DNA from: a virus
Lineage: Duplodnaviria > Caudoviricetes
IMG/VR virus record: IMGVR_UViG_3300032243_000455
Location: 509 to 64,508 of that record
DNA: 64,000 nt
Direction: 5' to 3' (one strand)
A program made the translations under genes and the position numbers. Shown here piece after piece: positions 1 through 64,000 of this stretch. Each line of letters begins with the position of its first letter. Position 1 is the stretch's first letter. The notes under the pieces were generated by a model that had not been told where the DNA came from, made no database searches, and worked only from the letters and a program-made list of their open reading frames with translations.

Positions 1-2
1 GA

Positions 3-395
3 AAAATTGAAGATGAGAAATTTGTTCTCAGCAACGAGTTAGGAGTAAAAATTTTCGATAACAAAGAAAGTTTAACTAAACAGTTTGGAAAAGATTTCTT
101 TATAGCTCGCATTATTAAAGAAAGTAATAATGCATTACCAAACGAAGTTCATGGTTATGCTACAAGTGTTGAACCGCATAATGCAATGTTTGACATACAG
201 AGAAAATTACCCCTGTTCACAAAAAGCAGCGATAGTAAAAGTTTATACTGTGCAGGATATTATGTTATCCGATTTGAAAAAGGTTGGGTTAAATCTTTTT
301 GTCCTAAGTTAATTACTCTACAACGGTACGAGTACAAAGGACCGTTTAAGACAGAACTTGAAATGAAACAGGTACTGAGTAATGTCAGTAAATAA
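3..395 (+). CDS. Hypothetical protein, 5'-truncated by the window edge
   Basis: The frame of the tracked 186..395 ORF is open back to base 3 (KIEDEKFVLSNELG...), so the gene starts upstream of the window; it overlaps the next gene. Confidence 0.7.
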   Translation, partial: KIEDEKFVLSNELGVKIFDNKESLTKQFGKDFFIARIIKESNNALPNEVHGYATSVEPHNAMFDIQRKLPLFTKSSDSKSLYCAGYYVIRFEKGWVKSFCPKLITLQRYEYKGPFKTELEMKQVLSNVSK

Positions 396-642
396 TATTC
401 CAAATAATCTACCAAGCGTAGAAAAACTAATGCAACGACTGGCTGTTGCTGAAAAAAGCCAACAACGTGATATCCGTATATCTATACAAGAAGGTCGTGA
501 ACTAGTTCAGGATTTAGCCATACTAACTGTTAAAATGTCTAAAACTGTACAGGAAGTACATGCTATGCTATCAGACATACGTGCTAATACACAAAATATC
601 GACGTTAAGTTTGACGGTGGCGGATTCGGAACACCGAGTTAA
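382..642 (+). CDS. Hypothetical protein (86 aa, helical)
   Basis: ORF overlapping the upstream stop in a co-oriented run. Confidence 0.7.
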   Translation: MSVNNIPNNLPSVEKLMQRLAVAEKSQQRDIRISIQEGRELVQDLAILTVKMSKTVQEVHAMLSDIRANTQNIDVKFDGGGFGTPS

Positions 643-647
643 AAAAG

Positions 648-654
648 ATAAATA
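648..654 (+). promoter_or_regulatory. T4-like late promoter motif ATAAATA
   Basis: ATAAATA in the intergenic gap upstream of 686; the same motif recurs before many structural genes. Confidence 0.55.
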
Positions 655-685
655 TATGCGTGGTTATTAAGAACCAGTATATATT

Positions 686-967
686 ATGAGTAGACCAAAA
701 CCTAAAGTAATGCTTGAACATGCAAATAAGGACACTTTTAAAGTAGAACAAATACTTGAAAGTGAAGCCATATGGGCTGTCTTTTATAAAGATCAACCTT
801 TCAATCTTAAAAGTGGTAGTCTACTGGCGAGTTATCCAGGTCCCAAATACAAGAAAGTAAGTTTTTCAAATCCAGGTCATGCACACAATCTTGCGAAGAA
901 ACTTAACAAAATATTTAAAACAACTGACTTTGCTGTTTATAAATTGTCGCAAGGCGAGAAACTATAA
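686..967 (+). CDS. Hypothetical protein (93 aa)
   Basis: ORF whose stop is coupled to the next start (TAATG). Confidence 0.75.
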   Translation: MSRPKPKVMLEHANKDTFKVEQILESEAIWAVFYKDQPFNLKSGSLLASYPGPKYKKVSFSNPGHAHNLAKKLNKIFKTTDFAVYKLSQGEKL

Positions 968-1365
968 TGTCTGACGCTAAGGATACCTATACTAGGGTGT
1001 TCTTGCAAGCAGCAGATAAAACACCAACTGAAGAAGAAATCAAAGCATTCAGAGTGCTTTGGTGGTTTAATGTTCGAACTAAAGATATCGGCGGACTTAG
1101 ACTAACCGAAGAAGGTATCAATTTCATCCGCAGTGTTGACATTAAAATATACGAAATCTCCCTTCCTAAAGAAAGTAAAATTACAGCCCAAACACTAATT
1201 TGGCTAGATCAATTTATTACATCCCCTTGGTATCTAACTAAAAAAACCATATCAGTATTGTCGGAAAAAGCAGCATTTGAATTGTACCTGTTTTCCGGTG
1301 ATATTAAAAAAATGGGCCATGCTAAAGCTATGAGTAAGCGGCTAGCCCAAGAATCACTTTCATAA
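967..1365 (+). CDS. Hypothetical protein (132 aa)
   Basis: ORF coupled to the upstream stop. Confidence 0.75.
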   Translation: MSDAKDTYTRVFLQAADKTPTEEEIKAFRVLWWFNVRTKDIGGLRLTEEGINFIRSVDIKIYEISLPKESKITAQTLIWLDQFITSPWYLTKKTISVLSEKAAFELYLFSGDIKKMGHAKAMSKRLAQESLS

Positions 1366-1383
1366 CCCCCGATAAACTACTAT

Positions 1384-1391
1384 TATAAATA
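1384..1391 (+). promoter_or_regulatory. T4 late promoter consensus TATAAATA
   Basis: Exact T4 late consensus 7 nt before the ATG at 1399. Confidence 0.65.
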
Positions 1392-1398
1392 TTTCGCT

Positions 1399-1668
1399 AT
1401 GATTGAACTCAATCCTCTTGATGTGCTAGGTTTACGTAAAATGGACAGGATTCCTCCGCATTTTTTTAAAACTGAGTTAAGAGAGGGTGAGATTTTCAAT
1501 CATGAATTAGAAGATTGGATTAAACTACGTCTTAAAGGTAGGTATAGTTTAAGACAGATTCCATCTGTTGATAAAGATGGTAAATTGAAAACTCCTACTT
1601 ATGTAGGATTTGAAGAAGAAAAAGAACTGACATATTTTATGTTAGCCTGTCCAAATTTAAGGAGATAA
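1399..1668 (+). CDS. Hypothetical protein (89 aa)
   Basis: ORF after the late promoter motif, with no Shine-Dalgarno. Confidence 0.7.
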   Translation: MIELNPLDVLGLRKMDRIPPHFFKTELREGEIFNHELEDWIKLRLKGRYSLRQIPSVDKDGKLKTPTYVGFEEEKELTYFMLACPNLRR

Positions 1669-1670
1669 TT

Positions 1671-1904
1671 ATGACAGATCAAACTACTGCACCAGCAGAA
1701 GAAATCACCGAAGTACAACAATCTGCACCGGCAGCTGAACAGCCAGCAGGTCCAGATCTCAATGTAAATGATTTAAATGCATTGAAAAATATCATCGATG
1801 TTGCTACGCAACGCGGTGCTTTTAAGGCAGCAGAAATGGAAGCTGTTGGTAAAGTGTATAATAGACTGAATACATTTTTAGAATCAGTCACTAAAAAGGA
1901 TTAA
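1671..1904 (+). CDS. Hypothetical protein (77 aa, acidic N-terminal tail)
   Basis: ORF preceded by AAGGAG. Confidence 0.8.
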   Translation: MTDQTTAPAEEITEVQQSAPAAEQPAGPDLNVNDLNALKNIIDVATQRGAFKAAEMEAVGKVYNRLNTFLESVTKKD

Positions 1905-1906
1905 AA

Positions 1907-2539
1907 ATGAAATCAATTAAGCACATCGGTAGAATGAAAAATACAGGGGCGAAAGTAATTGTAGTATTTAGAACATTACCTGGAGATTCAGGTTCTGCGC
2001 TAGTGTTAGGAACAACCACCCTAAGTGATTCATATCACGATGCGCTAATGGCTGTTCTAGAAAGTGATCAAGGACAAGATGTCAATGAGTTTGGTGAAAT
2101 CATGTACACCCGTATGTTTTCAGATGGGCGTCCAATGCTAGTAGCAATGCAACAAGATAATAGATTGCAAAAAGTTGCTACAGATAATGTTATCATGACT
2201 CCGACACCAAACGATAATGTTCCGTTAGACGAACTGAATGTTCTTATCGCTGGTCAAAAGAACATGGCCGTTGATGACCTCGCTGGCCTAGTATCCGGAG
2301 CTACCGCTTCAAAAGCAAGAGCCGAAGTTAAAGCTGTAGCCGAAGTAAAAGAAACTCCAGCACCAGTTAGAGCTCAAGCTTCTCAAAATGAAGCACTTTC
2401 CGATTTAGATATTGCTAAATCTTATCGCAGTCAGGCAGATGGCCTTTATAAAGAAGCAGCTCGTTTACGCAAACAAGCCGACGATCTAGATCCGCCAAAG
2501 AAAAAAGCTACCAAGGCATCTGAAGAAGCAAGTGCCTAA
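1907..2539 (+). CDS. Hypothetical protein (210 aa)
   Basis: Long ORF preceded by AAGGA. Confidence 0.85.
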   Translation: MKSIKHIGRMKNTGAKVIVVFRTLPGDSGSALVLGTTTLSDSYHDALMAVLESDQGQDVNEFGEIMYTRMFSDGRPMLVAMQQDNRLQKVATDNVIMTPTPNDNVPLDELNVLIAGQKNMAVDDLAGLVSGATASKARAEVKAVAEVKETPAPVRAQASQNEALSDLDIAKSYRSQADGLYKEAARLRKQADDLDPPKKKATKASEEASA

Positions 2540-2837
2540 GAAACTTTTTAAGCCGCCATTAAACATTGTAAAAGAGTGGCCGGAGGTATTTGAAGATATG
2601 TATATGAATACCATGCCGGTCGCTTACTTACATCTTGTTAAGTTAGAATTTAATAATGGCAGAATTTGGGAATTAAGAATTCCAGATCTTGTTAAAGAAT
2701 CCGATTCTGACACAGTGGCTGATAAGTTAGTTGAAATGTTTCAAGAATATCACGACGATATTAAAAACATTAATTTTGAAATCGATATTGAAAAATTAAA
2801 AAAAGATATTGCTAAAGAAACTAAAAAGTTCCTTTAA
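2532..2837 (+). CDS. Hypothetical protein (101 aa)
   Basis: GTG start overlapping the upstream stop; its stop overlaps the convergent minus-strand stop at 2834-2837. Confidence 0.75.
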   Translation: MPKKLFKPPLNIVKEWPEVFEDMYMNTMPVAYLHLVKLEFNNGRIWELRIPDLVKESDSDTVADKLVEMFQEYHDDIKNINFEIDIEKLKKDIAKETKKFL

Positions 2838-4102
2838 GCCTCCGGTTTGTGTTTTTCCATACGCCAGTTACGTCCTTTATCTTCCATCTTTTCGTGGGTA
2901 TAGATCTTATCTACTCTACTATGCGTTCCGCAGATGTTTGCACAATATGCCATCTTTCCGTCTTTACAACTAGGTTTAGTCCATGTGTCAGTAAACACTC
3001 TATCTAAATGATGACCTTCCATTATATCTTTTAATGAATGTAGATTTAGATCAAAATTTTCCCAGCCATATTTTCTTACTTCGTGATGCAATTGTAAACT
3101 TTGACTGTCGCTGTGAACACCGTTTAAATGCGTACCCATATAACAACATGCTATTACTCTGCCATGATTATCAACAAATATTTCTTTACCTTTAGACATT
3201 GTTTCTGCTTTGCATTTAATTACAGCATTATCCAATGTCGAATTATCTTCTCGTGCTAAAAGATCATAAACAGTATCTACACGTTTCCAATAACTAGAAT
3301 CCGCTGTTCTTTTCATTGCTTTTAGTTCCTTGTAGTTTTCTGGATTGAAAGGATAATAACGCATTTCAACAGGTCCAACTGGATTTTCTAAATTTCTGTT
3401 TTTTGGGTCTTCCGGAGCATCGATCCAGTAATCGAGTGTACCTTCTCGAGTAAGTGCCGGCATCCTAACTAAGTTTGTTCCGTTGTCAACACCTAGAGAC
3501 TTTTTAGGATAAAATTCAGCGAATCCCATTTTCTTTGATAATGCAATTGCTTCATCTATTTGGTGTTCGTTATGTTTAAAAATTAAATAATCCCAATTAG
3601 CATACCCGCCAGCATCTATAAATGCCTGTGCGTTGGCTATTAGTTTATCCCATTCTACATTTCTTCGATACAGGTGATTAGTATCTTCTAACCCATCAAT
3701 ACTCCAAGTAATTTCCCAGCGCCAGTGGTCTTGTCTTTGTTTAGCAAATAAGGCGCCTATCTTAGACCAAAATTCTGGTTTGCGCATGCCGCCGTTTGTA
3801 TTCATACGAACTGCTGTGTTGGGATTGGTTTCTGCAATATATTCGCAAATCTCGTATAGATCTTTAGCCATACCCGGATCTCCATGCACCCCGCAGAATA
3901 ATACAATTTCTAATTTTTTTATAACTTCCGGTGGAAAGTATTGTTTAAATTTTTCAATAGTAATTTGTTCTATAATTAAGTCTGGTCGAATTAAAGGACT
4001 ATTGGTGTGAAATCGTGTACACATAGTACATGCAGCATTACAGGCGTTAGTAAGCTCTATATGTATTTGTGTTAGTTCGTCATAATTAAAAAAATTATTC
4101 AT
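2834..4102 (-). CDS. Radical SAM enzyme with C-terminal twitch/SPASM-like domain
   Basis: CxxxCxxC (CNAACTMC); WSIDG; C-terminal C...GRVIACC...C...CANIC auxiliary-cluster pattern. Confidence 0.9.
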   Translation of the reverse strand: MNNFFNYDELTQIHIELTNACNAACTMCTRFHTNSPLIRPDLIIEQITIEKFKQYFPPEVIKKLEIVLFCGVHGDPGMAKDLYEICEYIAETNPNTAVRMNTNGGMRKPEFWSKIGALFAKQRQDHWRWEITWSIDGLEDTNHLYRRNVEWDKLIANAQAFIDAGGYANWDYLIFKHNEHQIDEAIALSKKMGFAEFYPKKSLGVDNGTNLVRMPALTREGTLDYWIDAPEDPKNRNLENPVGPVEMRYYPFNPENYKELKAMKRTADSSYWKRVDTVYDLLAREDNSTLDNAVIKCKAETMSKGKEIFVDNHGRVIACCYMGTHLNGVHSDSQSLQLHHEVRKYGWENFDLNLHSLKDIMEGHHLDRVFTDTWTKPSCKDGKMAYCANICGTHSRVDKIYTHEKMEDKGRNWRMEKHKPEA

Positions 4103-5312
4103 CGTTAAATCCTATAATTTCTGCCCACTCTGGAAATGTTTTTACAAAATCTTCTTTACGATATGCATCGTGAGTTTTGATTGTTTTTTTAAATTGGGCC
4201 CAATGCTGTGGATTATGCTTTCCAACTTTAATAAAATTGATTACTCCTGGTAAAAAATTCTGCCATACTTCATAATCTTTATCAATCGCTTCTAATTTAG
4301 GAATTAATTTTTCCTTAACATCTTCTGGTATGTAAGATATGTTATAATGTTGTGGGCCGTGAACTAAATTTAAATATATCCCAAAATCGCTAAATTCTTT
4401 ATAAAAAGTATCTAATAATTCTGGAAGATAAAATATATTCATATTGCTTATTGTATGGCACCAACTAATATGTATATCATGATGTGTTTTTGCAAACTCT
4501 CTAGCCTTGACCATATTTTCTTTAGCTTCTTCCCATATTGCTGGGTTTCTAATATATTCAAATTTATCGTCAACCCCATCTATACTAAAATTTAAATTTA
4601 GATGTTTAAAGTGTTTTAACACTTCAATATTTTCTGTAGGCCAATGAGTAGCATTAGTAGCATAGTGAACTTCAATATCTTTACTGTATCCCTTGTCAAC
4701 TGCCATCTGTAATGTGCGCCACATTTTTTTGCTCATAAAAGGCTCGCCACCATAAAAATCAAACTGCTTAATAGTGTGCAGATTTTGTTCTAGATCATCC
4801 CAGAACGGACTCTCATCGTCGTATGTTTGATGATACCGCTTCATATCTTGAGCATATATTTTAAACGTGGTATGATGCGGCATCTCATGTTTATATACGT
4901 CATAGTATTCTTGCATCCATGTACTACTACTATACGGAGCACAGGTTCGACATTTTAAATTACAGGTATTTCCAAGATTTAATTCAAATTTAGCAAGGCC
5001 AGTAAAGGGTTCGCCGTCTCTAGAAAGATGCCCTAAGTATTTTTCATTATCTCTCAAGCGTTTGCTTTTACGGCCTGCATCTTCTTCTTCCCAGCATAAG
5101 CGACATCTAGGACTTCTAATACCTGCTTGTAAATCTTTACGTATATCTATAAAATCAATTTTTTGAAAATTTTCTTGTATAGTATTGCTATTAAGAGTCA
5201 TTTCTCCTGTATTTTCAATCATACAGCAAATTTTAGTGGTGCCATTATTATTGCCGCTCATTGCGTGATCTGCGTTAACGCACCAAGATTGTTTGTTATT
5301 TTCGTTCATCAT
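4095..5312 (-). CDS. Radical SAM enzyme with N-terminal Cys-rich (twitch-like) domain
   Basis: CNLKCRTC, GGEPF, FSIDG; N-terminal WC...GTTKICC...CRLCW. Confidence 0.9.
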   Translation of the reverse strand: MMNENNKQSWCVNADHAMSGNNNGTTKICCMIENTGEMTLNSNTIQENFQKIDFIDIRKDLQAGIRSPRCRLCWEEEDAGRKSKRLRDNEKYLGHLSRDGEPFTGLAKFELNLGNTCNLKCRTCAPYSSSTWMQEYYDVYKHEMPHHTTFKIYAQDMKRYHQTYDDESPFWDDLEQNLHTIKQFDFYGGEPFMSKKMWRTLQMAVDKGYSKDIEVHYATNATHWPTENIEVLKHFKHLNLNFSIDGVDDKFEYIRNPAIWEEAKENMVKAREFAKTHHDIHISWCHTISNMNIFYLPELLDTFYKEFSDFGIYLNLVHGPQHYNISYIPEDVKEKLIPKLEAIDKDYEVWQNFLPGVINFIKVGKHNPQHWAQFKKTIKTHDAYRKEDFVKTFPEWAEIIGFNDE

Positions 5313-6660
5313 AATTATTGTATGTATCCTTGCATAATGCGTAGAAATCTGTGTATTCTGGAAATGTTTTTAGTAGATCAGTTCCTAATCGTTTGTCGTT
5401 TTCCGTAAAGAAACTATAAAAATCTCTACGGCCTGCTTGAATTTTTTCAGCAGGTACTGTTTTTGCCTTCATATAATCGGTAACACGAAGGAATTTTTCA
5501 TATTCGACATCAGTAAACCATTGCTTGTTATCTAGAATATATTTTAAAGTATTATCCATATACACAATAAAATCATCTGTTAGAATATTAATCATCCAAT
5601 GTGGAGGTTCTTTTAGATATGGCGTGTCAAATGCTACTGCGTTCATGCCATATTCTTTACGCCATTCGATAACTTTTTCTAGGAGACTTTGAAAATTTGT
5701 TACACATAACACATTAAAAGTACACATCAGATTAACAGTTGCGCCGGTGTTAATAACTGCTTTCATATTGCGTTCCCAATGACCGCATTCCAACCCTGTA
5801 CGCATATATTCTGCTTGTTCTCCCCAACTGTCTATGCTGGTAAAGAAACTAAATTTACGAATTTTCTTTTGTTTAACTAGACTAGTAACTCTAGCAATTA
5901 ATCGGTCTACACGATCAAAGGTCACACCTAGATTACTGTTTAGTGTAATTTCTAAATGCGGGCTTGGTTCGGTTTCTAGTAAATCAAAAAATTGCATCGC
6001 TCCTGGATTCATTAGAGGTTCACCGCCGGTTATGCGCAGAGTATGCAGGTCATTTTTAAGACTTGGCCACCAACGCCAAAACGCTTCGATATAGGGATTT
6101 TCATCTTTAGGACCGTAGTATGTACCGTTGGTCATAAACTCGATGCCGTACTGATTATATGTTAAGTCATAGTTACCGTGTTTCTTGATCTCTTCGGTCC
6201 ACATGGTACTTGCTTGTGGACAGCAATATCCGCAACGATAGTTACAGCCGTTACCAAAGCTGACTTCCAAGTAGCGTGGATTGATAGGAGCGTCCCACGG
6301 TAAATCTGCAACAGTATCAATTAACGGTACACTAAAATCACTGGCACTGTGTATCATGCGATCGCTGATATGTTCGCCTTCTAGGTCCTCAATATTCCAG
6401 CAATATTGGCATTCGTCCGGGCGTTCACCTTCAAGCATTTTTTTACGCTGTTCTTTTTTCCACTTTGTGTTATGCAATGCACTTGCATCGATAACAATTT
6501 CATCCAAGCCGATATGGTGCGGACGTGGATGATAGCAACTATGATTATCACCGGTGTGAAGATATAGTGTTTGATGCAACCATTTCATTGTACAGAAACT
6601 AGGACTAACTGCATTCAGTTTGTCTCTAACTAATTTAATATACTCTATGTTATGCGCCAT
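5296..6660 (-). CDS. Radical SAM enzyme with N-terminal Cys/His-rich domain
   Basis: CNYRCGYC, TGGEPL, TSID; N-terminal FCTMKW...HSCYHP...CQYCW. Confidence 0.9.
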   Translation of the reverse strand: MAHNIEYIKLVRDKLNAVSPSFCTMKWLHQTLYLHTGDNHSCYHPRPHHIGLDEIVIDASALHNTKWKKEQRKKMLEGERPDECQYCWNIEDLEGEHISDRMIHSASDFSVPLIDTVADLPWDAPINPRYLEVSFGNGCNYRCGYCCPQASTMWTEEIKKHGNYDLTYNQYGIEFMTNGTYYGPKDENPYIEAFWRWWPSLKNDLHTLRITGGEPLMNPGAMQFFDLLETEPSPHLEITLNSNLGVTFDRVDRLIARVTSLVKQKKIRKFSFFTSIDSWGEQAEYMRTGLECGHWERNMKAVINTGATVNLMCTFNVLCVTNFQSLLEKVIEWRKEYGMNAVAFDTPYLKEPPHWMINILTDDFIVYMDNTLKYILDNKQWFTDVEYEKFLRVTDYMKAKTVPAEKIQAGRRDFYSFFTENDKRLGTDLLKTFPEYTDFYALCKDTYNNYDERK

Positions 6661-7360
6661 TGTTTAACCTTTTAATTATATCAATTTGCCCAGATGTTTG
6701 GTTTTCTATAAATTCTACTACTATTTTAACCAACTCATCATGTATCGCTTGGTCACCTATATGATTAGGACGCTTATCTTGCTTTTGAAAATAATGTACG
6801 ACCTTGTCTGGCGATTTAAAATCTGCCACTTCTTTTTTTGAAAAATATATTAATGCAGGTTTAATTTCATTTTCAAATGTATCTGAATAATAATATTGCT
6901 GGTCAGTTATATCTATCAGCATTGAATCTAACCAATTAAAGTTTTCTCGTGGAACTTCGACATATGCTGACGGAAAGGACCAAAAAAATAATGCTTTTAG
7001 ATTTTTTTCTGTTATTGTGTTTTTAACTTCACTCATATAAGTCTTTTCTTGAAGCATAGATAGTGTTTTGTTATAGAAATTTGCATAATACAGCTTATAA
7101 ATTTTTTCGTCTTTAGTAATTCCAGGATTTACATAAAATCTACTCGGATCTGACCATCCAAAAAGTATGATATCATCAGGAGTAATATCGTCAATGTATT
7201 TTAAATAATTTAAATATATTTCATGATTACTTGCTCCACCGACAGCAGTATTGATAACTTCAGGATATTTTGCATGCAACTGCACAATCCAGCCGGAAGT
7301 ATTATTATCTTCAACCCATCGAGAAAAGAAACTATCCCCAAAAATATAAATCTTAGACAT
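6650..7360 (-). CDS. SGNH/GDSL-fold hydrolase or acyltransferase-like protein
   Basis: IYIFGDSF (block I), AVGGASN (block II), DKRPNH near the C-terminus; start moved to MSKIY (7360), coupled to the upstream stop. Confidence 0.65.
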   Translation of the reverse strand: MSKIYIFGDSFFSRWVEDNNTSGWIVQLHAKYPEVINTAVGGASNHEIYLNYLKYIDDITPDDIILFGWSDPSRFYVNPGITKDEKIYKLYYANFYNKTLSMLQEKTYMSEVKNTITEKNLKALFFWSFPSAYVEVPRENFNWLDSMLIDITDQQYYYSDTFENEIKPALIYFSKKEVADFKSPDKVVHYFQKQDKRPNHIGDQAIHDELVKIVVEFIENQTSGQIDIIKRLNNGA

Positions 7361-8780
7361 CTTGATCCTCACATCTATTCCAGAAATTTTCTAATTCAGG
7401 AAATACTTTTAAAAAATCTGTATTGCGTCTACGATCGTGTTCTGTAAAAAATTTATAGAAATTCGCCATACCGCGTTTTTTGTTGAATCCAGTATCAGAA
7501 TTAATCCAATCAATTAATCGTTGGACCTTACTGATTTCAAAATCTTTAAAACCTTTATGTCTATTCCATCGACCTTCTTTATTTTGAATCATAAATTTCA
7601 TAGTCCTTTCTAGCTCGCTAACTAATTCAGGAATTAATTTAGGATTTAAATAATCCGGATCTTGTAGTTGAGGGATATCAAACCAAACTAGTTGTCTATC
7701 TTTATTATATTTTTTTCGTAATGCTAAAATGTATTCCATATATGAATATATCCCGGTATAACTTAAAGCATTGAATGTGATAATAAATGTTAAACTATGT
7801 TTTCTACTGTGTTTTAAATACATCCTAATATTTTTATTCATCTGTTCAAAGTCTAAGCCATTACGGATATACTCACCCTGAGCTCCGATATTGTCTAAAC
7901 TACAGAATAACATAAAATGATCGATAGCCTCTGCGTCAGTGAGTTCTTTAAGACCCCAAAAGAATTTATTCCACTGGTCACCAGGAGGACAACAATTACT
8001 AGTAATACTTAGATGCAGATCTTCTTTAGGGTGCTGTTTAACGTATTCAAACATACGGAATGTATTTTTATCCATTAACGGTTCGCCACCTGTCATACGG
8101 AATGTATGCAATGTTGGATATATATCAGGCAACCATTCCCAAAAGGCTTTTACATAAGGATTATCAGGACTGTTGTCTATTGGCATTTCATTCTGAATCC
8201 ACATAATATCATTATGCTTTCTATCAGCTAATACATACGGGCCTTCTTTTTTAATTTCGTCCATCCAGGCTGTACTTAGGTGAGGACTGCAATAGCTACA
8301 TTTAAAATTACAGGCCTGATTAAAATTTACTTCTACATATCGCGGATTTGCATTTCCTTCAGCACCAACTAACAGTGCTTCTTCGATGATTCCATCTTCC
8401 CATACATCTTTGCTACGATATGCACGATCACTAAGTTGATTTCCGCTATCTTCGATTTGCCAGCAAAATTCACATTCAGAGGGACGAATCCCACTTAACA
8501 TTAATTTACGTTGAGTCTTTTTATGTTTTGTATTGTGTAAGGCACTTACGTCAATAACTACCTCTTCAAGAGGAATTGCATGAGCCCTGGGATGATAACA
8601 ACTGTGAGTACGACCTGTTGGAATATGGATACTAACATTAAACCACTTGGCCAAACAGAAGCTAGGACTTACTTCATTTAATTCTTTATGAACAAATTCG
8701 GCATCCATCATGTAGTGGGTTTGATATTGCCCGTCTACTTTTTTAACTTCGTTTCCTTTGATGTTTCTATTGAATTTCAT
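7353..8780 (-). CDS. Radical SAM enzyme, paralogue of 5296..6660
   Basis: CNFKCSYC, TGGEPL; N-terminal FCLAKW...HSCYHP...CEFCW. Confidence 0.9.
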   Translation of the reverse strand: MKFNRNIKGNEVKKVDGQYQTHYMMDAEFVHKELNEVSPSFCLAKWFNVSIHIPTGRTHSCYHPRAHAIPLEEVVIDVSALHNTKHKKTQRKLMLSGIRPSECEFCWQIEDSGNQLSDRAYRSKDVWEDGIIEEALLVGAEGNANPRYVEVNFNQACNFKCSYCSPHLSTAWMDEIKKEGPYVLADRKHNDIMWIQNEMPIDNSPDNPYVKAFWEWLPDIYPTLHTFRMTGGEPLMDKNTFRMFEYVKQHPKEDLHLSITSNCCPPGDQWNKFFWGLKELTDAEAIDHFMLFCSLDNIGAQGEYIRNGLDFEQMNKNIRMYLKHSRKHSLTFIITFNALSYTGIYSYMEYILALRKKYNKDRQLVWFDIPQLQDPDYLNPKLIPELVSELERTMKFMIQNKEGRWNRHKGFKDFEISKVQRLIDWINSDTGFNKKRGMANFYKFFTEHDRRRNTDFLKVFPELENFWNRCEDQDV

Positions 8781-10410
8781 ATTGTTCTTTTAACCATTCA
8801 AAGTCATTAATTTTTGCTAATTCGCTAGGAGCATTTTGCCAACACAATCCAAAATATTTTCCTGCGGTGGCGCCGATAAGTGCTTCTTTGCTAAATTCAC
8901 CATGTGCAACTGTTATCCAGGTTTCAAGTCTATGTGCTGTTTCGTCATCGAGTTGACCATCAATAATTTTACTTGATAATTTGCAACATTCTCTAAAAGC
9001 ACTGCGCCATGTGCTAAAAGAATCGGTATTGAACATGGTGATGTTACTAACTTCCGGCATTGCTTTAAATGATTTACTGATGCTAGTAGTCATATCTGCA
9101 GAATTCACATCCATGTCTAATGTCATTTGACGAGGTAATAATTTCACGCCGCCGTATCCATATTCTAGATCATTAATAGGATTTCGACTTCTCCATACAT
9201 GAACAGTAGTAGTTAGCATACGCCTAGCATTGCTGCTATAATAGGGAATTTGTTCTACTGTAAAATCAAAATCATCCACTATCATAGCATCAGCATCAAC
9301 TACCCATAGCATTTCTGTTTCACATAGTTTTGCTGCTTCAATATGCGCTTGATGAATTCCTTTCACCCCGTGTATCCGTTTTGCTCTCGGAAACTTGGCA
9401 AGTAACTTATTATAATTTTCGTCTGCATTTACTTCGTTGTAACTGATAAAAATAATATCAAACGGTTTAGGTTGTGATGCTAATATATCAATTTCTTTTT
9501 TATTGTTTACAAAGAATCTATTATCGAATTCTTTTTTAGCTACTGTATGTTCTTTTGAAAAAATACAGATGCCATCAAAATATTCGCCATTTTTAAATAC
9601 ATGTGGTATATGCTGTTCATATTTAGGAACTTTATAATCAAATTTAAAATCATCGTTAACAACTACATCTTTCCATACTACCCAAAACATTTCTGTTTTA
9701 GAAGTTTCTTTAGCATCAAGATATTCATCGTATGTATCAATGTAGAAAATATTATACGGTGTCGGATATGATGCTAATATATCGATTTCTTTTTTGTCAT
9801 TTACAAAAAATCTATTATCGAATTCTTTTTTAGTAACAGTAACCGTTGTTGGAAAAATACAAATACCGTCGAAGAACTTTCCATTTTTAAATACGTGCGG
9901 AATGTGAGTATTGTACGCTGGCACTTGATAATCAAATTTAAAATTATCACAGATAATCACATCATTCCATACTACCCAAAACATATCGGTTGTAGATGCA
10001 GAGATAGTAGCTAGGTATTCATTATAGGAATTAATATAAAAGATATCGTATGGAATTGGCTTGGTTGCCACGATATCAATTTCTTTTTTATTGTTTACGA
10101 AAAATCGATTTTCAAATTCTCGTTGACTTACATCAGCAGATTTTGGAATTAAACAGATACCGTCAAAGTAATCGCCATTTTTAAATACATGAACATATTC
10201 GTTATCCCACTGTGTGGCTCTATATTCGTTTAAATTAAAATCCGGAGTTAAAATAAGATTGTCCCATACTACCCAAAACATTTTGGTAAAGGCACGCTTC
10301 CGAATATCAGATAAAGATATATTTTTTTCTAATCGTCGAGCACTAGGATAGATAGCTAGTAACGCATCCCATCTGTCGTTGGCATTTCCTAAGAAAAATA
10401 TATCATACAT
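8767..10410 (-). CDS. GT-A-like glycosyltransferase with three N-terminal degenerate repeats
   Basis: C-terminal domain FDIIFISYNE...HIEAAK...WVVDAD (DxD) is clearly paralogous to 10403..11314. Confidence 0.7.
   Translation of the reverse strand: MYDIFFLGNANDRWDALLAIYPSARRLEKNISLSDIRKRAFTKMFWVVWDNLILTPDFNLNEYRATQWDNEYVHVFKNGDYFDGICLIPKSADVSQREFENRFFVNNKKEIDIVATKPIPYDIFYINSYNEYLATISASTTDMFWVVWNDVIICDNFKFDYQVPAYNTHIPHVFKNGKFFDGICIFPTTVTVTKKEFDNRFFVNDKKEIDILASYPTPYNIFYIDTYDEYLDAKETSKTEMFWVVWKDVVVNDDFKFDYKVPKYEQHIPHVFKNGEYFDGICIFSKEHTVAKKEFDNRFFVNNKKEIDILASQPKPFDIIFISYNEVNADENYNKLLAKFPRAKRIHGVKGIHQAHIEAAKLCETEMLWVVDADAMIVDDFDFTVEQIPYYSSNARRMLTTTVHVWRSRNPINDLEYGYGGVKLLPRQMTLDMDVNSADMTTSISKSFKAMPEVSNITMFNTDSFSTWRSAFRECCKLSSKIIDGQLDDETAHRLETWITVAHGEFSKEALIGATAGKYFGLCWQNAPSELAKINDFEWLKEQYEIQ
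9400..10290 (-). repeat. Three tandem ~98-codon (294-nt period) intragenic repeats
   Basis: MFWVVW...HVFKNG..FDGIC...RFFVN.KKEIDI occurs three times; the matching DNA word ATATC(A/G) sits at 9485, 9779 and 10073. Confidence 0.95.
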
Positions 10411-11314
10411 TTTCTGGTATTCTGTAATAAGTAGCGTTTAGATTTAGAGTTTCATTATATAAATCAAGGGTGTACTTACTTTGTACAGCGTCCAGATAAG
10501 GCCAGTGTAATCCTAGACCTAATTTAATTTTTTCGCCTAACGATTTAATTTCTTCTACTAGACCAGTTCCACCAACTTCTTCAAAAGGTCGACCGTACTG
10601 ATTCCATATACCTTCTAGGATTTCAAAATCTCTAACTTCTATATAATTCCATTGTGTACAGTTTGCCAACCATGTACCGAGTCTTGCTCCATATACGGCA
10701 TAGAGACCGTTTTCTTCATGAGCACCGACCGTTGACCACAGGCGCAGTCTATGAATATTATGCCACCAAATACGTTCTTGTATTTCGCCGGGTGGTACTT
10801 TGACTCCGTCTAATAGGGTCATTTTAACACCTTCGCGGAATCCTGCTCTCCATGCTTGAAATGGACTTCCGGTAATAATGCTATCACTGTAACTTACAGG
10901 AAAATTGCGATAGCCCTCTTCCCAACAAAAATCAACCTGGCCGCGATCGCTTTCGCTAGCTTCATGCGTTTTCATAGCAAGGACAAAATCCTTTTTCCAG
11001 ATTTTTAATCCTCCATTGCCGTAACGCAATCCGTTGATAACATTACGGCCGCACCATCCATAGACTTGTATCTTGGGATCATCCATTTTAAGTTCAATAT
11101 TAAAAAACTTAGGATCTACGATATTGTCAGCATCCACAGTAACGAACCATTCAGTTTCGCTTAACGCTGCTGCGGCTTTGTGAGCAGCGTCACTACCTTT
11201 AACTCCGTGTACACGCTTTGCCCAAGGCACTTTATTGCACAAGTCTGCATAATTCTTTTCAGCATTAGGTTCATCATAGCTGAGAAAAATTACATCAAAT
11301 TCTATTACTTTCAT
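10403..11314 (-). CDS. GT-A-like glycosyltransferase
   Basis: FDVIFLSYDE...HKAAA...FVTVDADN (DxD motif after a beta strand). Confidence 0.7.
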   Translation of the reverse strand: MKVIEFDVIFLSYDEPNAEKNYADLCNKVPWAKRVHGVKGSDAAHKAAAALSETEWFVTVDADNIVDPKFFNIELKMDDPKIQVYGWCGRNVINGLRYGNGGLKIWKKDFVLAMKTHEASESDRGQVDFCWEEGYRNFPVSYSDSIITGSPFQAWRAGFREGVKMTLLDGVKVPPGEIQERIWWHNIHRLRLWSTVGAHEENGLYAVYGARLGTWLANCTQWNYIEVRDFEILEGIWNQYGRPFEEVGGTGLVEEIKSLGEKIKLGLGLHWPYLDAVQSKYTLDLYNETLNLNATYYRIPENV

Positions 11315-11892
11315 TTTGTGTCAAATAGATAAACAGGAAATAAGCGTTTGGTGTAGATACTAAATTTTTTAGACAAATCAAGATCTGTAATAATCTGTGG
11401 AGCTGATACTAATTCATCGACTGTGAATTTAATAGCATGTCTTACAATATTAGGATCGTTGTATTCAGTTATTAGGAATGTCATTTCGGTTGAGCCGTCC
11501 CAATGGATTTTTCTTTTCTTGTATTTTTCAGATAATTCAAACGTGAGTGAGTTGTTATCTCGAATAACCATTAGGTCCGCTGTTAATAACCCTGAATAAG
11601 ATTTATCCATAATCCTGTGCAATACATCATCAATTTTTGTAAGACGCTTAATTTCGGCAATTTCAAATTTTCCCGAACTCATATCAACGAAACAGGAATT
11701 TAAACTAATCTTACCGTCGGTAATCAAATGTGCTGTTTCATGATCGATTTCAACACATTGCACATCCTCTGGCAATGCTGTTGAAGGATAAACACCCATT
11801 ACGTCGCCAGTGGCTACGTTAAACGATGCATAGAATTTTATTTCGGGTGGCTTATAATTTGCTAGCCATTCGTCAAAGTCTATTTCTGCCAT
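11311..11892 (-). CDS. Hypothetical protein (193 aa)
   Basis: ORF coupled on both sides within the operon. Confidence 0.8.
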   Translation of the reverse strand: MAEIDFDEWLANYKPPEIKFYASFNVATGDVMGVYPSTALPEDVQCVEIDHETAHLITDGKISLNSCFVDMSSGKFEIAEIKRLTKIDDVLHRIMDKSYSGLLTADLMVIRDNNSLTFELSEKYKKRKIHWDGSTEMTFLITEYNDPNIVRHAIKFTVDELVSAPQIITDLDLSKKFSIYTKRLFPVYLFDTK

Positions 11893-12719
11893 AATTTTTC
11901 TTCCTGTATATTAATAATTTCATCTGTAATTAATTGCTTTTCTACATAGTGAACAATATCGGTTTGTTTAAAATTTCCAATCTTAATTTCATTATCTACA
12001 TTGAAATAGAATCCAACATGATCAGTCCACGAATCTGCCGGCCATGGCCAATTTTGTACCATAGGTTTCATATGTACTACTTTTGGAAATTCTAAAGGGT
12101 ACGCAATTTCATCACCGATATCTAAAATTTTTGCTGCTAACGCAAATGCTTCATCAGTTCCAACTACCCTAGGTTTAAAATCTGGAAAAAATACATTTTT
12201 AAATTCCGTAGGATTTTTAATAATGTATCTGCCCAAAGTAAAAAACTCTTTTGCTAATTCTGAATCTTTCTTGAAAAAAGTATAAAAGGAATACAAATTA
12301 GGTAAATTATTTTTAGTAAATGCTGTACGATAAAAATCATTAGTAACAACTTCACCCCGATAGGTATAAGATTTATTTGCTACATACAACTCACTGTTTT
12401 CAATAAAATATTCTGCCCAATGGCTTACATCTCGTGTAAACAACATATCTGCATCTAAGCATACGGTATAATCAAAAGGACTTAATTGATCCATCCAGCT
12501 GCGTCCATCCCAGAACGTTTCTTTATCCCATTCGATTACATGGTCAAACACCCAAGACGAAGTTAATTTATCCACCGCTTCTTTGTCATCGGTTACTAAT
12601 GCAATATTATTAAATCCATCTTTCTGTGTATTTTTAATACTCAATGCTAGAGAATATGCCAACTTAGTATAGTCAACTTCGTCATTTTTTGCAATGATAA
12701 TTAGATACCCGAAAGTCAT
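11880..12719 (-). CDS. GT8-like glycosyltransferase
   Basis: AYSLALSIK...TVCLDADMLF (DxD) and a C-terminal VHY, the pattern of GT8/glycogenin-like GT-A enzymes. Confidence 0.65.
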   Translation of the reverse strand: MTFGYLIIIAKNDEVDYTKLAYSLALSIKNTQKDGFNNIALVTDDKEAVDKLTSSWVFDHVIEWDKETFWDGRSWMDQLSPFDYTVCLDADMLFTRDVSHWAEYFIENSELYVANKSYTYRGEVVTNDFYRTAFTKNNLPNLYSFYTFFKKDSELAKEFFTLGRYIIKNPTEFKNVFFPDFKPRVVGTDEAFALAAKILDIGDEIAYPLEFPKVVHMKPMVQNWPWPADSWTDHVGFYFNVDNEIKIGNFKQTDIVHYVEKQLITDEIINIQEEKLWQK

Positions 12720-13576
12720 ATTAACTCCAACAATTTTTCTTTATTTCTAATAATGCTTTGTTTGTTCATAATATGTACATCTGTATTTTTAATTGCGCAT
12801 ACCTGATATTTTCCCTCAGTCAGCGGCCCTGCTATTAAAAATAACAATTTGTCATCATCAACATTCCAAAGCATATCACGATCTATAACAGTTAATAGTG
12901 GAGGCAATGTTTTACTTAGATTAGTTTCAAATCCGTCTAAAAAATGTTTTGCAACACTGAATGCAATATCATTTCTATATTGGCGAGTATCAAATCTATA
13001 GACATCACTATATTGATTATAGTTGATTTTAATATCTTTTACAAGCTCAAAAAACAATTTACTTTCTTTATTTTTGGTAAACATAACATTAGTCGCCCAA
13101 AATAAATGTACTCCGGTTTCTGAAACATTTTTATCTAGATATCCGATTCGATCACCTCGAATATCATTCATCGATTGAGAAATCATTACACTAGAATCTA
13201 GATCCCAGTAGTTGTTTAGTTGATCGGAAAAAATTAAGTAGTCGCTATCTAGTAATAGTGTTTGATCGTATGGGGTTAAGTCCCATGCATCGGCACGAGT
13301 CGAATTGATGAATGGGATTGTTTTTGAATCTGTGCCGTCATTTAATCGACGAACATTGCCGGTAACTGGCCTATCAACAATTGTAATTTTTTCAAATACG
13401 GAATTAGCCTTATCCCAAATATTTGATTCGTGCATCCATTCTAATGTTGACTCGTCAGTAATTAATGTTAACGGAATATTGAGGTGTTTTTTGGCTAGGC
13501 CGCCAGATATGACCGCTAACAATGCGTAGTCGATATCTCGACTATTATGAGCAAATATTAGGCCGCCTCGAGTCAT
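12716..13576 (-). CDS. GT8-like glycosyltransferase, paralogue of 11880..12719
   Basis: PYDQTLLLDSDYL (DxD), RND.AFS, HIMNK. Confidence 0.65.
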   Translation of the reverse strand: MTRGGLIFAHNSRDIDYALLAVISGGLAKKHLNIPLTLITDESTLEWMHESNIWDKANSVFEKITIVDRPVTGNVRRLNDGTDSKTIPFINSTRADAWDLTPYDQTLLLDSDYLIFSDQLNNYWDLDSSVMISQSMNDIRGDRIGYLDKNVSETGVHLFWATNVMFTKNKESKLFFELVKDIKINYNQYSDVYRFDTRQYRNDIAFSVAKHFLDGFETNLSKTLPPLLTVIDRDMLWNVDDDKLLFLIAGPLTEGKYQVCAIKNTDVHIMNKQSIIRNKEKLLELI

Positions 13577-13923
13577 AGGTCGACCAATGTTTCTACAGTT
13601 CTACTTTTTTTAAGTTTATCGTATTCTTCTTGATACTCGTAGGTAGCTGTAAAATATCTATCTAAAATTTCGTCTTTGAATTTTACAAGATCTGCAATTA
13701 AAATTGGATTGTCGTTTGAATCAATCAACGGAACATTTGTTTTACGTTCTTGATCAATTAAGAATTGAACAAAACAAATTAATGTTTGATCAATTTTAAA
13801 AATTCCACCAGCATGCCCAAATGTCAATTTAGCAGCAATACGTTCTTTTAAAACCTTACGCTGAAGTGTAAGTGTTTGTTTATAATTTGAAAAATCAAGC
13901 GCATTGGCTAGAAGAGCTTCCAT
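13573..13923 (-). CDS. Hypothetical protein (116 aa), first gene of the enzyme operon
   Basis: Preceded by AGGAG and an ATAAATA motif. Confidence 0.8.
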   Translation of the reverse strand: MEALLANALDFSNYKQTLTLQRKVLKERIAAKLTFGHAGGIFKIDQTLICFVQFLIDQERKTNVPLIDSNDNPILIADLVKFKDEILDRYFTATYEYQEEYDKLKKSRTVETLVDL

Positions 13924-13949
13924 TTATTTCTCCTATAATATAGTCAGTT

Positions 13950-13956
13950 TATTTAT
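13950..13956 (-). promoter_or_regulatory. Late promoter motif ATAAATA heading the rSAM/GT operon
   Basis: Intergenic ATAAATA upstream of AGGAG and ATG 13923. Confidence 0.6.
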
Positions 13957-13982
13957 TGCCTTAACTAACTTGGAGAAATATT

Positions 13983-14888
13983 TTAAGAGTAGGTGGGGGC
14001 CACGATATAGAACGAATTTGCTACTAAATTAGGATATAGTGCGCCGACTGCTCGAATATGGGAAGATGTAAATTGTATTGTTCCGCGAACAATGCCGTCG
14101 GGTGGGTTATCTGTAGCTGGGTGGCCTGATGCCACATCAGGGTCAACATACCCATCAGTATAAACAGCAGTAATTATTACCTGTGTAGCACCACCGGATG
14201 AGTTATTACCAATATCGCATCGTGCATATAATTTCCAATTGTTAGCTGCATATGTACTTGTAGAACTTACAATAAAAAATTGTTGGTTAGTACTAGTTAA
14301 TGTATAAAAATTAGTCGAAGGAGTATTACCACCAAAAACAATAGTGCCGGCTCCTGCCAAGGTATCACGCCATGCATTGTTTTGTTGGGTGCTCGTCGAT
14401 GGTGTAAACGATGAAGTAAATCGAAGTTTGCCGCCAGAATTGAAAAAATATCTGGCGGCGGCGGCATTTACAAAAGTTGCGGTAATTGTTAACGAAACAG
14501 AATCGGCCCAATCGCTTGAGTAAGTTTTCGATGTCCCGCCTTCAACAGCATACTGACCTGCAGCAATGTCAAATTTATTTGTAGCAGCCTGTGTAGCTAA
14601 TGTAAGATATTGATAGTTTGGTTCGGCTGCATTGTAGACAATAGTGTCTCCCTCATTGACCGTTTTAATTGTCGGTAATGCCCCTGTTTGGTGTACAATA
14701 CTATTGACAATATCAAATCGTAAATTGTCCCATTGTGTTTTGGTTACAGAATCACCAAGCACGGCGGCGGTAGCTGCGGCGGCAGTTTGACCGTACCCAG
14801 TATTTCCCGAACCTGTAGATATGATAGGATTGATAATATTTCGTATATTGTTATAATCTGGTACGCTAATTATATCATAAACTGCCAT
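13983..14888 (-). CDS. Putative virion structural protein (fibre/baseplate-associated), paralogue of 14918..15871
   Basis: T/S/A/G-rich; shares YN.IR..I...GYGQ...T..QWD.LR.DI.N and ARYF.N.GG..RF.SS with its neighbour. Confidence 0.65.
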   Translation of the reverse strand: MAVYDIISVPDYNNIRNIINPIISTGSGNTGYGQTAAAATAAVLGDSVTKTQWDNLRFDIVNSIVHQTGALPTIKTVNEGDTIVYNAAEPNYQYLTLATQAATNKFDIAAGQYAVEGGTSKTYSSDWADSVSLTITATFVNAAAARYFFNSGGKLRFTSSFTPSTSTQQNNAWRDTLAGAGTIVFGGNTPSTNFYTLTSTNQQFFIVSSTSTYAANNWKLYARCDIGNNSSGGATQVIITAVYTDGYVDPDVASGHPATDNPPDGIVRGTIQFTSSHIRAVGALYPNLVANSFYIVAPTYS

Positions 14889-14906
14889 GGGTGTCCTCCA
14901 ACTTGA

Positions 14907-14913
14907 TATTTAC
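14907..14913 (-). promoter_or_regulatory. Late promoter variant GTAAATA
   Basis: Intergenic, upstream of GGAGG and ATG 14888. Confidence 0.45.
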
Positions 14914-14917
14914 GTAA

Positions 14918-15871
14918 TTAGGAGCCGCTAATGGCAGAAACTGAGTAGGTAGGAGGTGTAATGGCAAAATTTCCAGAGCCTGTAGGTAATAATGTGCCGG
15001 CTGCTCGAATTTCGGTCGTATTAAGAGTTAATGTTCCGTCTACAGTATCGCCTGGCGGGACTTCGGGTCCTGAATCTACATACCCGTCAACCCACTGAAT
15101 ATTAAATGTATATATTCTTCCTGTACCTGTAGAATTATTAGCAACATCTACCTTGGCCTGTAATCTAAATTTATTATTAGAGTACGGAGAAGATGCTGAA
15201 TTTTCATAATATGTTTGAAAAGAATTTGTTAAGGTATAAACTCCTACGCCCGTGGGTGTTACAGTTCGATTATTAAAATCTTGATTTCCTACCGCAGTTA
15301 ACAATCTTGTCCATGCAGTATTTTGATCTAGTGCTGTGCCGCCTGATCTAGAAGAGCTAAATCTAATTACGCCGCCCGCATTCCAAAAATATCTTGCTTG
15401 ATCTGAAGTTGCAAATGTCATAGTTAATTGACAAGAAACAGAATTAGCCCAAGCTGTAGATCTTGTAACAGCGGCAATTGGTGTTCTAGTTATCGATTGG
15501 GTGGTTGCTATTCTATATCGATTACTTGTAACTGTATCAGCAGTCGTATTATATTGGTAATTAGGTTGAGATGACCCATACCTGATAGGATCGGCCTGTG
15601 AAACAACGATCAAATCCGGTATTGTATCCAATTGATGCACATGCGCATTGATGATATCCCATCTCAAATCATCCCATTGTGCTTTTGTTATTTTTCTTTT
15701 TTCAAGAACAGGATCAGCTGCATTTACAGCACTACTATTTAATTGTTGGCCGTAACCAAAATCGGCAGTTACGCCGTTGCCTACACCACCAATACCCATC
15801 ACATTAGAAATTTTTGTTCTAATGGTATTGTAGTCTGATGCTGATATAATTACTCCGACGCCTGCTGCCAT
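14918..15871 (-). CDS. Putative virion structural protein, paralogue of 13983..14888
   Basis: Shared motifs as above; preceded by AAGGA. Confidence 0.65.
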   Translation of the reverse strand: MAAGVGVIISASDYNTIRTKISNVMGIGGVGNGVTADFGYGQQLNSSAVNAADPVLEKRKITKAQWDDLRWDIINAHVHQLDTIPDLIVVSQADPIRYGSSQPNYQYNTTADTVTSNRYRIATTQSITRTPIAAVTRSTAWANSVSCQLTMTFATSDQARYFWNAGGVIRFSSSRSGGTALDQNTAWTRLLTAVGNQDFNNRTVTPTGVGVYTLTNSFQTYYENSASSPYSNNKFRLQAKVDVANNSTGTGRIYTFNIQWVDGYVDSGPEVPPGDTVDGTLTLNTTEIRAAGTLLPTGSGNFAITPPTYSVSAISGS

Positions 15872-15880
15872 TTTTATTCC

Positions 15881-17725
15881 TTATAGTATCACTGATTCTA
15901 CTAATTTAACACCTGCATCGTCACTTGATTCTAATGCAATTGCAAATGTATCTAAACGATCGGTAGCGGCTTTTGCACACCCCCAGTCAGTTGCAACTAA
16001 TCTGTCACCTTTTTGAACCATACCAATTACCTTGACTGGCACGCGACCTTTAAGAGCAATATACGTACCACCTTCTAGATCCTTATTCATCATAAGCGCA
16101 GGATTTGCGCTAACTGCACCAATCGCTAGGTCACCATAAGAGCTCGCAGTAACTTCTTTTTCACCGCCAACTACTACAACTGTGCCAACTTCATATTCTT
16201 TATCTGCAAGATACTTTTCTGCTAAGTCAGCATATCTTGCTGCAAGAGCTGTGCCGTCAAATATTTCTGCATGCAATGTGCCAGCGCCGTCTCGGACTGC
16301 TATTGTATTAAAACTATTCACTGTTGATGCAGTTCTATAAGAACCGCTAACATTGAGTGTGTCTGCCTGTGTAGCTGTACCAATAAATGATGTTGCATTA
16401 ATGTTACCACTAGTATCTCTAACGACTACCGTTGATGCTACAGCGGCAACATTAGGACTATAAGTTCCTAATTTCTTAGCAGTTCCTGCTTCACCAGAGA
16501 CATCACCAGAGACATCACCATACACTGTTGTACGAAGAAGGGGCGATCCTAGCTGTCCATAAAATATTTTATTTGTGGCATCAAATGCCTGAGTGCCGTT
16601 GTTAGCATTAATATTGGCTGTTAACACTCTCGATGTGCTATTTAATATCGGGGTTGCTGCTGGATTTGTTAATTCAACAATATTTCCGTTTAATACACCA
16701 TACAGGTTAGAAGCATGTACTTCTTTCCACACATAACTGGTACTACCGACTGTGCCGCCTAGATTTAAATTGCCGGAAATAGCAGGAAAAATTCCTGTTG
16801 ATCGTATTTTATAAAGATTTAAACTAGTACTATCATTTATTTTAAATCTAAGCGTTATAGGTGAGTTCGGTTGACGCTGCTCGATTACGATTTGATCTTC
16901 ATCGCGATTTGGATCGCCGCCTGTGCTTGCAGCGAATGGATCTTGACTTTCTTTATGGACTAGTAATTCTTTACCAGCGCCTAGATAAAAACCATTATCG
17001 TTTCTAAACCATGCCTGCTCATCAAAATTTAAATCACCTTTTTGTAAAAATACCGATGCTTCAAGTCCGCCTAGTTTCAATGAGTTTGATGCTGTGCCCC
17101 AAAAATACTGCTGTGCGGCTGGTGTTGTTATTCCTGATGTTGCGTCTGTGTTAATTAGTGTAATTCCTTTTTTAACACGACTAAATCCAACTATAGGATT
17201 AATATTTCCAATAATAAAATCAACTTTACTTATAATTGCCAGGGTTACTCCGCCTGCCTGTAGTTCTACAATAGGCACAGGAGTACCTAATGTATCTTGA
17301 ATTGTTCTACTAATTGCGCCGCTGGCACCAGCCTCTGGTGCTGCTGCTGGTCCGATTAATACAAAATTTGTTCCAGACCATGTATAAAGCTGTTTAGATG
17401 TATCGTTGAACCATAAGTCGCCAGCTACCAATCCGGCCGGTGCAGTTGTACTAACGACTGCACCACTAGCTACCTTATATTGTGAACCATCATAAAATTT
17501 TAATTTTTTAGTAACGCTGTCATACCAAATTTGTCCAGCCACCGATTTAGGAGGAGCTGAAACACCTGCAAAACTTTCTAGCAAATGCAGGAAATTTTCG
17601 TTTTGAATTTCACCGTAACCTGCATAGTTTTTACCTACAAACCGCAGATCCGTTGTGGTATCAATAGTTCCGTCTTCTACAGATACTAAAAATGCTCCAT
17701 TATATCGATTAACTTGATACGCCAT
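15881..17725 (-). CDS. Tail fibre/spike with C-terminal intramolecular chaperone (Peptidase_G2-like)
   Basis: Shared fibre N-terminal domain (GKNY.GYGE..NENFLHLLE.FA...GQIWYD); C-terminal ARYADLAEKY.AD..YEVGTVV...GRVPVKV. Confidence 0.8.
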   Translation of the reverse strand: MAYQVNRYNGAFLVSVEDGTIDTTTDLRFVGKNYAGYGEIQNENFLHLLESFAGVSAPPKSVAGQIWYDSVTKKLKFYDGSQYKVASGAVVSTTAPAGLVAGDLWFNDTSKQLYTWSGTNFVLIGPAAAPEAGASGAISRTIQDTLGTPVPIVELQAGGVTLAIISKVDFIIGNINPIVGFSRVKKGITLINTDATSGITTPAAQQYFWGTASNSLKLGGLEASVFLQKGDLNFDEQAWFRNDNGFYLGAGKELLVHKESQDPFAASTGGDPNRDEDQIVIEQRQPNSPITLRFKINDSTSLNLYKIRSTGIFPAISGNLNLGGTVGSTSYVWKEVHASNLYGVLNGNIVELTNPAATPILNSTSRVLTANINANNGTQAFDATNKIFYGQLGSPLLRTTVYGDVSGDVSGEAGTAKKLGTYSPNVAAVASTVVVRDTSGNINATSFIGTATQADTLNVSGSYRTASTVNSFNTIAVRDGAGTLHAEIFDGTALAARYADLAEKYLADKEYEVGTVVVVGGEKEVTASSYGDLAIGAVSANPALMMNKDLEGGTYIALKGRVPVKVIGMVQKGDRLVATDWGCAKAATDRLDTFAIALESSDDAGVKLVESVIL

Positions 17726-17748
17726 TACTTTGCTCCATTATCTATTGT

Positions 17749-17755
17749 TATTTAT
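17749..17755 (-). promoter_or_regulatory. Late promoter motif ATAAATA
   Basis: Intergenic, upstream of GGAG and ATG 17725. Confidence 0.55.
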
Positions 17756-17766
17756 CTGAACCTTTT

Positions 17767-19884
17767 TTAGATCCTACCTACTACAACTTCTATAACACCC
17801 TCGATTCCATCGAAATCTTCTAGTGCTTTACCAATAATTGTGCCTAGTTGTGGGTTAGTTGTACTTCTTGCAAATCCACTTCCTGCGGCGATTAACATAT
17901 CACCCTTGCGAATTTCACCACGTACCTTAACAGGAACACGACCCTGTAAGGCTACTGCAACTACATATTGCCCCTCACAGTCAGAGTTCATCAAATGTGC
18001 CGGATTAGTCGATACCACACCAGCCACTTTTACAGTGGCATCTCTAGCAATAGTAACTTCAAAGTCACCACCAAACTCTAAAACTTCACCCGGTTCGTAC
18101 TGTGCATCTGCTACATAGTTTTCTGCTAAGTCAGCATATCGAGCCGATGTTGCAGTACCTTGAAAGGCACCAGAAGTAATAAAATTATTAGTACCTGCAT
18201 CGAGATCTTTGTTAACATTCCATTTATTGCCAGCTACTGTATATGTAAGAGTTGCTCCGGCACCGTCAATTTCAATTCCTGCACCATTTGCCGCTGTCGG
18301 ATTAGCTGCCCCTTTAGCTAGAGTAACTACTAGATCATTTATAGTTGTCTGTGTTGAGTTAATCGTAGTTGTCGTACCGTTAACTGTAAAATTTCCCGAT
18401 ACTATAAGATCTGTTGCTACTGTTACTGATGTGGCTGCCGGAGTACTTGGAACAATGCTATCTACTTTTAGTGTTGTTGCATTAGATATTACTGTGTATA
18501 TTTGATTAAATCTGCGAGAATTTGCACCAATGTTCCATGTTCCGGAAGGTAATACTGTTGGGGTCGGAGCATCTCCTGATAAAGGTGCACTACCTGGCTG
18601 GAATTCTAATGTAGATAACCCGCCAATACCAGCAGTATCCGTTATCGATATCTGAAGATTTTTATTGCTTAATATTTTAGATTTGTTGCTATCAACAAAC
18701 AAATGTAAATTATTTGTATTACCGATACTAACACCCGGGTCTGCAACTTCTAATGAATTTAATCTACCAACACTTTGCAATGCAGATTCAATAACTGTTG
18801 AATTGAGTTTTGTTCCGGTTAATGTTTCGGCAGCAGCGGTAACAGTTATATCTGTGCTGCCGTTAAATGGAACTCCATTGATTGCTCTGGATGTTTTTAG
18901 TGTGTTGGCTGTATCAGCATTACCTGCTAGAAATCCGCCTATGATTGTATTGGCTTTTATAAGATCAAATTCACTCGTAACACCTGTTGGTGAAATAATT
19001 TTTCCGTTAAATGTATCAGCAGTAATTGTCGTTGCTGTAATTCCTACTGCGGCAAAGCCTCCTGTGGCATCTCTAGCTACAATTTTACCTGCACGTGAGT
19101 CAGGACCTGCATCAATAGACCATGTTCTTTCAACAGATCCATCAAAATTACTACCTATGATGTATGCACCTTTGTTCAATGCTCCAATTGTTGGAGATTT
19201 AATAGTAACATCATTTGCTCCGGTAAAGATAAAACCGTTAATCTTTGGAGAATTTTTAAGAACTGTTGCGGTATCAGCATTACCTCGTAAATTACCACCA
19301 AAGAAAGAATTTGACGGAACATTAATTCCTCTTTCTAGTGTGCTGAATCCCACAATTGCATTTGAACTAGCAATCTCATATCTTGTTTCTGAAAATACTG
19401 CTTCAACTGTTCCATTTACTTTGACTAATAACGCTGGATGTTTAAGCACATTTGTGTCTATTAATTCGATTCCTACTATTTTTGTGTCGCCATATCCAGC
19501 AACTGCTTCTGGACCAATAACCTTCCATATGCCGCCACTATAAACATTAAGCTGATTGATAGTTGTGTTAAACCAAAAATCTCCTTCACCTGCTGTAGGA
19601 GGAGTTACTCCGAGGTTGGCCGAAGAAGCCGATTTCCATTCTACACCATCATATAATTTTAATGTTTTAGTTGTGCTGTTATACCACAGCTGACCGGACA
19701 ATGGCCGCAATGGTGCTGCTGTATTGGCAAAGTTTTCTAATAGATATAAAAAATTTTCGTTTTGAATACTGCCGTAACCTGTATAGTTACGACCGATTAG
19801 ATTGATACTAGTTGAATTATCGAGGGCGCCATCATCTAACACCAATAATTGACTACCGTTATATCTATTAAGTACGTATGACAT
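17767..19884 (-). CDS. Tail fibre/spike with C-terminal intramolecular chaperone
   Basis: Same N-terminal domain; A.TA..L....INGV.F.G fibre repeats; C-terminal SARYADLAENY.AD...GRVPVKV. Confidence 0.8.
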   Translation of the reverse strand: MSYVLNRYNGSQLLVLDDGALDNSTSINLIGRNYTGYGSIQNENFLYLLENFANTAAPLRPLSGQLWYNSTTKTLKLYDGVEWKSASSANLGVTPPTAGEGDFWFNTTINQLNVYSGGIWKVIGPEAVAGYGDTKIVGIELIDTNVLKHPALLVKVNGTVEAVFSETRYEIASSNAIVGFSTLERGINVPSNSFFGGNLRGNADTATVLKNSPKINGFIFTGANDVTIKSPTIGALNKGAYIIGSNFDGSVERTWSIDAGPDSRAGKIVARDATGGFAAVGITATTITADTFNGKIISPTGVTSEFDLIKANTIIGGFLAGNADTANTLKTSRAINGVPFNGSTDITVTAAAETLTGTKLNSTVIESALQSVGRLNSLEVADPGVSIGNTNNLHLFVDSNKSKILSNKNLQISITDTAGIGGLSTLEFQPGSAPLSGDAPTPTVLPSGTWNIGANSRRFNQIYTVISNATTLKVDSIVPSTPAATSVTVATDLIVSGNFTVNGTTTTINSTQTTINDLVVTLAKGAANPTAANGAGIEIDGAGATLTYTVAGNKWNVNKDLDAGTNNFITSGAFQGTATSARYADLAENYVADAQYEPGEVLEFGGDFEVTIARDATVKVAGVVSTNPAHLMNSDCEGQYVVAVALQGRVPVKVRGEIRKGDMLIAAGSGFARSTTNPQLGTIIGKALEDFDGIEGVIEVVVGRI

Positions 19885-19901
19885 TCTTGTTCGCCCCTTT
19901 A

Positions 19902-21809
19902 TTATGCCACAAATGTCCAGGCGCCTGTGATCACCTGGTAAACTTTAACTACTCTATATACAGAGACCACTTGTGGAGATACTGTCACTGGAGTAAAACT
20001 AACATTGTCAACCGCAAATGCTGTTCCGCCTGGAACCAAGGATCCCGGAGCATCTGGGGTTATAAATTCTGTTGGATGCGAAGTCACATAACTATTCATA
20101 TTGATCGTTGTAGATGAGTTTGATAACGAAGTACATAGTATTCGTGCAACTGTTCCGTTCCTATATTCGCCTGGCGGTGCCACTTGAGTCAACCAACCAG
20201 CGATACCTGCATTAGAGATCGCATCTGAAATATCCATACTAAAGACCAACGGTCTACTTTGTGTTACTGTGTCGACATAATTTTTTGTAGCAGCATCTTG
20301 TAATGCCAGCGGATCACCCATGCCTGTGATTCTCGGATTACCTACGGTGATTTGATCAATATATCTAATGCCGGTAACCTGTTTTAACGCAACATTGCCA
20401 GTACCATTTGGTGCTATTTCAACATCTCTATTAGTGATAACTGTTGATATTCTGTTTCTATCTATTCTTAAGGTCGGTGTTGGTGGGTTACCTGACGGTA
20501 CCAGAGAACCGAGATCTACTAATAGTGTATTATCGTCCGGTAATACTGGCCCGACTATCAAACTCGATTGTGTACCAAAACTTGTTACTCCCGGAATACT
20601 TGTAATTCCGGACCCTAGTGCTGTTCCTGATATGACTTCGATACCATTGACTTTTAATTTCTTGCCATAAGCAAGATTGATATCTTCTGAACTGTTCCAC
20701 GAATAAGTAGCTTGTGTCCATAGGAACGTCTTATCCGACGTTCCTTTTAAAATTATGCCGCCGCCACTTGCGTTAGTATCAGTTGGCGTAATTCCTGTTT
20801 GTTTAGCCAGCTCAATTGCCTTGTCTTCGACTGTCAAGGTACTGGCATTGATTGTTACCGAATCTCCAGATACTGTTAAGTTTCCATTAACTGTTAAATT
20901 TCCACCGACAATAACTTCACTGCCTGGATTTGCTCCGTATAATTTAAGAGTTTGATTTACTGTGTTACAATCAAATGGGATATCTGTAAAATCGCCGCGT
21001 TTTACCTTGATTAAAATATTATTATTTTTGGAGTTGTTTACAAAAGAAACTGTTCCATTATCTACAAATATTTGTGCTTGCTGCGAATCGCCAATTAATA
21101 CTCCGCTATTCGAAACAACAGTCAATTGTCCATTTATGATATTATCAGCATTTTTTCTTAAATACGATGCAGCTGGTTCGTTCCCTAGTTGCTCGGCATT
21201 AGTTGCCGTCACATTAAATTTAAATCCAGAAATTGTCCCAGCATTAAATCCAGCAACAATACTACCACTAAATCCAAGAATAGGTTGCTTAGGAGTAAAA
21301 GAATCTTTTGAGAAAATACCCAATAATGAACCATTATCGTATAATGTTGTGATAACTCGAGTCTGATTCAACGAATCTAAAATAGTTGAAACAATTAATC
21401 CGCTTCGTCCCTGACTGGCAGAATATGAAGGCCCTAATAATATTGTATTTGTGCCGTCATAGAAAAATAATTGTTTATTAACATTATCAAACCATAGATC
21501 GCCAACACCCAGTGTCGATGGCTGTGTATTTGAAATTGTAGCAGAGCTTACTGGAACAAAGCTCGATCCATTATAAACTTTAAGTTTTGATTCGCTTCCA
21601 TCAAACCAAATTTGACCTTTGATAGGACGACTTGGAGGTGCAGTATTGGCAAAATTTTCTAATAACTTGATAAAGTTTTCATTTAACGCCTCACCGAAGC
21701 CACTGTAGTTTTTTCCGACAAGTGTTAGATCAGAGGACAACTGATCAAGCTGGCCATCTGCCACTGTTGATAATATGCTTCCGTCTGTTTTGTTTATAAT
21801 ATAAGACAT
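19902..21809 (-). CDS. Tail fibre protein
   Basis: Same N-terminal domain; DAATKNYVD fibre motif; no chaperone domain. Confidence 0.75.
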   Translation of the reverse strand: MSYIINKTDGSILSTVADGQLDQLSSDLTLVGKNYSGFGEALNENFIKLLENFANTAPPSRPIKGQIWFDGSESKLKVYNGSSFVPVSSATISNTQPSTLGVGDLWFDNVNKQLFFYDGTNTILLGPSYSASQGRSGLIVSTILDSLNQTRVITTLYDNGSLLGIFSKDSFTPKQPILGFSGSIVAGFNAGTISGFKFNVTATNAEQLGNEPAASYLRKNADNIINGQLTVVSNSGVLIGDSQQAQIFVDNGTVSFVNNSKNNNILIKVKRGDFTDIPFDCNTVNQTLKLYGANPGSEVIVGGNLTVNGNLTVSGDSVTINASTLTVEDKAIELAKQTGITPTDTNASGGGIILKGTSDKTFLWTQATYSWNSSEDINLAYGKKLKVNGIEVISGTALGSGITSIPGVTSFGTQSSLIVGPVLPDDNTLLVDLGSLVPSGNPPTPTLRIDRNRISTVITNRDVEIAPNGTGNVALKQVTGIRYIDQITVGNPRITGMGDPLALQDAATKNYVDTVTQSRPLVFSMDISDAISNAGIAGWLTQVAPPGEYRNGTVARILCTSLSNSSTTINMNSYVTSHPTEFITPDAPGSLVPGGTAFAVDNVSFTPVTVSPQVVSVYRVVKVYQVITGAWTFVA

Positions 21810-21823
21810 AGTTTATTCCGTTA

Positions 21824-23905
21824 TTAGAACGCTGGTGCACCAGCTCTAATGATATAATTTAAAGATAGGTACGGATTTAAAATACTAAATTCCGATCCTA
21901 ACGTGGCGGTTGTGTCAACACCTCCGGTTGTGTTTAGGTACTGTGCTTGTCCTGCGGCAGTTGGTCCTGGACCTGCACCTGGACTAGTCCCTGCTACAGG
22001 AGCACTGTCTAATCTAACTACATTGTATTGTATCCCCGGATGATCTATTGGTTGTAAATTGTGTTGGTGTTGAGGTAAGTTGTTAACATTCAATGCGTTT
22101 GTTGAAGAACCAGCGGAGCCTCCCAGTGTCTTACCAGAGGTACCAGGGATTCTATTAACTGTGCCGCCGCCTGCATCGGTATATCCGCCAAAGCCGGATA
22201 TGTTAGGTACCTGTGTTCCATTATCCATATTATCAAGACCCAAGGCAAATCTACCTCTAAGATCCGGTAATACAAATGTTCCTGCTCCTTTGGTTGGAAC
22301 TCCATGTACATCACCAATTACATCGTATAATGCTTTATATTTGGCTTTTTCTTGTTCGCTGCCATCACATAATAGATATCCGTCCGGAATGTTCGCTCCT
22401 GCAAATGGCATTAGTGCACCGATTGGTACTCCGAGATCGCCTACAAAAACATCCCTAGTTTGTTTTAATAGTCCGGTAGTTGCGCGATATACAAGCAATT
22501 GATCTTGTTCATTTGACACATTTGGAAACGGTTCGTCTTGACCAGAAATAATATCTGCTGTCAATTTAGTAGTGAATATTTTTGTTAAGCCTTCATATGA
22601 TCCGTCAAATAGCACAGCGTTTGATTGTACATCACCGATCAGTTGAAAACTAGTCTTAAATCTTAGATTCGTAGATGTTCTGGCATTACCTGCCACATCA
22701 CCATCTAGAACTCCTTTGAGTGTTCCAGCATTAATTGCATTCGCATAGACAGTTCCCCATTTTAATGTGCTTGAGCCAATGTCGTATGCATTTGATGCCT
22801 TTGGTAGAATTGTATGTAGTGTTGATGTTCCGCCAACTTCTAGTGTCGTGCCTACAATTAAATTTTTTGTAATCGCCGCACCACCTTTAGTAGAAAAGCT
22901 ACCGTTAGTAAAACTTGTGCTTGCATCACCTCCTGAAATTCGGATAGTATTGGTTACACCAATGCTACCTTGAACATCTAATTCTGTCTGAGGAGCTGAT
23001 AGGTTGATACCTACCCGATTACCGATCACCCTTAATGTAGTACTAGGAGTTCCATCGGAATTAACTTGTAAATCAATGCTACTTCCAGGGGTTGCATTAT
23101 AAATCGAAGCGGCTGTTAATGTGTTTGTTAATCTAAATGTTCCATCAATTCCTAATGTAATTCCTTGATTGTTTCTAACATTAAAACTATATTCTGTAGT
23201 ATTAATAATATCGGATCTTAAAAATTTTGCAGCCTGTACTGCTACATCAGCAACTATAAGCGATTCTGCGCTTTGTGCAGTTCCGTATATCTTTGAAAGT
23301 GCTACTGCATTTCCAACTGGAGAAGTATTGATGTTGATCCCGGTCCTAATTTGATCAAAGCCGGTAATTGAAATTTTAGGAACAAATGTATCTTTACTAA
23401 TGATTGCGATTGGAACTTCATCGGATAATAATTTAATAACGTTTCTAGTATTATTGTCAGTGTCGCTTATCGAATCAACAATGACTCCAGTTCGTAAACC
23501 ATTCTCGGTACTAAACTGTGGGCCAACTAGAACCCATGTTTTTCCAGACCATACATACAACTGTTGCTTAACTGTGTCTACCCAGATTTCGCCAACCTTG
23601 TCTTCTGAGATTGAAGGAGCTGTGGCAGATTTTTGGATATTGCCTGCTGCTTTCCAACCGATGCCGTCATATATCTCTAAGGTACCAACTGCGGTATTAT
23701 ACCATAGTTGTCCTTCAATAGGATTTGTCGGTTCATTAACTGATGCAAAATTTTCTAGTAGATGTAAAAAATTTTCTGCGATAATTTGTCCATATCCTGT
23801 AACATTGCGTCCTGGAAATTTTAAACTGGTACTTTCATCAGTAACGTTATCATATACTGGAATAGCTGTATTTGTTTTATCGGTAAAATTTACATTATAT
23901 GTCAT
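21824..23905 (-). CDS. Short-tail-fibre-like protein with phage tail collar domain
   Basis: Same N-terminal domain; PIGALMPFAG..IP.GYLLCDG...Y..LY.VIG...LPDLRGRF and terminal NPYLSLNYII, typical of T4 gp12-like collar proteins. Confidence 0.8.
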   Translation of the reverse strand: MTYNVNFTDKTNTAIPVYDNVTDESTSLKFPGRNVTGYGQIIAENFLHLLENFASVNEPTNPIEGQLWYNTAVGTLEIYDGIGWKAAGNIQKSATAPSISEDKVGEIWVDTVKQQLYVWSGKTWVLVGPQFSTENGLRTGVIVDSISDTDNNTRNVIKLLSDEVPIAIISKDTFVPKISITGFDQIRTGININTSPVGNAVALSKIYGTAQSAESLIVADVAVQAAKFLRSDIINTTEYSFNVRNNQGITLGIDGTFRLTNTLTAASIYNATPGSSIDLQVNSDGTPSTTLRVIGNRVGINLSAPQTELDVQGSIGVTNTIRISGGDASTSFTNGSFSTKGGAAITKNLIVGTTLEVGGTSTLHTILPKASNAYDIGSSTLKWGTVYANAINAGTLKGVLDGDVAGNARTSTNLRFKTSFQLIGDVQSNAVLFDGSYEGLTKIFTTKLTADIISGQDEPFPNVSNEQDQLLVYRATTGLLKQTRDVFVGDLGVPIGALMPFAGANIPDGYLLCDGSEQEKAKYKALYDVIGDVHGVPTKGAGTFVLPDLRGRFALGLDNMDNGTQVPNISGFGGYTDAGGGTVNRIPGTSGKTLGGSAGSSTNALNVNNLPQHQHNLQPIDHPGIQYNVVRLDSAPVAGTSPGAGPGPTAAGQAQYLNTTGGVDTTATLGSEFSILNPYLSLNYIIRAGAPAF

Positions 23906-23907
23906 AA

Positions 23908-24576
23908 TTAAACCTCACTAAAACCAGTTAAACTTTGTACACGAATTGTATAATCAATTTGCAAAAGTCTGTTTAAACTTTTTTGTACAGGATGAAAAAT
24001 TACATGTGTTAGCAGTTTTCCCTCTCCTGCCGGATTGTAGCTTTTTAAACCCAATTCATCAAAAATAAAATTACCACTCATATTCTGACTGTTGTCAAAT
24101 GCATCTTGCCCATCGGGTTCGCCGTAATCTAGTAAGCAACTAACAATAATATCACTATATGTTGCTCCACTAATATGTCTAACTTCCATTTTGTTTCTTA
24201 CAGGGTCAGAGTTTTGAGATGAATTTTGATCAACAATCTTCTGATATGTTTGGTTATACAGGCTTGAATTTACGCCTACAGTATTCGGAGTCAAATATGT
24301 AATAAGGCCAGTTGGGTCAACAATAGTACCACCTGTGCCAAACGCCATCTGATATACCGTGCCTTGGCCTTGGTTTGAAAGACTCTGTACCATTGCTACT
24401 GACATATTTTCATAATGAATGGCATTTCTTTTGTCAATAAACACTTCTTTTGTTTGGGGATCAAATATTTTGATATGCCCTTCGAAGTGGAACCCACCGG
24501 TTTCGTGTGGTTTTTGTTCTGGTTTTTCACTAGTGTGATTATGATTTTGTTCCATTTTAGGCTCTTTTTTCTCCAT
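23908..24576 (-). CDS. Putative baseplate/fibre-attachment structural protein
   Basis: Lies between the giant wedge and the fibres; beta-rich (GHIKIFD...MAFGTGG...FDELGL...IDYTIRVQ). Confidence 0.6.
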   Translation of the reverse strand: MEKKEPKMEQNHNHTSEKPEQKPHETGGFHFEGHIKIFDPQTKEVFIDKRNAIHYENMSVAMVQSLSNQGQGTVYQMAFGTGGTIVDPTGLITYLTPNTVGVNSSLYNQTYQKIVDQNSSQNSDPVRNKMEVRHISGATYSDIIVSCLLDYGEPDGQDAFDNSQNMSGNFIFDELGLKSYNPAGEGKLLTHVIFHPVQKSLNRLLQIDYTIRVQSLTGFSEV

Positions 24577-24580
24577 ATAC

Positions 24581-24587
24581 TATTTAT
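24581..24587 (-). promoter_or_regulatory. Late promoter motif ATAAATA, 4 nt before the ATG
   Basis: Overlaps the TAA of the giant gene; reads ATAAATA-gtat-ATG. Confidence 0.5.
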
Positions 24588-27500
24588 TCAGGCAACTCAG
24601 TTGACTTTTGATCTATGAATCTTGCAATCGGGCTTAGATTATCTAACAAGGTAATACCTTTACTAGCTGTGGTTTCGGCTCTATCGTACCAAATTTTTCC
24701 TGTTTTTCTAATTATTAAAATACGTGTACCAGCCGGAACTGGTTCAGTTATTCTAATGTAATTACTAACGCCGTCGACAGAGAATTCAGGTGCCACTATC
24801 GTGTCGGCAGTCGGACTGCTTGCTCCTAGTTCTTCAGAAAAGACCTTTAGCGAATCTTTTCTAAGTCTGCGGCCGGCAACAAATACATCAAGTTGATCGC
24901 ACATTCCATAGTCAGTTGGAATCTTGCTGCGTGATGTAAATGCTCTATCAGAATATAATGGTATGAAATTCAGCGGGCCAGCAAGTAATGATGTTATAGA
25001 AATCACATCATTATCTGCTAGTGCAACATTGGTTCCATCATTATAGTGTACCGGAGTAGTTAATATTACAAATCCGCCAGTTGAAGTATCTGTTAGTGTA
25101 AAGCTAGAGGCGTTGACTAATTTATTGTTTACTGTGACAATTAAATTATCTTTATTTCCGTTGCCGTATTCCACTTTACTGTTAAGTTCAAAGTGTGTGC
25201 TTCCGTCATAGACAAATGTCGTCGGGCCACCGCTAATAAAATCTTCTTTTTCTTGTGTATCAGAATAAGATATAGTATCGCTCGCTCCTGCATTAGACAA
25301 TCTGGTTCCGGCAGGATAACTAATTCCAATTGCAGATCCCAGGCTGCCGCGTCTTAACTGTCCAAGAATATTACCTGTTTTTGTTAGGTACTCGATTCGT
25401 TCATTCCTGATACTGATTGCTCCTGGTATATTTCGATTGGCAATTGGATTGTCTAACATGCTTGCATCAGATACAACAATTTCGGTATCGTAATAATTTA
25501 AATCTGCAGCTAATTTAACTTCACCCAAAGAATATCTAGTATAGTGAGTGATGTTTAACATGTCTTTATAAATCTCATAGGCTCGAGGATCTTTATAAAT
25601 TTGATTACCAAATTGTATAATTTCAACAGCATCAGCAGATGTTGTATCGCTAGTGATGTAGACCACATTGCGTGGCAATGACACATAAAAATCTGTGCCG
25701 TTTACTAATCGTTCTCCGTTTAGATAGACCCAAACATAGTTACTATCTAAAGGATCTCTAGAAAGAGAATAATTTACTTTTCCACCTGCATATGTATCTG
25801 ATATAATATCATATGTGGCATACTCGCTGAACCAGGTTACTTCTAATCGGTCACCGCTGATCATTGCCACATTTGAATTAATAGTTAAGTTATTATTTGC
25901 ACTAATCAAATATTGTGCATTAACTAATATTTCAATTTTGATAACATCTTGAAGTGTTAAGAAGGCAGTGTTTACTGTAACAGTTTTTGTAGTACCATTA
26001 TACACATATGCAGTAACAAACGGCTGTAGTATATTGTTAATATAAACTTTAATATCAACCGCTGTTATTGTTGCAACAGGGTCAGTACCTACTAGAACAT
26101 TATTATTTGTTCCATCATATACTGCATAATATGTGTCTGGGCCGCGCAATTTTTTATTATTCAACATTACCAACATTGAACCCGCTGTTGAACTTCTAGA
26201 TAAATCTATGAATCTATCTAATTCAAATGTACGAGTACTGCCGGTAAAATTAAATCTCTGATTGTTTACACGAATGATAGATTGCCCACTGCTGTCTGAA
26301 TTCAACGATGCTCCAAATGCAATGATTTTTACTACCTGACCAGCTGCTGGCTTGTTTGCAAACTGAACTATGGCTTTGTCTGGAGTAATCTCTGCACCGG
26401 TAGTAACAGCGATATCTGAGCTATTTGTAAATCTAGTATCAATATAGTCTCCATCAAGTGTGACAAATACCGACTGTGTTGTAGCGTATTCTGCTTGAGT
26501 TAAGAACAGATCGGTATTGCCATCTGTAATAAACTCTTGATAGTCTAATAATCCCACACCGCCTCTGCCAATTGCAATAATTTCAATCAATGCATTTACT
26601 GGAGGCGCTGTAAAGAATATAATTTCATTGGTATTAAAACTAATGGTATAGTCTAGGTTGCTATCATCGTTATAATCATAGTATCCATATTTTACCTTGT
26701 TTACATATACTAACACCGAAGACGACTCAAGTACTGTTAACCCGATAGGATATCTAGTAGTTGATCCGTCGCTGAATAAAACTGTGTTTTGCATCGGAGA
26801 TGACCCAGAATTTGTATTCTGAAAAACTTTAATACTAACACTGTCTAATACCTGTCCTGGAATGTTTTCTTCCGGAGCAGGTACCTGAGTAGGAGTAATA
26901 AAGCCATCACCGTCTAAAATAATTTCTTCAGGAGTTCTGCCAGTTGCTGTCGAATATGCGCCACCTATAGCTGCTAACGATCCGCCGGTAATTTTTGTAT
27001 CTAATAAATTAGGATCATTGATTTCAACCGAACCATCGCTTTCAAACGGTCTGAAAATCATTAAGTCGCCGGCATGCATTCTGAAATAGCCTTCAAAACT
27101 AACATCAGTTGTACTTCCGTCGCCTCGGAAACTAGGCATTAGAGATGTCGATGGTCTAGATTTTAACCCGTTGGCTTGTACTGTCGATCCGTCATACCGA
27201 TCATAGAACGGATCGTCAATTCTGACTGTATTTTTTGTATCTGCACGTTTTACATAGATTGATATCATCTGGCCGTCTGCAGGAACGAACGGCAATTTTA
27301 TTATTGCAGTACTGCCGTCAACTACAACATAATAATCAGAATTAGGATCTACACTGTCCCAGCCATCTGTAAACCACGGAAGTGCATCCCATCCGCCTGT
27401 AATTTCAAAGGTCGTACCTTGTACCTGTACTCCGCCAAAGTCTATGCCTGTCATTAGCTGTCCAACATCGTTTCCGATCATTCCGTCAGCTGGAGCATAA

Positions 27501-30500
27501 TACTTTTGAATCCTATTGACGCCGTCCAATAACTCATCATTTTTGTCATATTCAATATTGATAGTATCGCCTACTTGTACAGGGGTAACAAAAATTAATT
27601 TTCCTTTTAATAACTGATAAGTATCAACTTTTGATCTATAAAATTGCAGACTGTATTCACTGTTTAATACCAACTGTTTATTTTTATATATTTTAATTTT
27701 GTTTTTATCTCTTGTCGGAGCATAGGCAAGATCAAATACTGCCGTGATTCCGCTAGAAACAAAATTTTGTGAAGTGCTAAATGATCTTAATAATCCATCT
27801 TTAGTAATTCTATCAAATTTTAATGTTGTATCAAATATTCTAGCTTTACTGTCGCCCAAAATAACCGATGCTTTGGCAGTTTTAAGGCTAGACCCATTTC
27901 CGCCAACTAATGTCACGGTTGGTGTTAGTGTATAATTTTTTCCAGGCGATGTTACTTCAATCCCAGAAACAACGCCATTAGATACAAATGCCTTTGCTTT
28001 TGCTCCGGTGCCATTTCCTTCTATAATAACTGTTGGGGGGGTTGTATAATTTTCTCCACCATACGACACACTGATTCCGGCGATTGAAAATCCCTGATTA
28101 TCTGCCCAGAATTTCCAAGGATATTGATCAAATAGATTATATCCTTGACCAACAGGAACAATTCTTCCATCTCGCGGAGAGTATACTGGTGGCAAATCAA
28201 AATCAACTGCTGTTGTATTTGATGGTTCTACAAAATTGTATCGACTCGTATATTCTCTAATAGAAGTTCTATAAGGTTTGATCTCTTCTAGATATTGCTG
28301 ATATGCTGGCAAATTATCATTTTTGTAATTTAATTTTTGTTCAAGTGTTCCTACATTATGTATGGCATTGATAAAGCTAGTCTTAAATGCCCAGTTAATT
28401 GTTGGCTGTTCTGAGAAGGCATATGATATGCTAGCAAAGAATAATTTATTCCATTCAACTGCTAAATCATCAACGAATATGTCTTCTTTTACTGCTTTTA
28501 AAATATTTCTTAATTCAGCGGCTGGATATAAATCATATAAGTTAGTGTCATAGAATCCAACATTATCATATCCAATAGCAGTCGTTGATGTATTGTATAA
28601 CGAATCTTTTAAGGCAATCGTTCCATGATATCTTCCTACAAGAATATAGTTACCTAACACATCTCCTTGGCCCGCATTGACTTTTACTAAAACTGCCCAA
28701 CCACCGTTACCGTATTCACGAACACGAATTAGCTCGCCAATGTCTACTATAAGTGTTGGTTCTAGATATAATGCTGGAATTTCAAAAGCAATTTTTGTTA
28801 AAGGAGTATAACCATCCATCCACCAGTCGACGGATTCCCAGTAACGGCGAGTATCGTATCCTTGTGCTTTGCGTCTGTAGAATTGGTTTCTATCCTGGTC
28901 CCAAGAATATATTGCCCAGTACCCGGCAATAGTCGAATCTGTCTCGACTAATACCGAGTATTCTCTAATCTTGATAATTGCCGAATCATATCGTTTACCT
29001 TTTGTTAATACTAGTACAGAACTGATTCTTCCCTGTTTATCGATAGTAACTGATGCAGTTGCACCAGCGCCTGCACCTTCAATCTCTATGTACGGCGCCA
29101 CTTTATATCCAAATCCAGGATCTATAATATCTATTGTATCGATTTCACCATTTATAATATTAGGTGTTAATATTGCACGTCTTACACGATTGACTGGATA
29201 CTGTGTTAAATCTGTCAAATTAGTTACTACATCGTCGTAGTCGTTTAATTCAACTACGGGAACATTATCAAAAAGATTTAGTGTATTAAAATTTAATGTA
29301 TCACTAAAAGGCCGAGTAGCTAAAATTGTGTTAATATTGTTAACCACAACTTGTAAAATTGCTGATTTGTTTTTAAACATGGATTGACGTGGTCTAAAGC
29401 CCAATCCGTACTTGTCTCTATCTGGTAATTTTGAATCAGGTACTGGGTTGCCGGCCTGATCAAAGCCTACCAAACTGTCAATCCACTTGGTTTCTAATAT
29501 AGCATTAGGAATACTATCAGCCACACCCTCGGATAACAACAAATATTCTTTATGAACAGGATTAACTGTAATTGAATCTTTATATAATTGAATATTAAGC
29601 AATCCCGATCCAGAGGTTAGTGAATTTGCAAAATTATAGGCCAATATCGTATCACTATCAACGATTGCCAGCGTCGGCGTCCCGAGAATCGCAGGATCAA
29701 TAATTAATGCTGCAACTGCTGCCGCTGAAAATTTTCTTCCAACAACATTAGTTGGAGAAACTGTTGAACCCTTAACCCAATAATAATATCGAGTTTCAGT
29801 TAACAATTGAGTGGTTGGATTATAAATTTGCTTGACCGAATAAACATCATCATTGGGATACAGCGGTTGTCCAGATATGCCATTTGAAATGCCGTCGGCG
29901 GTATCTGCTAACGCACTCCATTCAGATGGTAGAAGTACAGACTCTACCCATTCATATACATCAATACTTGCACCTGTACTTAACTTATTCCAGTTTCCAA
30001 TTTTATATGTAGTATCGCCTTGCTCATAGTATACCCATTTAGCTGTAGAGAGATTCCACCATAATCGTCCCACATTTTTTTCAAACCATGCAGAATCCGG
30101 TGATACTATCTGTTCATCTGTTCCATTAGTATATGTTGCCGGATCGTATGGCGTTTTAAATTTTAATTCCTGCTCGGCTACATCTAAGATTTTTAATTTG
30201 GCATTATCAACAATATCAACATCTGCTATTTTTATATTCTTAACATTATCAATTAACGCAATATTTTTAATTTTGGTAGTATCTGTCACTAACTGTTGTT
30301 GTCCCAGCGTCGTGAATGAATTTTGACCGTTGATTTTAGTAAATGTTCTAACGGTGCCAATTAAATCTATAGTACTTACAGTTCCTGTACCTTGGACTGC
30401 GGTGCCACTACCACTACCGACACCTGTTGCTTTAAAGGCTGTACCTGGTTCGTTATCAGCAGCACCAATAGATGTAAACACTGTGGTGCCAGACGATCGA

Positions 30501-33500
30501 ATAGTATAAATTTTACCGATCGTAAAATTACCAGCGGAAACAATGCCGGCCCTCGTTGCAATAAACGATTCTCCAACGTCGCCAGTGATCGCTCCGACCA
30601 ATGTAAAATCTGTTGGTCTGGTGTTATTTCCAGTACTTACAATGGTATACCTTGTACCTATAACTATGTCGTCAATTAGATGAGCCGTCGTTGTTTGATA
30701 ATTAGGCGAGCCTACTACAATAACATCAGCCGTTGCATCAACACTATGTCCAAAAGATTCGTGTTCTTGCAAATCTGCTTGTAATTTTTCAGATAGCAAA
30801 TACTTTCCACCAACACGCTCAAAAGAATAAACTTGTCCAGCATAGCCTTGAAGCTCAGAAAATGTAGTTGTATTTTTATCAAATATTGTGTTATCAGAAA
30901 AATATGAATATTTTTTGTATGGTGTGTTTTTTGCACCTACCACAATGCGTTCGGTTCCTGCACTAATACTAACACTTGATCCGAATAAAATATTATTATA
31001 TTCGTCATAGCTTTCTAATTTTTGTTTTAAACGCCAGTTAGGGCTATCTAGATTTGCACTATTGAGATAGTATACCGATCCTTGATTTTGTAGATTGATA
31101 TCTGCAAGTGGGCTGGAAACAACAATATTTTTTCCAGTGGCGTCTACATCAACTGCAAATCCAAATTTATCACCTACATATAGATACTCAGGTGTTCCGG
31201 TGTCATTTATGTTGTTTAATGTTTGTGCTGTGACAGTTTGTTTTAATTGATATATTTGATTACTGTCTCGTTGATAAATGTAGATTTTTCCTGTAGAATT
31301 AGAAGAGCTGTCTCCTACCGATGCCCAAGGATCGCCATTTTCTGGAGATTGATTTACGCTGTTAAATGTTAATGTTGAATCATAAGTAGTGTCATCTGTC
31401 CAGTTTCTAGGATCAATTAATTTATAGTATCCTTGAGAAGAATATCCAGGATTGTTATTATTTCCAACATACTTAACAACATCACCAACTTGATACTCTT
31501 GATATTTGGTCCACTCGCCTTTATAATTTTCAAAATATTCGCCATCGCTGTCAGGTGCACCGACAACTAGTATAGACCCATCGGTATTCATTGCAATACT
31601 ACTACCAAACTGATCTCCCAGTTTGGTCAATTCAGCCTGTTGTGTTTTGCTCAATAATCCCAATCCCAGTGTCGATCCGTCATCAACTAGTGCAATATTT
31701 GTTGGTAAAGAATTTTGAGTAAAGACCGGATCTATCTGTTTCCACTCGGAAGCAAATGTTGGATCGTTGCTTTGAATAGCAATTGTGCTATCGCTGGCAC
31801 TGTCTTCGTTGATGTCGACTTGGGCTTCCCATAATTTGCCGTCCCACCAGACTATCGATCCTTTGTGATATCTTACATTACTTTCGTAAATTCCGCGATA
31901 GTTATTATTTTCGTGCATTACCCATTCAGTGTTACTGAACTTGAATAGGTAAACTCTTCCTCTGTTAGCCAATGCGCCTGGCGCAGAAACTGACATCCAG
32001 TAGTCAAATCCATCAAACCCTATAGAAATTTTACTACCAAATAATTCGTTTGCAGCAATTCTTGGACTTAATAAAATTTTAAATAATTGCCAATTATTAT
32101 TTGTCCATTGGTAGATATTGATCAATCCCTGATTTAGCGGCCCAACATTGGTGCCATGCACAGGATCGTACGACACCACTGTTGCGATATCCCAATCAGA
32201 AGATCCAAGTCCTATAATATTACGAGTGCTATCATCTTTATTTTTAGGAACAAACTTGTTAGCAGTCCATAATTTTCCATGAGATAATATAATATCACCC
32301 TCGTCGTAATCTACATTGGCACTGTACTCTCCTCTAAAGTGAGATAATGCCCCAGATGCATACGGTGCACCAATTACTAGCCAGCGATTATCAGGACTCA
32401 CTGCCATTGCAGATCCAAACGAGTTTCCTAATATTGCCTCCAACACCAGCTCTGGCAGTATAATTTGTTTAATTTGTAGTGTATCGCTTTCAAGATAAGT
32501 GGTCACCACCGACGATGCCGGCATACTCACGATCGTCTGTTTTAATATATCTGCATGAAGTACTGCCGATCCCGCACCCAAAGGAACTGTTGTTCCATAG
32601 TTACTGATCTTTTTATATTCAAATACTTTGTTCTTCTCAACTACTTGCCAGCCGATGTTTTCGACCGAGTCGAGCCATAGTTTTGAACCTGCCCGTAATG
32701 CTGCTGATGCTGTTGGAGAAAGATCTGCAGAAGATTTAATTCTAGCTTCGGTAAATCCGTATATTCCATATACGGTGCTTTGATCGAGCATCGGCTCTTG
32801 TGCATTTGCAGCCACTGTAACTGTTACTGTTCGCAAGGTCACTGCTGTAATTTCAAAGAAACCTGTAAGATTCTGTATATCTGAAATTCCAATAATATCG
32901 CCTACCGCTAATTTATGATCACGATTAAAAGTTAATGTAACTGATGCACTGTCTTTTGTTGCAGAAGTAATTGATAAAATTGATTTTTTGTTTAGTCGTA
33001 GCACAGTCCAAGAATAGCTATCAAACGTAATCCAAAAATGATCATTCTCTTTGACCCCAGCTATGTCTACACCTACAATATCAGAACGAGATTTTAAAAT
33101 ATAGTCAATTTGATCTAGTTTAACATATCCCGCAGTTTGCATAGTGCCGGCTGCTATTTTCGGTAGCATGTTTGTTACAAACGGTGAGTCGGCCTTTGTA
33201 AAGCGTGATGGTGGGATCCGTAAATATTGATCTAAAAGTGCCGCACTTGGTTCTGCAGAAACAAACACAATCGGTTGTGGATTAAGTTGAAATGTACCTT
33301 TGTCTAAAGAAAATTCTATTTCCCGTAGTTGATCTTTACCGCCAAATGTTCCAACATTAAATGCCCATTCTTCATTTAATACAATGGCATCTTCTGTAGT
33401 CTTACTGAGTTTATCAAATATTTTAGTAGCGGCATTTAATGTTCCTTTGTCTCTAATAAATCCTTGATACAACTGAAACTGCGTTACGTCATCTTCTGCA

Positions 33501-36500
33501 AGATTTTGTAAGTATTCTCTCTTTTGATATCCAACTGCATGTCGTCCCAGATCACGCTGGCTCGATTCTAGACCGTCTGAATCTAAATTATAATAATCTG
33601 AAAACTGATTAATTCTATAATCAAAATTTGGAACCAGTGAACGCTGTGGAGTAGAGTCTAAAATTGACCACTTGGTAGTATCAAACTCTAAAGATCCTAC
33701 TTGATTTCGTTGACTAGTCCAGGTATTTGTCTTATATAATACAATGTCGCCGAGTTTGTAATCAGTATATGGCTGCCATACTTGGATATTTACATTATCG
33801 TAAATAAAACCAGGACTGATATAATCGCCGGTCCAATCAACTGTCCTGAATCCTCTTGATTTAATTCTTTCTTGTCTATAGCCTGTGGTTTTATCGTAGA
33901 TAATATCATTAAAAACTGTGCGGTCGTCAAAAATAACAACGTGTTCTTTAATCACTAAATGCGCCTTAAAGAAATAAATTCCGTCTGTGGTATTGGTTGT
34001 TTCTATTGTTACATGTTGAACTTCACGTTTAATATTTAGATAAGTCGGAGCGATCGGAGTGCCGTTGCTCTTATACACTTGATAGTCGTAAAAACTATCT
34101 AGCAAATTAGCCGGAACACCTATAGCAAAAGACATATCTAATTTTTCTGCAGCTGGGCTTAATGTAATTAATGACCCAGTGGCCCAATTGTGGACTGTCC
34201 AGTACATAAATTCTTTCGCACTTGTCGTCCAGTTTTGCGTAACCTTGTTGTTGCTATCATATCGATCAAACTTAAATCCTTGAGAAATTAGGTACTGTTC
34301 GTATCCAAACAAGAAATCAACCACTGACTGAATCGATGTTAGAACGGTTCCGTAGGTTACCGTAGATTCAAAAACTGTATTGAATCCTGTTCTATTCAAT
34401 GCTTCAACAGCATTTTTCTTAGGTAAATTAGGAAGTTTTTTCCATAGTGCAGGATCAAACGATGCTCCCGATGTGTGACTACTTAAACTTCTATAGTATT
34501 CGTTTTGATATTGTATGATAACTCCGTTGCCAAAAAATTGACTGGCGGTCCATACTATAAATTCTTCACTTACACCGCCAACTGTCATTAGGCCGTCGGC
34601 TTGTGTTGGAATCGCTTCAAAATATTTAAAGTACGGCTGAAGACTATCATATCCTCGTATTTTCCAACCCCTATCTAATTTTTCAATAATTACACCACTA
34701 TAAACAATAGTGCTTATTGGAGTACTAACATTAAAAAATATCTTTTGATTTTCAGGTGGAACAAAAACATTTCCCGATGTTGAGGATGGTGTTTTACTAT
34801 CTAGGATAAATTTCTGCTGACCTTGATCAACAAATCCACTTAGCCGATGCGTTAATGCAATATCAATTCCTGCAATTACTGATACTCCCAAGACTCCAAT
34901 ATCTGTATTCTGACTCTTGAGATAATCCGCTGCCCAATTTACCAATCCGTTAGTATCTGTTGTTCCAAGATTGTCAGGCAATAGATCTTCTTGAATAATA
35001 AATGTCCCAGACGATCTATAAATTTTTTGATTTAAAATGTTTGTTGTCGATTGGATTCTATTAAAATTTTGACCGATAAAATCGATAGGTCTAAGCAATG
35101 ACAACGCTAAACTAATAGCAAATGGGTATTCGCTTGTGTTATACCAAGCATGCTCTACTGGAGAAATATCGCCAAGTGCAAAATCAGTGTTGGCATTAAC
35201 TAAAGAAAAATTTTGTGCAAGGCCTGATTCTAGAGGGCTTAATAGCTTGCCATCACCATCAACAGGAATATGCGAAAGCAATGTAGATCGAGCATATCGA
35301 ATATGCTGTCCGGCCCTAGTTCCATGTCTAATAATACCGTTTGTAAGATCTTCCCACAAGATTAAATTATTACTAGTGTAGGGAGCAGACCCGTATTCAC
35401 TTTCCCACCAGGTTGGTTTTTCACTAAATCCTAACATCTCCCAAGGACAAGTATGTGGACGGTCGGTATCATAAAACCATTTATAAATTCCTCTCCACCA
35501 ACCTAGTAAATTTTGAGATCCCAAAGGATCGTTCATTTTAGAATAGGTATATGTAAATGAATTTTCAGAATCAAAATAATTATTAGTAATATAATTAACG
35601 TTTGAATTTGAAATCCAGCTTAAAAATTCTCTATTAATAATTTCAGATATTTTATCTCGACCAAAGATTCCAGTATTATAATATCCACCCAATACCATAT
35701 CGTTATCAAAGATCTTTTCATCATATTCTGATTTAATATTGTTGTAGATACGTAGTTCTAATTCTAAAATTGCATCATCACGATAGTCACCGAACGCAGT
35801 AATTAAACTACCATCGTGACCTTGGATCATCATCCGAGGAGTTATATATGTGTCATCTAAAAATTTGCCAGGAAGATATTTTTTATACATTCCTAATTTT
35901 GTAGGAGTTTCTGGAATATAATTTATAGCGGTTGATGTATATTCTCTAATTTCAATATTGTCGCCTTCTTGCAGATCGATCTTAAGATTGACAAACGGAA
36001 ATGTTAAATTAAAATCATATTCTTTGTTAACTATTAACTGTCTGTCATTGTGATATACATAGACGGCACGTCTTGTATGAGTCGGATCAAGATCTAGACT
36101 AAACTGCTCCGATAATGCAAAAGTTTTTATTCCGGTATCTTCAACAGTATAGTATATCGGAGTATATGATCCGCTACCAATCATATCCGAATTTAAAAAC
36201 GGATTGGCATTGGTTTTAGCTTTTGTAATTTCCTTTATGGCAGCGTCGACAAAATTTGCAATATTACTGTCATAGTTAATTTGTGCAATAGCTGTTAAAA
36301 AGTTATTTTTAAATTCAGTATATGATTTTTTGGCAAATTTAATAGATTTAATTACATTGAAATCTGTATTGGCTAAAATAAAGATGGATAATCCAGATAG
36401 ATTCGCATGTTTTAAAAAGCGTTTTGAATATTGCTGGTACCCAGAAATGTCTCTAAGATTTCCGCTGTCACCTGAGAATGATCCTGTAAAATCAGGGAAA

Positions 36501-38947
36501 AATTCCAGACCGGTTGAAATATGATCCACGGCCTGCCCAAAGGTAAACGATTCAATTGGTCTATTTCCTGCATTTTTTTCTAGTGCTACTGGAATTTCAT
36601 AATACCCAGTATCTGGAGGAATATTTGAGAAAATCTTAACAACAATCACATCATTAGCTGCAAAGGTTTTTGTAAATGTAAAAGTTTTATCTTTTCTAGT
36701 ATATGGCGTAGTTATTTTTACTCCGTTAAGATAAAAATAAATTTCAGCATCATTATCCAACTTATCCCAATCTACAGTAGTAAGTGTTACCGATGATGTT
36801 GCAACTGTAATTATCTGAGAATCAATAATTGGTTGAATGTATTTGTTATTGGTTTCTATCCAGCTGTTAGCATATTCGCCAGTATCATTAAATTTGTAAT
36901 ATCCTGTGATGATCCGGCCAGTAACTGATTGTCGGTTGACTTCATAGGTAAAAGTATCAAGGTCCCAGTCATTAGAAAATTGAATATCTCCAATGTTATC
37001 GATGTTTAAGTGACTTAATGCAAAGCCCAAATATTTGTCAGCTACTCCTGCAGGGCTTACCAGATAACTGATAATTCTAGTACCCGAGAATGTCGAGACA
37101 GGATAAGTTTCTGTATCACCAAGACTAATACCAGTTTCATCAAACACATCAAATAGCGGTGGCTGATTTACTGTTGTCTTTATCTGACTTAGTAACCAAG
37201 AGCTACCGTTAAAGTAGTACATCTGGCCTTGGTTTATTGCGCCGCGCTTGACTAGAACAGTCTCATTAATTATAGATGGTGTGTCTTCGACTGTTTTTAA
37301 AGTTATTTGTTTGCGACCGTTGAATGTAATAAATCTAATTTCATATATTTGATTATTAGCTAGAGTGTCTGTGTCAGCAACAACTAAAATCCTGGCTCCT
37401 TCAAATACATCTTCGCCATCGATATTATAGCCGGTACTTCCTTCAATTTTAGAAAACACGTCTGTTGTAAATGTATCAACAAAGTCAACCGTTGCTTTTG
37501 CATGGGTGCCATGTTGAAATAATTTTAAGTTTGCCTGAAATTCAATAATAGGTCGTTTTGCTCTGGAGGTTTCTGCTGAATCAAAATTTGAACCTGAAAT
37601 ACTATGTGAATATTCTAACACATCTTTGTGAAACCATCTATTGTATCTCGACCACGGATTTGCATCAATGCTACTTTTTGCAATTGTAATATAATCCTGA
37701 GAAGATGGATATGTTGTTGCATCATCAAACGGCACGTCATCAAAACCGTCATTGTCAAATAATACTTCTGGTCGAGTTGCGTTTAATACAGGAACTATTA
37801 AATTATCAAATAAGGTAAGACTAATTTTTGTTCCAACCCCTTCAACTAGCCAGTTGCCTTTAGAATACTTTGTAGGTGTAACATTACCACCAAATGACAC
37901 TATCATGCCATTGCTAAATGCAATATTATTTCCGCTAGTATAGGTTACTTTGTTTAGGATTTCTTTTTCTATATCAAGTGTGGTATTAGAAATAATATCT
38001 TCGATTAAAATTCTACCAAATCTATTCGGATCTGTTTTACTTTGATAGTATAATACATCCGGTGCATTGTAGGGAATATCAAATGTTATCGTCCCAGTTT
38101 CTGCACCGTTATTTGTAAGTCCGCTAGTATAGTCTAATGCTGTTGGGCTGTTGGCTAGCTCAACAAATTCCCAATCTTGAGAATTTTTATCAATGGTGCT
38201 GCCATCACCTGGAGCGATTGCTACTTTAGCTTTCCAGAGACCGCCATCAAATAGCACTAAAGAACCTGCCTGATAGGCCATATCAGGAACATATAGTAAC
38301 GACCCAGTATCATATGATGTTCTAATAGAAAACCCGTTGCCTGGCACATTAACAATGAATTTATATTTTTGACCGCGATATAATGTAAGCGTTGGATTAT
38401 TGGTATAACCGTCTGGGAAGAAAACAAATGATGATTGTTCTGCTAGCTTTACTCTATACGTGCTGGTAACTGTAGAATTTTGGCCGTATACACGTAAAGG
38501 AGGAGGACCACTTGGAATCCAGTAGTATTCTCGATAGTTGATAAACTTGTCCCAATCAATAGGAGGATTCCATGAGTAATGGGATTGATGCATTGTCAAG
38601 TCGTCACGTTCTTCGGTATTTCCAAAGAAAGTTAACATGTTTTTTAAATCGATATAATCATAAAAATTTAAAACTTCACCGTTAGACCGAACAACAACTG
38701 CTGGTTCCAACTGATATCGACTTCTTAGAGTGTTGTCAGTATCGAGATAAACATCACTACCGTTATAAGTTTTGCCGTATCTCTTACCAATATAACCAAC
38801 AGTTTTTTCTAATGTTCCTGGTTGAATTAACGGATCAAATGCGCCGTTAAAGAATTTATCATTAGCATCTGTTTGAAATACCTGTGGAAGAAATTCCGCA
38901 GCTTTTCGAATCGGTAGTTTGCTTTTAGGAAATACGTTATTTGCCAT
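24584..38947 (-). CDS. Giant (4787 aa) baseplate-wedge/adhesin protein, gp7-like position
   Basis: Uninterrupted 14.4-kb ORF right after the gp6-like gene; G.GY..AP.(I/V).I.G.G.GA.A repeats, FG-GAP-like propeller blades and CBM5/12-like modules. Confidence 0.8.
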   Translation of the reverse strand: MANNVFPKSKLPIRKAAEFLPQVFQTDANDKFFNGAFDPLIQPGTLEKTVGYIGKRYGKTYNGSDVYLDTDNTLRSRYQLEPAVVVRSNGEVLNFYDYIDLKNMLTFFGNTEERDDLTMHQSHYSWNPPIDWDKFINYREYYWIPSGPPPLRVYGQNSTVTSTYRVKLAEQSSFVFFPDGYTNNPTLTLYRGQKYKFIVNVPGNGFSIRTSYDTGSLLYVPDMAYQAGSLVLFDGGLWKAKVAIAPGDGSTIDKNSQDWEFVELANSPTALDYTSGLTNNGAETGTITFDIPYNAPDVLYYQSKTDPNRFGRILIEDIISNTTLDIEKEILNKVTYTSGNNIAFSNGMIVSFGGNVTPTKYSKGNWLVEGVGTKISLTLFDNLIVPVLNATRPEVLFDNDGFDDVPFDDATTYPSSQDYITIAKSSIDANPWSRYNRWFHKDVLEYSHSISGSNFDSAETSRAKRPIIEFQANLKLFQHGTHAKATVDFVDTFTTDVFSKIEGSTGYNIDGEDVFEGARILVVADTDTLANNQIYEIRFITFNGRKQITLKTVEDTPSIINETVLVKRGAINQGQMYYFNGSSWLLSQIKTTVNQPPLFDVFDETGISLGDTETYPVSTFSGTRIISYLVSPAGVADKYLGFALSHLNIDNIGDIQFSNDWDLDTFTYEVNRQSVTGRIITGYYKFNDTGEYANSWIETNNKYIQPIIDSQIITVATSSVTLTTVDWDKLDNDAEIYFYLNGVKITTPYTRKDKTFTFTKTFAANDVIVVKIFSNIPPDTGYYEIPVALEKNAGNRPIESFTFGQAVDHISTGLEFFPDFTGSFSGDSGNLRDISGYQQYSKRFLKHANLSGLSIFILANTDFNVIKSIKFAKKSYTEFKNNFLTAIAQINYDSNIANFVDAAIKEITKAKTNANPFLNSDMIGSGSYTPIYYTVEDTGIKTFALSEQFSLDLDPTHTRRAVYVYHNDRQLIVNKEYDFNLTFPFVNLKIDLQEGDNIEIREYTSTAINYIPETPTKLGMYKKYLPGKFLDDTYITPRMMIQGHDGSLITAFGDYRDDAILELELRIYNNIKSEYDEKIFDNDMVLGGYYNTGIFGRDKISEIINREFLSWISNSNVNYITNNYFDSENSFTYTYSKMNDPLGSQNLLGWWRGIYKWFYDTDRPHTCPWEMLGFSEKPTWWESEYGSAPYTSNNLILWEDLTNGIIRHGTRAGQHIRYARSTLLSHIPVDGDGKLLSPLESGLAQNFSLVNANTDFALGDISPVEHAWYNTSEYPFAISLALSLLRPIDFIGQNFNRIQSTTNILNQKIYRSSGTFIIQEDLLPDNLGTTDTNGLVNWAADYLKSQNTDIGVLGVSVIAGIDIALTHRLSGFVDQGQQKFILDSKTPSSTSGNVFVPPENQKIFFNVSTPISTIVYSGVIIEKLDRGWKIRGYDSLQPYFKYFEAIPTQADGLMTVGGVSEEFIVWTASQFFGNGVIIQYQNEYYRSLSSHTSGASFDPALWKKLPNLPKKNAVEALNRTGFNTVFESTVTYGTVLTSIQSVVDFLFGYEQYLISQGFKFDRYDSNNKVTQNWTTSAKEFMYWTVHNWATGSLITLSPAAEKLDMSFAIGVPANLLDSFYDYQVYKSNGTPIAPTYLNIKREVQHVTIETTNTTDGIYFFKAHLVIKEHVVIFDDRTVFNDIIYDKTTGYRQERIKSRGFRTVDWTGDYISPGFIYDNVNIQVWQPYTDYKLGDIVLYKTNTWTSQRNQVGSLEFDTTKWSILDSTPQRSLVPNFDYRINQFSDYYNLDSDGLESSQRDLGRHAVGYQKREYLQNLAEDDVTQFQLYQGFIRDKGTLNAATKIFDKLSKTTEDAIVLNEEWAFNVGTFGGKDQLREIEFSLDKGTFQLNPQPIVFVSAEPSAALLDQYLRIPPSRFTKADSPFVTNMLPKIAAGTMQTAGYVKLDQIDYILKSRSDIVGVDIAGVKENDHFWITFDSYSWTVLRLNKKSILSITSATKDSASVTLTFNRDHKLAVGDIIGISDIQNLTGFFEITAVTLRTVTVTVAANAQEPMLDQSTVYGIYGFTEARIKSSADLSPTASAALRAGSKLWLDSVENIGWQVVEKNKVFEYKKISNYGTTVPLGAGSAVLHADILKQTIVSMPASSVVTTYLESDTLQIKQIILPELVLEAILGNSFGSAMAVSPDNRWLVIGAPYASGALSHFRGEYSANVDYDEGDIILSHGKLWTANKFVPKNKDDSTRNIIGLGSSDWDIATVVSYDPVHGTNVGPLNQGLINIYQWTNNNWQLFKILLSPRIAANELFGSKISIGFDGFDYWMSVSAPGALANRGRVYLFKFSNTEWVMHENNNYRGIYESNVRYHKGSIVWWDGKLWEAQVDINEDSASDSTIAIQSNDPTFASEWKQIDPVFTQNSLPTNIALVDDGSTLGLGLLSKTQQAELTKLGDQFGSSIAMNTDGSILVVGAPDSDGEYFENYKGEWTKYQEYQVGDVVKYVGNNNNPGYSSQGYYKLIDPRNWTDDTTYDSTLTFNSVNQSPENGDPWASVGDSSSNSTGKIYIYQRDSNQIYQLKQTVTAQTLNNINDTGTPEYLYVGDKFGFAVDVDATGKNIVVSSPLADINLQNQGSVYYLNSANLDSPNWRLKQKLESYDEYNNILFGSSVSISAGTERIVVGAKNTPYKKYSYFSDNTIFDKNTTTFSELQGYAGQVYSFERVGGKYLLSEKLQADLQEHESFGHSVDATADVIVVGSPNYQTTTAHLIDDIVIGTRYTIVSTGNNTRPTDFTLVGAITGDVGESFIATRAGIVSAGNFTIGKIYTIRSSGTTVFTSIGAADNEPGTAFKATGVGSGSGTAVQGTGTVSTIDLIGTVRTFTKINGQNSFTTLGQQQLVTDTTKIKNIALIDNVKNIKIADVDIVDNAKLKILDVAEQELKFKTPYDPATYTNGTDEQIVSPDSAWFEKNVGRLWWNLSTAKWVYYEQGDTTYKIGNWNKLSTGASIDVYEWVESVLLPSEWSALADTADGISNGISGQPLYPNDDVYSVKQIYNPTTQLLTETRYYYWVKGSTVSPTNVVGRKFSAAAVAALIIDPAILGTPTLAIVDSDTILAYNFANSLTSGSGLLNIQLYKDSITVNPVHKEYLLLSEGVADSIPNAILETKWIDSLVGFDQAGNPVPDSKLPDRDKYGLGFRPRQSMFKNKSAILQVVVNNINTILATRPFSDTLNFNTLNLFDNVPVVELNDYDDVVTNLTDLTQYPVNRVRRAILTPNIINGEIDTIDIIDPGFGYKVAPYIEIEGAGAGATASVTIDKQGRISSVLVLTKGKRYDSAIIKIREYSVLVETDSTIAGYWAIYSWDQDRNQFYRRKAQGYDTRRYWESVDWWMDGYTPLTKIAFEIPALYLEPTLIVDIGELIRVREYGNGGWAVLVKVNAGQGDVLGNYILVGRYHGTIALKDSLYNTSTTAIGYDNVGFYDTNLYDLYPAAELRNILKAVKEDIFVDDLAVEWNKLFFASISYAFSEQPTINWAFKTSFINAIHNVGTLEQKLNYKNDNLPAYQQYLEEIKPYRTSIREYTSRYNFVEPSNTTAVDFDLPPVYSPRDGRIVPVGQGYNLFDQYPWKFWADNQGFSIAGISVSYGGENYTTPPTVIIEGNGTGAKAKAFVSNGVVSGIEVTSPGKNYTLTPTVTLVGGNGSSLKTAKASVILGDSKARIFDTTLKFDRITKDGLLRSFSTSQNFVSSGITAVFDLAYAPTRDKNKIKIYKNKQLVLNSEYSLQFYRSKVDTYQLLKGKLIFVTPVQVGDTINIEYDKNDELLDGVNRIQKYYAPADGMIGNDVGQLMTGIDFGGVQVQGTTFEITGGWDALPWFTDGWDSVDPNSDYYVVVDGSTAIIKLPFVPADGQMISIYVKRADTKNTVRIDDPFYDRYDGSTVQANGLKSRPSTSLMPSFRGDGSTTDVSFEGYFRMHAGDLMIFRPFESDGSVEINDPNLLDTKITGGSLAAIGGAYSTATGRTPEEIILDGDGFITPTQVPAPEENIPGQVLDSVSIKVFQNTNSGSSPMQNTVLFSDGSTTRYPIGLTVLESSSVLVYVNKVKYGYYDYNDDSNLDYTISFNTNEIIFFTAPPVNALIEIIAIGRGGVGLLDYQEFITDGNTDLFLTQAEYATTQSVFVTLDGDYIDTRFTNSSDIAVTTGAEITPDKAIVQFANKPAAGQVVKIIAFGASLNSDSSGQSIIRVNNQRFNFTGSTRTFELDRFIDLSRSSTAGSMLVMLNNKKLRGPDTYYAVYDGTNNNVLVGTDPVATITAVDIKVYINNILQPFVTAYVYNGTTKTVTVNTAFLTLQDVIKIEILVNAQYLISANNNLTINSNVAMISGDRLEVTWFSEYATYDIISDTYAGGKVNYSLSRDPLDSNYVWVYLNGERLVNGTDFYVSLPRNVVYITSDTTSADAVEIIQFGNQIYKDPRAYEIYKDMLNITHYTRYSLGEVKLAADLNYYDTEIVVSDASMLDNPIANRNIPGAISIRNERIEYLTKTGNILGQLRRGSLGSAIGISYPAGTRLSNAGASDTISYSDTQEKEDFISGGPTTFVYDGSTHFELNSKVEYGNGNKDNLIVTVNNKLVNASSFTLTDTSTGGFVILTTPVHYNDGTNVALADNDVISITSLLAGPLNFIPLYSDRAFTSRSKIPTDYGMCDQLDVFVAGRRLRKDSLKVFSEELGASSPTADTIVAPEFSVDGVSNYIRITEPVPAGTRILIIRKTGKIWYDRAETTASKGITLLDNLSPIARFIDQKSTELPE

Positions 38948-38949
38948 AA

Positions 38950-41900
38950 TTAATTATTACTAGTAGATGTTACAATCGTTGAAGAAATCGCGCCGATCTC
39001 TGCTGCATTTATAGAAGATACAATTTCAATATTGTCCACTGTAGCTCCGCTAACAAAAATTTCGTCTGCCTTGCTTTGTATTTCAAATAGACTGCCAAAG
39101 GACTGAGATGCTTGCTTAGGTACTATTGTCATATTAGAAATATCAGGAGATGTTGAATTAATTACGTAAGTGATTAACTCTGACAAATAAAACTTATCTC
39201 CAAAGTCCCAATTGGCCACATCAAAGAATGTGTTGATAGCTGAAATAATTCTAACTTTAAGATCGTTATCATTCGATGCACGACCTGGATTTTTTACTAT
39301 TTTAAATATTGCTTGTAATTTACTATCTGCACTGGCTCCAAACAATATTTTGTATGTGACTGGATGAAAAATAATTTCATCACTGATAGACTTAATTGCA
39401 TTTAGATTTGATCCAAAATTGATTCGTAAACTATCGGAAGTTGGAACTCCGGGACTTGGTATAAGTCCTGCTAGATAATTTCTAAACTCTGTATCGTAAG
39501 ATCTTGTTAACAAATAAACATCAATAATATTACTAACACTTGGATCTATTCTTCGATCTACGTTTGCATTATGAATATATTGGAATTTTACGCTTGCTCG
39601 GCCAATATTTCCTCTATAGGTATTATCAATAATAAAAGTATTTGTTGTTCGGTCAATCCGCTTTATAACATTTTCTGTGCTATCGTAAAAATAAAACAAT
39701 TGGCCGTTTACGTATGGATCATTGATGTTTACATCAAGTTCTCGTCGTATGGGAATAATTGTATCTTTAGAATTATCAAGGTACTGATAAACAATTGATC
39801 CTGTTGTATCAACTACTTGTTTAAAGAAAATAAACGGTGTTTCTGAATCTAGTCCAACTACTCTTTCAAATTCGTCAGGATCATCAATAACGCCATCGTT
39901 ATTGCTGTCATAAAATGCCAATTTAATTTCGTTAGTACTTTGATAGCCATCTTCATATTTTATGCTATCGCTAATTTCAAACGGAATGTCTTGAACCAGC
40001 TGTGTGATTTTATCAGAAGCTGTGTTAATTCCTAATATTTTAATTTGATCTTTAATAACTGTGCCATTAAGGCTATCGTAGATCTTTTGACCTGGATCAA
40101 AATAAAATCGATTCTGTTGGATACTGCCGAATACATATTCCATACCTCTTGATTTTACAACGTACCGATCTGGTTGTTTAATAAATGCAATAATCCACGA
40201 GGCATCTAGATTTGAGTTACTGGTGTCGCCGGCCTTGCCTAAATTAAAATCGTCAACTAGATTAAGATTGCCTGGCGTAATGACTTTCCAGGTAGTGTCT
40301 GCTACATCGTAACGCAGTCCAAAATTAATATTAGCAAACGCTAAATTTACAATCTCTGTTTCAAGGGAACTAGGCAAATTAGAAACAAATTTTGGCACTA
40401 TCCTCGATGCAATCGAACCTGTTGGAATTGCACTACTTAATGTAATTGGTCCTAACCCGGTGCTAAGAGCTCCTCGACCTGCATTTGTTCCATCCCCGGC
40501 AACACTGATAACTTTGGCCCAAATATAAGAAGTCTGTAACGGATCGGTTGCATCAGCAATTACAATTTCTCCTTTTTTAAATGCTTTACCTGTGCCTGGA
40601 ACAAACTTAATTAGTGAATCTGGTGTGAGATATTTTAATGTATTATTTGTATAAACTCCAGTTTTTAATTTAGAATTGTCTACTGAATTCTTAAAATATC
40701 CTGTGCTCGATCCGTTGAGCGTTACAACGTCAGTCCATAACGATGAATCATCAACAAATGTTACTTTTGTAAATTTTGTAAGGTAGAAATTTTGAGTATC
40801 TGTATTTGTTAAAATAGGTTCTAGATATTGTCTAATGAAATTATAAATATCAACCTTATTAACAAATTTAAAACTAGAAACTGTTTCAGTTGGATTTTTG
40901 TAAATGTAGCCATCGTCAGCAAATACTGTAACGCTACTATATTTTCCCGAAGCATCGATCAAATCAAAATTTCTAGAAATTCCGCTCGATGTTCTATTAA
41001 TTGCTTTTACTTTTAAAATGTCTTGACTGCTAGATAACGGAGCAAGATTATAATCTTCGCCGGTGATCATTCTATTTTGTGTATAGTATGTAGCAGGAGC
41101 ATTTGCTCTAATCGAAGCTATTGTTTCCGATGGAGCCGATGACGATTTAGTATATTTTAAACTCATGCTTACTGTTAACGTATGCGCAGCTCCTGCGGTG
41201 TTTACGTAGGGAATAGAAATTGTAATTCCACGCATGTCTGCCGGAGTGATGGAGTATGAAAGACCGTTGCTCACACGATAGTAAATTCTAAAATTTCCTT
41301 GGGGTAAATTACCGTAGACTCCGTCGGAAAATAATAAATCAACTTTGTCATTTTCTTTGGTGTTAACCATGTAGATATTTTTAACTTGATTTGATAAACT
41401 GTTATAGGCAATGTTGTTTCCAACTAGATTTGGCACCTGTGTCCACTTAGTTGATTGACCGCCTTGGGCATTTAATGAAAACAACCAGAGGTCGCTATTG
41501 TTAATTCCCTGAGCATCGACTGCCACTTTTTCATTTGTTACTGGAACATCAATTTTAAAATTAGCTACCTCTAAACTGCCTTGTTTAAAGAGTAAAAAGA
41601 ATCCGTTATTTTGACTTGACGGTCCACGTGCATCATTTTTATAGATAAATCCCAATTGATTGCCTGGAGTTGGTTCTTCTTCGTAAATTGCTTCTTTACC
41701 CAAGAAGGATGTGCTTACCAATTCAAAAGCCATTCTGCGACCAGAAACTGTTTTTACAAATGTATAGATCGGAACATCTCTTGATGTGGTTCTAAATCTA
41801 TATTGATCTGTTTGTATACCGTCGATAAATGCAGTTCCTTGGCTTCTACCAAATTCAGTGTTATCGGCCATTGCCGCATTTAACACCAATAAAAATTGTT

Positions 41901-42360
41901 CATTCCAGTTGGTATTTGTTGGATCATTCCAGATGATCACTTGCTGAGCTAGATTTTTTCCGTTTCCGTCTACAATGTCTTCCGACGTGCTAATCGTGTC
42001 AAACTTTAACAGTCCCTCTGATGCAATGTTGCGTTTAGCATTATAGCTTAACATTCTAGCTAGACGTAAAATATTTTCTTTACGTTCGGCTAGTTCGATA
42101 AAGTTTTCTCTAGATGCTAGATCAATACGGAAACTTAGGCTTTGACCTAAAAATGCGATAGCATCGATTAAGGCAAGATATTCGCTAGATTCAATATAAT
42201 CATTAAAATCTTCTGGATAATTTTCTCTAATGTAATCAATAATTACGCGACGAAGATTTTCAAAATCATAGCTTTTGAAATCAGCGTTCTTGAATGTCTG
42301 ATAGATTCTTTTCCAATCTTCGTTTAGAATTAGATTATTTTGTCTTGTTGTAGCGGTCAT
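38950..42360 (-). CDS. gp6: Baseplate wedge subunit, gp6-like (extended, 1136 aa)
   Basis: DF.SYDF..L...Y...NYPEDFND..ESS...LID..A; LARML.Y; ETI.SIR.NAP..Y.TQNR.IT..DY. Confidence 0.85.
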   Translation of the reverse strand: MTATTRQNNLILNEDWKRIYQTFKNADFKSYDFENLRRVIIDYIRENYPEDFNDYIESSEYLALIDAIAFLGQSLSFRIDLASRENFIELAERKENILRLARMLSYNAKRNIASEGLLKFDTISTSEDIVDGNGKNLAQQVIIWNDPTNTNWNEQFLLVLNAAMADNTEFGRSQGTAFIDGIQTDQYRFRTTSRDVPIYTFVKTVSGRRMAFELVSTSFLGKEAIYEEEPTPGNQLGFIYKNDARGPSSQNNGFFLLFKQGSLEVANFKIDVPVTNEKVAVDAQGINNSDLWLFSLNAQGGQSTKWTQVPNLVGNNIAYNSLSNQVKNIYMVNTKENDKVDLLFSDGVYGNLPQGNFRIYYRVSNGLSYSITPADMRGITISIPYVNTAGAAHTLTVSMSLKYTKSSSAPSETIASIRANAPATYYTQNRMITGEDYNLAPLSSSQDILKVKAINRTSSGISRNFDLIDASGKYSSVTVFADDGYIYKNPTETVSSFKFVNKVDIYNFIRQYLEPILTNTDTQNFYLTKFTKVTFVDDSSLWTDVVTLNGSSTGYFKNSVDNSKLKTGVYTNNTLKYLTPDSLIKFVPGTGKAFKKGEIVIADATDPLQTSYIWAKVISVAGDGTNAGRGALSTGLGPITLSSAIPTGSIASRIVPKFVSNLPSSLETEIVNLAFANINFGLRYDVADTTWKVITPGNLNLVDDFNLGKAGDTSNSNLDASWIIAFIKQPDRYVVKSRGMEYVFGSIQQNRFYFDPGQKIYDSLNGTVIKDQIKILGINTASDKITQLVQDIPFEISDSIKYEDGYQSTNEIKLAFYDSNNDGVIDDPDEFERVVGLDSETPFIFFKQVVDTTGSIVYQYLDNSKDTIIPIRRELDVNINDPYVNGQLFYFYDSTENVIKRIDRTTNTFIIDNTYRGNIGRASVKFQYIHNANVDRRIDPSVSNIIDVYLLTRSYDTEFRNYLAGLIPSPGVPTSDSLRINFGSNLNAIKSISDEIIFHPVTYKILFGASADSKLQAIFKIVKNPGRASNDNDLKVRIISAINTFFDVANWDFGDKFYLSELITYVINSTSPDISNMTIVPKQASQSFGSLFEIQSKADEIFVSGATVDNIEIVSSINAAEIGAISSTIVTSTSNN

Positions 42361-42377
42361 TTTACCTTCCTATTCTA

Positions 42378-42384
42378 TATTTAT
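42378..42384 (-). promoter_or_regulatory. Late promoter motif ATAAATA
   Basis: Intergenic, upstream of GGAAGG and ATG 42360. Confidence 0.6.
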
Positions 42385-42401
42385 CGCGGAAAATAAACTG
42401 C

Positions 42402-42839
42402 TTAGTTAATCGTACGATTGCTTTTATCAAACTCTAATTTGAGTTTTTCGTTTAAATTAAAAGGCAGGTATATTAATTCAGCTTCTATTCGTATTCCTTG
42501 ATCTGTACTATCTACAATAACCGCATTTACGGCAATGCGAGGGTCGTAATTGATGATTGACTCAACATCAGTTGCTATCATTTTTTTAACATCTTCTGTA
42601 AAAGGTTCAAATAATAAATCCCAGATAACTGTACCAAAGTCTGGGTTTTCTAATTTCTCACCTTTGCGAATATAAAAATGATTGATTAAATCTTGTTTAA
42701 CTAGATCAATATCAAAGAGCTTGAACTGGGTTTTAGTTTGCAATGAATTAAAACCTTTGTAGGTGAATGCTGTAGCACCTTGCGCTCCAACAGATGCGGT
42801 GTTTGTTGCTACAGTTTTTTGATTGTATAGTGTTGCCAT
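42402..42839 (-). CDS. gp25: Baseplate wedge subunit gp25-like
   Basis: D.DLVKQDL.N....RKGE....PDFG..I..LLFEP...I..YDPRI. Confidence 0.9.
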   Translation of the reverse strand: MATLYNQKTVATNTASVGAQGATAFTYKGFNSLQTKTQFKLFDIDLVKQDLINHFYIRKGEKLENPDFGTVIWDLLFEPFTEDVKKMIATDVESIINYDPRIAVNAVIVDSTDQGIRIEAELIYLPFNLNEKLKLEFDKSNRTIN

Positions 42840-44356
42840 TATGGTATATCCCTATCGGTGTTTTCCGGTGTGTAGAACGTAGGAGCAAAATTTTCATGTT
42901 GCGGCCATGGTTCATGCATCGGAATGCGTTTCATAATACTCTTCAACGGAACGGATTTTAGATATTTTGTTTTTGCCCAATCTAATGTACCGTCTGTTTC
43001 AAGATTTTCATTCAATGTTAAGACTACTGCTTTTGTCGCAGTGGCTGCTGCTGGGCCGTTCATGTCAATCTTTCCAGCTGTTTCATAGTGATGCGCACTT
43101 CTAATATTGGAATTGGCTGTTGATGTTAGGTTGAGATTACCTGTGGCATTTACATGAACTGCTCCTTTTGTAGTTAAGAATCCGTTACCGTCAACTACGA
43201 TTTCTAAATTCTTTTTTACATCGGCATGCAGATTTCCAACAACAGTTCTCATGTTTATGTTACGACCTGCTTCCATATTAATGTCACGATCTGCACGAAT
43301 GTTAAGATCATTTTTAGTGTGTACGCTGATACTATCTTCTGCATAGATATCTATTTTACCATTGCTGGTTAATTCAATCCAGGTGGTGCCTCTAGCATTT
43401 CCAATGTAGATTAAATCTTCACTGTTATGTAAAAGTATTTGATGCCCTGTTCTAGTGCGGACTCTAAAATATTCATTATAGGGAATACCGGCTTCACCTT
43501 TTTCTCCGGCCAACACATCAGCATATTCGACACCGCCTTTACTGGCAGGTTTTTTACGTTGGTACTGATCGTCACCGTCGTCAAATACTAACTGTGTTCC
43601 GCCAAGTCGGCTTACTGGAACTGGCGTAGGACTATGTGAATCTTTTCTTCCTACGTATGATTTCTTTGCGCCATCACGTTTATCCAAGGGTCCTGGAGTG
43701 CTAATACCAAACACCATGTTGGGAATATCTCTCCTAACTGAGGTATTTGTTACACCTCGAACATCATCTTCTAGTGTTCCTTGTTCTAGAAATCTGTCTG
43801 CAATAGGATGCACAGGACGTTTGACCTTGTCAATGCTTGAGCCTTTGGTAAGGTCGTTGGCTTTTCTATTAACTTCAGCAACAGGCAATTGTTGACTTGT
43901 TGCATACTTGGCTTTATCTGCTGGACTAATATCAACTTGGTCGGATCCGCCGATTGCTGGAATCATGCTGTTGGCAAATTTAGATGGTACGCACCCGATC
44001 CAATATCCCTCAGATGGGTTTCCGTCAACAAATAACACCATCACTGTTACTCCTACATCTGGAGGACAGAACCACATGCCATAACTTTTTTGTGTGTCGT
44101 TATAAGCATCTGCATTTCCTTTATTTGTACCCATAAACTCGTATGCAGTACTGCCAAAAAACGGAGTCATGTATTTGACTGTGTATGTTTGCCCTTCATC
44201 ACCGACAGTATTGCCTTGATCACGTAGCAGTGTCACTTCGAGACTTGACATGAATGATGGGTCAAGGTGGCTTACTACCTTAGCTAGATAAGGACCATTA
44301 CCAATGCCTGCTTTGGCTTGGTTTACTTGTTCTGAACGTCTTCCTTCTGTTGCCAT
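42839..44356 (-). CDS. gp5: Baseplate central spike gp5-like (OB fold plus beta-helix, no lysozyme insert)
   Basis: A.VV...DP...L.V...P.FG...G.WF.PPDVG..V.V.F..G.P...YW.G; RT..GH...; C-terminal 8-residue beta-helix repeats ending IDMNGP. Confidence 0.8.
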   Translation of the reverse strand: MATEGRRSEQVNQAKAGIGNGPYLAKVVSHLDPSFMSSLEVTLLRDQGNTVGDEGQTYTVKYMTPFFGSTAYEFMGTNKGNADAYNDTQKSYGMWFCPPDVGVTVMVLFVDGNPSEGYWIGCVPSKFANSMIPAIGGSDQVDISPADKAKYATSQQLPVAEVNRKANDLTKGSSIDKVKRPVHPIADRFLEQGTLEDDVRGVTNTSVRRDIPNMVFGISTPGPLDKRDGAKKSYVGRKDSHSPTPVPVSRLGGTQLVFDDGDDQYQRKKPASKGGVEYADVLAGEKGEAGIPYNEYFRVRTRTGHQILLHNSEDLIYIGNARGTTWIELTSNGKIDIYAEDSISVHTKNDLNIRADRDINMEAGRNINMRTVVGNLHADVKKNLEIVVDGNGFLTTKGAVHVNATGNLNLTSTANSNIRSAHHYETAGKIDMNGPAAATATKAVVLTLNENLETDGTLDWAKTKYLKSVPLKSIMKRIPMHEPWPQHENFAPTFYTPENTDRDIP

Positions 44357-44359
44357 ATA

Positions 44360-46720
44360 TTATCCGTAAAAATCATTAAGATCATCTGGTGCTGTAAATC
44401 CTTCAGGATATTCTCCTGTATCATCCGTAGGTGATGTTGGATCTTTCATTATACCTTTAACTTCTTTCAATGATGCTGCTTTTGCTACTGGTGGTGTTCC
44501 TTGGAAGTCGCTGGCTTGTAACGGTAATCTAATCGCTTTAAGACTTTGCTTGAAAGCACCATCATTAAAAATATGATCTACCTTGATTACTTTATAAATT
44601 CCGCTAAACGGACTATCTGCTTTGTCAACAAATAGATAATCACCATTTCCTTCTTTGGGTTCAATTGGACTTCTAAATCTCAAGTAAACATAAGTGTCGC
44701 CAGCTTCAAAATTAACTGATCCGTCATCAGTCTGTAATGCCCCAGGTTCTGCACCGGCAAAATAGCCGCCTACACCACTATCACTTAACCAGTATGTATC
44801 TCCCATGATATCAAAATTAATTGAAATCATATCAGTCACATTAGAAGTAAATGCTTTATGAAATTGTTGAGCAATGTCTAGTGCTGTGGTAATGTTACCA
44901 GAGCCGCCCATGAGTTTTTTACCTGCGGCAACATCTGGTTTTGCTGAAGGAGTACCGGTTGGTGAAAATTCAGTTTCTGGGCCTTCAGCCCCTGTACCAA
45001 TCTCTGCCCGTTCAATATCGTCATTGCCGGCACTGTTGATATCTTTGTTTGATGTTCTACCGCCGGTACCGTCTGCTGTTGGAGAGATTCCAGTATAGAA
45101 AGCATTATTAATCTGTATATCAAATTTTAATAAATCGTTATTTTGTCCAGTGTAGATATAATCATATTGTTTAACAATTCTATCTTTCAATGCCTGCTCA
45201 CCTACTAGGGCTGCACCGGGTGGGGAGAATACCGAGCTATGAACTGTGTAAGGCATTACTCTAATAATTACTTTTTTAGCTTTTTGATTCCGCACAGTAT
45301 CATGTCCAAGTATTTGAACCTGCACATCGATTCTAAACCATGTGACCATGCCGTCGGTCCAGTTTTCTGGTTTTAAATTTTTCTTTGCAAAGTCACTTTC
45401 TGTAATAAGATTTATGATAATCTGTGTTATAGAAGTATTTTGAGAATACTGAAATGTTCTCTTTTTAGCATCAACAGATACTTTAGCTGTATCAACTTTT
45501 CCAGATTTAGCATCGTATGCTTGTGAAGCTTTAGGTGCTACATAGTTACCTGCAGAATCTATCTGGAAATCAAACGAAGCATCGCCGATAGTGTTAGCTG
45601 TAAATGACTCTTGCGACAACACACTTTTTGACGATTTAACACTCACTGTGCCTACTGTACCAAGAGGAATCACTGCTCCGGCTTCTTCTTGGTACTCAAC
45701 ACCCGGAAGTGGATCTGAAGAAGTCTGTGGGAAATGTATTTCATATTTGTCAGGCAATGCACCAGGATTGGTTCCTGCAATTTTGATTTGATTGTCATTG
45801 AGAATATTTTGTAAACTGCGCTCGCCTGTTACTAGTGCTTCTTTAACTGTATCACCGGTTAACGAAATATCAGTGTAAACATTATTCACGATATCACTAA
45901 ATGCTGTATGATTTGTTGGCACTGCTTCAAATTTATAATTACTTCCACCTTCTGTTACCGTGAAGTTAGATCTTTTTAATGTCATGGAATAGTACTTAGG
46001 TGAAACGTCTATATAGGAGTTACCTTTATCATCAAATCCTACAAATTCTATTTTTAAACAAAATGGTGCTGTAAGGTAATCTGTTTCACCTGCTTGGATA
46101 GCTGCATACTGAAGACTTTGTAAAAATAATCCCATACTATACGGCTCGTATACATCAAAACTCATATTTGTACTGGTCGAAGTTCCTGCATCTGGTGAAC
46201 CGGTAACCACTTGTGTCATTTGAAAATTGTTAATAAAATATTCTGGAGTTCCTGATGATGTTCTTGCTCTTAGCTCATCATATCTACCGGCAGAACTTAT
46301 TACTATCTGCCCTGCGCTAAAGCCAGTATTCCTATATAGAAAAGGATTGTTAACTTCGTCTTTTGACAGTGCTGCTAGGGTAAACAAGGTATTGTAGGTA
46401 GCAAATTTTTCTAGTGGGTTTTCTAAAACTGTTCCATTATTTCGTACACCAGAAGGAGTTGCTGCAGTCTTGGCAACATCTAATAGTGCAGTGTTAGAAG
46501 CTCCAAATTCATTTGCCAGCTTAGAGGCAACAGCGGCTGTGCCTACTGGAAGGTTTGATGGTGCGCTGAGATCAGTGGTACCAATTAATGTACCATCTGG
46601 TTTTTTAATTGTGATAACGCCGCCGAGATCTCGTGCTGAGGTAACACCGTCGGCATATGTTGTGAGCTTGGTACCATCATCAAATATTTGTGTGGTGCCA
46701 GTAAGATATTCTACAGCCAC
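44360..46720 (-). CDS. Baseplate hub protein (gp27/gp44-like position)
   Basis: GTG start; located between the gp53-like and gp5-like genes; I.GD...L...; FSGIYKVIKVDHIF..G.FKQ.L terminal motif of hub proteins. Confidence 0.6.
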   Translation of the reverse strand: MAVEYLTGTTQIFDDGTKLTTYADGVTSARDLGGVITIKKPDGTLIGTTDLSAPSNLPVGTAAVASKLANEFGASNTALLDVAKTAATPSGVRNNGTVLENPLEKFATYNTLFTLAALSKDEVNNPFLYRNTGFSAGQIVISSAGRYDELRARTSSGTPEYFINNFQMTQVVTGSPDAGTSTSTNMSFDVYEPYSMGLFLQSLQYAAIQAGETDYLTAPFCLKIEFVGFDDKGNSYIDVSPKYYSMTLKRSNFTVTEGGSNYKFEAVPTNHTAFSDIVNNVYTDISLTGDTVKEALVTGERSLQNILNDNQIKIAGTNPGALPDKYEIHFPQTSSDPLPGVEYQEEAGAVIPLGTVGTVSVKSSKSVLSQESFTANTIGDASFDFQIDSAGNYVAPKASQAYDAKSGKVDTAKVSVDAKKRTFQYSQNTSITQIIINLITESDFAKKNLKPENWTDGMVTWFRIDVQVQILGHDTVRNQKAKKVIIRVMPYTVHSSVFSPPGAALVGEQALKDRIVKQYDYIYTGQNNDLLKFDIQINNAFYTGISPTADGTGGRTSNKDINSAGNDDIERAEIGTGAEGPETEFSPTGTPSAKPDVAAGKKLMGGSGNITTALDIAQQFHKAFTSNVTDMISINFDIMGDTYWLSDSGVGGYFAGAEPGALQTDDGSVNFEAGDTYVYLRFRSPIEPKEGNGDYLFVDKADSPFSGIYKVIKVDHIFNDGAFKQSLKAIRLPLQASDFQGTPPVAKAASLKEVKGIMKDPTSPTDDTGEYPEGFTAPDDLNDFYG

Positions 46721-46721
46721 G

Positions 46722-47021
46722 TTATATTCCTAGATATTTTTCTAAATTAGCTTTTTTAGGTATGTAAATTTGCACACCAGGAACAAAATCAAATATTGGA
46801 TCTTTAATCACATTCATATTGCGTTGGACAAACACCCACCAAAGTTTTGGTGTACCATAAAGATCAAAGGATAATAAATCTGGGCGGTGATTGTATTGAT
46901 TTTCTATTTTGTATAAAAAATCATCTGCCTCAGCAGGTACTGATCTAATCGTCAATGTTTCTAAATAGAGATTATTTTGTTTAGTTAAAAAATAAGGTGA
47001 ACTTTTTTTGTAGACTGCCAT
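46722..47021 (-). CDS. gp53: Baseplate wedge gp53/LysM-like protein
   Basis: RPDLLSFDLYGTPKLWWVF..RN..I.DP..DF. Confidence 0.8.
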   Translation of the reverse strand: MAVYKKSSPYFLTKQNNLYLETLTIRSVPAEADDFLYKIENQYNHRPDLLSFDLYGTPKLWWVFVQRNMNVIKDPIFDFVPGVQIYIPKKANLEKYLGI

Positions 47022-47022
47022 G

Positions 47023-48168
47023 TTATAAGAATCCTACAGTGCTTGCGGTTTTACCGCTGGCAAAATCTTCTAGACTGAATTGACGTAGTCTGCTTCTATT
47101 GTATATCGGAGTCACTGTAATACTGATGGTACTCATAATTGGCACCCAAGAAGGAGTTGTCATTGATCCCATTTGACATTTAATATATTGTACATCATCT
47201 TTCAGATCAAAAGAAGCTGCTTTAACAACTACAGGAACAGTATTAAAAATATTACTACCATATCCGTTTAATTGACAGACAATTGGAGGGTTTCCTACGT
47301 TTGGACCTGTACCGTAAAACATTTTTGTTGCTGTTCTTAAAAAGGTAGTTGCTGCGATCCAGTAATATGCTTCTTGTTCATTTTCACAACTGAATTCTCC
47401 AGAAATCGTAATATCATCAACTTGACTGTTTTTATAGGCTTGGAACGGAAAATTATTATGTACCGGGTCTAGTTGTGTATACTGAGCTTTAGTACTAACT
47501 GTGATAGTAGGAAGATACGGCCATACCATGCCTCCCGATTTCTTCAGTGTAGAATTAAACAAGTCAGAATTAAACAACGCCCAATTACAATCTAATCTAA
47601 CACGCCAATCATTGCTAGGAGTAGGAGTCATTGATACCACTGTTCCCCTTGATTGAAATAACTGCCCGTTGGCTGGTAGATTTGCGCCACGGCGCATACT
47701 TAATAAATTATTAACCATGCCAGCTGCTGATGAAATTGAACTTGCTACACTTAGTAGGCCGCCTGCTAGGTTTCCGCCGGTTAGTTTGTTAACCGATGCA
47801 GCCACGTCAGCGGTAATATTACTGATTGATCCTGCCGCACCACCAATAGATGATACTAGACTAGTAGCTTGGTTAGCGATACCGCCCAGTGCGCCTGTAA
47901 CTCCGTTCAGTCCAATTGATCCTGCTTGTGATGTTAATCCTTGGAGAGATTTTTGTCCCATATCTATAGCGTTGCCAATGCCGGCAGTAACTCCGTTCAA
48001 GCCGGATCCGATTTCTCCAGATATTCTAGACACAGTAGCATCTAGATTTATTTTAGATATATCACTAGCTGCGGCACTCATAGCTGCGCTAGACTGTGAC
48101 ATAGCCTGCGAAATTGATTGCGATAAGCTAGAAACCAGTGCTGCTTGAGGATTTGTGGGCAAACTCAT
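47023..48168 (-). CDS. Tail tube initiator / baseplate-tube junction (gp48/gp54-like)
   Basis: WPY.PTI...Y...H.N.....Y..S....I.I.G.F...FLRT.TK.FYG...G.PP....L.GYG...PVVV; A/S/G-rich N-terminal half. Confidence 0.65.
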   Translation of the reverse strand: MSLPTNPQAALVSSLSQSISQAMSQSSAAMSAAASDISKINLDATVSRISGEIGSGLNGVTAGIGNAIDMGQKSLQGLTSQAGSIGLNGVTGALGGIANQATSLVSSIGGAAGSISNITADVAASVNKLTGGNLAGGLLSVASSISSAAGMVNNLLSMRRGANLPANGQLFQSRGTVVSMTPTPSNDWRVRLDCNWALFNSDLFNSTLKKSGGMVWPYLPTITVSTKAQYTQLDPVHNNFPFQAYKNSQVDDITISGEFSCENEQEAYYWIAATTFLRTATKMFYGTGPNVGNPPIVCQLNGYGSNIFNTVPVVVKAASFDLKDDVQYIKCQMGSMTTPSWVPIMSTISITVTPIYNRSRLRQFSLEDFASGKTASTVGFL

Positions 48169-48191
48169 TGTAAATATTTCTCCCTTTAGTC

Positions 48192-48198
48192 TATTTAT
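48192..48198 (-). promoter_or_regulatory. Late promoter motif ATAAATA at the head of the 45-kb minus-strand block
   Basis: Intergenic, upstream of GGGAG and ATG 48168. Confidence 0.6.
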
Positions 48199-48211
48199 TT
48201 CTTTAAAAATG

Positions 48212-48220
48212 TGCTATTAT
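48212..48220 (+). promoter_or_regulatory. Host sigma70-type extended -10 (TGcTATTAT) for gp55
   Basis: TGn followed by a TATAAT-like hexamer, upstream of AGGAG and ATG 48246. Confidence 0.45.
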
Positions 48221-48245
48221 ATAAGTAATAGGAGAATCTAAACTA

Positions 48246-49106
48246 ATGACTATAACCACCGTACCAAAGATAAAGTACTTGACAAATAAGGATCTTTTAA
48301 AAGAGATCCATCTAAGCAAAAACACATATTGCTTTTATACTGATAAAGCATTTGGGGATTATGATCTAATTATACCAAATTTATCAAAGATTAATATTAG
48401 AACTATTGCTGAAGCTAAACGTAATAGAGCTTCTAGACTAGCAAAACTAGCACACGAAGCTGCGGTACTAGCGACCGGTAAAAAACAAAGTGCTAAAGAC
48501 TTTGAGATCGATTACAAAAAAATCCTTAAAAAAGATATTGTGTTCCGTGTAATGACTTTTGAACATATTCCGTTGGCTCCTGGCAGAAAGAAAACTCTTA
48601 AAAATACTGCTGACAGTCACGACAAGGTAAATTTTCCTCCGTTCCAGCATTGGAAATTTGATGAGAATGATAACCTTATACTTGTGGGTAAAAGTCATTG
48701 GAAAGGCGATTTAGCTACGGGCACATTTAATAAAGAACACGGCATGATGACTAACAATCTAGCCCGTATGTTTATTAAACTTTGTGAGCGATATGCAACT
48801 AGAGGAAATGTTCGTGGATATACCTATAATGATGAAATGCGTGGGCAGGCGATTCTTCAACTCACGCAAATTGGTCTACAGTTTGATGAAAGCAAGTCTG
48901 ACAATCCTTTCGCTTATTATACTGCTGCTGTCACTAACTCATTTGTTAGAATCATCAATATCGAAAAGCGCAATCAAAATATTCGAGACGACATACTTGA
49001 AATGAATGGCATGAATCCAAGTTGGACTAGACAGAATAGTGGTGCTGCACCAGCGCCTGGCCCAACAACCATTACACAAGGCGGCGAAGGAGAAAATTGG
49101 GATTGA
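48246..49106 (+). CDS. gp55: Late-transcription sigma factor gp55-like, with a large insertion
   Basis: YLTNKDLLKEI...RGN.RGYT..DEM......FDESK..NPFAY.T....N.F...I..EKR; T4 synteny gp55-gp47-gp46. Confidence 0.85.
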   Translation: MTITTVPKIKYLTNKDLLKEIHLSKNTYCFYTDKAFGDYDLIIPNLSKINIRTIAEAKRNRASRLAKLAHEAAVLATGKKQSAKDFEIDYKKILKKDIVFRVMTFEHIPLAPGRKKTLKNTADSHDKVNFPPFQHWKFDENDNLILVGKSHWKGDLATGTFNKEHGMMTNNLARMFIKLCERYATRGNVRGYTYNDEMRGQAILQLTQIGLQFDESKSDNPFAYYTAAVTNSFVRIINIEKRNQNIRDDILEMNGMNPSWTRQNSGAAPAPGPTTITQGGEGENWD

Positions 49107-49132
49107 CCTTAGTGTTGTAAAAGTGTTACAAT
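49103..49132 (+). promoter_or_regulatory. Host sigma70-type promoter for gp47/gp46
   Basis: TTGACC (49103) - 18 nt - TACAAT (49127), with TG of an extended -10; AAGGAG follows. Confidence 0.6.
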
Positions 49133-49148
49133 AATAAAGGAGATCACA

Positions 49149-55665: not shown

Positions 55666-58587
55666 ATGGCAGAAGTAACAGGGTTTTTTGGTGATCAACC
55701 AGTAGAGTTGAATAACGCCGCCACTGAAGCTACACTGAAACAGCTAGTCCAAGCTATGTCAATCTTGTCTGCCAAAGTTGGCGGAGCCAAATCGCCTAAA
55801 GAAATAGAAGCTGAAATGAAAAAGTTTCAGAAGGCCATGGAAAAGGCCAACAAGAATACAGAAAAACAAAATAAACTAACCGAAGAAGGCAACAAGCAGA
55901 GAGAAATAGAAACCAAAGCGATTAAGGACGCTATTGCTGCCAAGGATAAAGAAGCAGATCGGGCAGAATATATATCCAAAAAAATAGGTCAAGGATTTCA
56001 AAATCTAGAAGCTGGTATCAAGGGTGCAACCTCATCGTTCATGGGACTGCTCAGTGAGCTGTCCAACATGGGCAATGATCTAAACTCTGTTTCTGGCATA
56101 ATGAAAAAAGTTCCAATTATTGGAGGATTGCTAGGCGATACCTTTGGAGCTGTAGCTGGTGCAGCAACCAAGACATACAAGGCATTTAATACCGCAGCAT
56201 CTGTTGGGGCAAACTTTGGCGGCAGCATTGGTGAAATGCAGAGATCTGTTGCAGGAACCGGACTTACTCTGGATCAGTATACTAGTTTAATTAAAAATAA
56301 CAGTGATGCAATAGCTATGTTTGGTGGTGGCATTACTAATGGTACTAAACGTTTTACCGTGTTATCAAAACAATTAGTTGGTAGTGGCCTGGGAGATGAA
56401 CTAGCAAGACTGGGATATACTACTGAAGACATTAATGGTAGCTTGTTAAAATACGGAGCGATGCAGGCAAAAGCGTCAGGCGGCCGAGCAATGAGTGATC
56501 AAGAATTGGTCAAATCAACTGGACAATATCTAAAAGATCTAGATGCTGTTGCTAAACTTACTGGCAAAAGTAAAGAGTCTATGGAGAAAGAGCAAGAAGC
56601 TCGTCAAGCAGATGCACAATTTAGAATTTTACAAGCAAAGATAGGTAAAGAAGGTACAGATAATCTTAACATGCTAATGAATAGCATGTCTAAATCTGAA
56701 CAACAAGCAGCTCAGAGTATTCTAGCAACTGGCACATTAAACAATGAAGCAGCTCAACAGCTAATGATTACTAATCCACAAGCTGCTAAGGCATTGCTTC
56801 AAGCTAGTAAAGACATCAAACAATCAGGAACAATTACTAGAGAAGGTGCATTTAAAATTGATGATGCATTCAATGCCGGTGCAATTGCTTCTAAAAAGAA
56901 TGCTGCACAAATGGTATTGGGTACCTTTGAATCAGAAAAATACAGTGATGGTATTGTATCTAATTTAAATCGAGCTACTAAAGCTGAAACAGAAAATGCA
57001 AGTTTAAGAAAGTCAGCTGCACAAACTGAAGTAGATGCTGCTAATAAATTAGCAGACGGTCTCAAACCTGAAGTAATGAAAAACAACATGGAAAAATTAG
57101 CCACTATGTCTAATAAATTCATGGAGGTGTTAGCTAACAGTCCTATATTAGGTCAGATGTTAGATGCTTTTGGAAATGCTCTTACCACGGTTACGCCAAT
57201 ATTGTTGAATACGTTTAACTTTATTGCAGAGCATGGTAACACCTTGTTAATAGTATTTGCAGGAATTGCCACAGCATCAATGGGACTATCGTTAGCAATG
57301 AAACTGCATAGACTAGCTGTAATAGCATCTGAGATGGGAATGACAAAATTTGGTGGGTTCTTGGGCGGAGCTGCTAAAGGTGTGCTGAGATTTCTAGGAC
57401 CTATTGGCTTATTGGTCACTGCGGCTTTGCTATTATATGAAAATTTTGATGCTATCTCAAACGGATTTATGGATATCTTAGATTCTATAAGATCGTATCT
57501 ACCTGCTTGGATGGGAGGCATCAGCAAGGAAGAAGCTGAAGTTAGAAAGAGAAAACGTGCAGAAGCTCAGGCTAGCAAAGAAGTTACTGATGCCAAACAA
57601 AAAGAATCCAAATATCAAGAAACATTTGCTCCAGACTTAGCTCTTGGCAAAGTAGCTGCTCAGTTTGAATCAGGCGGAAATGCCGGTGCAGTATCGTCCG
57701 GTCACGGTGATGCTGGTGGCAAGAGTTATGGATCCTTCCAGTTATCAAGTAAAACAGGTGACGTAGATAAATTCTTGAAAAAATCTGGTTATGACAAACA
57801 GTTCCAAGGCATGCAGGTTGGCTCGGCACAGTTTGATGAACAATGGAAAAAACTTGCCAAAGAAGATAGCAAATTTGGTGAAGCTCAAGCTAATCATGCC
57901 AAATCAACTCACTATGATCCTCAGGTAGCAAAATTAAAAGAAAACGGTCTTGATCTGTCCAAAAAAGGTATTGGAGTTCAAGAAGCCATAATGTCAACTG
58001 CAAACCAATATGGTGCAAACTCCAGTGTGATTACAAATGCTCTTAAAGGCAAAGACACTGGAAAAATGTCAGACAAAGATATTATTGATGCTATACAAGA
58101 CTATAAAGCAGCATCAGTTAAGACCAATTTCAAAAGCAGCTCTGCTGCTGTGCAAGAAGGCGTGGCAAAACGTATTGAACAAGAAAGAATGGCATTATAT
58201 AAGGCAGGAGCCACAGCCGGAGCCAATGGAGTAGCTACTGCTAGTCCAACAACACCTACAACAGGTGCAACTCCGCCAGCATCGACTACTCAAACAGCAT
58301 TGACTAAACCAGCGGCAACGCCGACCAATGCCAACATGCCTGCCAATCCGGTAGACGCATTAAAACAAGGATTGGATAAATCAAATCAAGCATCACTAGG
58401 AGGGCCAACACCGGCCGGCCCCGCAAGCCAAGAAAACCCAACAACCTTGCTTTCTAGCTTAAATATGAAGATGGATCAATTGATTCGAATTCAAAGTGGC
58501 GCGAAAGAAACTGGAGAAAAACAATTAAAGAAGACTGCTAGTGGCGGTGCTAATATGGACATGTTTACCAACGTGTCTATTGTTTAA
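55666..58587 (+). CDS. Tape measure protein with C-terminal lysozyme-like (VgrG3-type) domain
   Basis: Long A/G/K-rich helical region with hydrophobic segments; then LG.VAAQFESG......S.G.GD.GG.SYG.FQL; next to the tail chaperone. Confidence 0.75.
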   Translation: MAEVTGFFGDQPVELNNAATEATLKQLVQAMSILSAKVGGAKSPKEIEAEMKKFQKAMEKANKNTEKQNKLTEEGNKQREIETKAIKDAIAAKDKEADRAEYISKKIGQGFQNLEAGIKGATSSFMGLLSELSNMGNDLNSVSGIMKKVPIIGGLLGDTFGAVAGAATKTYKAFNTAASVGANFGGSIGEMQRSVAGTGLTLDQYTSLIKNNSDAIAMFGGGITNGTKRFTVLSKQLVGSGLGDELARLGYTTEDINGSLLKYGAMQAKASGGRAMSDQELVKSTGQYLKDLDAVAKLTGKSKESMEKEQEARQADAQFRILQAKIGKEGTDNLNMLMNSMSKSEQQAAQSILATGTLNNEAAQQLMITNPQAAKALLQASKDIKQSGTITREGAFKIDDAFNAGAIASKKNAAQMVLGTFESEKYSDGIVSNLNRATKAETENASLRKSAAQTEVDAANKLADGLKPEVMKNNMEKLATMSNKFMEVLANSPILGQMLDAFGNALTTVTPILLNTFNFIAEHGNTLLIVFAGIATASMGLSLAMKLHRLAVIASEMGMTKFGGFLGGAAKGVLRFLGPIGLLVTAALLLYENFDAISNGFMDILDSIRSYLPAWMGGISKEEAEVRKRKRAEAQASKEVTDAKQKESKYQETFAPDLALGKVAAQFESGGNAGAVSSGHGDAGGKSYGSFQLSSKTGDVDKFLKKSGYDKQFQGMQVGSAQFDEQWKKLAKEDSKFGEAQANHAKSTHYDPQVAKLKENGLDLSKKGIGVQEAIMSTANQYGANSSVITNALKGKDTGKMSDKDIIDAIQDYKAASVKTNFKSSSAAVQEGVAKRIEQERMALYKAGATAGANGVATASPTTPTTGATPPASTTQTALTKPAATPTNANMPANPVDALKQGLDKSNQASLGGPTPAGPASQENPTTLLSSLNMKMDQLIRIQSGAKETGEKQLKKTASGGANMDMFTNVSIV

Positions 58588-58601
58588 TTGAATAAAAAAT
58601 T

Positions 58602-60311
58602 ATGAGCTGGAAAAAATACTTTACCCCTGTAAACGTCGGCAATCAATCCACTGGATATAGTCCAATTAGTGGTGGCGGCCGCCCAGGCCCTGCCCATGCA
58701 AACTACTCAAGCTACTTGCCTGATGTGTATGCAGGTTCCCCAAATAGACTAGAACGCTACATCCAATATGACACCATGGACAGCGACAGTGAAGTCAATG
58801 CTGCCCTAGATATCCTGGCAGAATTCTGCACACAAAAAGACAAAGAAAACAATACACCTTTTCAAATTTCTTTTAGAGGTAAGCCAACTGCTACCGAAGT
58901 TAAATTGCTAAAAGAAAGTCTACAAAAGTGGTGCAAACAGCAACAACTTGATATTAGAACTTTCCGTGTTGTCCGTAATACTTTCAAATACGGTGACTGT
59001 TTTTTCCTACGCGATCCAGAAACCAAAAAACTATTATACATTGATCCGCTTAAAGTTACCAAGATCATTGTCAACGAAAGTGACGGTAAGAAACCCGAGC
59101 AGTATGTTTTAAAAGATATCAATTTTAATTTTATAAATCTAATAGCGACCACACAGCATGGTACAAATAACACCAGTCCAAGCGGTGGCAGTAGTTATAC
59201 CAGCAGTGGTGGCTATGGCAAAGGTATGACTGGTAATGTGGCGACTTCTACAGGAACACGTTTTCAGAATCAACAAAACGAAATTACTGTAGATGCAAAA
59301 CACATTGTACACATCAGTCTAAGCGAAGGCCTAGATCAAAACTTTCCTTTTGGTAACAGCCTATTGGAAAGTGTTTTCAAAGTATACAAGCAGAAAGAAT
59401 TGCTAGAAGATGCGATCATTATCTATCGTATTCAACGTGCTCCTGAGCGTAGGATTTTCTATGTTGACGTAGGTAACATGCCAGCACACATGGCCATGGC
59501 TTTTGTTGAACGTGTTAAAAACGAAATTCAACAGCGTAGAATTCCTAGTTCTACAGGTGGCGGACAAAACATGGTTGATGCCAGTTACAATCCGCTAAGT
59601 GTTAATGAAGACTATTTCTTTCCACAGACAGCAGAAGGTCGTGGTTCAAAAGTTGAAACACTTCCAGGCGGAACTAATCTAGGTGAAATTACAGACCTAC
59701 GTTATTTTACCAACAAGCTATTCCGTGCCCTGCGAATTCCAGCAAGTTATCTGCCAACAGCAATTGACGAACAGCCTAACACGATGGCTGACGGAAAAGT
59801 AGGCACAGCATATATTCAAGAGCTACGCTTCAATGAATACTGTAAACGTCTACAAAATCTAATTACTCCAACCTTAGACTTGGAATTTAAGATTTGGATG
59901 GACTATCAAGGTGTAAACATTGACAACAGTCTATTTGAATTGAGATTTAATCAGCCACAAAACTTTGCAGCATATCGTCAGAGTGAGCTTGATACAGCTC
60001 GTGCAGCGACCTACAGCACAGTTGCAGAAATCGCACATCTTTCTAAACGTTTTGCACTAAAACGCTTCCTGGGACTAAGTGAAGAAGAGATTAAAGAAAA
60101 TGAACAACTATGGAGAGAAGAGCAAGGTGCTACGTTGAAACCAGTAGGTGATGCAGCAGCACAGATGCGAGGAGCAGGTATTACTCCTAGTGGAATCGGC
60201 GGTGAGATGGCTGGTCAAGATGCAGAAGCTCCGGATGATATGGCAGCTATGGCTCCTGCAGAAGGTGGCGTAGAAGAGCCTGCAGCCACAACTCCGCCCG
60301 CAGCCGGATAA
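58602..60311 (+). CDS. gp20: Portal protein gp20
   Basis: Y..MD.DSEV..ALD, LLEDAIIIYRIQRAPERRIFYVDVGNMP, EDYFFP...GRGSKVETLPGG. Confidence 0.95.
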   Translation: MSWKKYFTPVNVGNQSTGYSPISGGGRPGPAHANYSSYLPDVYAGSPNRLERYIQYDTMDSDSEVNAALDILAEFCTQKDKENNTPFQISFRGKPTATEVKLLKESLQKWCKQQQLDIRTFRVVRNTFKYGDCFFLRDPETKKLLYIDPLKVTKIIVNESDGKKPEQYVLKDINFNFINLIATTQHGTNNTSPSGGSSYTSSGGYGKGMTGNVATSTGTRFQNQQNEITVDAKHIVHISLSEGLDQNFPFGNSLLESVFKVYKQKELLEDAIIIYRIQRAPERRIFYVDVGNMPAHMAMAFVERVKNEIQQRRIPSSTGGGQNMVDASYNPLSVNEDYFFPQTAEGRGSKVETLPGGTNLGEITDLRYFTNKLFRALRIPASYLPTAIDEQPNTMADGKVGTAYIQELRFNEYCKRLQNLITPTLDLEFKIWMDYQGVNIDNSLFELRFNQPQNFAAYRQSELDTARAATYSTVAEIAHLSKRFALKRFLGLSEEEIKENEQLWREEQGATLKPVGDAAAQMRGAGITPSGIGGEMAGQDAEAPDDMAAMAPAEGGVEEPAATTPPAAG

Positions 60312-60313
60312 TC

Positions 60314-60320
60314 ATAAATA
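60314..60320 (+). promoter_or_regulatory. Late promoter motif ATAAATA, 4 nt before the ATG
   Basis: ATAAATA-catt-ATG. Confidence 0.55.
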
Positions 60321-60324
60321 CATT

Positions 60325-60573
60325 ATGCTCCTACGTGAATTCTTTTATTTTAACAATACCACCAATGACTTTTCAGTCGATCAACGATATGAAAGCTCTA
60401 GAGATAGCACTGTGGTTAAAAAATCAGACACACGTAAACTGCGCCTAACACTAGGACAGATCAACCAGCTGCGTATTCAAAGTGAAGCGCATGAGTTCGA
60501 AGAAGAATCCGAACGTGCTTTCATACAACAAATGTACGGAACTCCAGTTGAAGCAGAACAATCCGCAGAATGA
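60325..60573 (+). CDS. Small head-module protein (82 aa)
   Basis: ORF between the portal and the prohead core genes. Confidence 0.7.
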   Translation: MLLREFFYFNNTTNDFSVDQRYESSRDSTVVKKSDTRKLRLTLGQINQLRIQSEAHEFEEESERAFIQQMYGTPVEAEQSAE

Positions 60574-61189
60574 AACAGCTTTCGTACTAGGTAATGGCAA
60601 GAGTAGACTAAGATTAAACGCTACTTCATTGCTTGACCTAGGCACAGTCTATGCCTGTAACGCAGTATATCGAGAATTTGATCCAGACTTTTTGATAGCA
60701 GTTGACGTTAAAATGGTCAACGAAATCATCTCTTCAGGCTACCATAGGAACCACAGCGTGTGGTCAAACCCAAATAAGGGTATTAATTCTAAATCAGGAA
60801 TCAACTATTTTAATCCGCACAAGGGTTGGAGTAGCGGTCCTACAGCACTAGACTTTGCCTGTTCTCGTGGGCACAAAGACATTTATATATTTGGCTTTGA
60901 CTACGCAGGCATTGGCGGCAAATTCAACAATGTATACGCAGATACCTTTAACTACAAACGCAGTGATGATGTGGCCACATACCACGGAAATTGGCTAAGC
61001 CAAACAGAAAAAACAATAAGAGATTATAGACATACTCAATTTTATAGAGTTATAGAGCCAGGCGGATTTATACCCGACAAATTGCAAAACGAACTGCTAA
61101 ATCTTAGACATATTACGTTTGACGATTTTGCAAACATATATCCTGGTACTATATATACAGACGAAACGATTCAAAAAAGTACCATTTAA
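60548..61189 (+). CDS. CstII/Maf-like (GT42/GT29-fold) glycosyltransferase-like protein
   Basis: AFVLGNGKS...VYACNAVY and WSSG..A...A...G.K.IYIFGFDY parallel the CstII motifs IIAGNGPS, FRCNQFY and TSG...G.KEIYL.G.D; TTG start at 60548 preferred, track start 60482. Confidence 0.65.
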   Translation: MKQNNPQNETAFVLGNGKSRLRLNATSLLDLGTVYACNAVYREFDPDFLIAVDVKMVNEIISSGYHRNHSVWSNPNKGINSKSGINYFNPHKGWSSGPTALDFACSRGHKDIYIFGFDYAGIGGKFNNVYADTFNYKRSDDVATYHGNWLSQTEKTIRDYRHTQFYRVIEPGGFIPDKLQNELLNLRHITFDDFANIYPGTIYTDETIQKSTI

Positions 61190-61210
61190 CGCCTAATTGT
61201 AATCATTGTG

Positions 61211-61217
61211 TTAAATA
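61211..61217 (+). promoter_or_regulatory. Late promoter variant TTAAATA
   Basis: Intergenic, upstream of AAGGAG and ATG 61259. Confidence 0.45.
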
Positions 61218-61258
61218 AAATGTATGACAGCCTAATCATCTTTAAGGAGAATATAACC

Positions 61259-62194
61259 ATGGCAGACAAGAATTTACTAGCGCAGATGCTAGAAAACTTG
61301 GTCAATGATGACCAAGCTAAAGCAGAAGAATTATTCCACGAGTATGTAGTTTCTAAATCTCGTGAGATCTATGAAGATCTAATCGAATCAGAGCTACAAG
61401 ACGAAGAAGTTGACGAAGCTACTGACGAAGAAGATGAAGACAAAGTTGACGAAGCTTCTGAAGAAGACTCAGACGACGAAGAAGTTAAAGAATCATCTGA
61501 TGAAGAAGATGACGAAATGGAAGAAGGTTTTGAAGATGTAGCTATCGAAGCTGATGACGACATGGGTGCTGATCCTACAGATGATCTAGCTGGCGAGTTA
61601 GATGGTAAAGATAACGAAGACCTAAGTGACGAAAGCGAAGGCGAACTATTCCAAGATCTAGACGCTATTGTAGACGAACTACAAACACGTTTTGATGCAT
61701 TAAGCAGTGGCGATCACGCTGAACCAGATGCAGACAACATGGGCGGCCCAAGCGATATGGACGCTGACAACGAAGGTTTTGAATTAGCTACAGTACGTGA
61801 GTATGTAGAAAAAGTTCCAGCTGGTCACGGCGCAGAAAAGAAAGGCGCAGCAGCAGGTCAAAACGTAGGTGCTGAAACAGGTGCTAATTCACGTGATGGT
61901 GAGAAAAACACTAAATCAGTTGTAGCAGGCAAGAATGACATGGGCGGTACAACTGCTAACATTCTTTCTTCTAAAGAAGACACAGCTACATATGCTAATC
62001 AAGGTCAATTAAAAGGCAACGGTCTTACAAAAGGCAACGTTGTTCCAAACCCAGATGCTAAAGGCAACATCAATGTTCCAGGCGGTAAAGCAGGTAATGC
62101 ATTTACTACAAAACAGCCAGGACATGGTGCTGAGAAAGCTGGTTCTAAAGAAACAGCTGACAACAAGCAAAGTCTTTTCCGTGGCCGTAGATAA
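61259..62194 (+). CDS. Acidic prohead core protein (gp67/gp68-like position)
   Basis: Start moved to MADKN after AAGGAG; extremely D/E-rich; directly upstream of the protease. Confidence 0.7.
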   Translation: MADKNLLAQMLENLVNDDQAKAEELFHEYVVSKSREIYEDLIESELQDEEVDEATDEEDEDKVDEASEEDSDDEEVKESSDEEDDEMEEGFEDVAIEADDDMGADPTDDLAGELDGKDNEDLSDESEGELFQDLDAIVDELQTRFDALSSGDHAEPDADNMGGPSDMDADNEGFELATVREYVEKVPAGHGAEKKGAAAGQNVGAETGANSRDGEKNTKSVVAGKNDMGGTTANILSSKEDTATYANQGQLKGNGLTKGNVVPNPDAKGNINVPGGKAGNAFTTKQPGHGAEKAGSKETADNKQSLFRGRR

Positions 62195-62206
62195 TAGGAC
62201 GAAAAG

Positions 62207-62839
62207 GTGAAAAAACTTACCCTAGCAGAACATTTGAGTTACGATCAGGCTAAGATTGTCTTGGAGAGCGAGGAAGGTGCGGACGGCAAGAAGTCGCTGC
62301 ATTTAAACGGTATTTGCATTCAAGGAGACATCCGCAATGCAAATCAACGTGTTTATTCTTCTCAAGAAATTGGCAGGGCTGTCAAAACGCTCAACGAGCA
62401 GATCGCTGGTGGGTACTCAGTACTAGGTGAAGTTGATCATCCAGAAGATTTACGAATCAATTTGGACAGAGTCAGTCACATGATTACAAAAATGTGGATG
62501 GACGGTCCAAACGGTTACGGAAAACTTAAACTACTTCCAACTCCAATGGGTCAGTTAATTCAGACCATGTTGGAGTCGGGAGTCAAGTTGGGAGTAAGTA
62601 GTAGAGGTTCAGGAGAAGTGGACGGGCAAGGTAATGTTCAAGGTTTTGAAATTATCACTGTTGACGTTGTAGCTCAACCAAGCGCCCCGGGAGCCTACCC
62701 AACCCCAGTATATGAACACTTGATGAATAATACAGGTGGATATCAGGCATTTAGAATAGCAAAAGAAGTTCAAGGCGATCCAAAGGCACAGCAGTACATA
62801 GCAGAGAGCTTGGTGAAAATCATCAAGGGTCTCAGATAA
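62207..62839 (+). CDS. gp21: Prohead protease gp21
   Basis: G..IQG..RN.N.RVY, LGEVDHP, LGVSSRGSG, DVVAQPSAPGAY. Confidence 0.95.
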   Translation: MKKLTLAEHLSYDQAKIVLESEEGADGKKSLHLNGICIQGDIRNANQRVYSSQEIGRAVKTLNEQIAGGYSVLGEVDHPEDLRINLDRVSHMITKMWMDGPNGYGKLKLLPTPMGQLIQTMLESGVKLGVSSRGSGEVDGQGNVQGFEIITVDVVAQPSAPGAYPTPVYEHLMNNTGGYQAFRIAKEVQGDPKAQQYIAESLVKIIKGLR

Positions 62840-62856
62840 CCAAGTAGGAGAATCAC

Positions 62857-63948
62857 ATGCTAGATATCGTAAAACAATTGTTTGAGAACAATGTGATTTC
62901 CGAAGAAATCAAATCGGAAATTGAATCAGCTTGGGAAAGCAGAATTCAAGAAAGTCGTGATCAAATCACTGCTACACTACGTGAAGAATTTGCTCAGAAA
63001 TATGAGCACGATAAAGGCGCAATGGTAGAAGCTGTAGAAGGAATGTTAGCAGATCGCTTACAAGCAGAACTAACAGAATTCGCAGAAGACCGCCAAGGCC
63101 TAATCGAAGCAAAAGCAAAATACGCAAAGAAAATGAAAAAAGATACCGAAGCAATGGAATCTTTTATCATGAATAACTTGGGTAGAGAGCTTGCTGAACT
63201 ACACGAAGATCGTAAAGCAGTAGCAGGTAACGTAGCAAAATTAGAATCTTTTATTGTGGATGCACTAGCGAAAGAAATCGCAGAATTCCACGCTGACAAG
63301 AAAGATTTAGCAGAAACTAAAGTGCGTCTAGTACGTGATAGTAAAGCTAAGTTTGAGCAAGTTAAAAGAGATTTCATCAGCAAATCAGCTAAAATCATCG
63401 AAGAAACAGTCTCCAAAGGACTACGCTCTGAAATGACTCAGTTGAAAGAAGATATTAATGCTGCTCGTAGAAATGATTTTGGTCGCAAGATTTTTGAAAG
63501 CTTCGCAAGCGAATTTGCTGCAAGTCATCTAAATGAAAAATCTGAAACAGCAAAACTATTAAAAGTAGTTGCGCAGAAAGAAATGGAATTAGAAGAAGCA
63601 GCTAAAATTGTTGCAGACACAGAAAAACTAGTAGAAAGCAAAAATGCTGAACTACGCATCGCTAGAGACATGAGCACACGCAAGGAAGTTATGAATGAAT
63701 TGCTAGGTCCATTGTCTGGTGATAAGCGTTCAGTAATGGGCGAGCTATTAGAATCAGTTCAAACTGAAAAGCTCCGTGCAGCTTTTGACAAGTATATCCC
63801 TTCAGTAATGAATGGTGGTACACCGGCCAAGAAAGCACTAACAGAGGCTAAAGAAATAACAGGCGACAAACAGGCACAATCTATCAGCGGCGAAGAAAGA
63901 ACCGCTGAGATTTTTGACATCCGCAGGCTTGCGGGACTAAAAGTTTAA
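62857..63948 (+). CDS. gp22: Prohead scaffold gp22
   Basis: Long acidic coiled coil between the protease and capsid genes. Confidence 0.85.
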   Translation: MLDIVKQLFENNVISEEIKSEIESAWESRIQESRDQITATLREEFAQKYEHDKGAMVEAVEGMLADRLQAELTEFAEDRQGLIEAKAKYAKKMKKDTEAMESFIMNNLGRELAELHEDRKAVAGNVAKLESFIVDALAKEIAEFHADKKDLAETKVRLVRDSKAKFEQVKRDFISKSAKIIEETVSKGLRSEMTQLKEDINAARRNDFGRKIFESFASEFAASHLNEKSETAKLLKVVAQKEMELEEAAKIVADTEKLVESKNAELRIARDMSTRKEVMNELLGPLSGDKRSVMGELLESVQTEKLRAAFDKYIPSVMNGGTPAKKALTEAKEITGDKQAQSISGEERTAEIFDIRRLAGLKV

Positions 63949-63959
63949 GGAGAACTATA

Positions 63960-64000
63960 ATGTCACAATTACTCGAGTCACGCTGGTCGGAAACCAAAGA
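63960..64000 (+). CDS. gp23: Major capsid protein gp23, first 13 codons (truncated by the window edge)
   Basis: AAGGAG then MSQLLESRWSETK, right after the scaffold; inferred from synteny and the LLE..W start. Confidence 0.7.
   Translation, partial: MSQLLESRWSETK

Follow-up and report, generated by a model that had tools for sequence, protein, structure and literature searches.

Beside the tail-fibre genes of pelagimyophages and cyanomyophages, both aquatic T4-type myoviruses, lies a host recognition cluster (HRC) in which GT8 glycosyltransferase genes and radical-SAM cassettes have been described (Zaragoza-Solas et al. 2020, PMC7029224). Those of pelagimyophages were read as modifying the host O-chain; a change of the host envelope is the literature reading of HRC glycosyltransferases in aquatic T4-like phages. 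Glycosylation of the virion itself is documented in mycobacteriophages (Freeman et al. 2023, cited in PMC12619734), in which phage glycosyltransferases lie beside structural genes and capsid and tail-tube C-termini were established as acceptors by experiment; no radical-SAM enzyme figures in that system as PMC12619734 presents it. The chlorovirus PBCV-1 has a soluble cytoplasmic GT-A transferase, A64R (PDB 2p6w/2p72/2p73), which the title of entry 2p6w connects with cytoplasmic capsid glycosylation. Phage GT-A and GT-B enzymes working in sequence also put mono- to trisaccharides on 5hmC, some of their clusters lying near structural genes (Pyle et al., bioRxiv 10.1101/2023.12.21.572611), and the route to glycosylated 5-hydroxycytosine runs through homologues of thymidylate synthase (PMC13326640). 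What defines these DNA-glycan clusters is a precursor enzyme encoded nearby or elsewhere in the genome (a thymidylate-synthase-homologue hydroxymethylase or hydroxylase, or a C5-MT with 5mYOX), and the two reports contain no occurrence of radical SAM. The DUF4376 proteins gp27 of Alteromonas phage V22 and gp9 of A5 serve as tail-fibre chaperones, their genes lying immediately after the fibre genes of the respective phage (PMC7289586, PMC10579305).

The window analysed here (the whole stretch of 64,000 nt) is a fragment of an uncultured freshwater phage of ~350 kb, whose 'jumbo' status is plausible (CheckV completeness of 18% for 64.5 kb). It carries a genuine, widely conserved operon (Table 1) made up of a fibre-chaperone-like gene, four enzymes with sugar-transferase folds, four radical-SAM enzymes, an SGNH-like accessory gene and the unassigned g4. 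All ten junctions overlap (4, 4, 13, 4, 8, 14, 20, 11, 17 and 8 nt, in order from g1 to g11), and the fibre-like and u genes (13983–23905) stand directly upstream. A previous sequence-only reading of this DNA had described eleven co-oriented, overlapping genes behind the tail fibres with an ATAAATA late motif at their head, and the ORF coordinates agree, the strand being minus. Two of the eleven genes, g1 and g4, are of no known enzyme type. Membrane segments are found in none of the 11 operon proteins (maximum KD19 = 1.44), and the operon contains no sugar-nucleotide synthesis genes.

Table 1. Features of the operon and its surroundings, numbered from the first letter of the window
Feature	Position	Strand	Length (aa)	Assignment	Basis or detail
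Operon g1–g11 with head motif	2834–13956	minus		11 ORFs	fibre genes directly upstream
ATAAATA	13950–13956	minus		late-promoter-like motif	26 nt before g1 ATG
g1	13573–13923	minus	116	DUF4376-like, probable tail-fibre chaperone	4-nt overlap with g2
g2	12716–13576	minus	286	GT8-like (glycogenin-type GT-A), g3 paralogue	hhalign
g3	11880–12719	minus	279	GT8 (glycogenin-like) glycosyltransferase	profile match
g4	11311–11892	minus	193	unassigned, variable	no family match
g5	10403–11314	minus	303	GT-A-fold transferase	residues 1–148, DxD at 61–63
g6	8767–10410	minus	547	three ~98-aa N-terminal repeats and g5-like GT-A domain	residues 317–525, VVDADAM
g7	7353–8780	minus	475	N-terminal-twitch radical SAM	NF033640, 321.7 bits
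g8	6650–7372	minus	240	SGNH/GDSL-like candidate esterase/acyltransferase, accessory	motifs only
g9	5296–6660	minus	454	N-terminal-twitch radical SAM	NF033640, 290.8 bits; CX3CX2C at 139–146
g10	4095–5312	minus	405	N-terminal-twitch radical SAM	NF033640, 315.4 bits; Pfam Radical_SAM, 39.8 bits
g11	2834–4102	minus	422	radical SAM of another type	SAM cluster at residues 21–28, Cys-rich C-terminal half
u1 and u2	13983–15871	minus	301 and 317	paralogous fibre-associated proteins	directly upstream of operon
Four tail-fibre-like genes	15881–23905	minus		common N-terminal anchor domain	PHROG tail-fibre and virion structural families
gp55-type gene	48246–49106			late sigma factor

A core of fibre, u-protein, g1, two GT8, GT-A, radical SAM and GT-A is found again in over 80 phage loci, and a version with a single radical-SAM gene in the cultured Ralstonia jumbo phage RsoM2USA. 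RsoM2USA is the single cultured carrier of the module, and among 50,697 phage records it alone has either the module or a u-like protein. The 2.5 kb upstream of g2 contain a u-like gene in 26 of 29 distinct loci, and 24 of the 29 have a fibre gene in the order fibre, u, g1, GT8, with g2 identities of 27–98%. The HRC, which shares the position beside tail-fibre genes, is described as hypervariable, whereas the core seen here holds its order strictly over identities of 98% to 27%, and also in a soil Ralstonia phage; PMC7029224 contains no analysis of the radical-SAM or GT-A family. Still, such cassettes had been noted there, and the earlier statement that no phage pathway of this kind had been described was too strong. 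Relatives add genes for a NodU/TobZ-type carbamoyltransferase, GDSL, B12-rSAM, TauD and an APS-kinase-like protein, and the number of radical-SAM genes per locus (from one to at least nine) varies along with the sugar-tailoring add-ons. In distant relatives a near-invariant gene for a 33-residue peptide lies inside the cluster.

The four glycosyltransferases and four radical-SAM enzymes of the sequence-only reading are recovered, the former at family (g2, g3: GT8) or fold level (g5, g6: GT-A). The g3 profile matches glycogenin-1 PDB chains (E 7e-8, profile positions 3–102); g3 has an LDADM motif with D91 invariant, as are H216 and K218. The match of the g2 profile to glycogenin is weak (E 0.04); aligned by hhalign, the g2 and g3 profiles match with probability 99.7 and E 5e-27, and D110-x-D112 of g2 is invariant. 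The best-conserved gene of the operon outside the radical-SAM set is g5, with D61 and D63 invariant. Its AF2 model (pLDDT 88.8) has PBCV-1 A64R as top Foldseek match (E 5e-6, Z 9.5–9.7 by VIA-align), an alignment restricted to the nucleotide-sugar domain of ~145 residues at 14–20% identity. Many other GT-A enzymes equal or better that score (Z 9.5–11 for many), and PBCV-1 is a eukaryotic virus without radical-SAM partners for A64R. Nucleotidyltransferases reach Z 9.4–9.9; that the modelled fold appears to fit them almost as well as glycosyltransferases counts against a glycan role. For the helical C-terminal domain of g5 no structural match was found. None of its metagenomic homologues (at least 8000) is annotated; in actinomycetes, where homologues are frequent, they adjoin or are fused with GT4/GT1 and GT2 genes. 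The C-terminal part of g6 is a paralogue of g5 (BLASTP, 35% identity, E 2e-32), and a DNA tandem repeat at 9454–10120 (period 294, 2.3 copies, 74% match) appears in the g6 protein as three visible units. g4 found no family match in Pfam, PHROG or NCBIfam and only viral hypothetical clusters in the Atlas; it is detectable only in the closer relatives and, weakly, as RsoM2USA ORF351, and distant loci have an unlabelled ORF of 117–198 aa at its position.

Three of the radical-SAM enzymes (g7, g9 and g10) match NF033640 (N_Twi_rSAM, twitch domain-containing radical SAM protein) over the whole model, at 291–322 bits against a cut-off of 170 bits, and share an N-terminal CX13GX4C...CX2C module, CX3CX2C and GGEP. 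For this catalogue entry no described reaction or substrate was found in the literature; here it is represented by three paralogues (one to at least seven in relatives) in a phage operon with glycosyltransferases. In g7 the CX3CX2C motif is at 157–164 and N-terminal cysteines are at 42, 61, 103 and 106. The most conserved is g9, with up to 86% identity in loci whose GT8 genes are at 60–68%. For g10, a comparison of 20 paralogues shows C11, C70, C73, the CX3CX2C triad C117/C121/C124 and GGEP to be invariant, with C30 present in 90% or more. Next to NF033640, the families that g10 matches best are SkfB, PapB, DynA, mycofactocin and ACGX, far below the family cut-offs, with SkfB also the best PDB sequence match (E 1e-3); by sequence, the nearest named relatives of the family are peptide maturases, a point against a sugar substrate. 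The fourth enzyme, g11, is of a different type (Pfam Radical_SAM 31 bits, cut-off 29.5; phrog_21308 E 4e-18) and at 51 bits falls below the NF033640 cut-off. The SGNH protein claimed for g8 is upheld by motifs (FGDSF at 11–15; G46 and H204 invariant in five sequences) but not at family level (Pfam Lipase_GDSL_2 E 0.092 only; no PDB sequence match), and g8 is present only in the closest relatives (loci L001–L007 and L009).

No match to g1 was obtained in Pfam, PHROG or NCBIfam. Its AF2 model (pLDDT 85.9), searched with Foldseek against BFVD, hit one uncharacterised homologue and then a run of DUF4376 proteins (prob 0.97–1.0, E 5e-3 to 0.1, TMq about 0.5); DUF4376 is also the nearest named cluster in the Atlas (0.89), and the PDB gave nothing above background. 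Judged from this model, g1 is probably a fibre chaperone of DUF4376 type, the link appearing weak at Foldseek E-values of 5e-3 or worse and no sequence-level match. Like V22 gp27 and A5 gp9, g1 is small and immediately downstream of fibre genes; it differs in being shorter than the characterised chaperones (195–239 aa) and in its translational coupling to enzyme genes, which is undescribed for the V22 and A5 chaperones. Conservation spans the full length of g1, with no Cys-rich or variable core. Both u1 and u2 match one single ORF in relatives, and in RsoM2USA ORF355 a u2-like domain is fused behind a conserved fibre N-terminal domain. The two u proteins are candidate clients of g1 and candidate glycan acceptors.

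We propose that the locus encodes a soluble cytoplasmic pathway that assembles and edits a glycan, and that its genes share a transcript and translational coupling with the gene of a DUF4376-type fibre chaperone. The four transferases of GT-A fold, of which two are glycogenin-like GT8 enzymes and two belong to a GT-A family not yet catalogued, would draw on host nucleotide sugars and attach a short glycan to an acceptor produced inside the infected cell. Three N-terminal-twitch and one other radical-SAM enzyme would then edit the sugars via 5'-deoxyadenosyl-radical hydrogen abstraction, possible outcomes being oxidation, epimerisation, deoxygenation and C-C/C-O bond formation, and in this lineage the optional SGNH-like protein might add or remove an acyl group. 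The acceptor would most likely be a virion protein, in the first place the fibre-distal u1/u2, handled by the g1 chaperone. Gene structure, families and folds, conserved synteny and promoter types are observed directly; donors, reaction types and acceptor we infer. Glycan building and tailoring is supported by its fit to the GT8/GT-A folds, to the add-ons of relatives and to the actinomycete neighbourhoods in which g5-family genes sit by GT4/GT2 genes; with carbamoyltransferase, GDSL, B12-rSAM, TauD and kinase genes among those add-ons, we consider that the locus is quite probably a glycan-tailoring pathway. The complete proposal, virion-protein acceptor included, is plausible but stops somewhat short of probable. 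The virion target is our best guess, helped by the chaperone-like g1; in mycobacteriophages the acceptors come from experiment, whereas the fibre acceptor and virion decoration are here proposed from genes. The fibre link is favoured by the co-occurrence of u-like proteins and module in RsoM2USA and by ATAAATA being common to the operon and structural genes, although this part of the genome is known to be plastic, which could by itself account for the adjacency to fibres. An analysis of RsoM2USA virions was based on ten major bands from a gel and makes no mention of glycans.

ATAAATA occurs 12 times in the window, nine times in intergenic DNA (2% of the window), and each of those nine precedes a gene on its own strand by 7–49 nt, a fibre gene and a gp6-like wedge gene among them; the copy at 17749 precedes the fibre-like gene 15881–17725. 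The strict T4 octamer TATAAATA is not enriched in the window. Among 24 distinct g1 upstream regions, 11 keep ATAAATA at -32 to -38 and eight more distant ones have a sigma70-type promoter instead. In a sister clade (at least eight distinct related loci) the operon promoter is a near-consensus TTGAC(A/C)-N17-TAnnnT, while the neighbouring fibre/u genes on such contigs still have ATAAATA; in the window's clade the late type is the sole recognisable promoter. The late class of the operon promoter is not conserved across relatives, which counts against a virion target. The sequence-only reading had reasoned from late expression to the virion and named early expression as refuting it; given the sigma70-type promoter, early expression is predicted in the sister clade. 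What survives of its virion-glycan interpretation is the glycan-building and tailoring role and the fibre linkage, not the argument from lateness nor that against DNA.

The enzymes may instead have host LPS core, O-antigen or capsule precursors as substrates at the cytoplasmic face and so alter the surface of the infected cell; superinfection, for instance, could be blocked in this way, or progeny kept from adsorbing to debris. This is the O-chain argument made for the HRC, GT8 in bacteria being best known for LPS core synthesis (PMC7029224), and an early role in infection would go well with the early-type promoter of the sister clade. Peripheral LPS enzymes likewise have no membrane segments; LPS-core transferases being peripheral, the lack of such segments here is compatible with an envelope role. 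We nevertheless find it unlikely: no flippase, polymerase, ligase, Gtr-type or other membrane component occurs in the operon or in any extended version inspected, the promoter of the window's clade comes late for superinfection exclusion, and core synteny is strict across phages whose hosts presumably differ widely (freshwater, marine, soil Ralstonia), where host-glycan enzymes would be expected to vary by host.

Decidedly improbable, in our view, is that the transferases equip a modified phage base (e.g. 5-hydroxymethyl- or 5-hydroxy-cytosine) with a mono- to oligosaccharide that the radical-SAM enzymes edit to evade restriction or CRISPR. The sequence-only reading had excluded this by gene position, which does not suffice: DNA-glycan clusters, likewise with several sequential transferases, can adjoin structural genes (bioRxiv 10.1101/2023.12.21.572611), a late promoter fits post-replicative modification ahead of packaging, and an unannotated RsoM2USA gene is homologous to T4 dCMP hydroxymethylase (E 1e-22, 84 bits vs 44 bits for ThyA), its ND motif aligning with T4 D179 and a dCMP deaminase gene lying next to it. 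That homologue, however, lies more than 200 kb from the module (linear record) in a nucleotide-metabolism neighbourhood, and the fixed partner of the module is the fibre/u/chaperone block, not replication genes. The absence of thymidylate synthase homologues, previously stated for the operon, extends to the thymidylate-synthase family on the whole contig, and the precursor enzymes that define DNA-glycan clusters are found neither there nor in a 335-kb relative. That module-bearing contig (G005:C57) and two others (G006, 183 kb and 148 kb) have no thymidylate-synthase-family gene, C5-cytosine methyltransferase or Tet/JBP match, the last absence being weak because the search had no positive control. 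By sequence, the 335-kb relative appears to lack every known route to a glycosylatable pyrimidine, which weakens the DNA reading.

A soluble product (an edited oligosaccharide, pseudo-oligosaccharide or sugar-peptide conjugate serving as an aminoglycoside-, Nod-factor- or mycofactocin-like inhibitor, signal or cofactor during infection) seems to us equally doubtful. The carbamoyltransferase, B12-rSAM, TauD, kinase and GDSL add-ons resemble natural-product tailoring, and the actinomycete g5 homologues, the 33-residue peptide and the SPASM/twitch maturases nearest to the radical-SAM core point the same way. Yet the peptide and carbamoyltransferase genes are absent from the window, its clade and RsoM2USA and so do not explain the conserved core; the operon has no scaffold-forming enzyme (cyclitol synthase, NRPS/PKS), exporter or self-resistance gene, and neither the constant placement after the fibres nor the coupling to the chaperone-like gene would be accounted for.

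That the radical-SAM enzymes act on fibre or other virion polypeptides (cross-linking, epimerising, etc.) in the manner of the SPASM/twitch enzymes that mature RiPPs, glycosylation by the transferases being a separate matter, is very improbable: linkage to fibre and chaperone genes and the g10 matches would suit it, but those matches are far below cut-offs and reflect a shared SPASM-type core, the N-terminal domain is a Cys4 twitch-like module and not an RRE-type peptide-recognition domain, g1 is not precursor-like, and radical-SAM copy number varies together with the sugar-tailoring add-ons. The SPASM-type core also includes sugar-acting enzymes of the BtrN type.

The sequence-only reading had described an operon of eleven co-oriented genes with overlapping junctions, and that layout is confirmed: eleven minus-strand ORFs (g1 to g11, g1 first) follow one another, and neighbours overlap by 4 to 20 nt at all 10 junctions. 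Four fibre-like genes and two paralogous proteins of ∼300 aa (u1 and u2) are encoded immediately upstream. We consider it probable that this operon specifies a pathway that builds and edits a glycan. The reading is well supported by the four transferase folds in the operon, by the sugar-tailoring genes that relatives add to it and by the location of g5-like genes beside glycosyltransferase (GT) genes in actinomycetes. None of the 11 operon proteins has a membrane segment.

The viral contig is a single piece of 64.5 kb, of which the window takes in 64.0 kb; its CheckV completeness of 18% implies a genome of roughly 350 kb. The contig carries a gene set of the T4-superfamily myovirus type, with a gp55-type late sigma factor, gp46/47-like nuclease subunits and baseplate genes (gp6-like wedge, gp5-like hub, gp25 and T4 baseplate protein), and it also encodes a portal, a prohead protease and a structural giant of 4787 aa. 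Because of the implied genome size and a portal ∼50% identical to those of the jumbo phages PA5oct (287 kb) and Phosso (469 kb), the term ‘jumbo phage’ used earlier is reasonable. An ORF between the portal and prohead genes, considered as CstII/Maf-like support for virion glycosylation, was dropped; its Pfam MptE-like match, at 16.9 bits, falls short of the cut-off of 34.6.

The GT calls hold at the level of family or fold, with g3 and g2 being GT8-like and g5 and the C-terminal domain of g6 having a GT-A fold. The g3 profile matches glycogenin (GT8) with E 7e-8, restricted to the N-terminal ∼100 positions, and contains a DAD at 89–91 in which D91 is invariant. Its paralogue g2 (hhalign probability 99.7) has an invariant DSD at 110–112. 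Both are assigned to the CAZy GT8 type as predicted transferases. For g5, sequence-level searches gave no match anywhere, including its profile against PDB sequences, so a fold search was needed. In the AF2 model of g5 (pLDDT 88.8) the first ∼148 residues form a GT-A fold, and Foldseek ranks A64R, a capsid glycosyltransferase of PBCV-1, first (E 5e-6). Residues 1–148 align with many GT-A enzymes at Z 9.5–11 and nearly equally well with nucleotidyltransferases of the same fold (Z 9.4–9.9); the DxD motif, with invariant D61 and D63, favours a transferase over a nucleotidyltransferase. In g6, three repeats of ∼98 aa precede a C-terminal domain that shares 35% identity with g5. At the DNA level these repeats have a period of 294 and a match of 74%, and each carries MFWVVW in place of the MLWVVDAD of the catalytic domain, as though part of the GT-A domain had been copied without its DxD. 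Relatives differ greatly in the number of repeats and in the length of g6 (441–871 aa).

Searches of Pfam, PHROG and NCBIfam with g1–g6 and g8 yielded nothing usable save a sub-threshold GT8C fragment in g6, and g4 has no family match. As the earlier assignment had it, g8 is a candidate SGNH protein. FGDSF, G46 and H204 are invariant and agree with this, while a clear GxND is missing, D199 lies five residues ahead of H204 and not in a DxxH arrangement, and Pfam Lipase_GDSL_2 is sub-threshold (E 0.092, 13.7 bits versus a cut-off of 32.9). No match to g8 was found among PDB sequences, and the gene is restricted to the closest relatives; an SGNH identity is plausible and unproven.

The four radical SAM (rSAM) enzymes proposed for the operon (g7, g9, g10 and g11) all have CX3CX2C. 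Three of them match the NCBIfam model NF033640 (N_Twi_rSAM, ‘twitch domain-containing radical SAM protein’) over the full length, with 321.7 (g7), 315.4 (g10) and 290.8 bits (g9) against a curated cut-off of 170 bits. The fourth, g11, lies outside this family with 51 bits only; its SAM cluster is N-terminal and its C-terminal half is Cys-rich. Pfam PF04055 is above its cut-off in g10 (39.8 bits) and g11 (31.0 bits) and just under it in g9 (28.3 bits) and g7 (23.4 bits), the last two being covered by NF033640. When 20 paralogues from the window and related loci were aligned, C11, C70, C73, C117, C121 and C124 (g10 numbering) and the SAM-binding motif GGEP were invariant, and a fourth N-terminal cysteine, C30, was kept in at least 90%. 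The N-terminal cysteines of these N-twitch enzymes have the layout CX13GX4C...CX2C, ahead of the CX3CX2C SAM cluster; we take this layout in the family of g7, g9 and g10 to be a SPASM/twitch-type motif. Searches of the rSAM proteins against PDB sequences returned only SkfB (E 1e-3) or NifB (E about 0.9), neither a structural template nor a substrate clue, and we found no literature on the reaction of NF033640. The number of rSAM genes is elastic, from one in the Ralstonia phage RsoM2USA and four in the window to at least nine in the related locus L061.

The first gene, g1, heads the operon in every lineage and lies directly downstream of the fibre genes, the position asked of a DUF4376 chaperone. 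Against predicted viral structures, the first match of its AF2 model (pLDDT 85.9) is a single close homologue that is uncharacterised; those that follow, in a long series, are consistently DUF4376 proteins (probability 0.97–1.0, E 5e-3 to 0.1). An independent language-model (Atlas) search gives DUF4376 as the annotated cluster nearest to g1 (0.89); Pfam finds no DUF4376 domain in g1. Through this statistically weak link we infer that g1 is probably a fibre chaperone, so the promoter ahead of it is probably first of all a chaperone promoter. The likeness of g1 to PDB structures (Foldseek, VIA-align) was set aside as generic helical or prefoldin-like and not above background (E about 0.5, Z ≤8). 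A role for g1 as a RiPP precursor was also rejected, given its conservation from end to end, which is not precursor-like. The same applies to a RiPP pathway as such: the contig lacks the 33-residue peptide of distant relatives, g1 has no core-like region and the N-terminal domain of the rSAM enzymes is a Cys4 module, not an RRE. The neighbouring u1 and u2 are tandem paralogues without a family match, and relatives usually have a single copy. In RsoM2USA a u2-like domain is fused behind a conserved fibre N-terminal anchor (ORF355), and a second partial u copy is present.

A scan of IMG/VR with g10 gave 66 loci. The g5 profile, run against prokaryotic assemblies, added 19 phage-like contigs binned into MAGs, together with true cellular homologues; among 50,697 phage records, megablast found none that matches the 11-kb region. 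Co-occurrence of the genes across related phages, suggested earlier as a check, is borne out: the order fibre, u, g1, g2, g3, (g4), g5, ..., rSAMs persists across loci whose identity ranges from 98% to ∼27%. Where at least 2 kb of sequence lies upstream of g2 (29 distinct loci), a u-like gene is found within 2.5 kb upstream of g2 in 26 and a fibre-like gene within 6 kb upstream in 24. Metagenomic homologues of g5 number at least 8000, on contigs of up to 369 kb, none of them annotated.

The sole cultured carrier of the module, as we call the conserved core of the operon, is the 344-kb Ralstonia jumbo phage RsoM2USA. Its ORFs 354–350 correspond to g1–g5, ORF349 is a single N-twitch rSAM and ORF348 is similar to the C-terminal domain of g6; none of the module ORFs (348–355) is annotated as more than hypothetical. 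The virions of this phage have been analysed in print for ten major bands only, and the genome paper gives no glycan, DNA-modification or expression data on ORFs 348–355 (PMC8504454). Extended versions of the module in other relatives add carbamoyltransferases of the NodU/TobZ type, GDSL/DUF6071 proteins and a B12-binding rSAM, and further additions are a TauD dioxygenase, an APS-kinase-like protein and a weak GT9 match. By their predicted families these added genes are sugar-tailoring enzymes. Moraphages, which have four core glycosyltransferases (PMC12619734), were considered as a match and rejected, since that paper itself describes them as a different lineage, with Bacteroidota hosts and kin among sediment huge phages.

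Homologues of the g5 type, ∼30% identical and forming a family without a Pfam model, also occur in isolates of Micromonospora, Streptomyces, Saccharopolyspora and Actinosynnema. The genes for these actinomycete proteins adjoin GT4/GT1 or GT2 genes, and one (in L102) is a GT1-type fusion.

The motif ATAAATA is present, as the sequence-only reading had it, 26 nt ahead of the g1 start codon. The window contains 12 copies, nine of them in intergenic DNA, which makes up 2% of the sequence, and each of these nine precedes a same-strand gene by 7–49 nt, fibre, wedge and other structural genes included. With the T4 late promoter core (TATAAATA) as the comparison standard, a scan of the window showed no enrichment of the strict T4 late-promoter octamer. 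The gp55 homologue in the window matches phrog_12791 at E 1e-79. An intergenic, gene-proximal motif combined with a gp55 homologue is what T4-type late promoters would lead one to expect, and the operon has the two features of a T4-type late transcription unit, a late-type motif upstream and a gp55-type sigma factor. A neutral scan of the window found no sigma70-type promoter ahead of g1 and no convincing terminator within the operon, where counts of both are at chance level. The sole sigma70-type site near a gene start in the window precedes the gp47/SbcD homologue; gp47 is an early gene in T4.

Among the closer relatives, each of the 11 distinct regions upstream of g1 retains ATAAATA, at −32 to −38. 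Eight more distant regions carry TTGAC(A/C)-N17-TAnnnT ∼25 nt before g1 in its place. At three loci (L021, L043 and L059) the neighbouring upstream gene of that contig, fibre or u, still retains ATAAATA. We predict from these motifs that the operon is late in the window's clade and early-type in a sister clade, where late read-through is possible. Since the same operon has a sigma70-type promoter in the sister clade, the earlier argument from late timing to a virion target fails as a general one. Early synthesis would not prevent an enzyme from acting on late proteins, so an early-type promoter leaves a virion target unrefuted.

Coordinates of features in the window and, where a locus handle (L) or RsoM2USA is named, in relatives
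Feature	Coordinates	Strand	Remark
Operon, g1 to g11	13923–2834	−	
ATAAATA ahead of g1	13950–13956		
u1, u2	13983–15871	−	
g6	8767–10410	−	
Small genes converging on operon 3′ end	686–967, 1399–1668	+	ATAAATA at 648–654, 1385–1391 (+)
Last converging gene	2532–2837	+	
ORF between portal and prohead genes	60482–61189	+	sub-threshold Pfam MptE-like match
RsoM2USA ORF10 (MG752970.1)	L072:7607–8443	−	T4 dCMP hydroxymethylase E 1e-22, also MilA; labelled hypothetical
RsoM2USA second partial u copy	289232–289711		
33-residue ORF	L046:15221–15322	+	also L032, L045–L063; between GDSL genes and carbamoyltransferase of extended clusters
Actinomycete g5 homologues	L094:9992–10696, L097:10001–10603, L099:9983–10699, L102:10048–11994		
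Near-consensus TTGAC(A/C)-N17-TAnnnT sites	L021:3689, L043:3538, L059:3708, L029:1495, L058:1703, L046:1100, L050:793		

In the scheme that we propose, the four transferases would build a short glycan from host nucleotide sugars in a soluble pathway, and the four rSAM enzymes would then edit it, in co-expression with the fibre chaperone; the likeliest acceptor would be a virion protein, u1/u2 foremost. Taken as a whole, from soluble assembly to acceptor, this scheme is put forward tentatively, as somewhat short of an evenly balanced case. Still more tentative is its extension to a whole, widespread lineage of aquatic and soil jumbo phages, which may glycosylate fibre-distal proteins and rewrite the glycan by an expandable array of N-twitch rSAM enzymes, with the fibre chaperone co-expressed.

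Remodelling of the host envelope by the transferases and rSAM enzymes is the literature's reading of such fibre-adjacent regions (PMC7029224, the one mention that we found of GT8 genes and radical-SAM cassettes beside fibres), and both GT8 enzymes and early-type promoters fit it. We regard it as unlikely, though, as neither the operon nor any extended version inspected has a membrane, flippase or polymerase component, and phages from very different habitats share the conserved core.

It is improbable that the transferases build their glycan on a modified base of phage DNA, as a DNA hypermodification. Such chemistry has precedents in phage GT-A and GT-B enzymes that put mono- to trisaccharides on 5hmC and are sometimes encoded near structural genes (bioRxiv 10.1101/2023.12.21.572611), and in glycosylated 5-hydroxycytosine made through thymidylate-synthase homologues (PMC13326640). 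RsoM2USA holds a canonical ThyA plus an unannotated homologue closest to T4 dCMP hydroxymethylase (ORF10), whose ND motif aligns with T4 D179 and which adjoins a dCMP deaminase (ORF8); given this pair of genes, the DNA of RsoM2USA probably contains 5-hydroxymethyl-dC, unreported in the genome paper. However, the module-bearing 335-kb contig G005:C57 has no thymidylate-synthase-family gene, C5-methyltransferase or Tet/JBP match, and two contigs of 183 and 148 kb likewise lack all of these; the Tet/JBP search was run without a positive control, which limits that negative. The window's contig, 18% of its genome, also has no thymidylate-synthase-family gene.

Of similarly low probability is a soluble small molecule or sugar–peptide conjugate as the product. 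The tailoring additions would suit such a product, and so would a 33-residue ORF, M(N/K)WLKN.YNRI.LEI.YRKKLKELRKRDPFIYK, which hardly varies among 15 loci and can be recognised in three others. This ORF, however, is confined to those 18 distant loci and absent from the window's contig, its clade and RsoM2USA, and it was ruled out as a part of the window's operon. Protein-directed chemistry of the rSAM enzymes, whose sole basis is a far-sub-threshold similarity to peptide maturases, is very improbable.

The known targets of phage-encoded glycosylation are DNA, host O-antigens and, lately, mycobacteriophage virions; to our knowledge, rSAM chemistry is a part of none of these systems. A glycan-building and editing operon would be a phage-encoded glycosylation system with rSAM tailoring as the added element, one that couples sugar transferases with the catalogued yet unstudied rSAM family NF033640. 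Its module is kept beside receptor-binding genes throughout a jumbo-phage lineage, and the core is very abundant. If the glycan is fibre-borne, it would bear on host recognition, virion stability and the recognition of phages by bacteria or grazers; whatever the target, about a dozen distinct types of rSAM paralogues would offer new enzymology. Were the lineage-wide extension of the scheme true, it would amount to a post-translational hypermodification of the virion by radical chemistry, without a described counterpart, and to the first reaction for NF033640. RsoM2USA, which is cultured and has a minimal version with one rSAM, makes the question directly testable.

Several large module-bearing contigs (L076, which is PBPT01000016.1 of 335 kb, L089, L085/L086, L074 and L084) sit in MAG bins labelled Neomarinimicrobiota, Haliscomenobacter, Bifidobacterium, Polynucleobacter and others. 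Such labels probably reflect misbinning, though some may hint at the host; L076 itself looks like a near-complete jumbo phage genome. At the other end of the operon in the window, two small plus-strand genes that converge on its 3′ end bear ATAAATA, so late-type units flank the operon on both sides. The last converging gene meets g11 tail to tail, with an overlap of 4 nt at the g11 stop.
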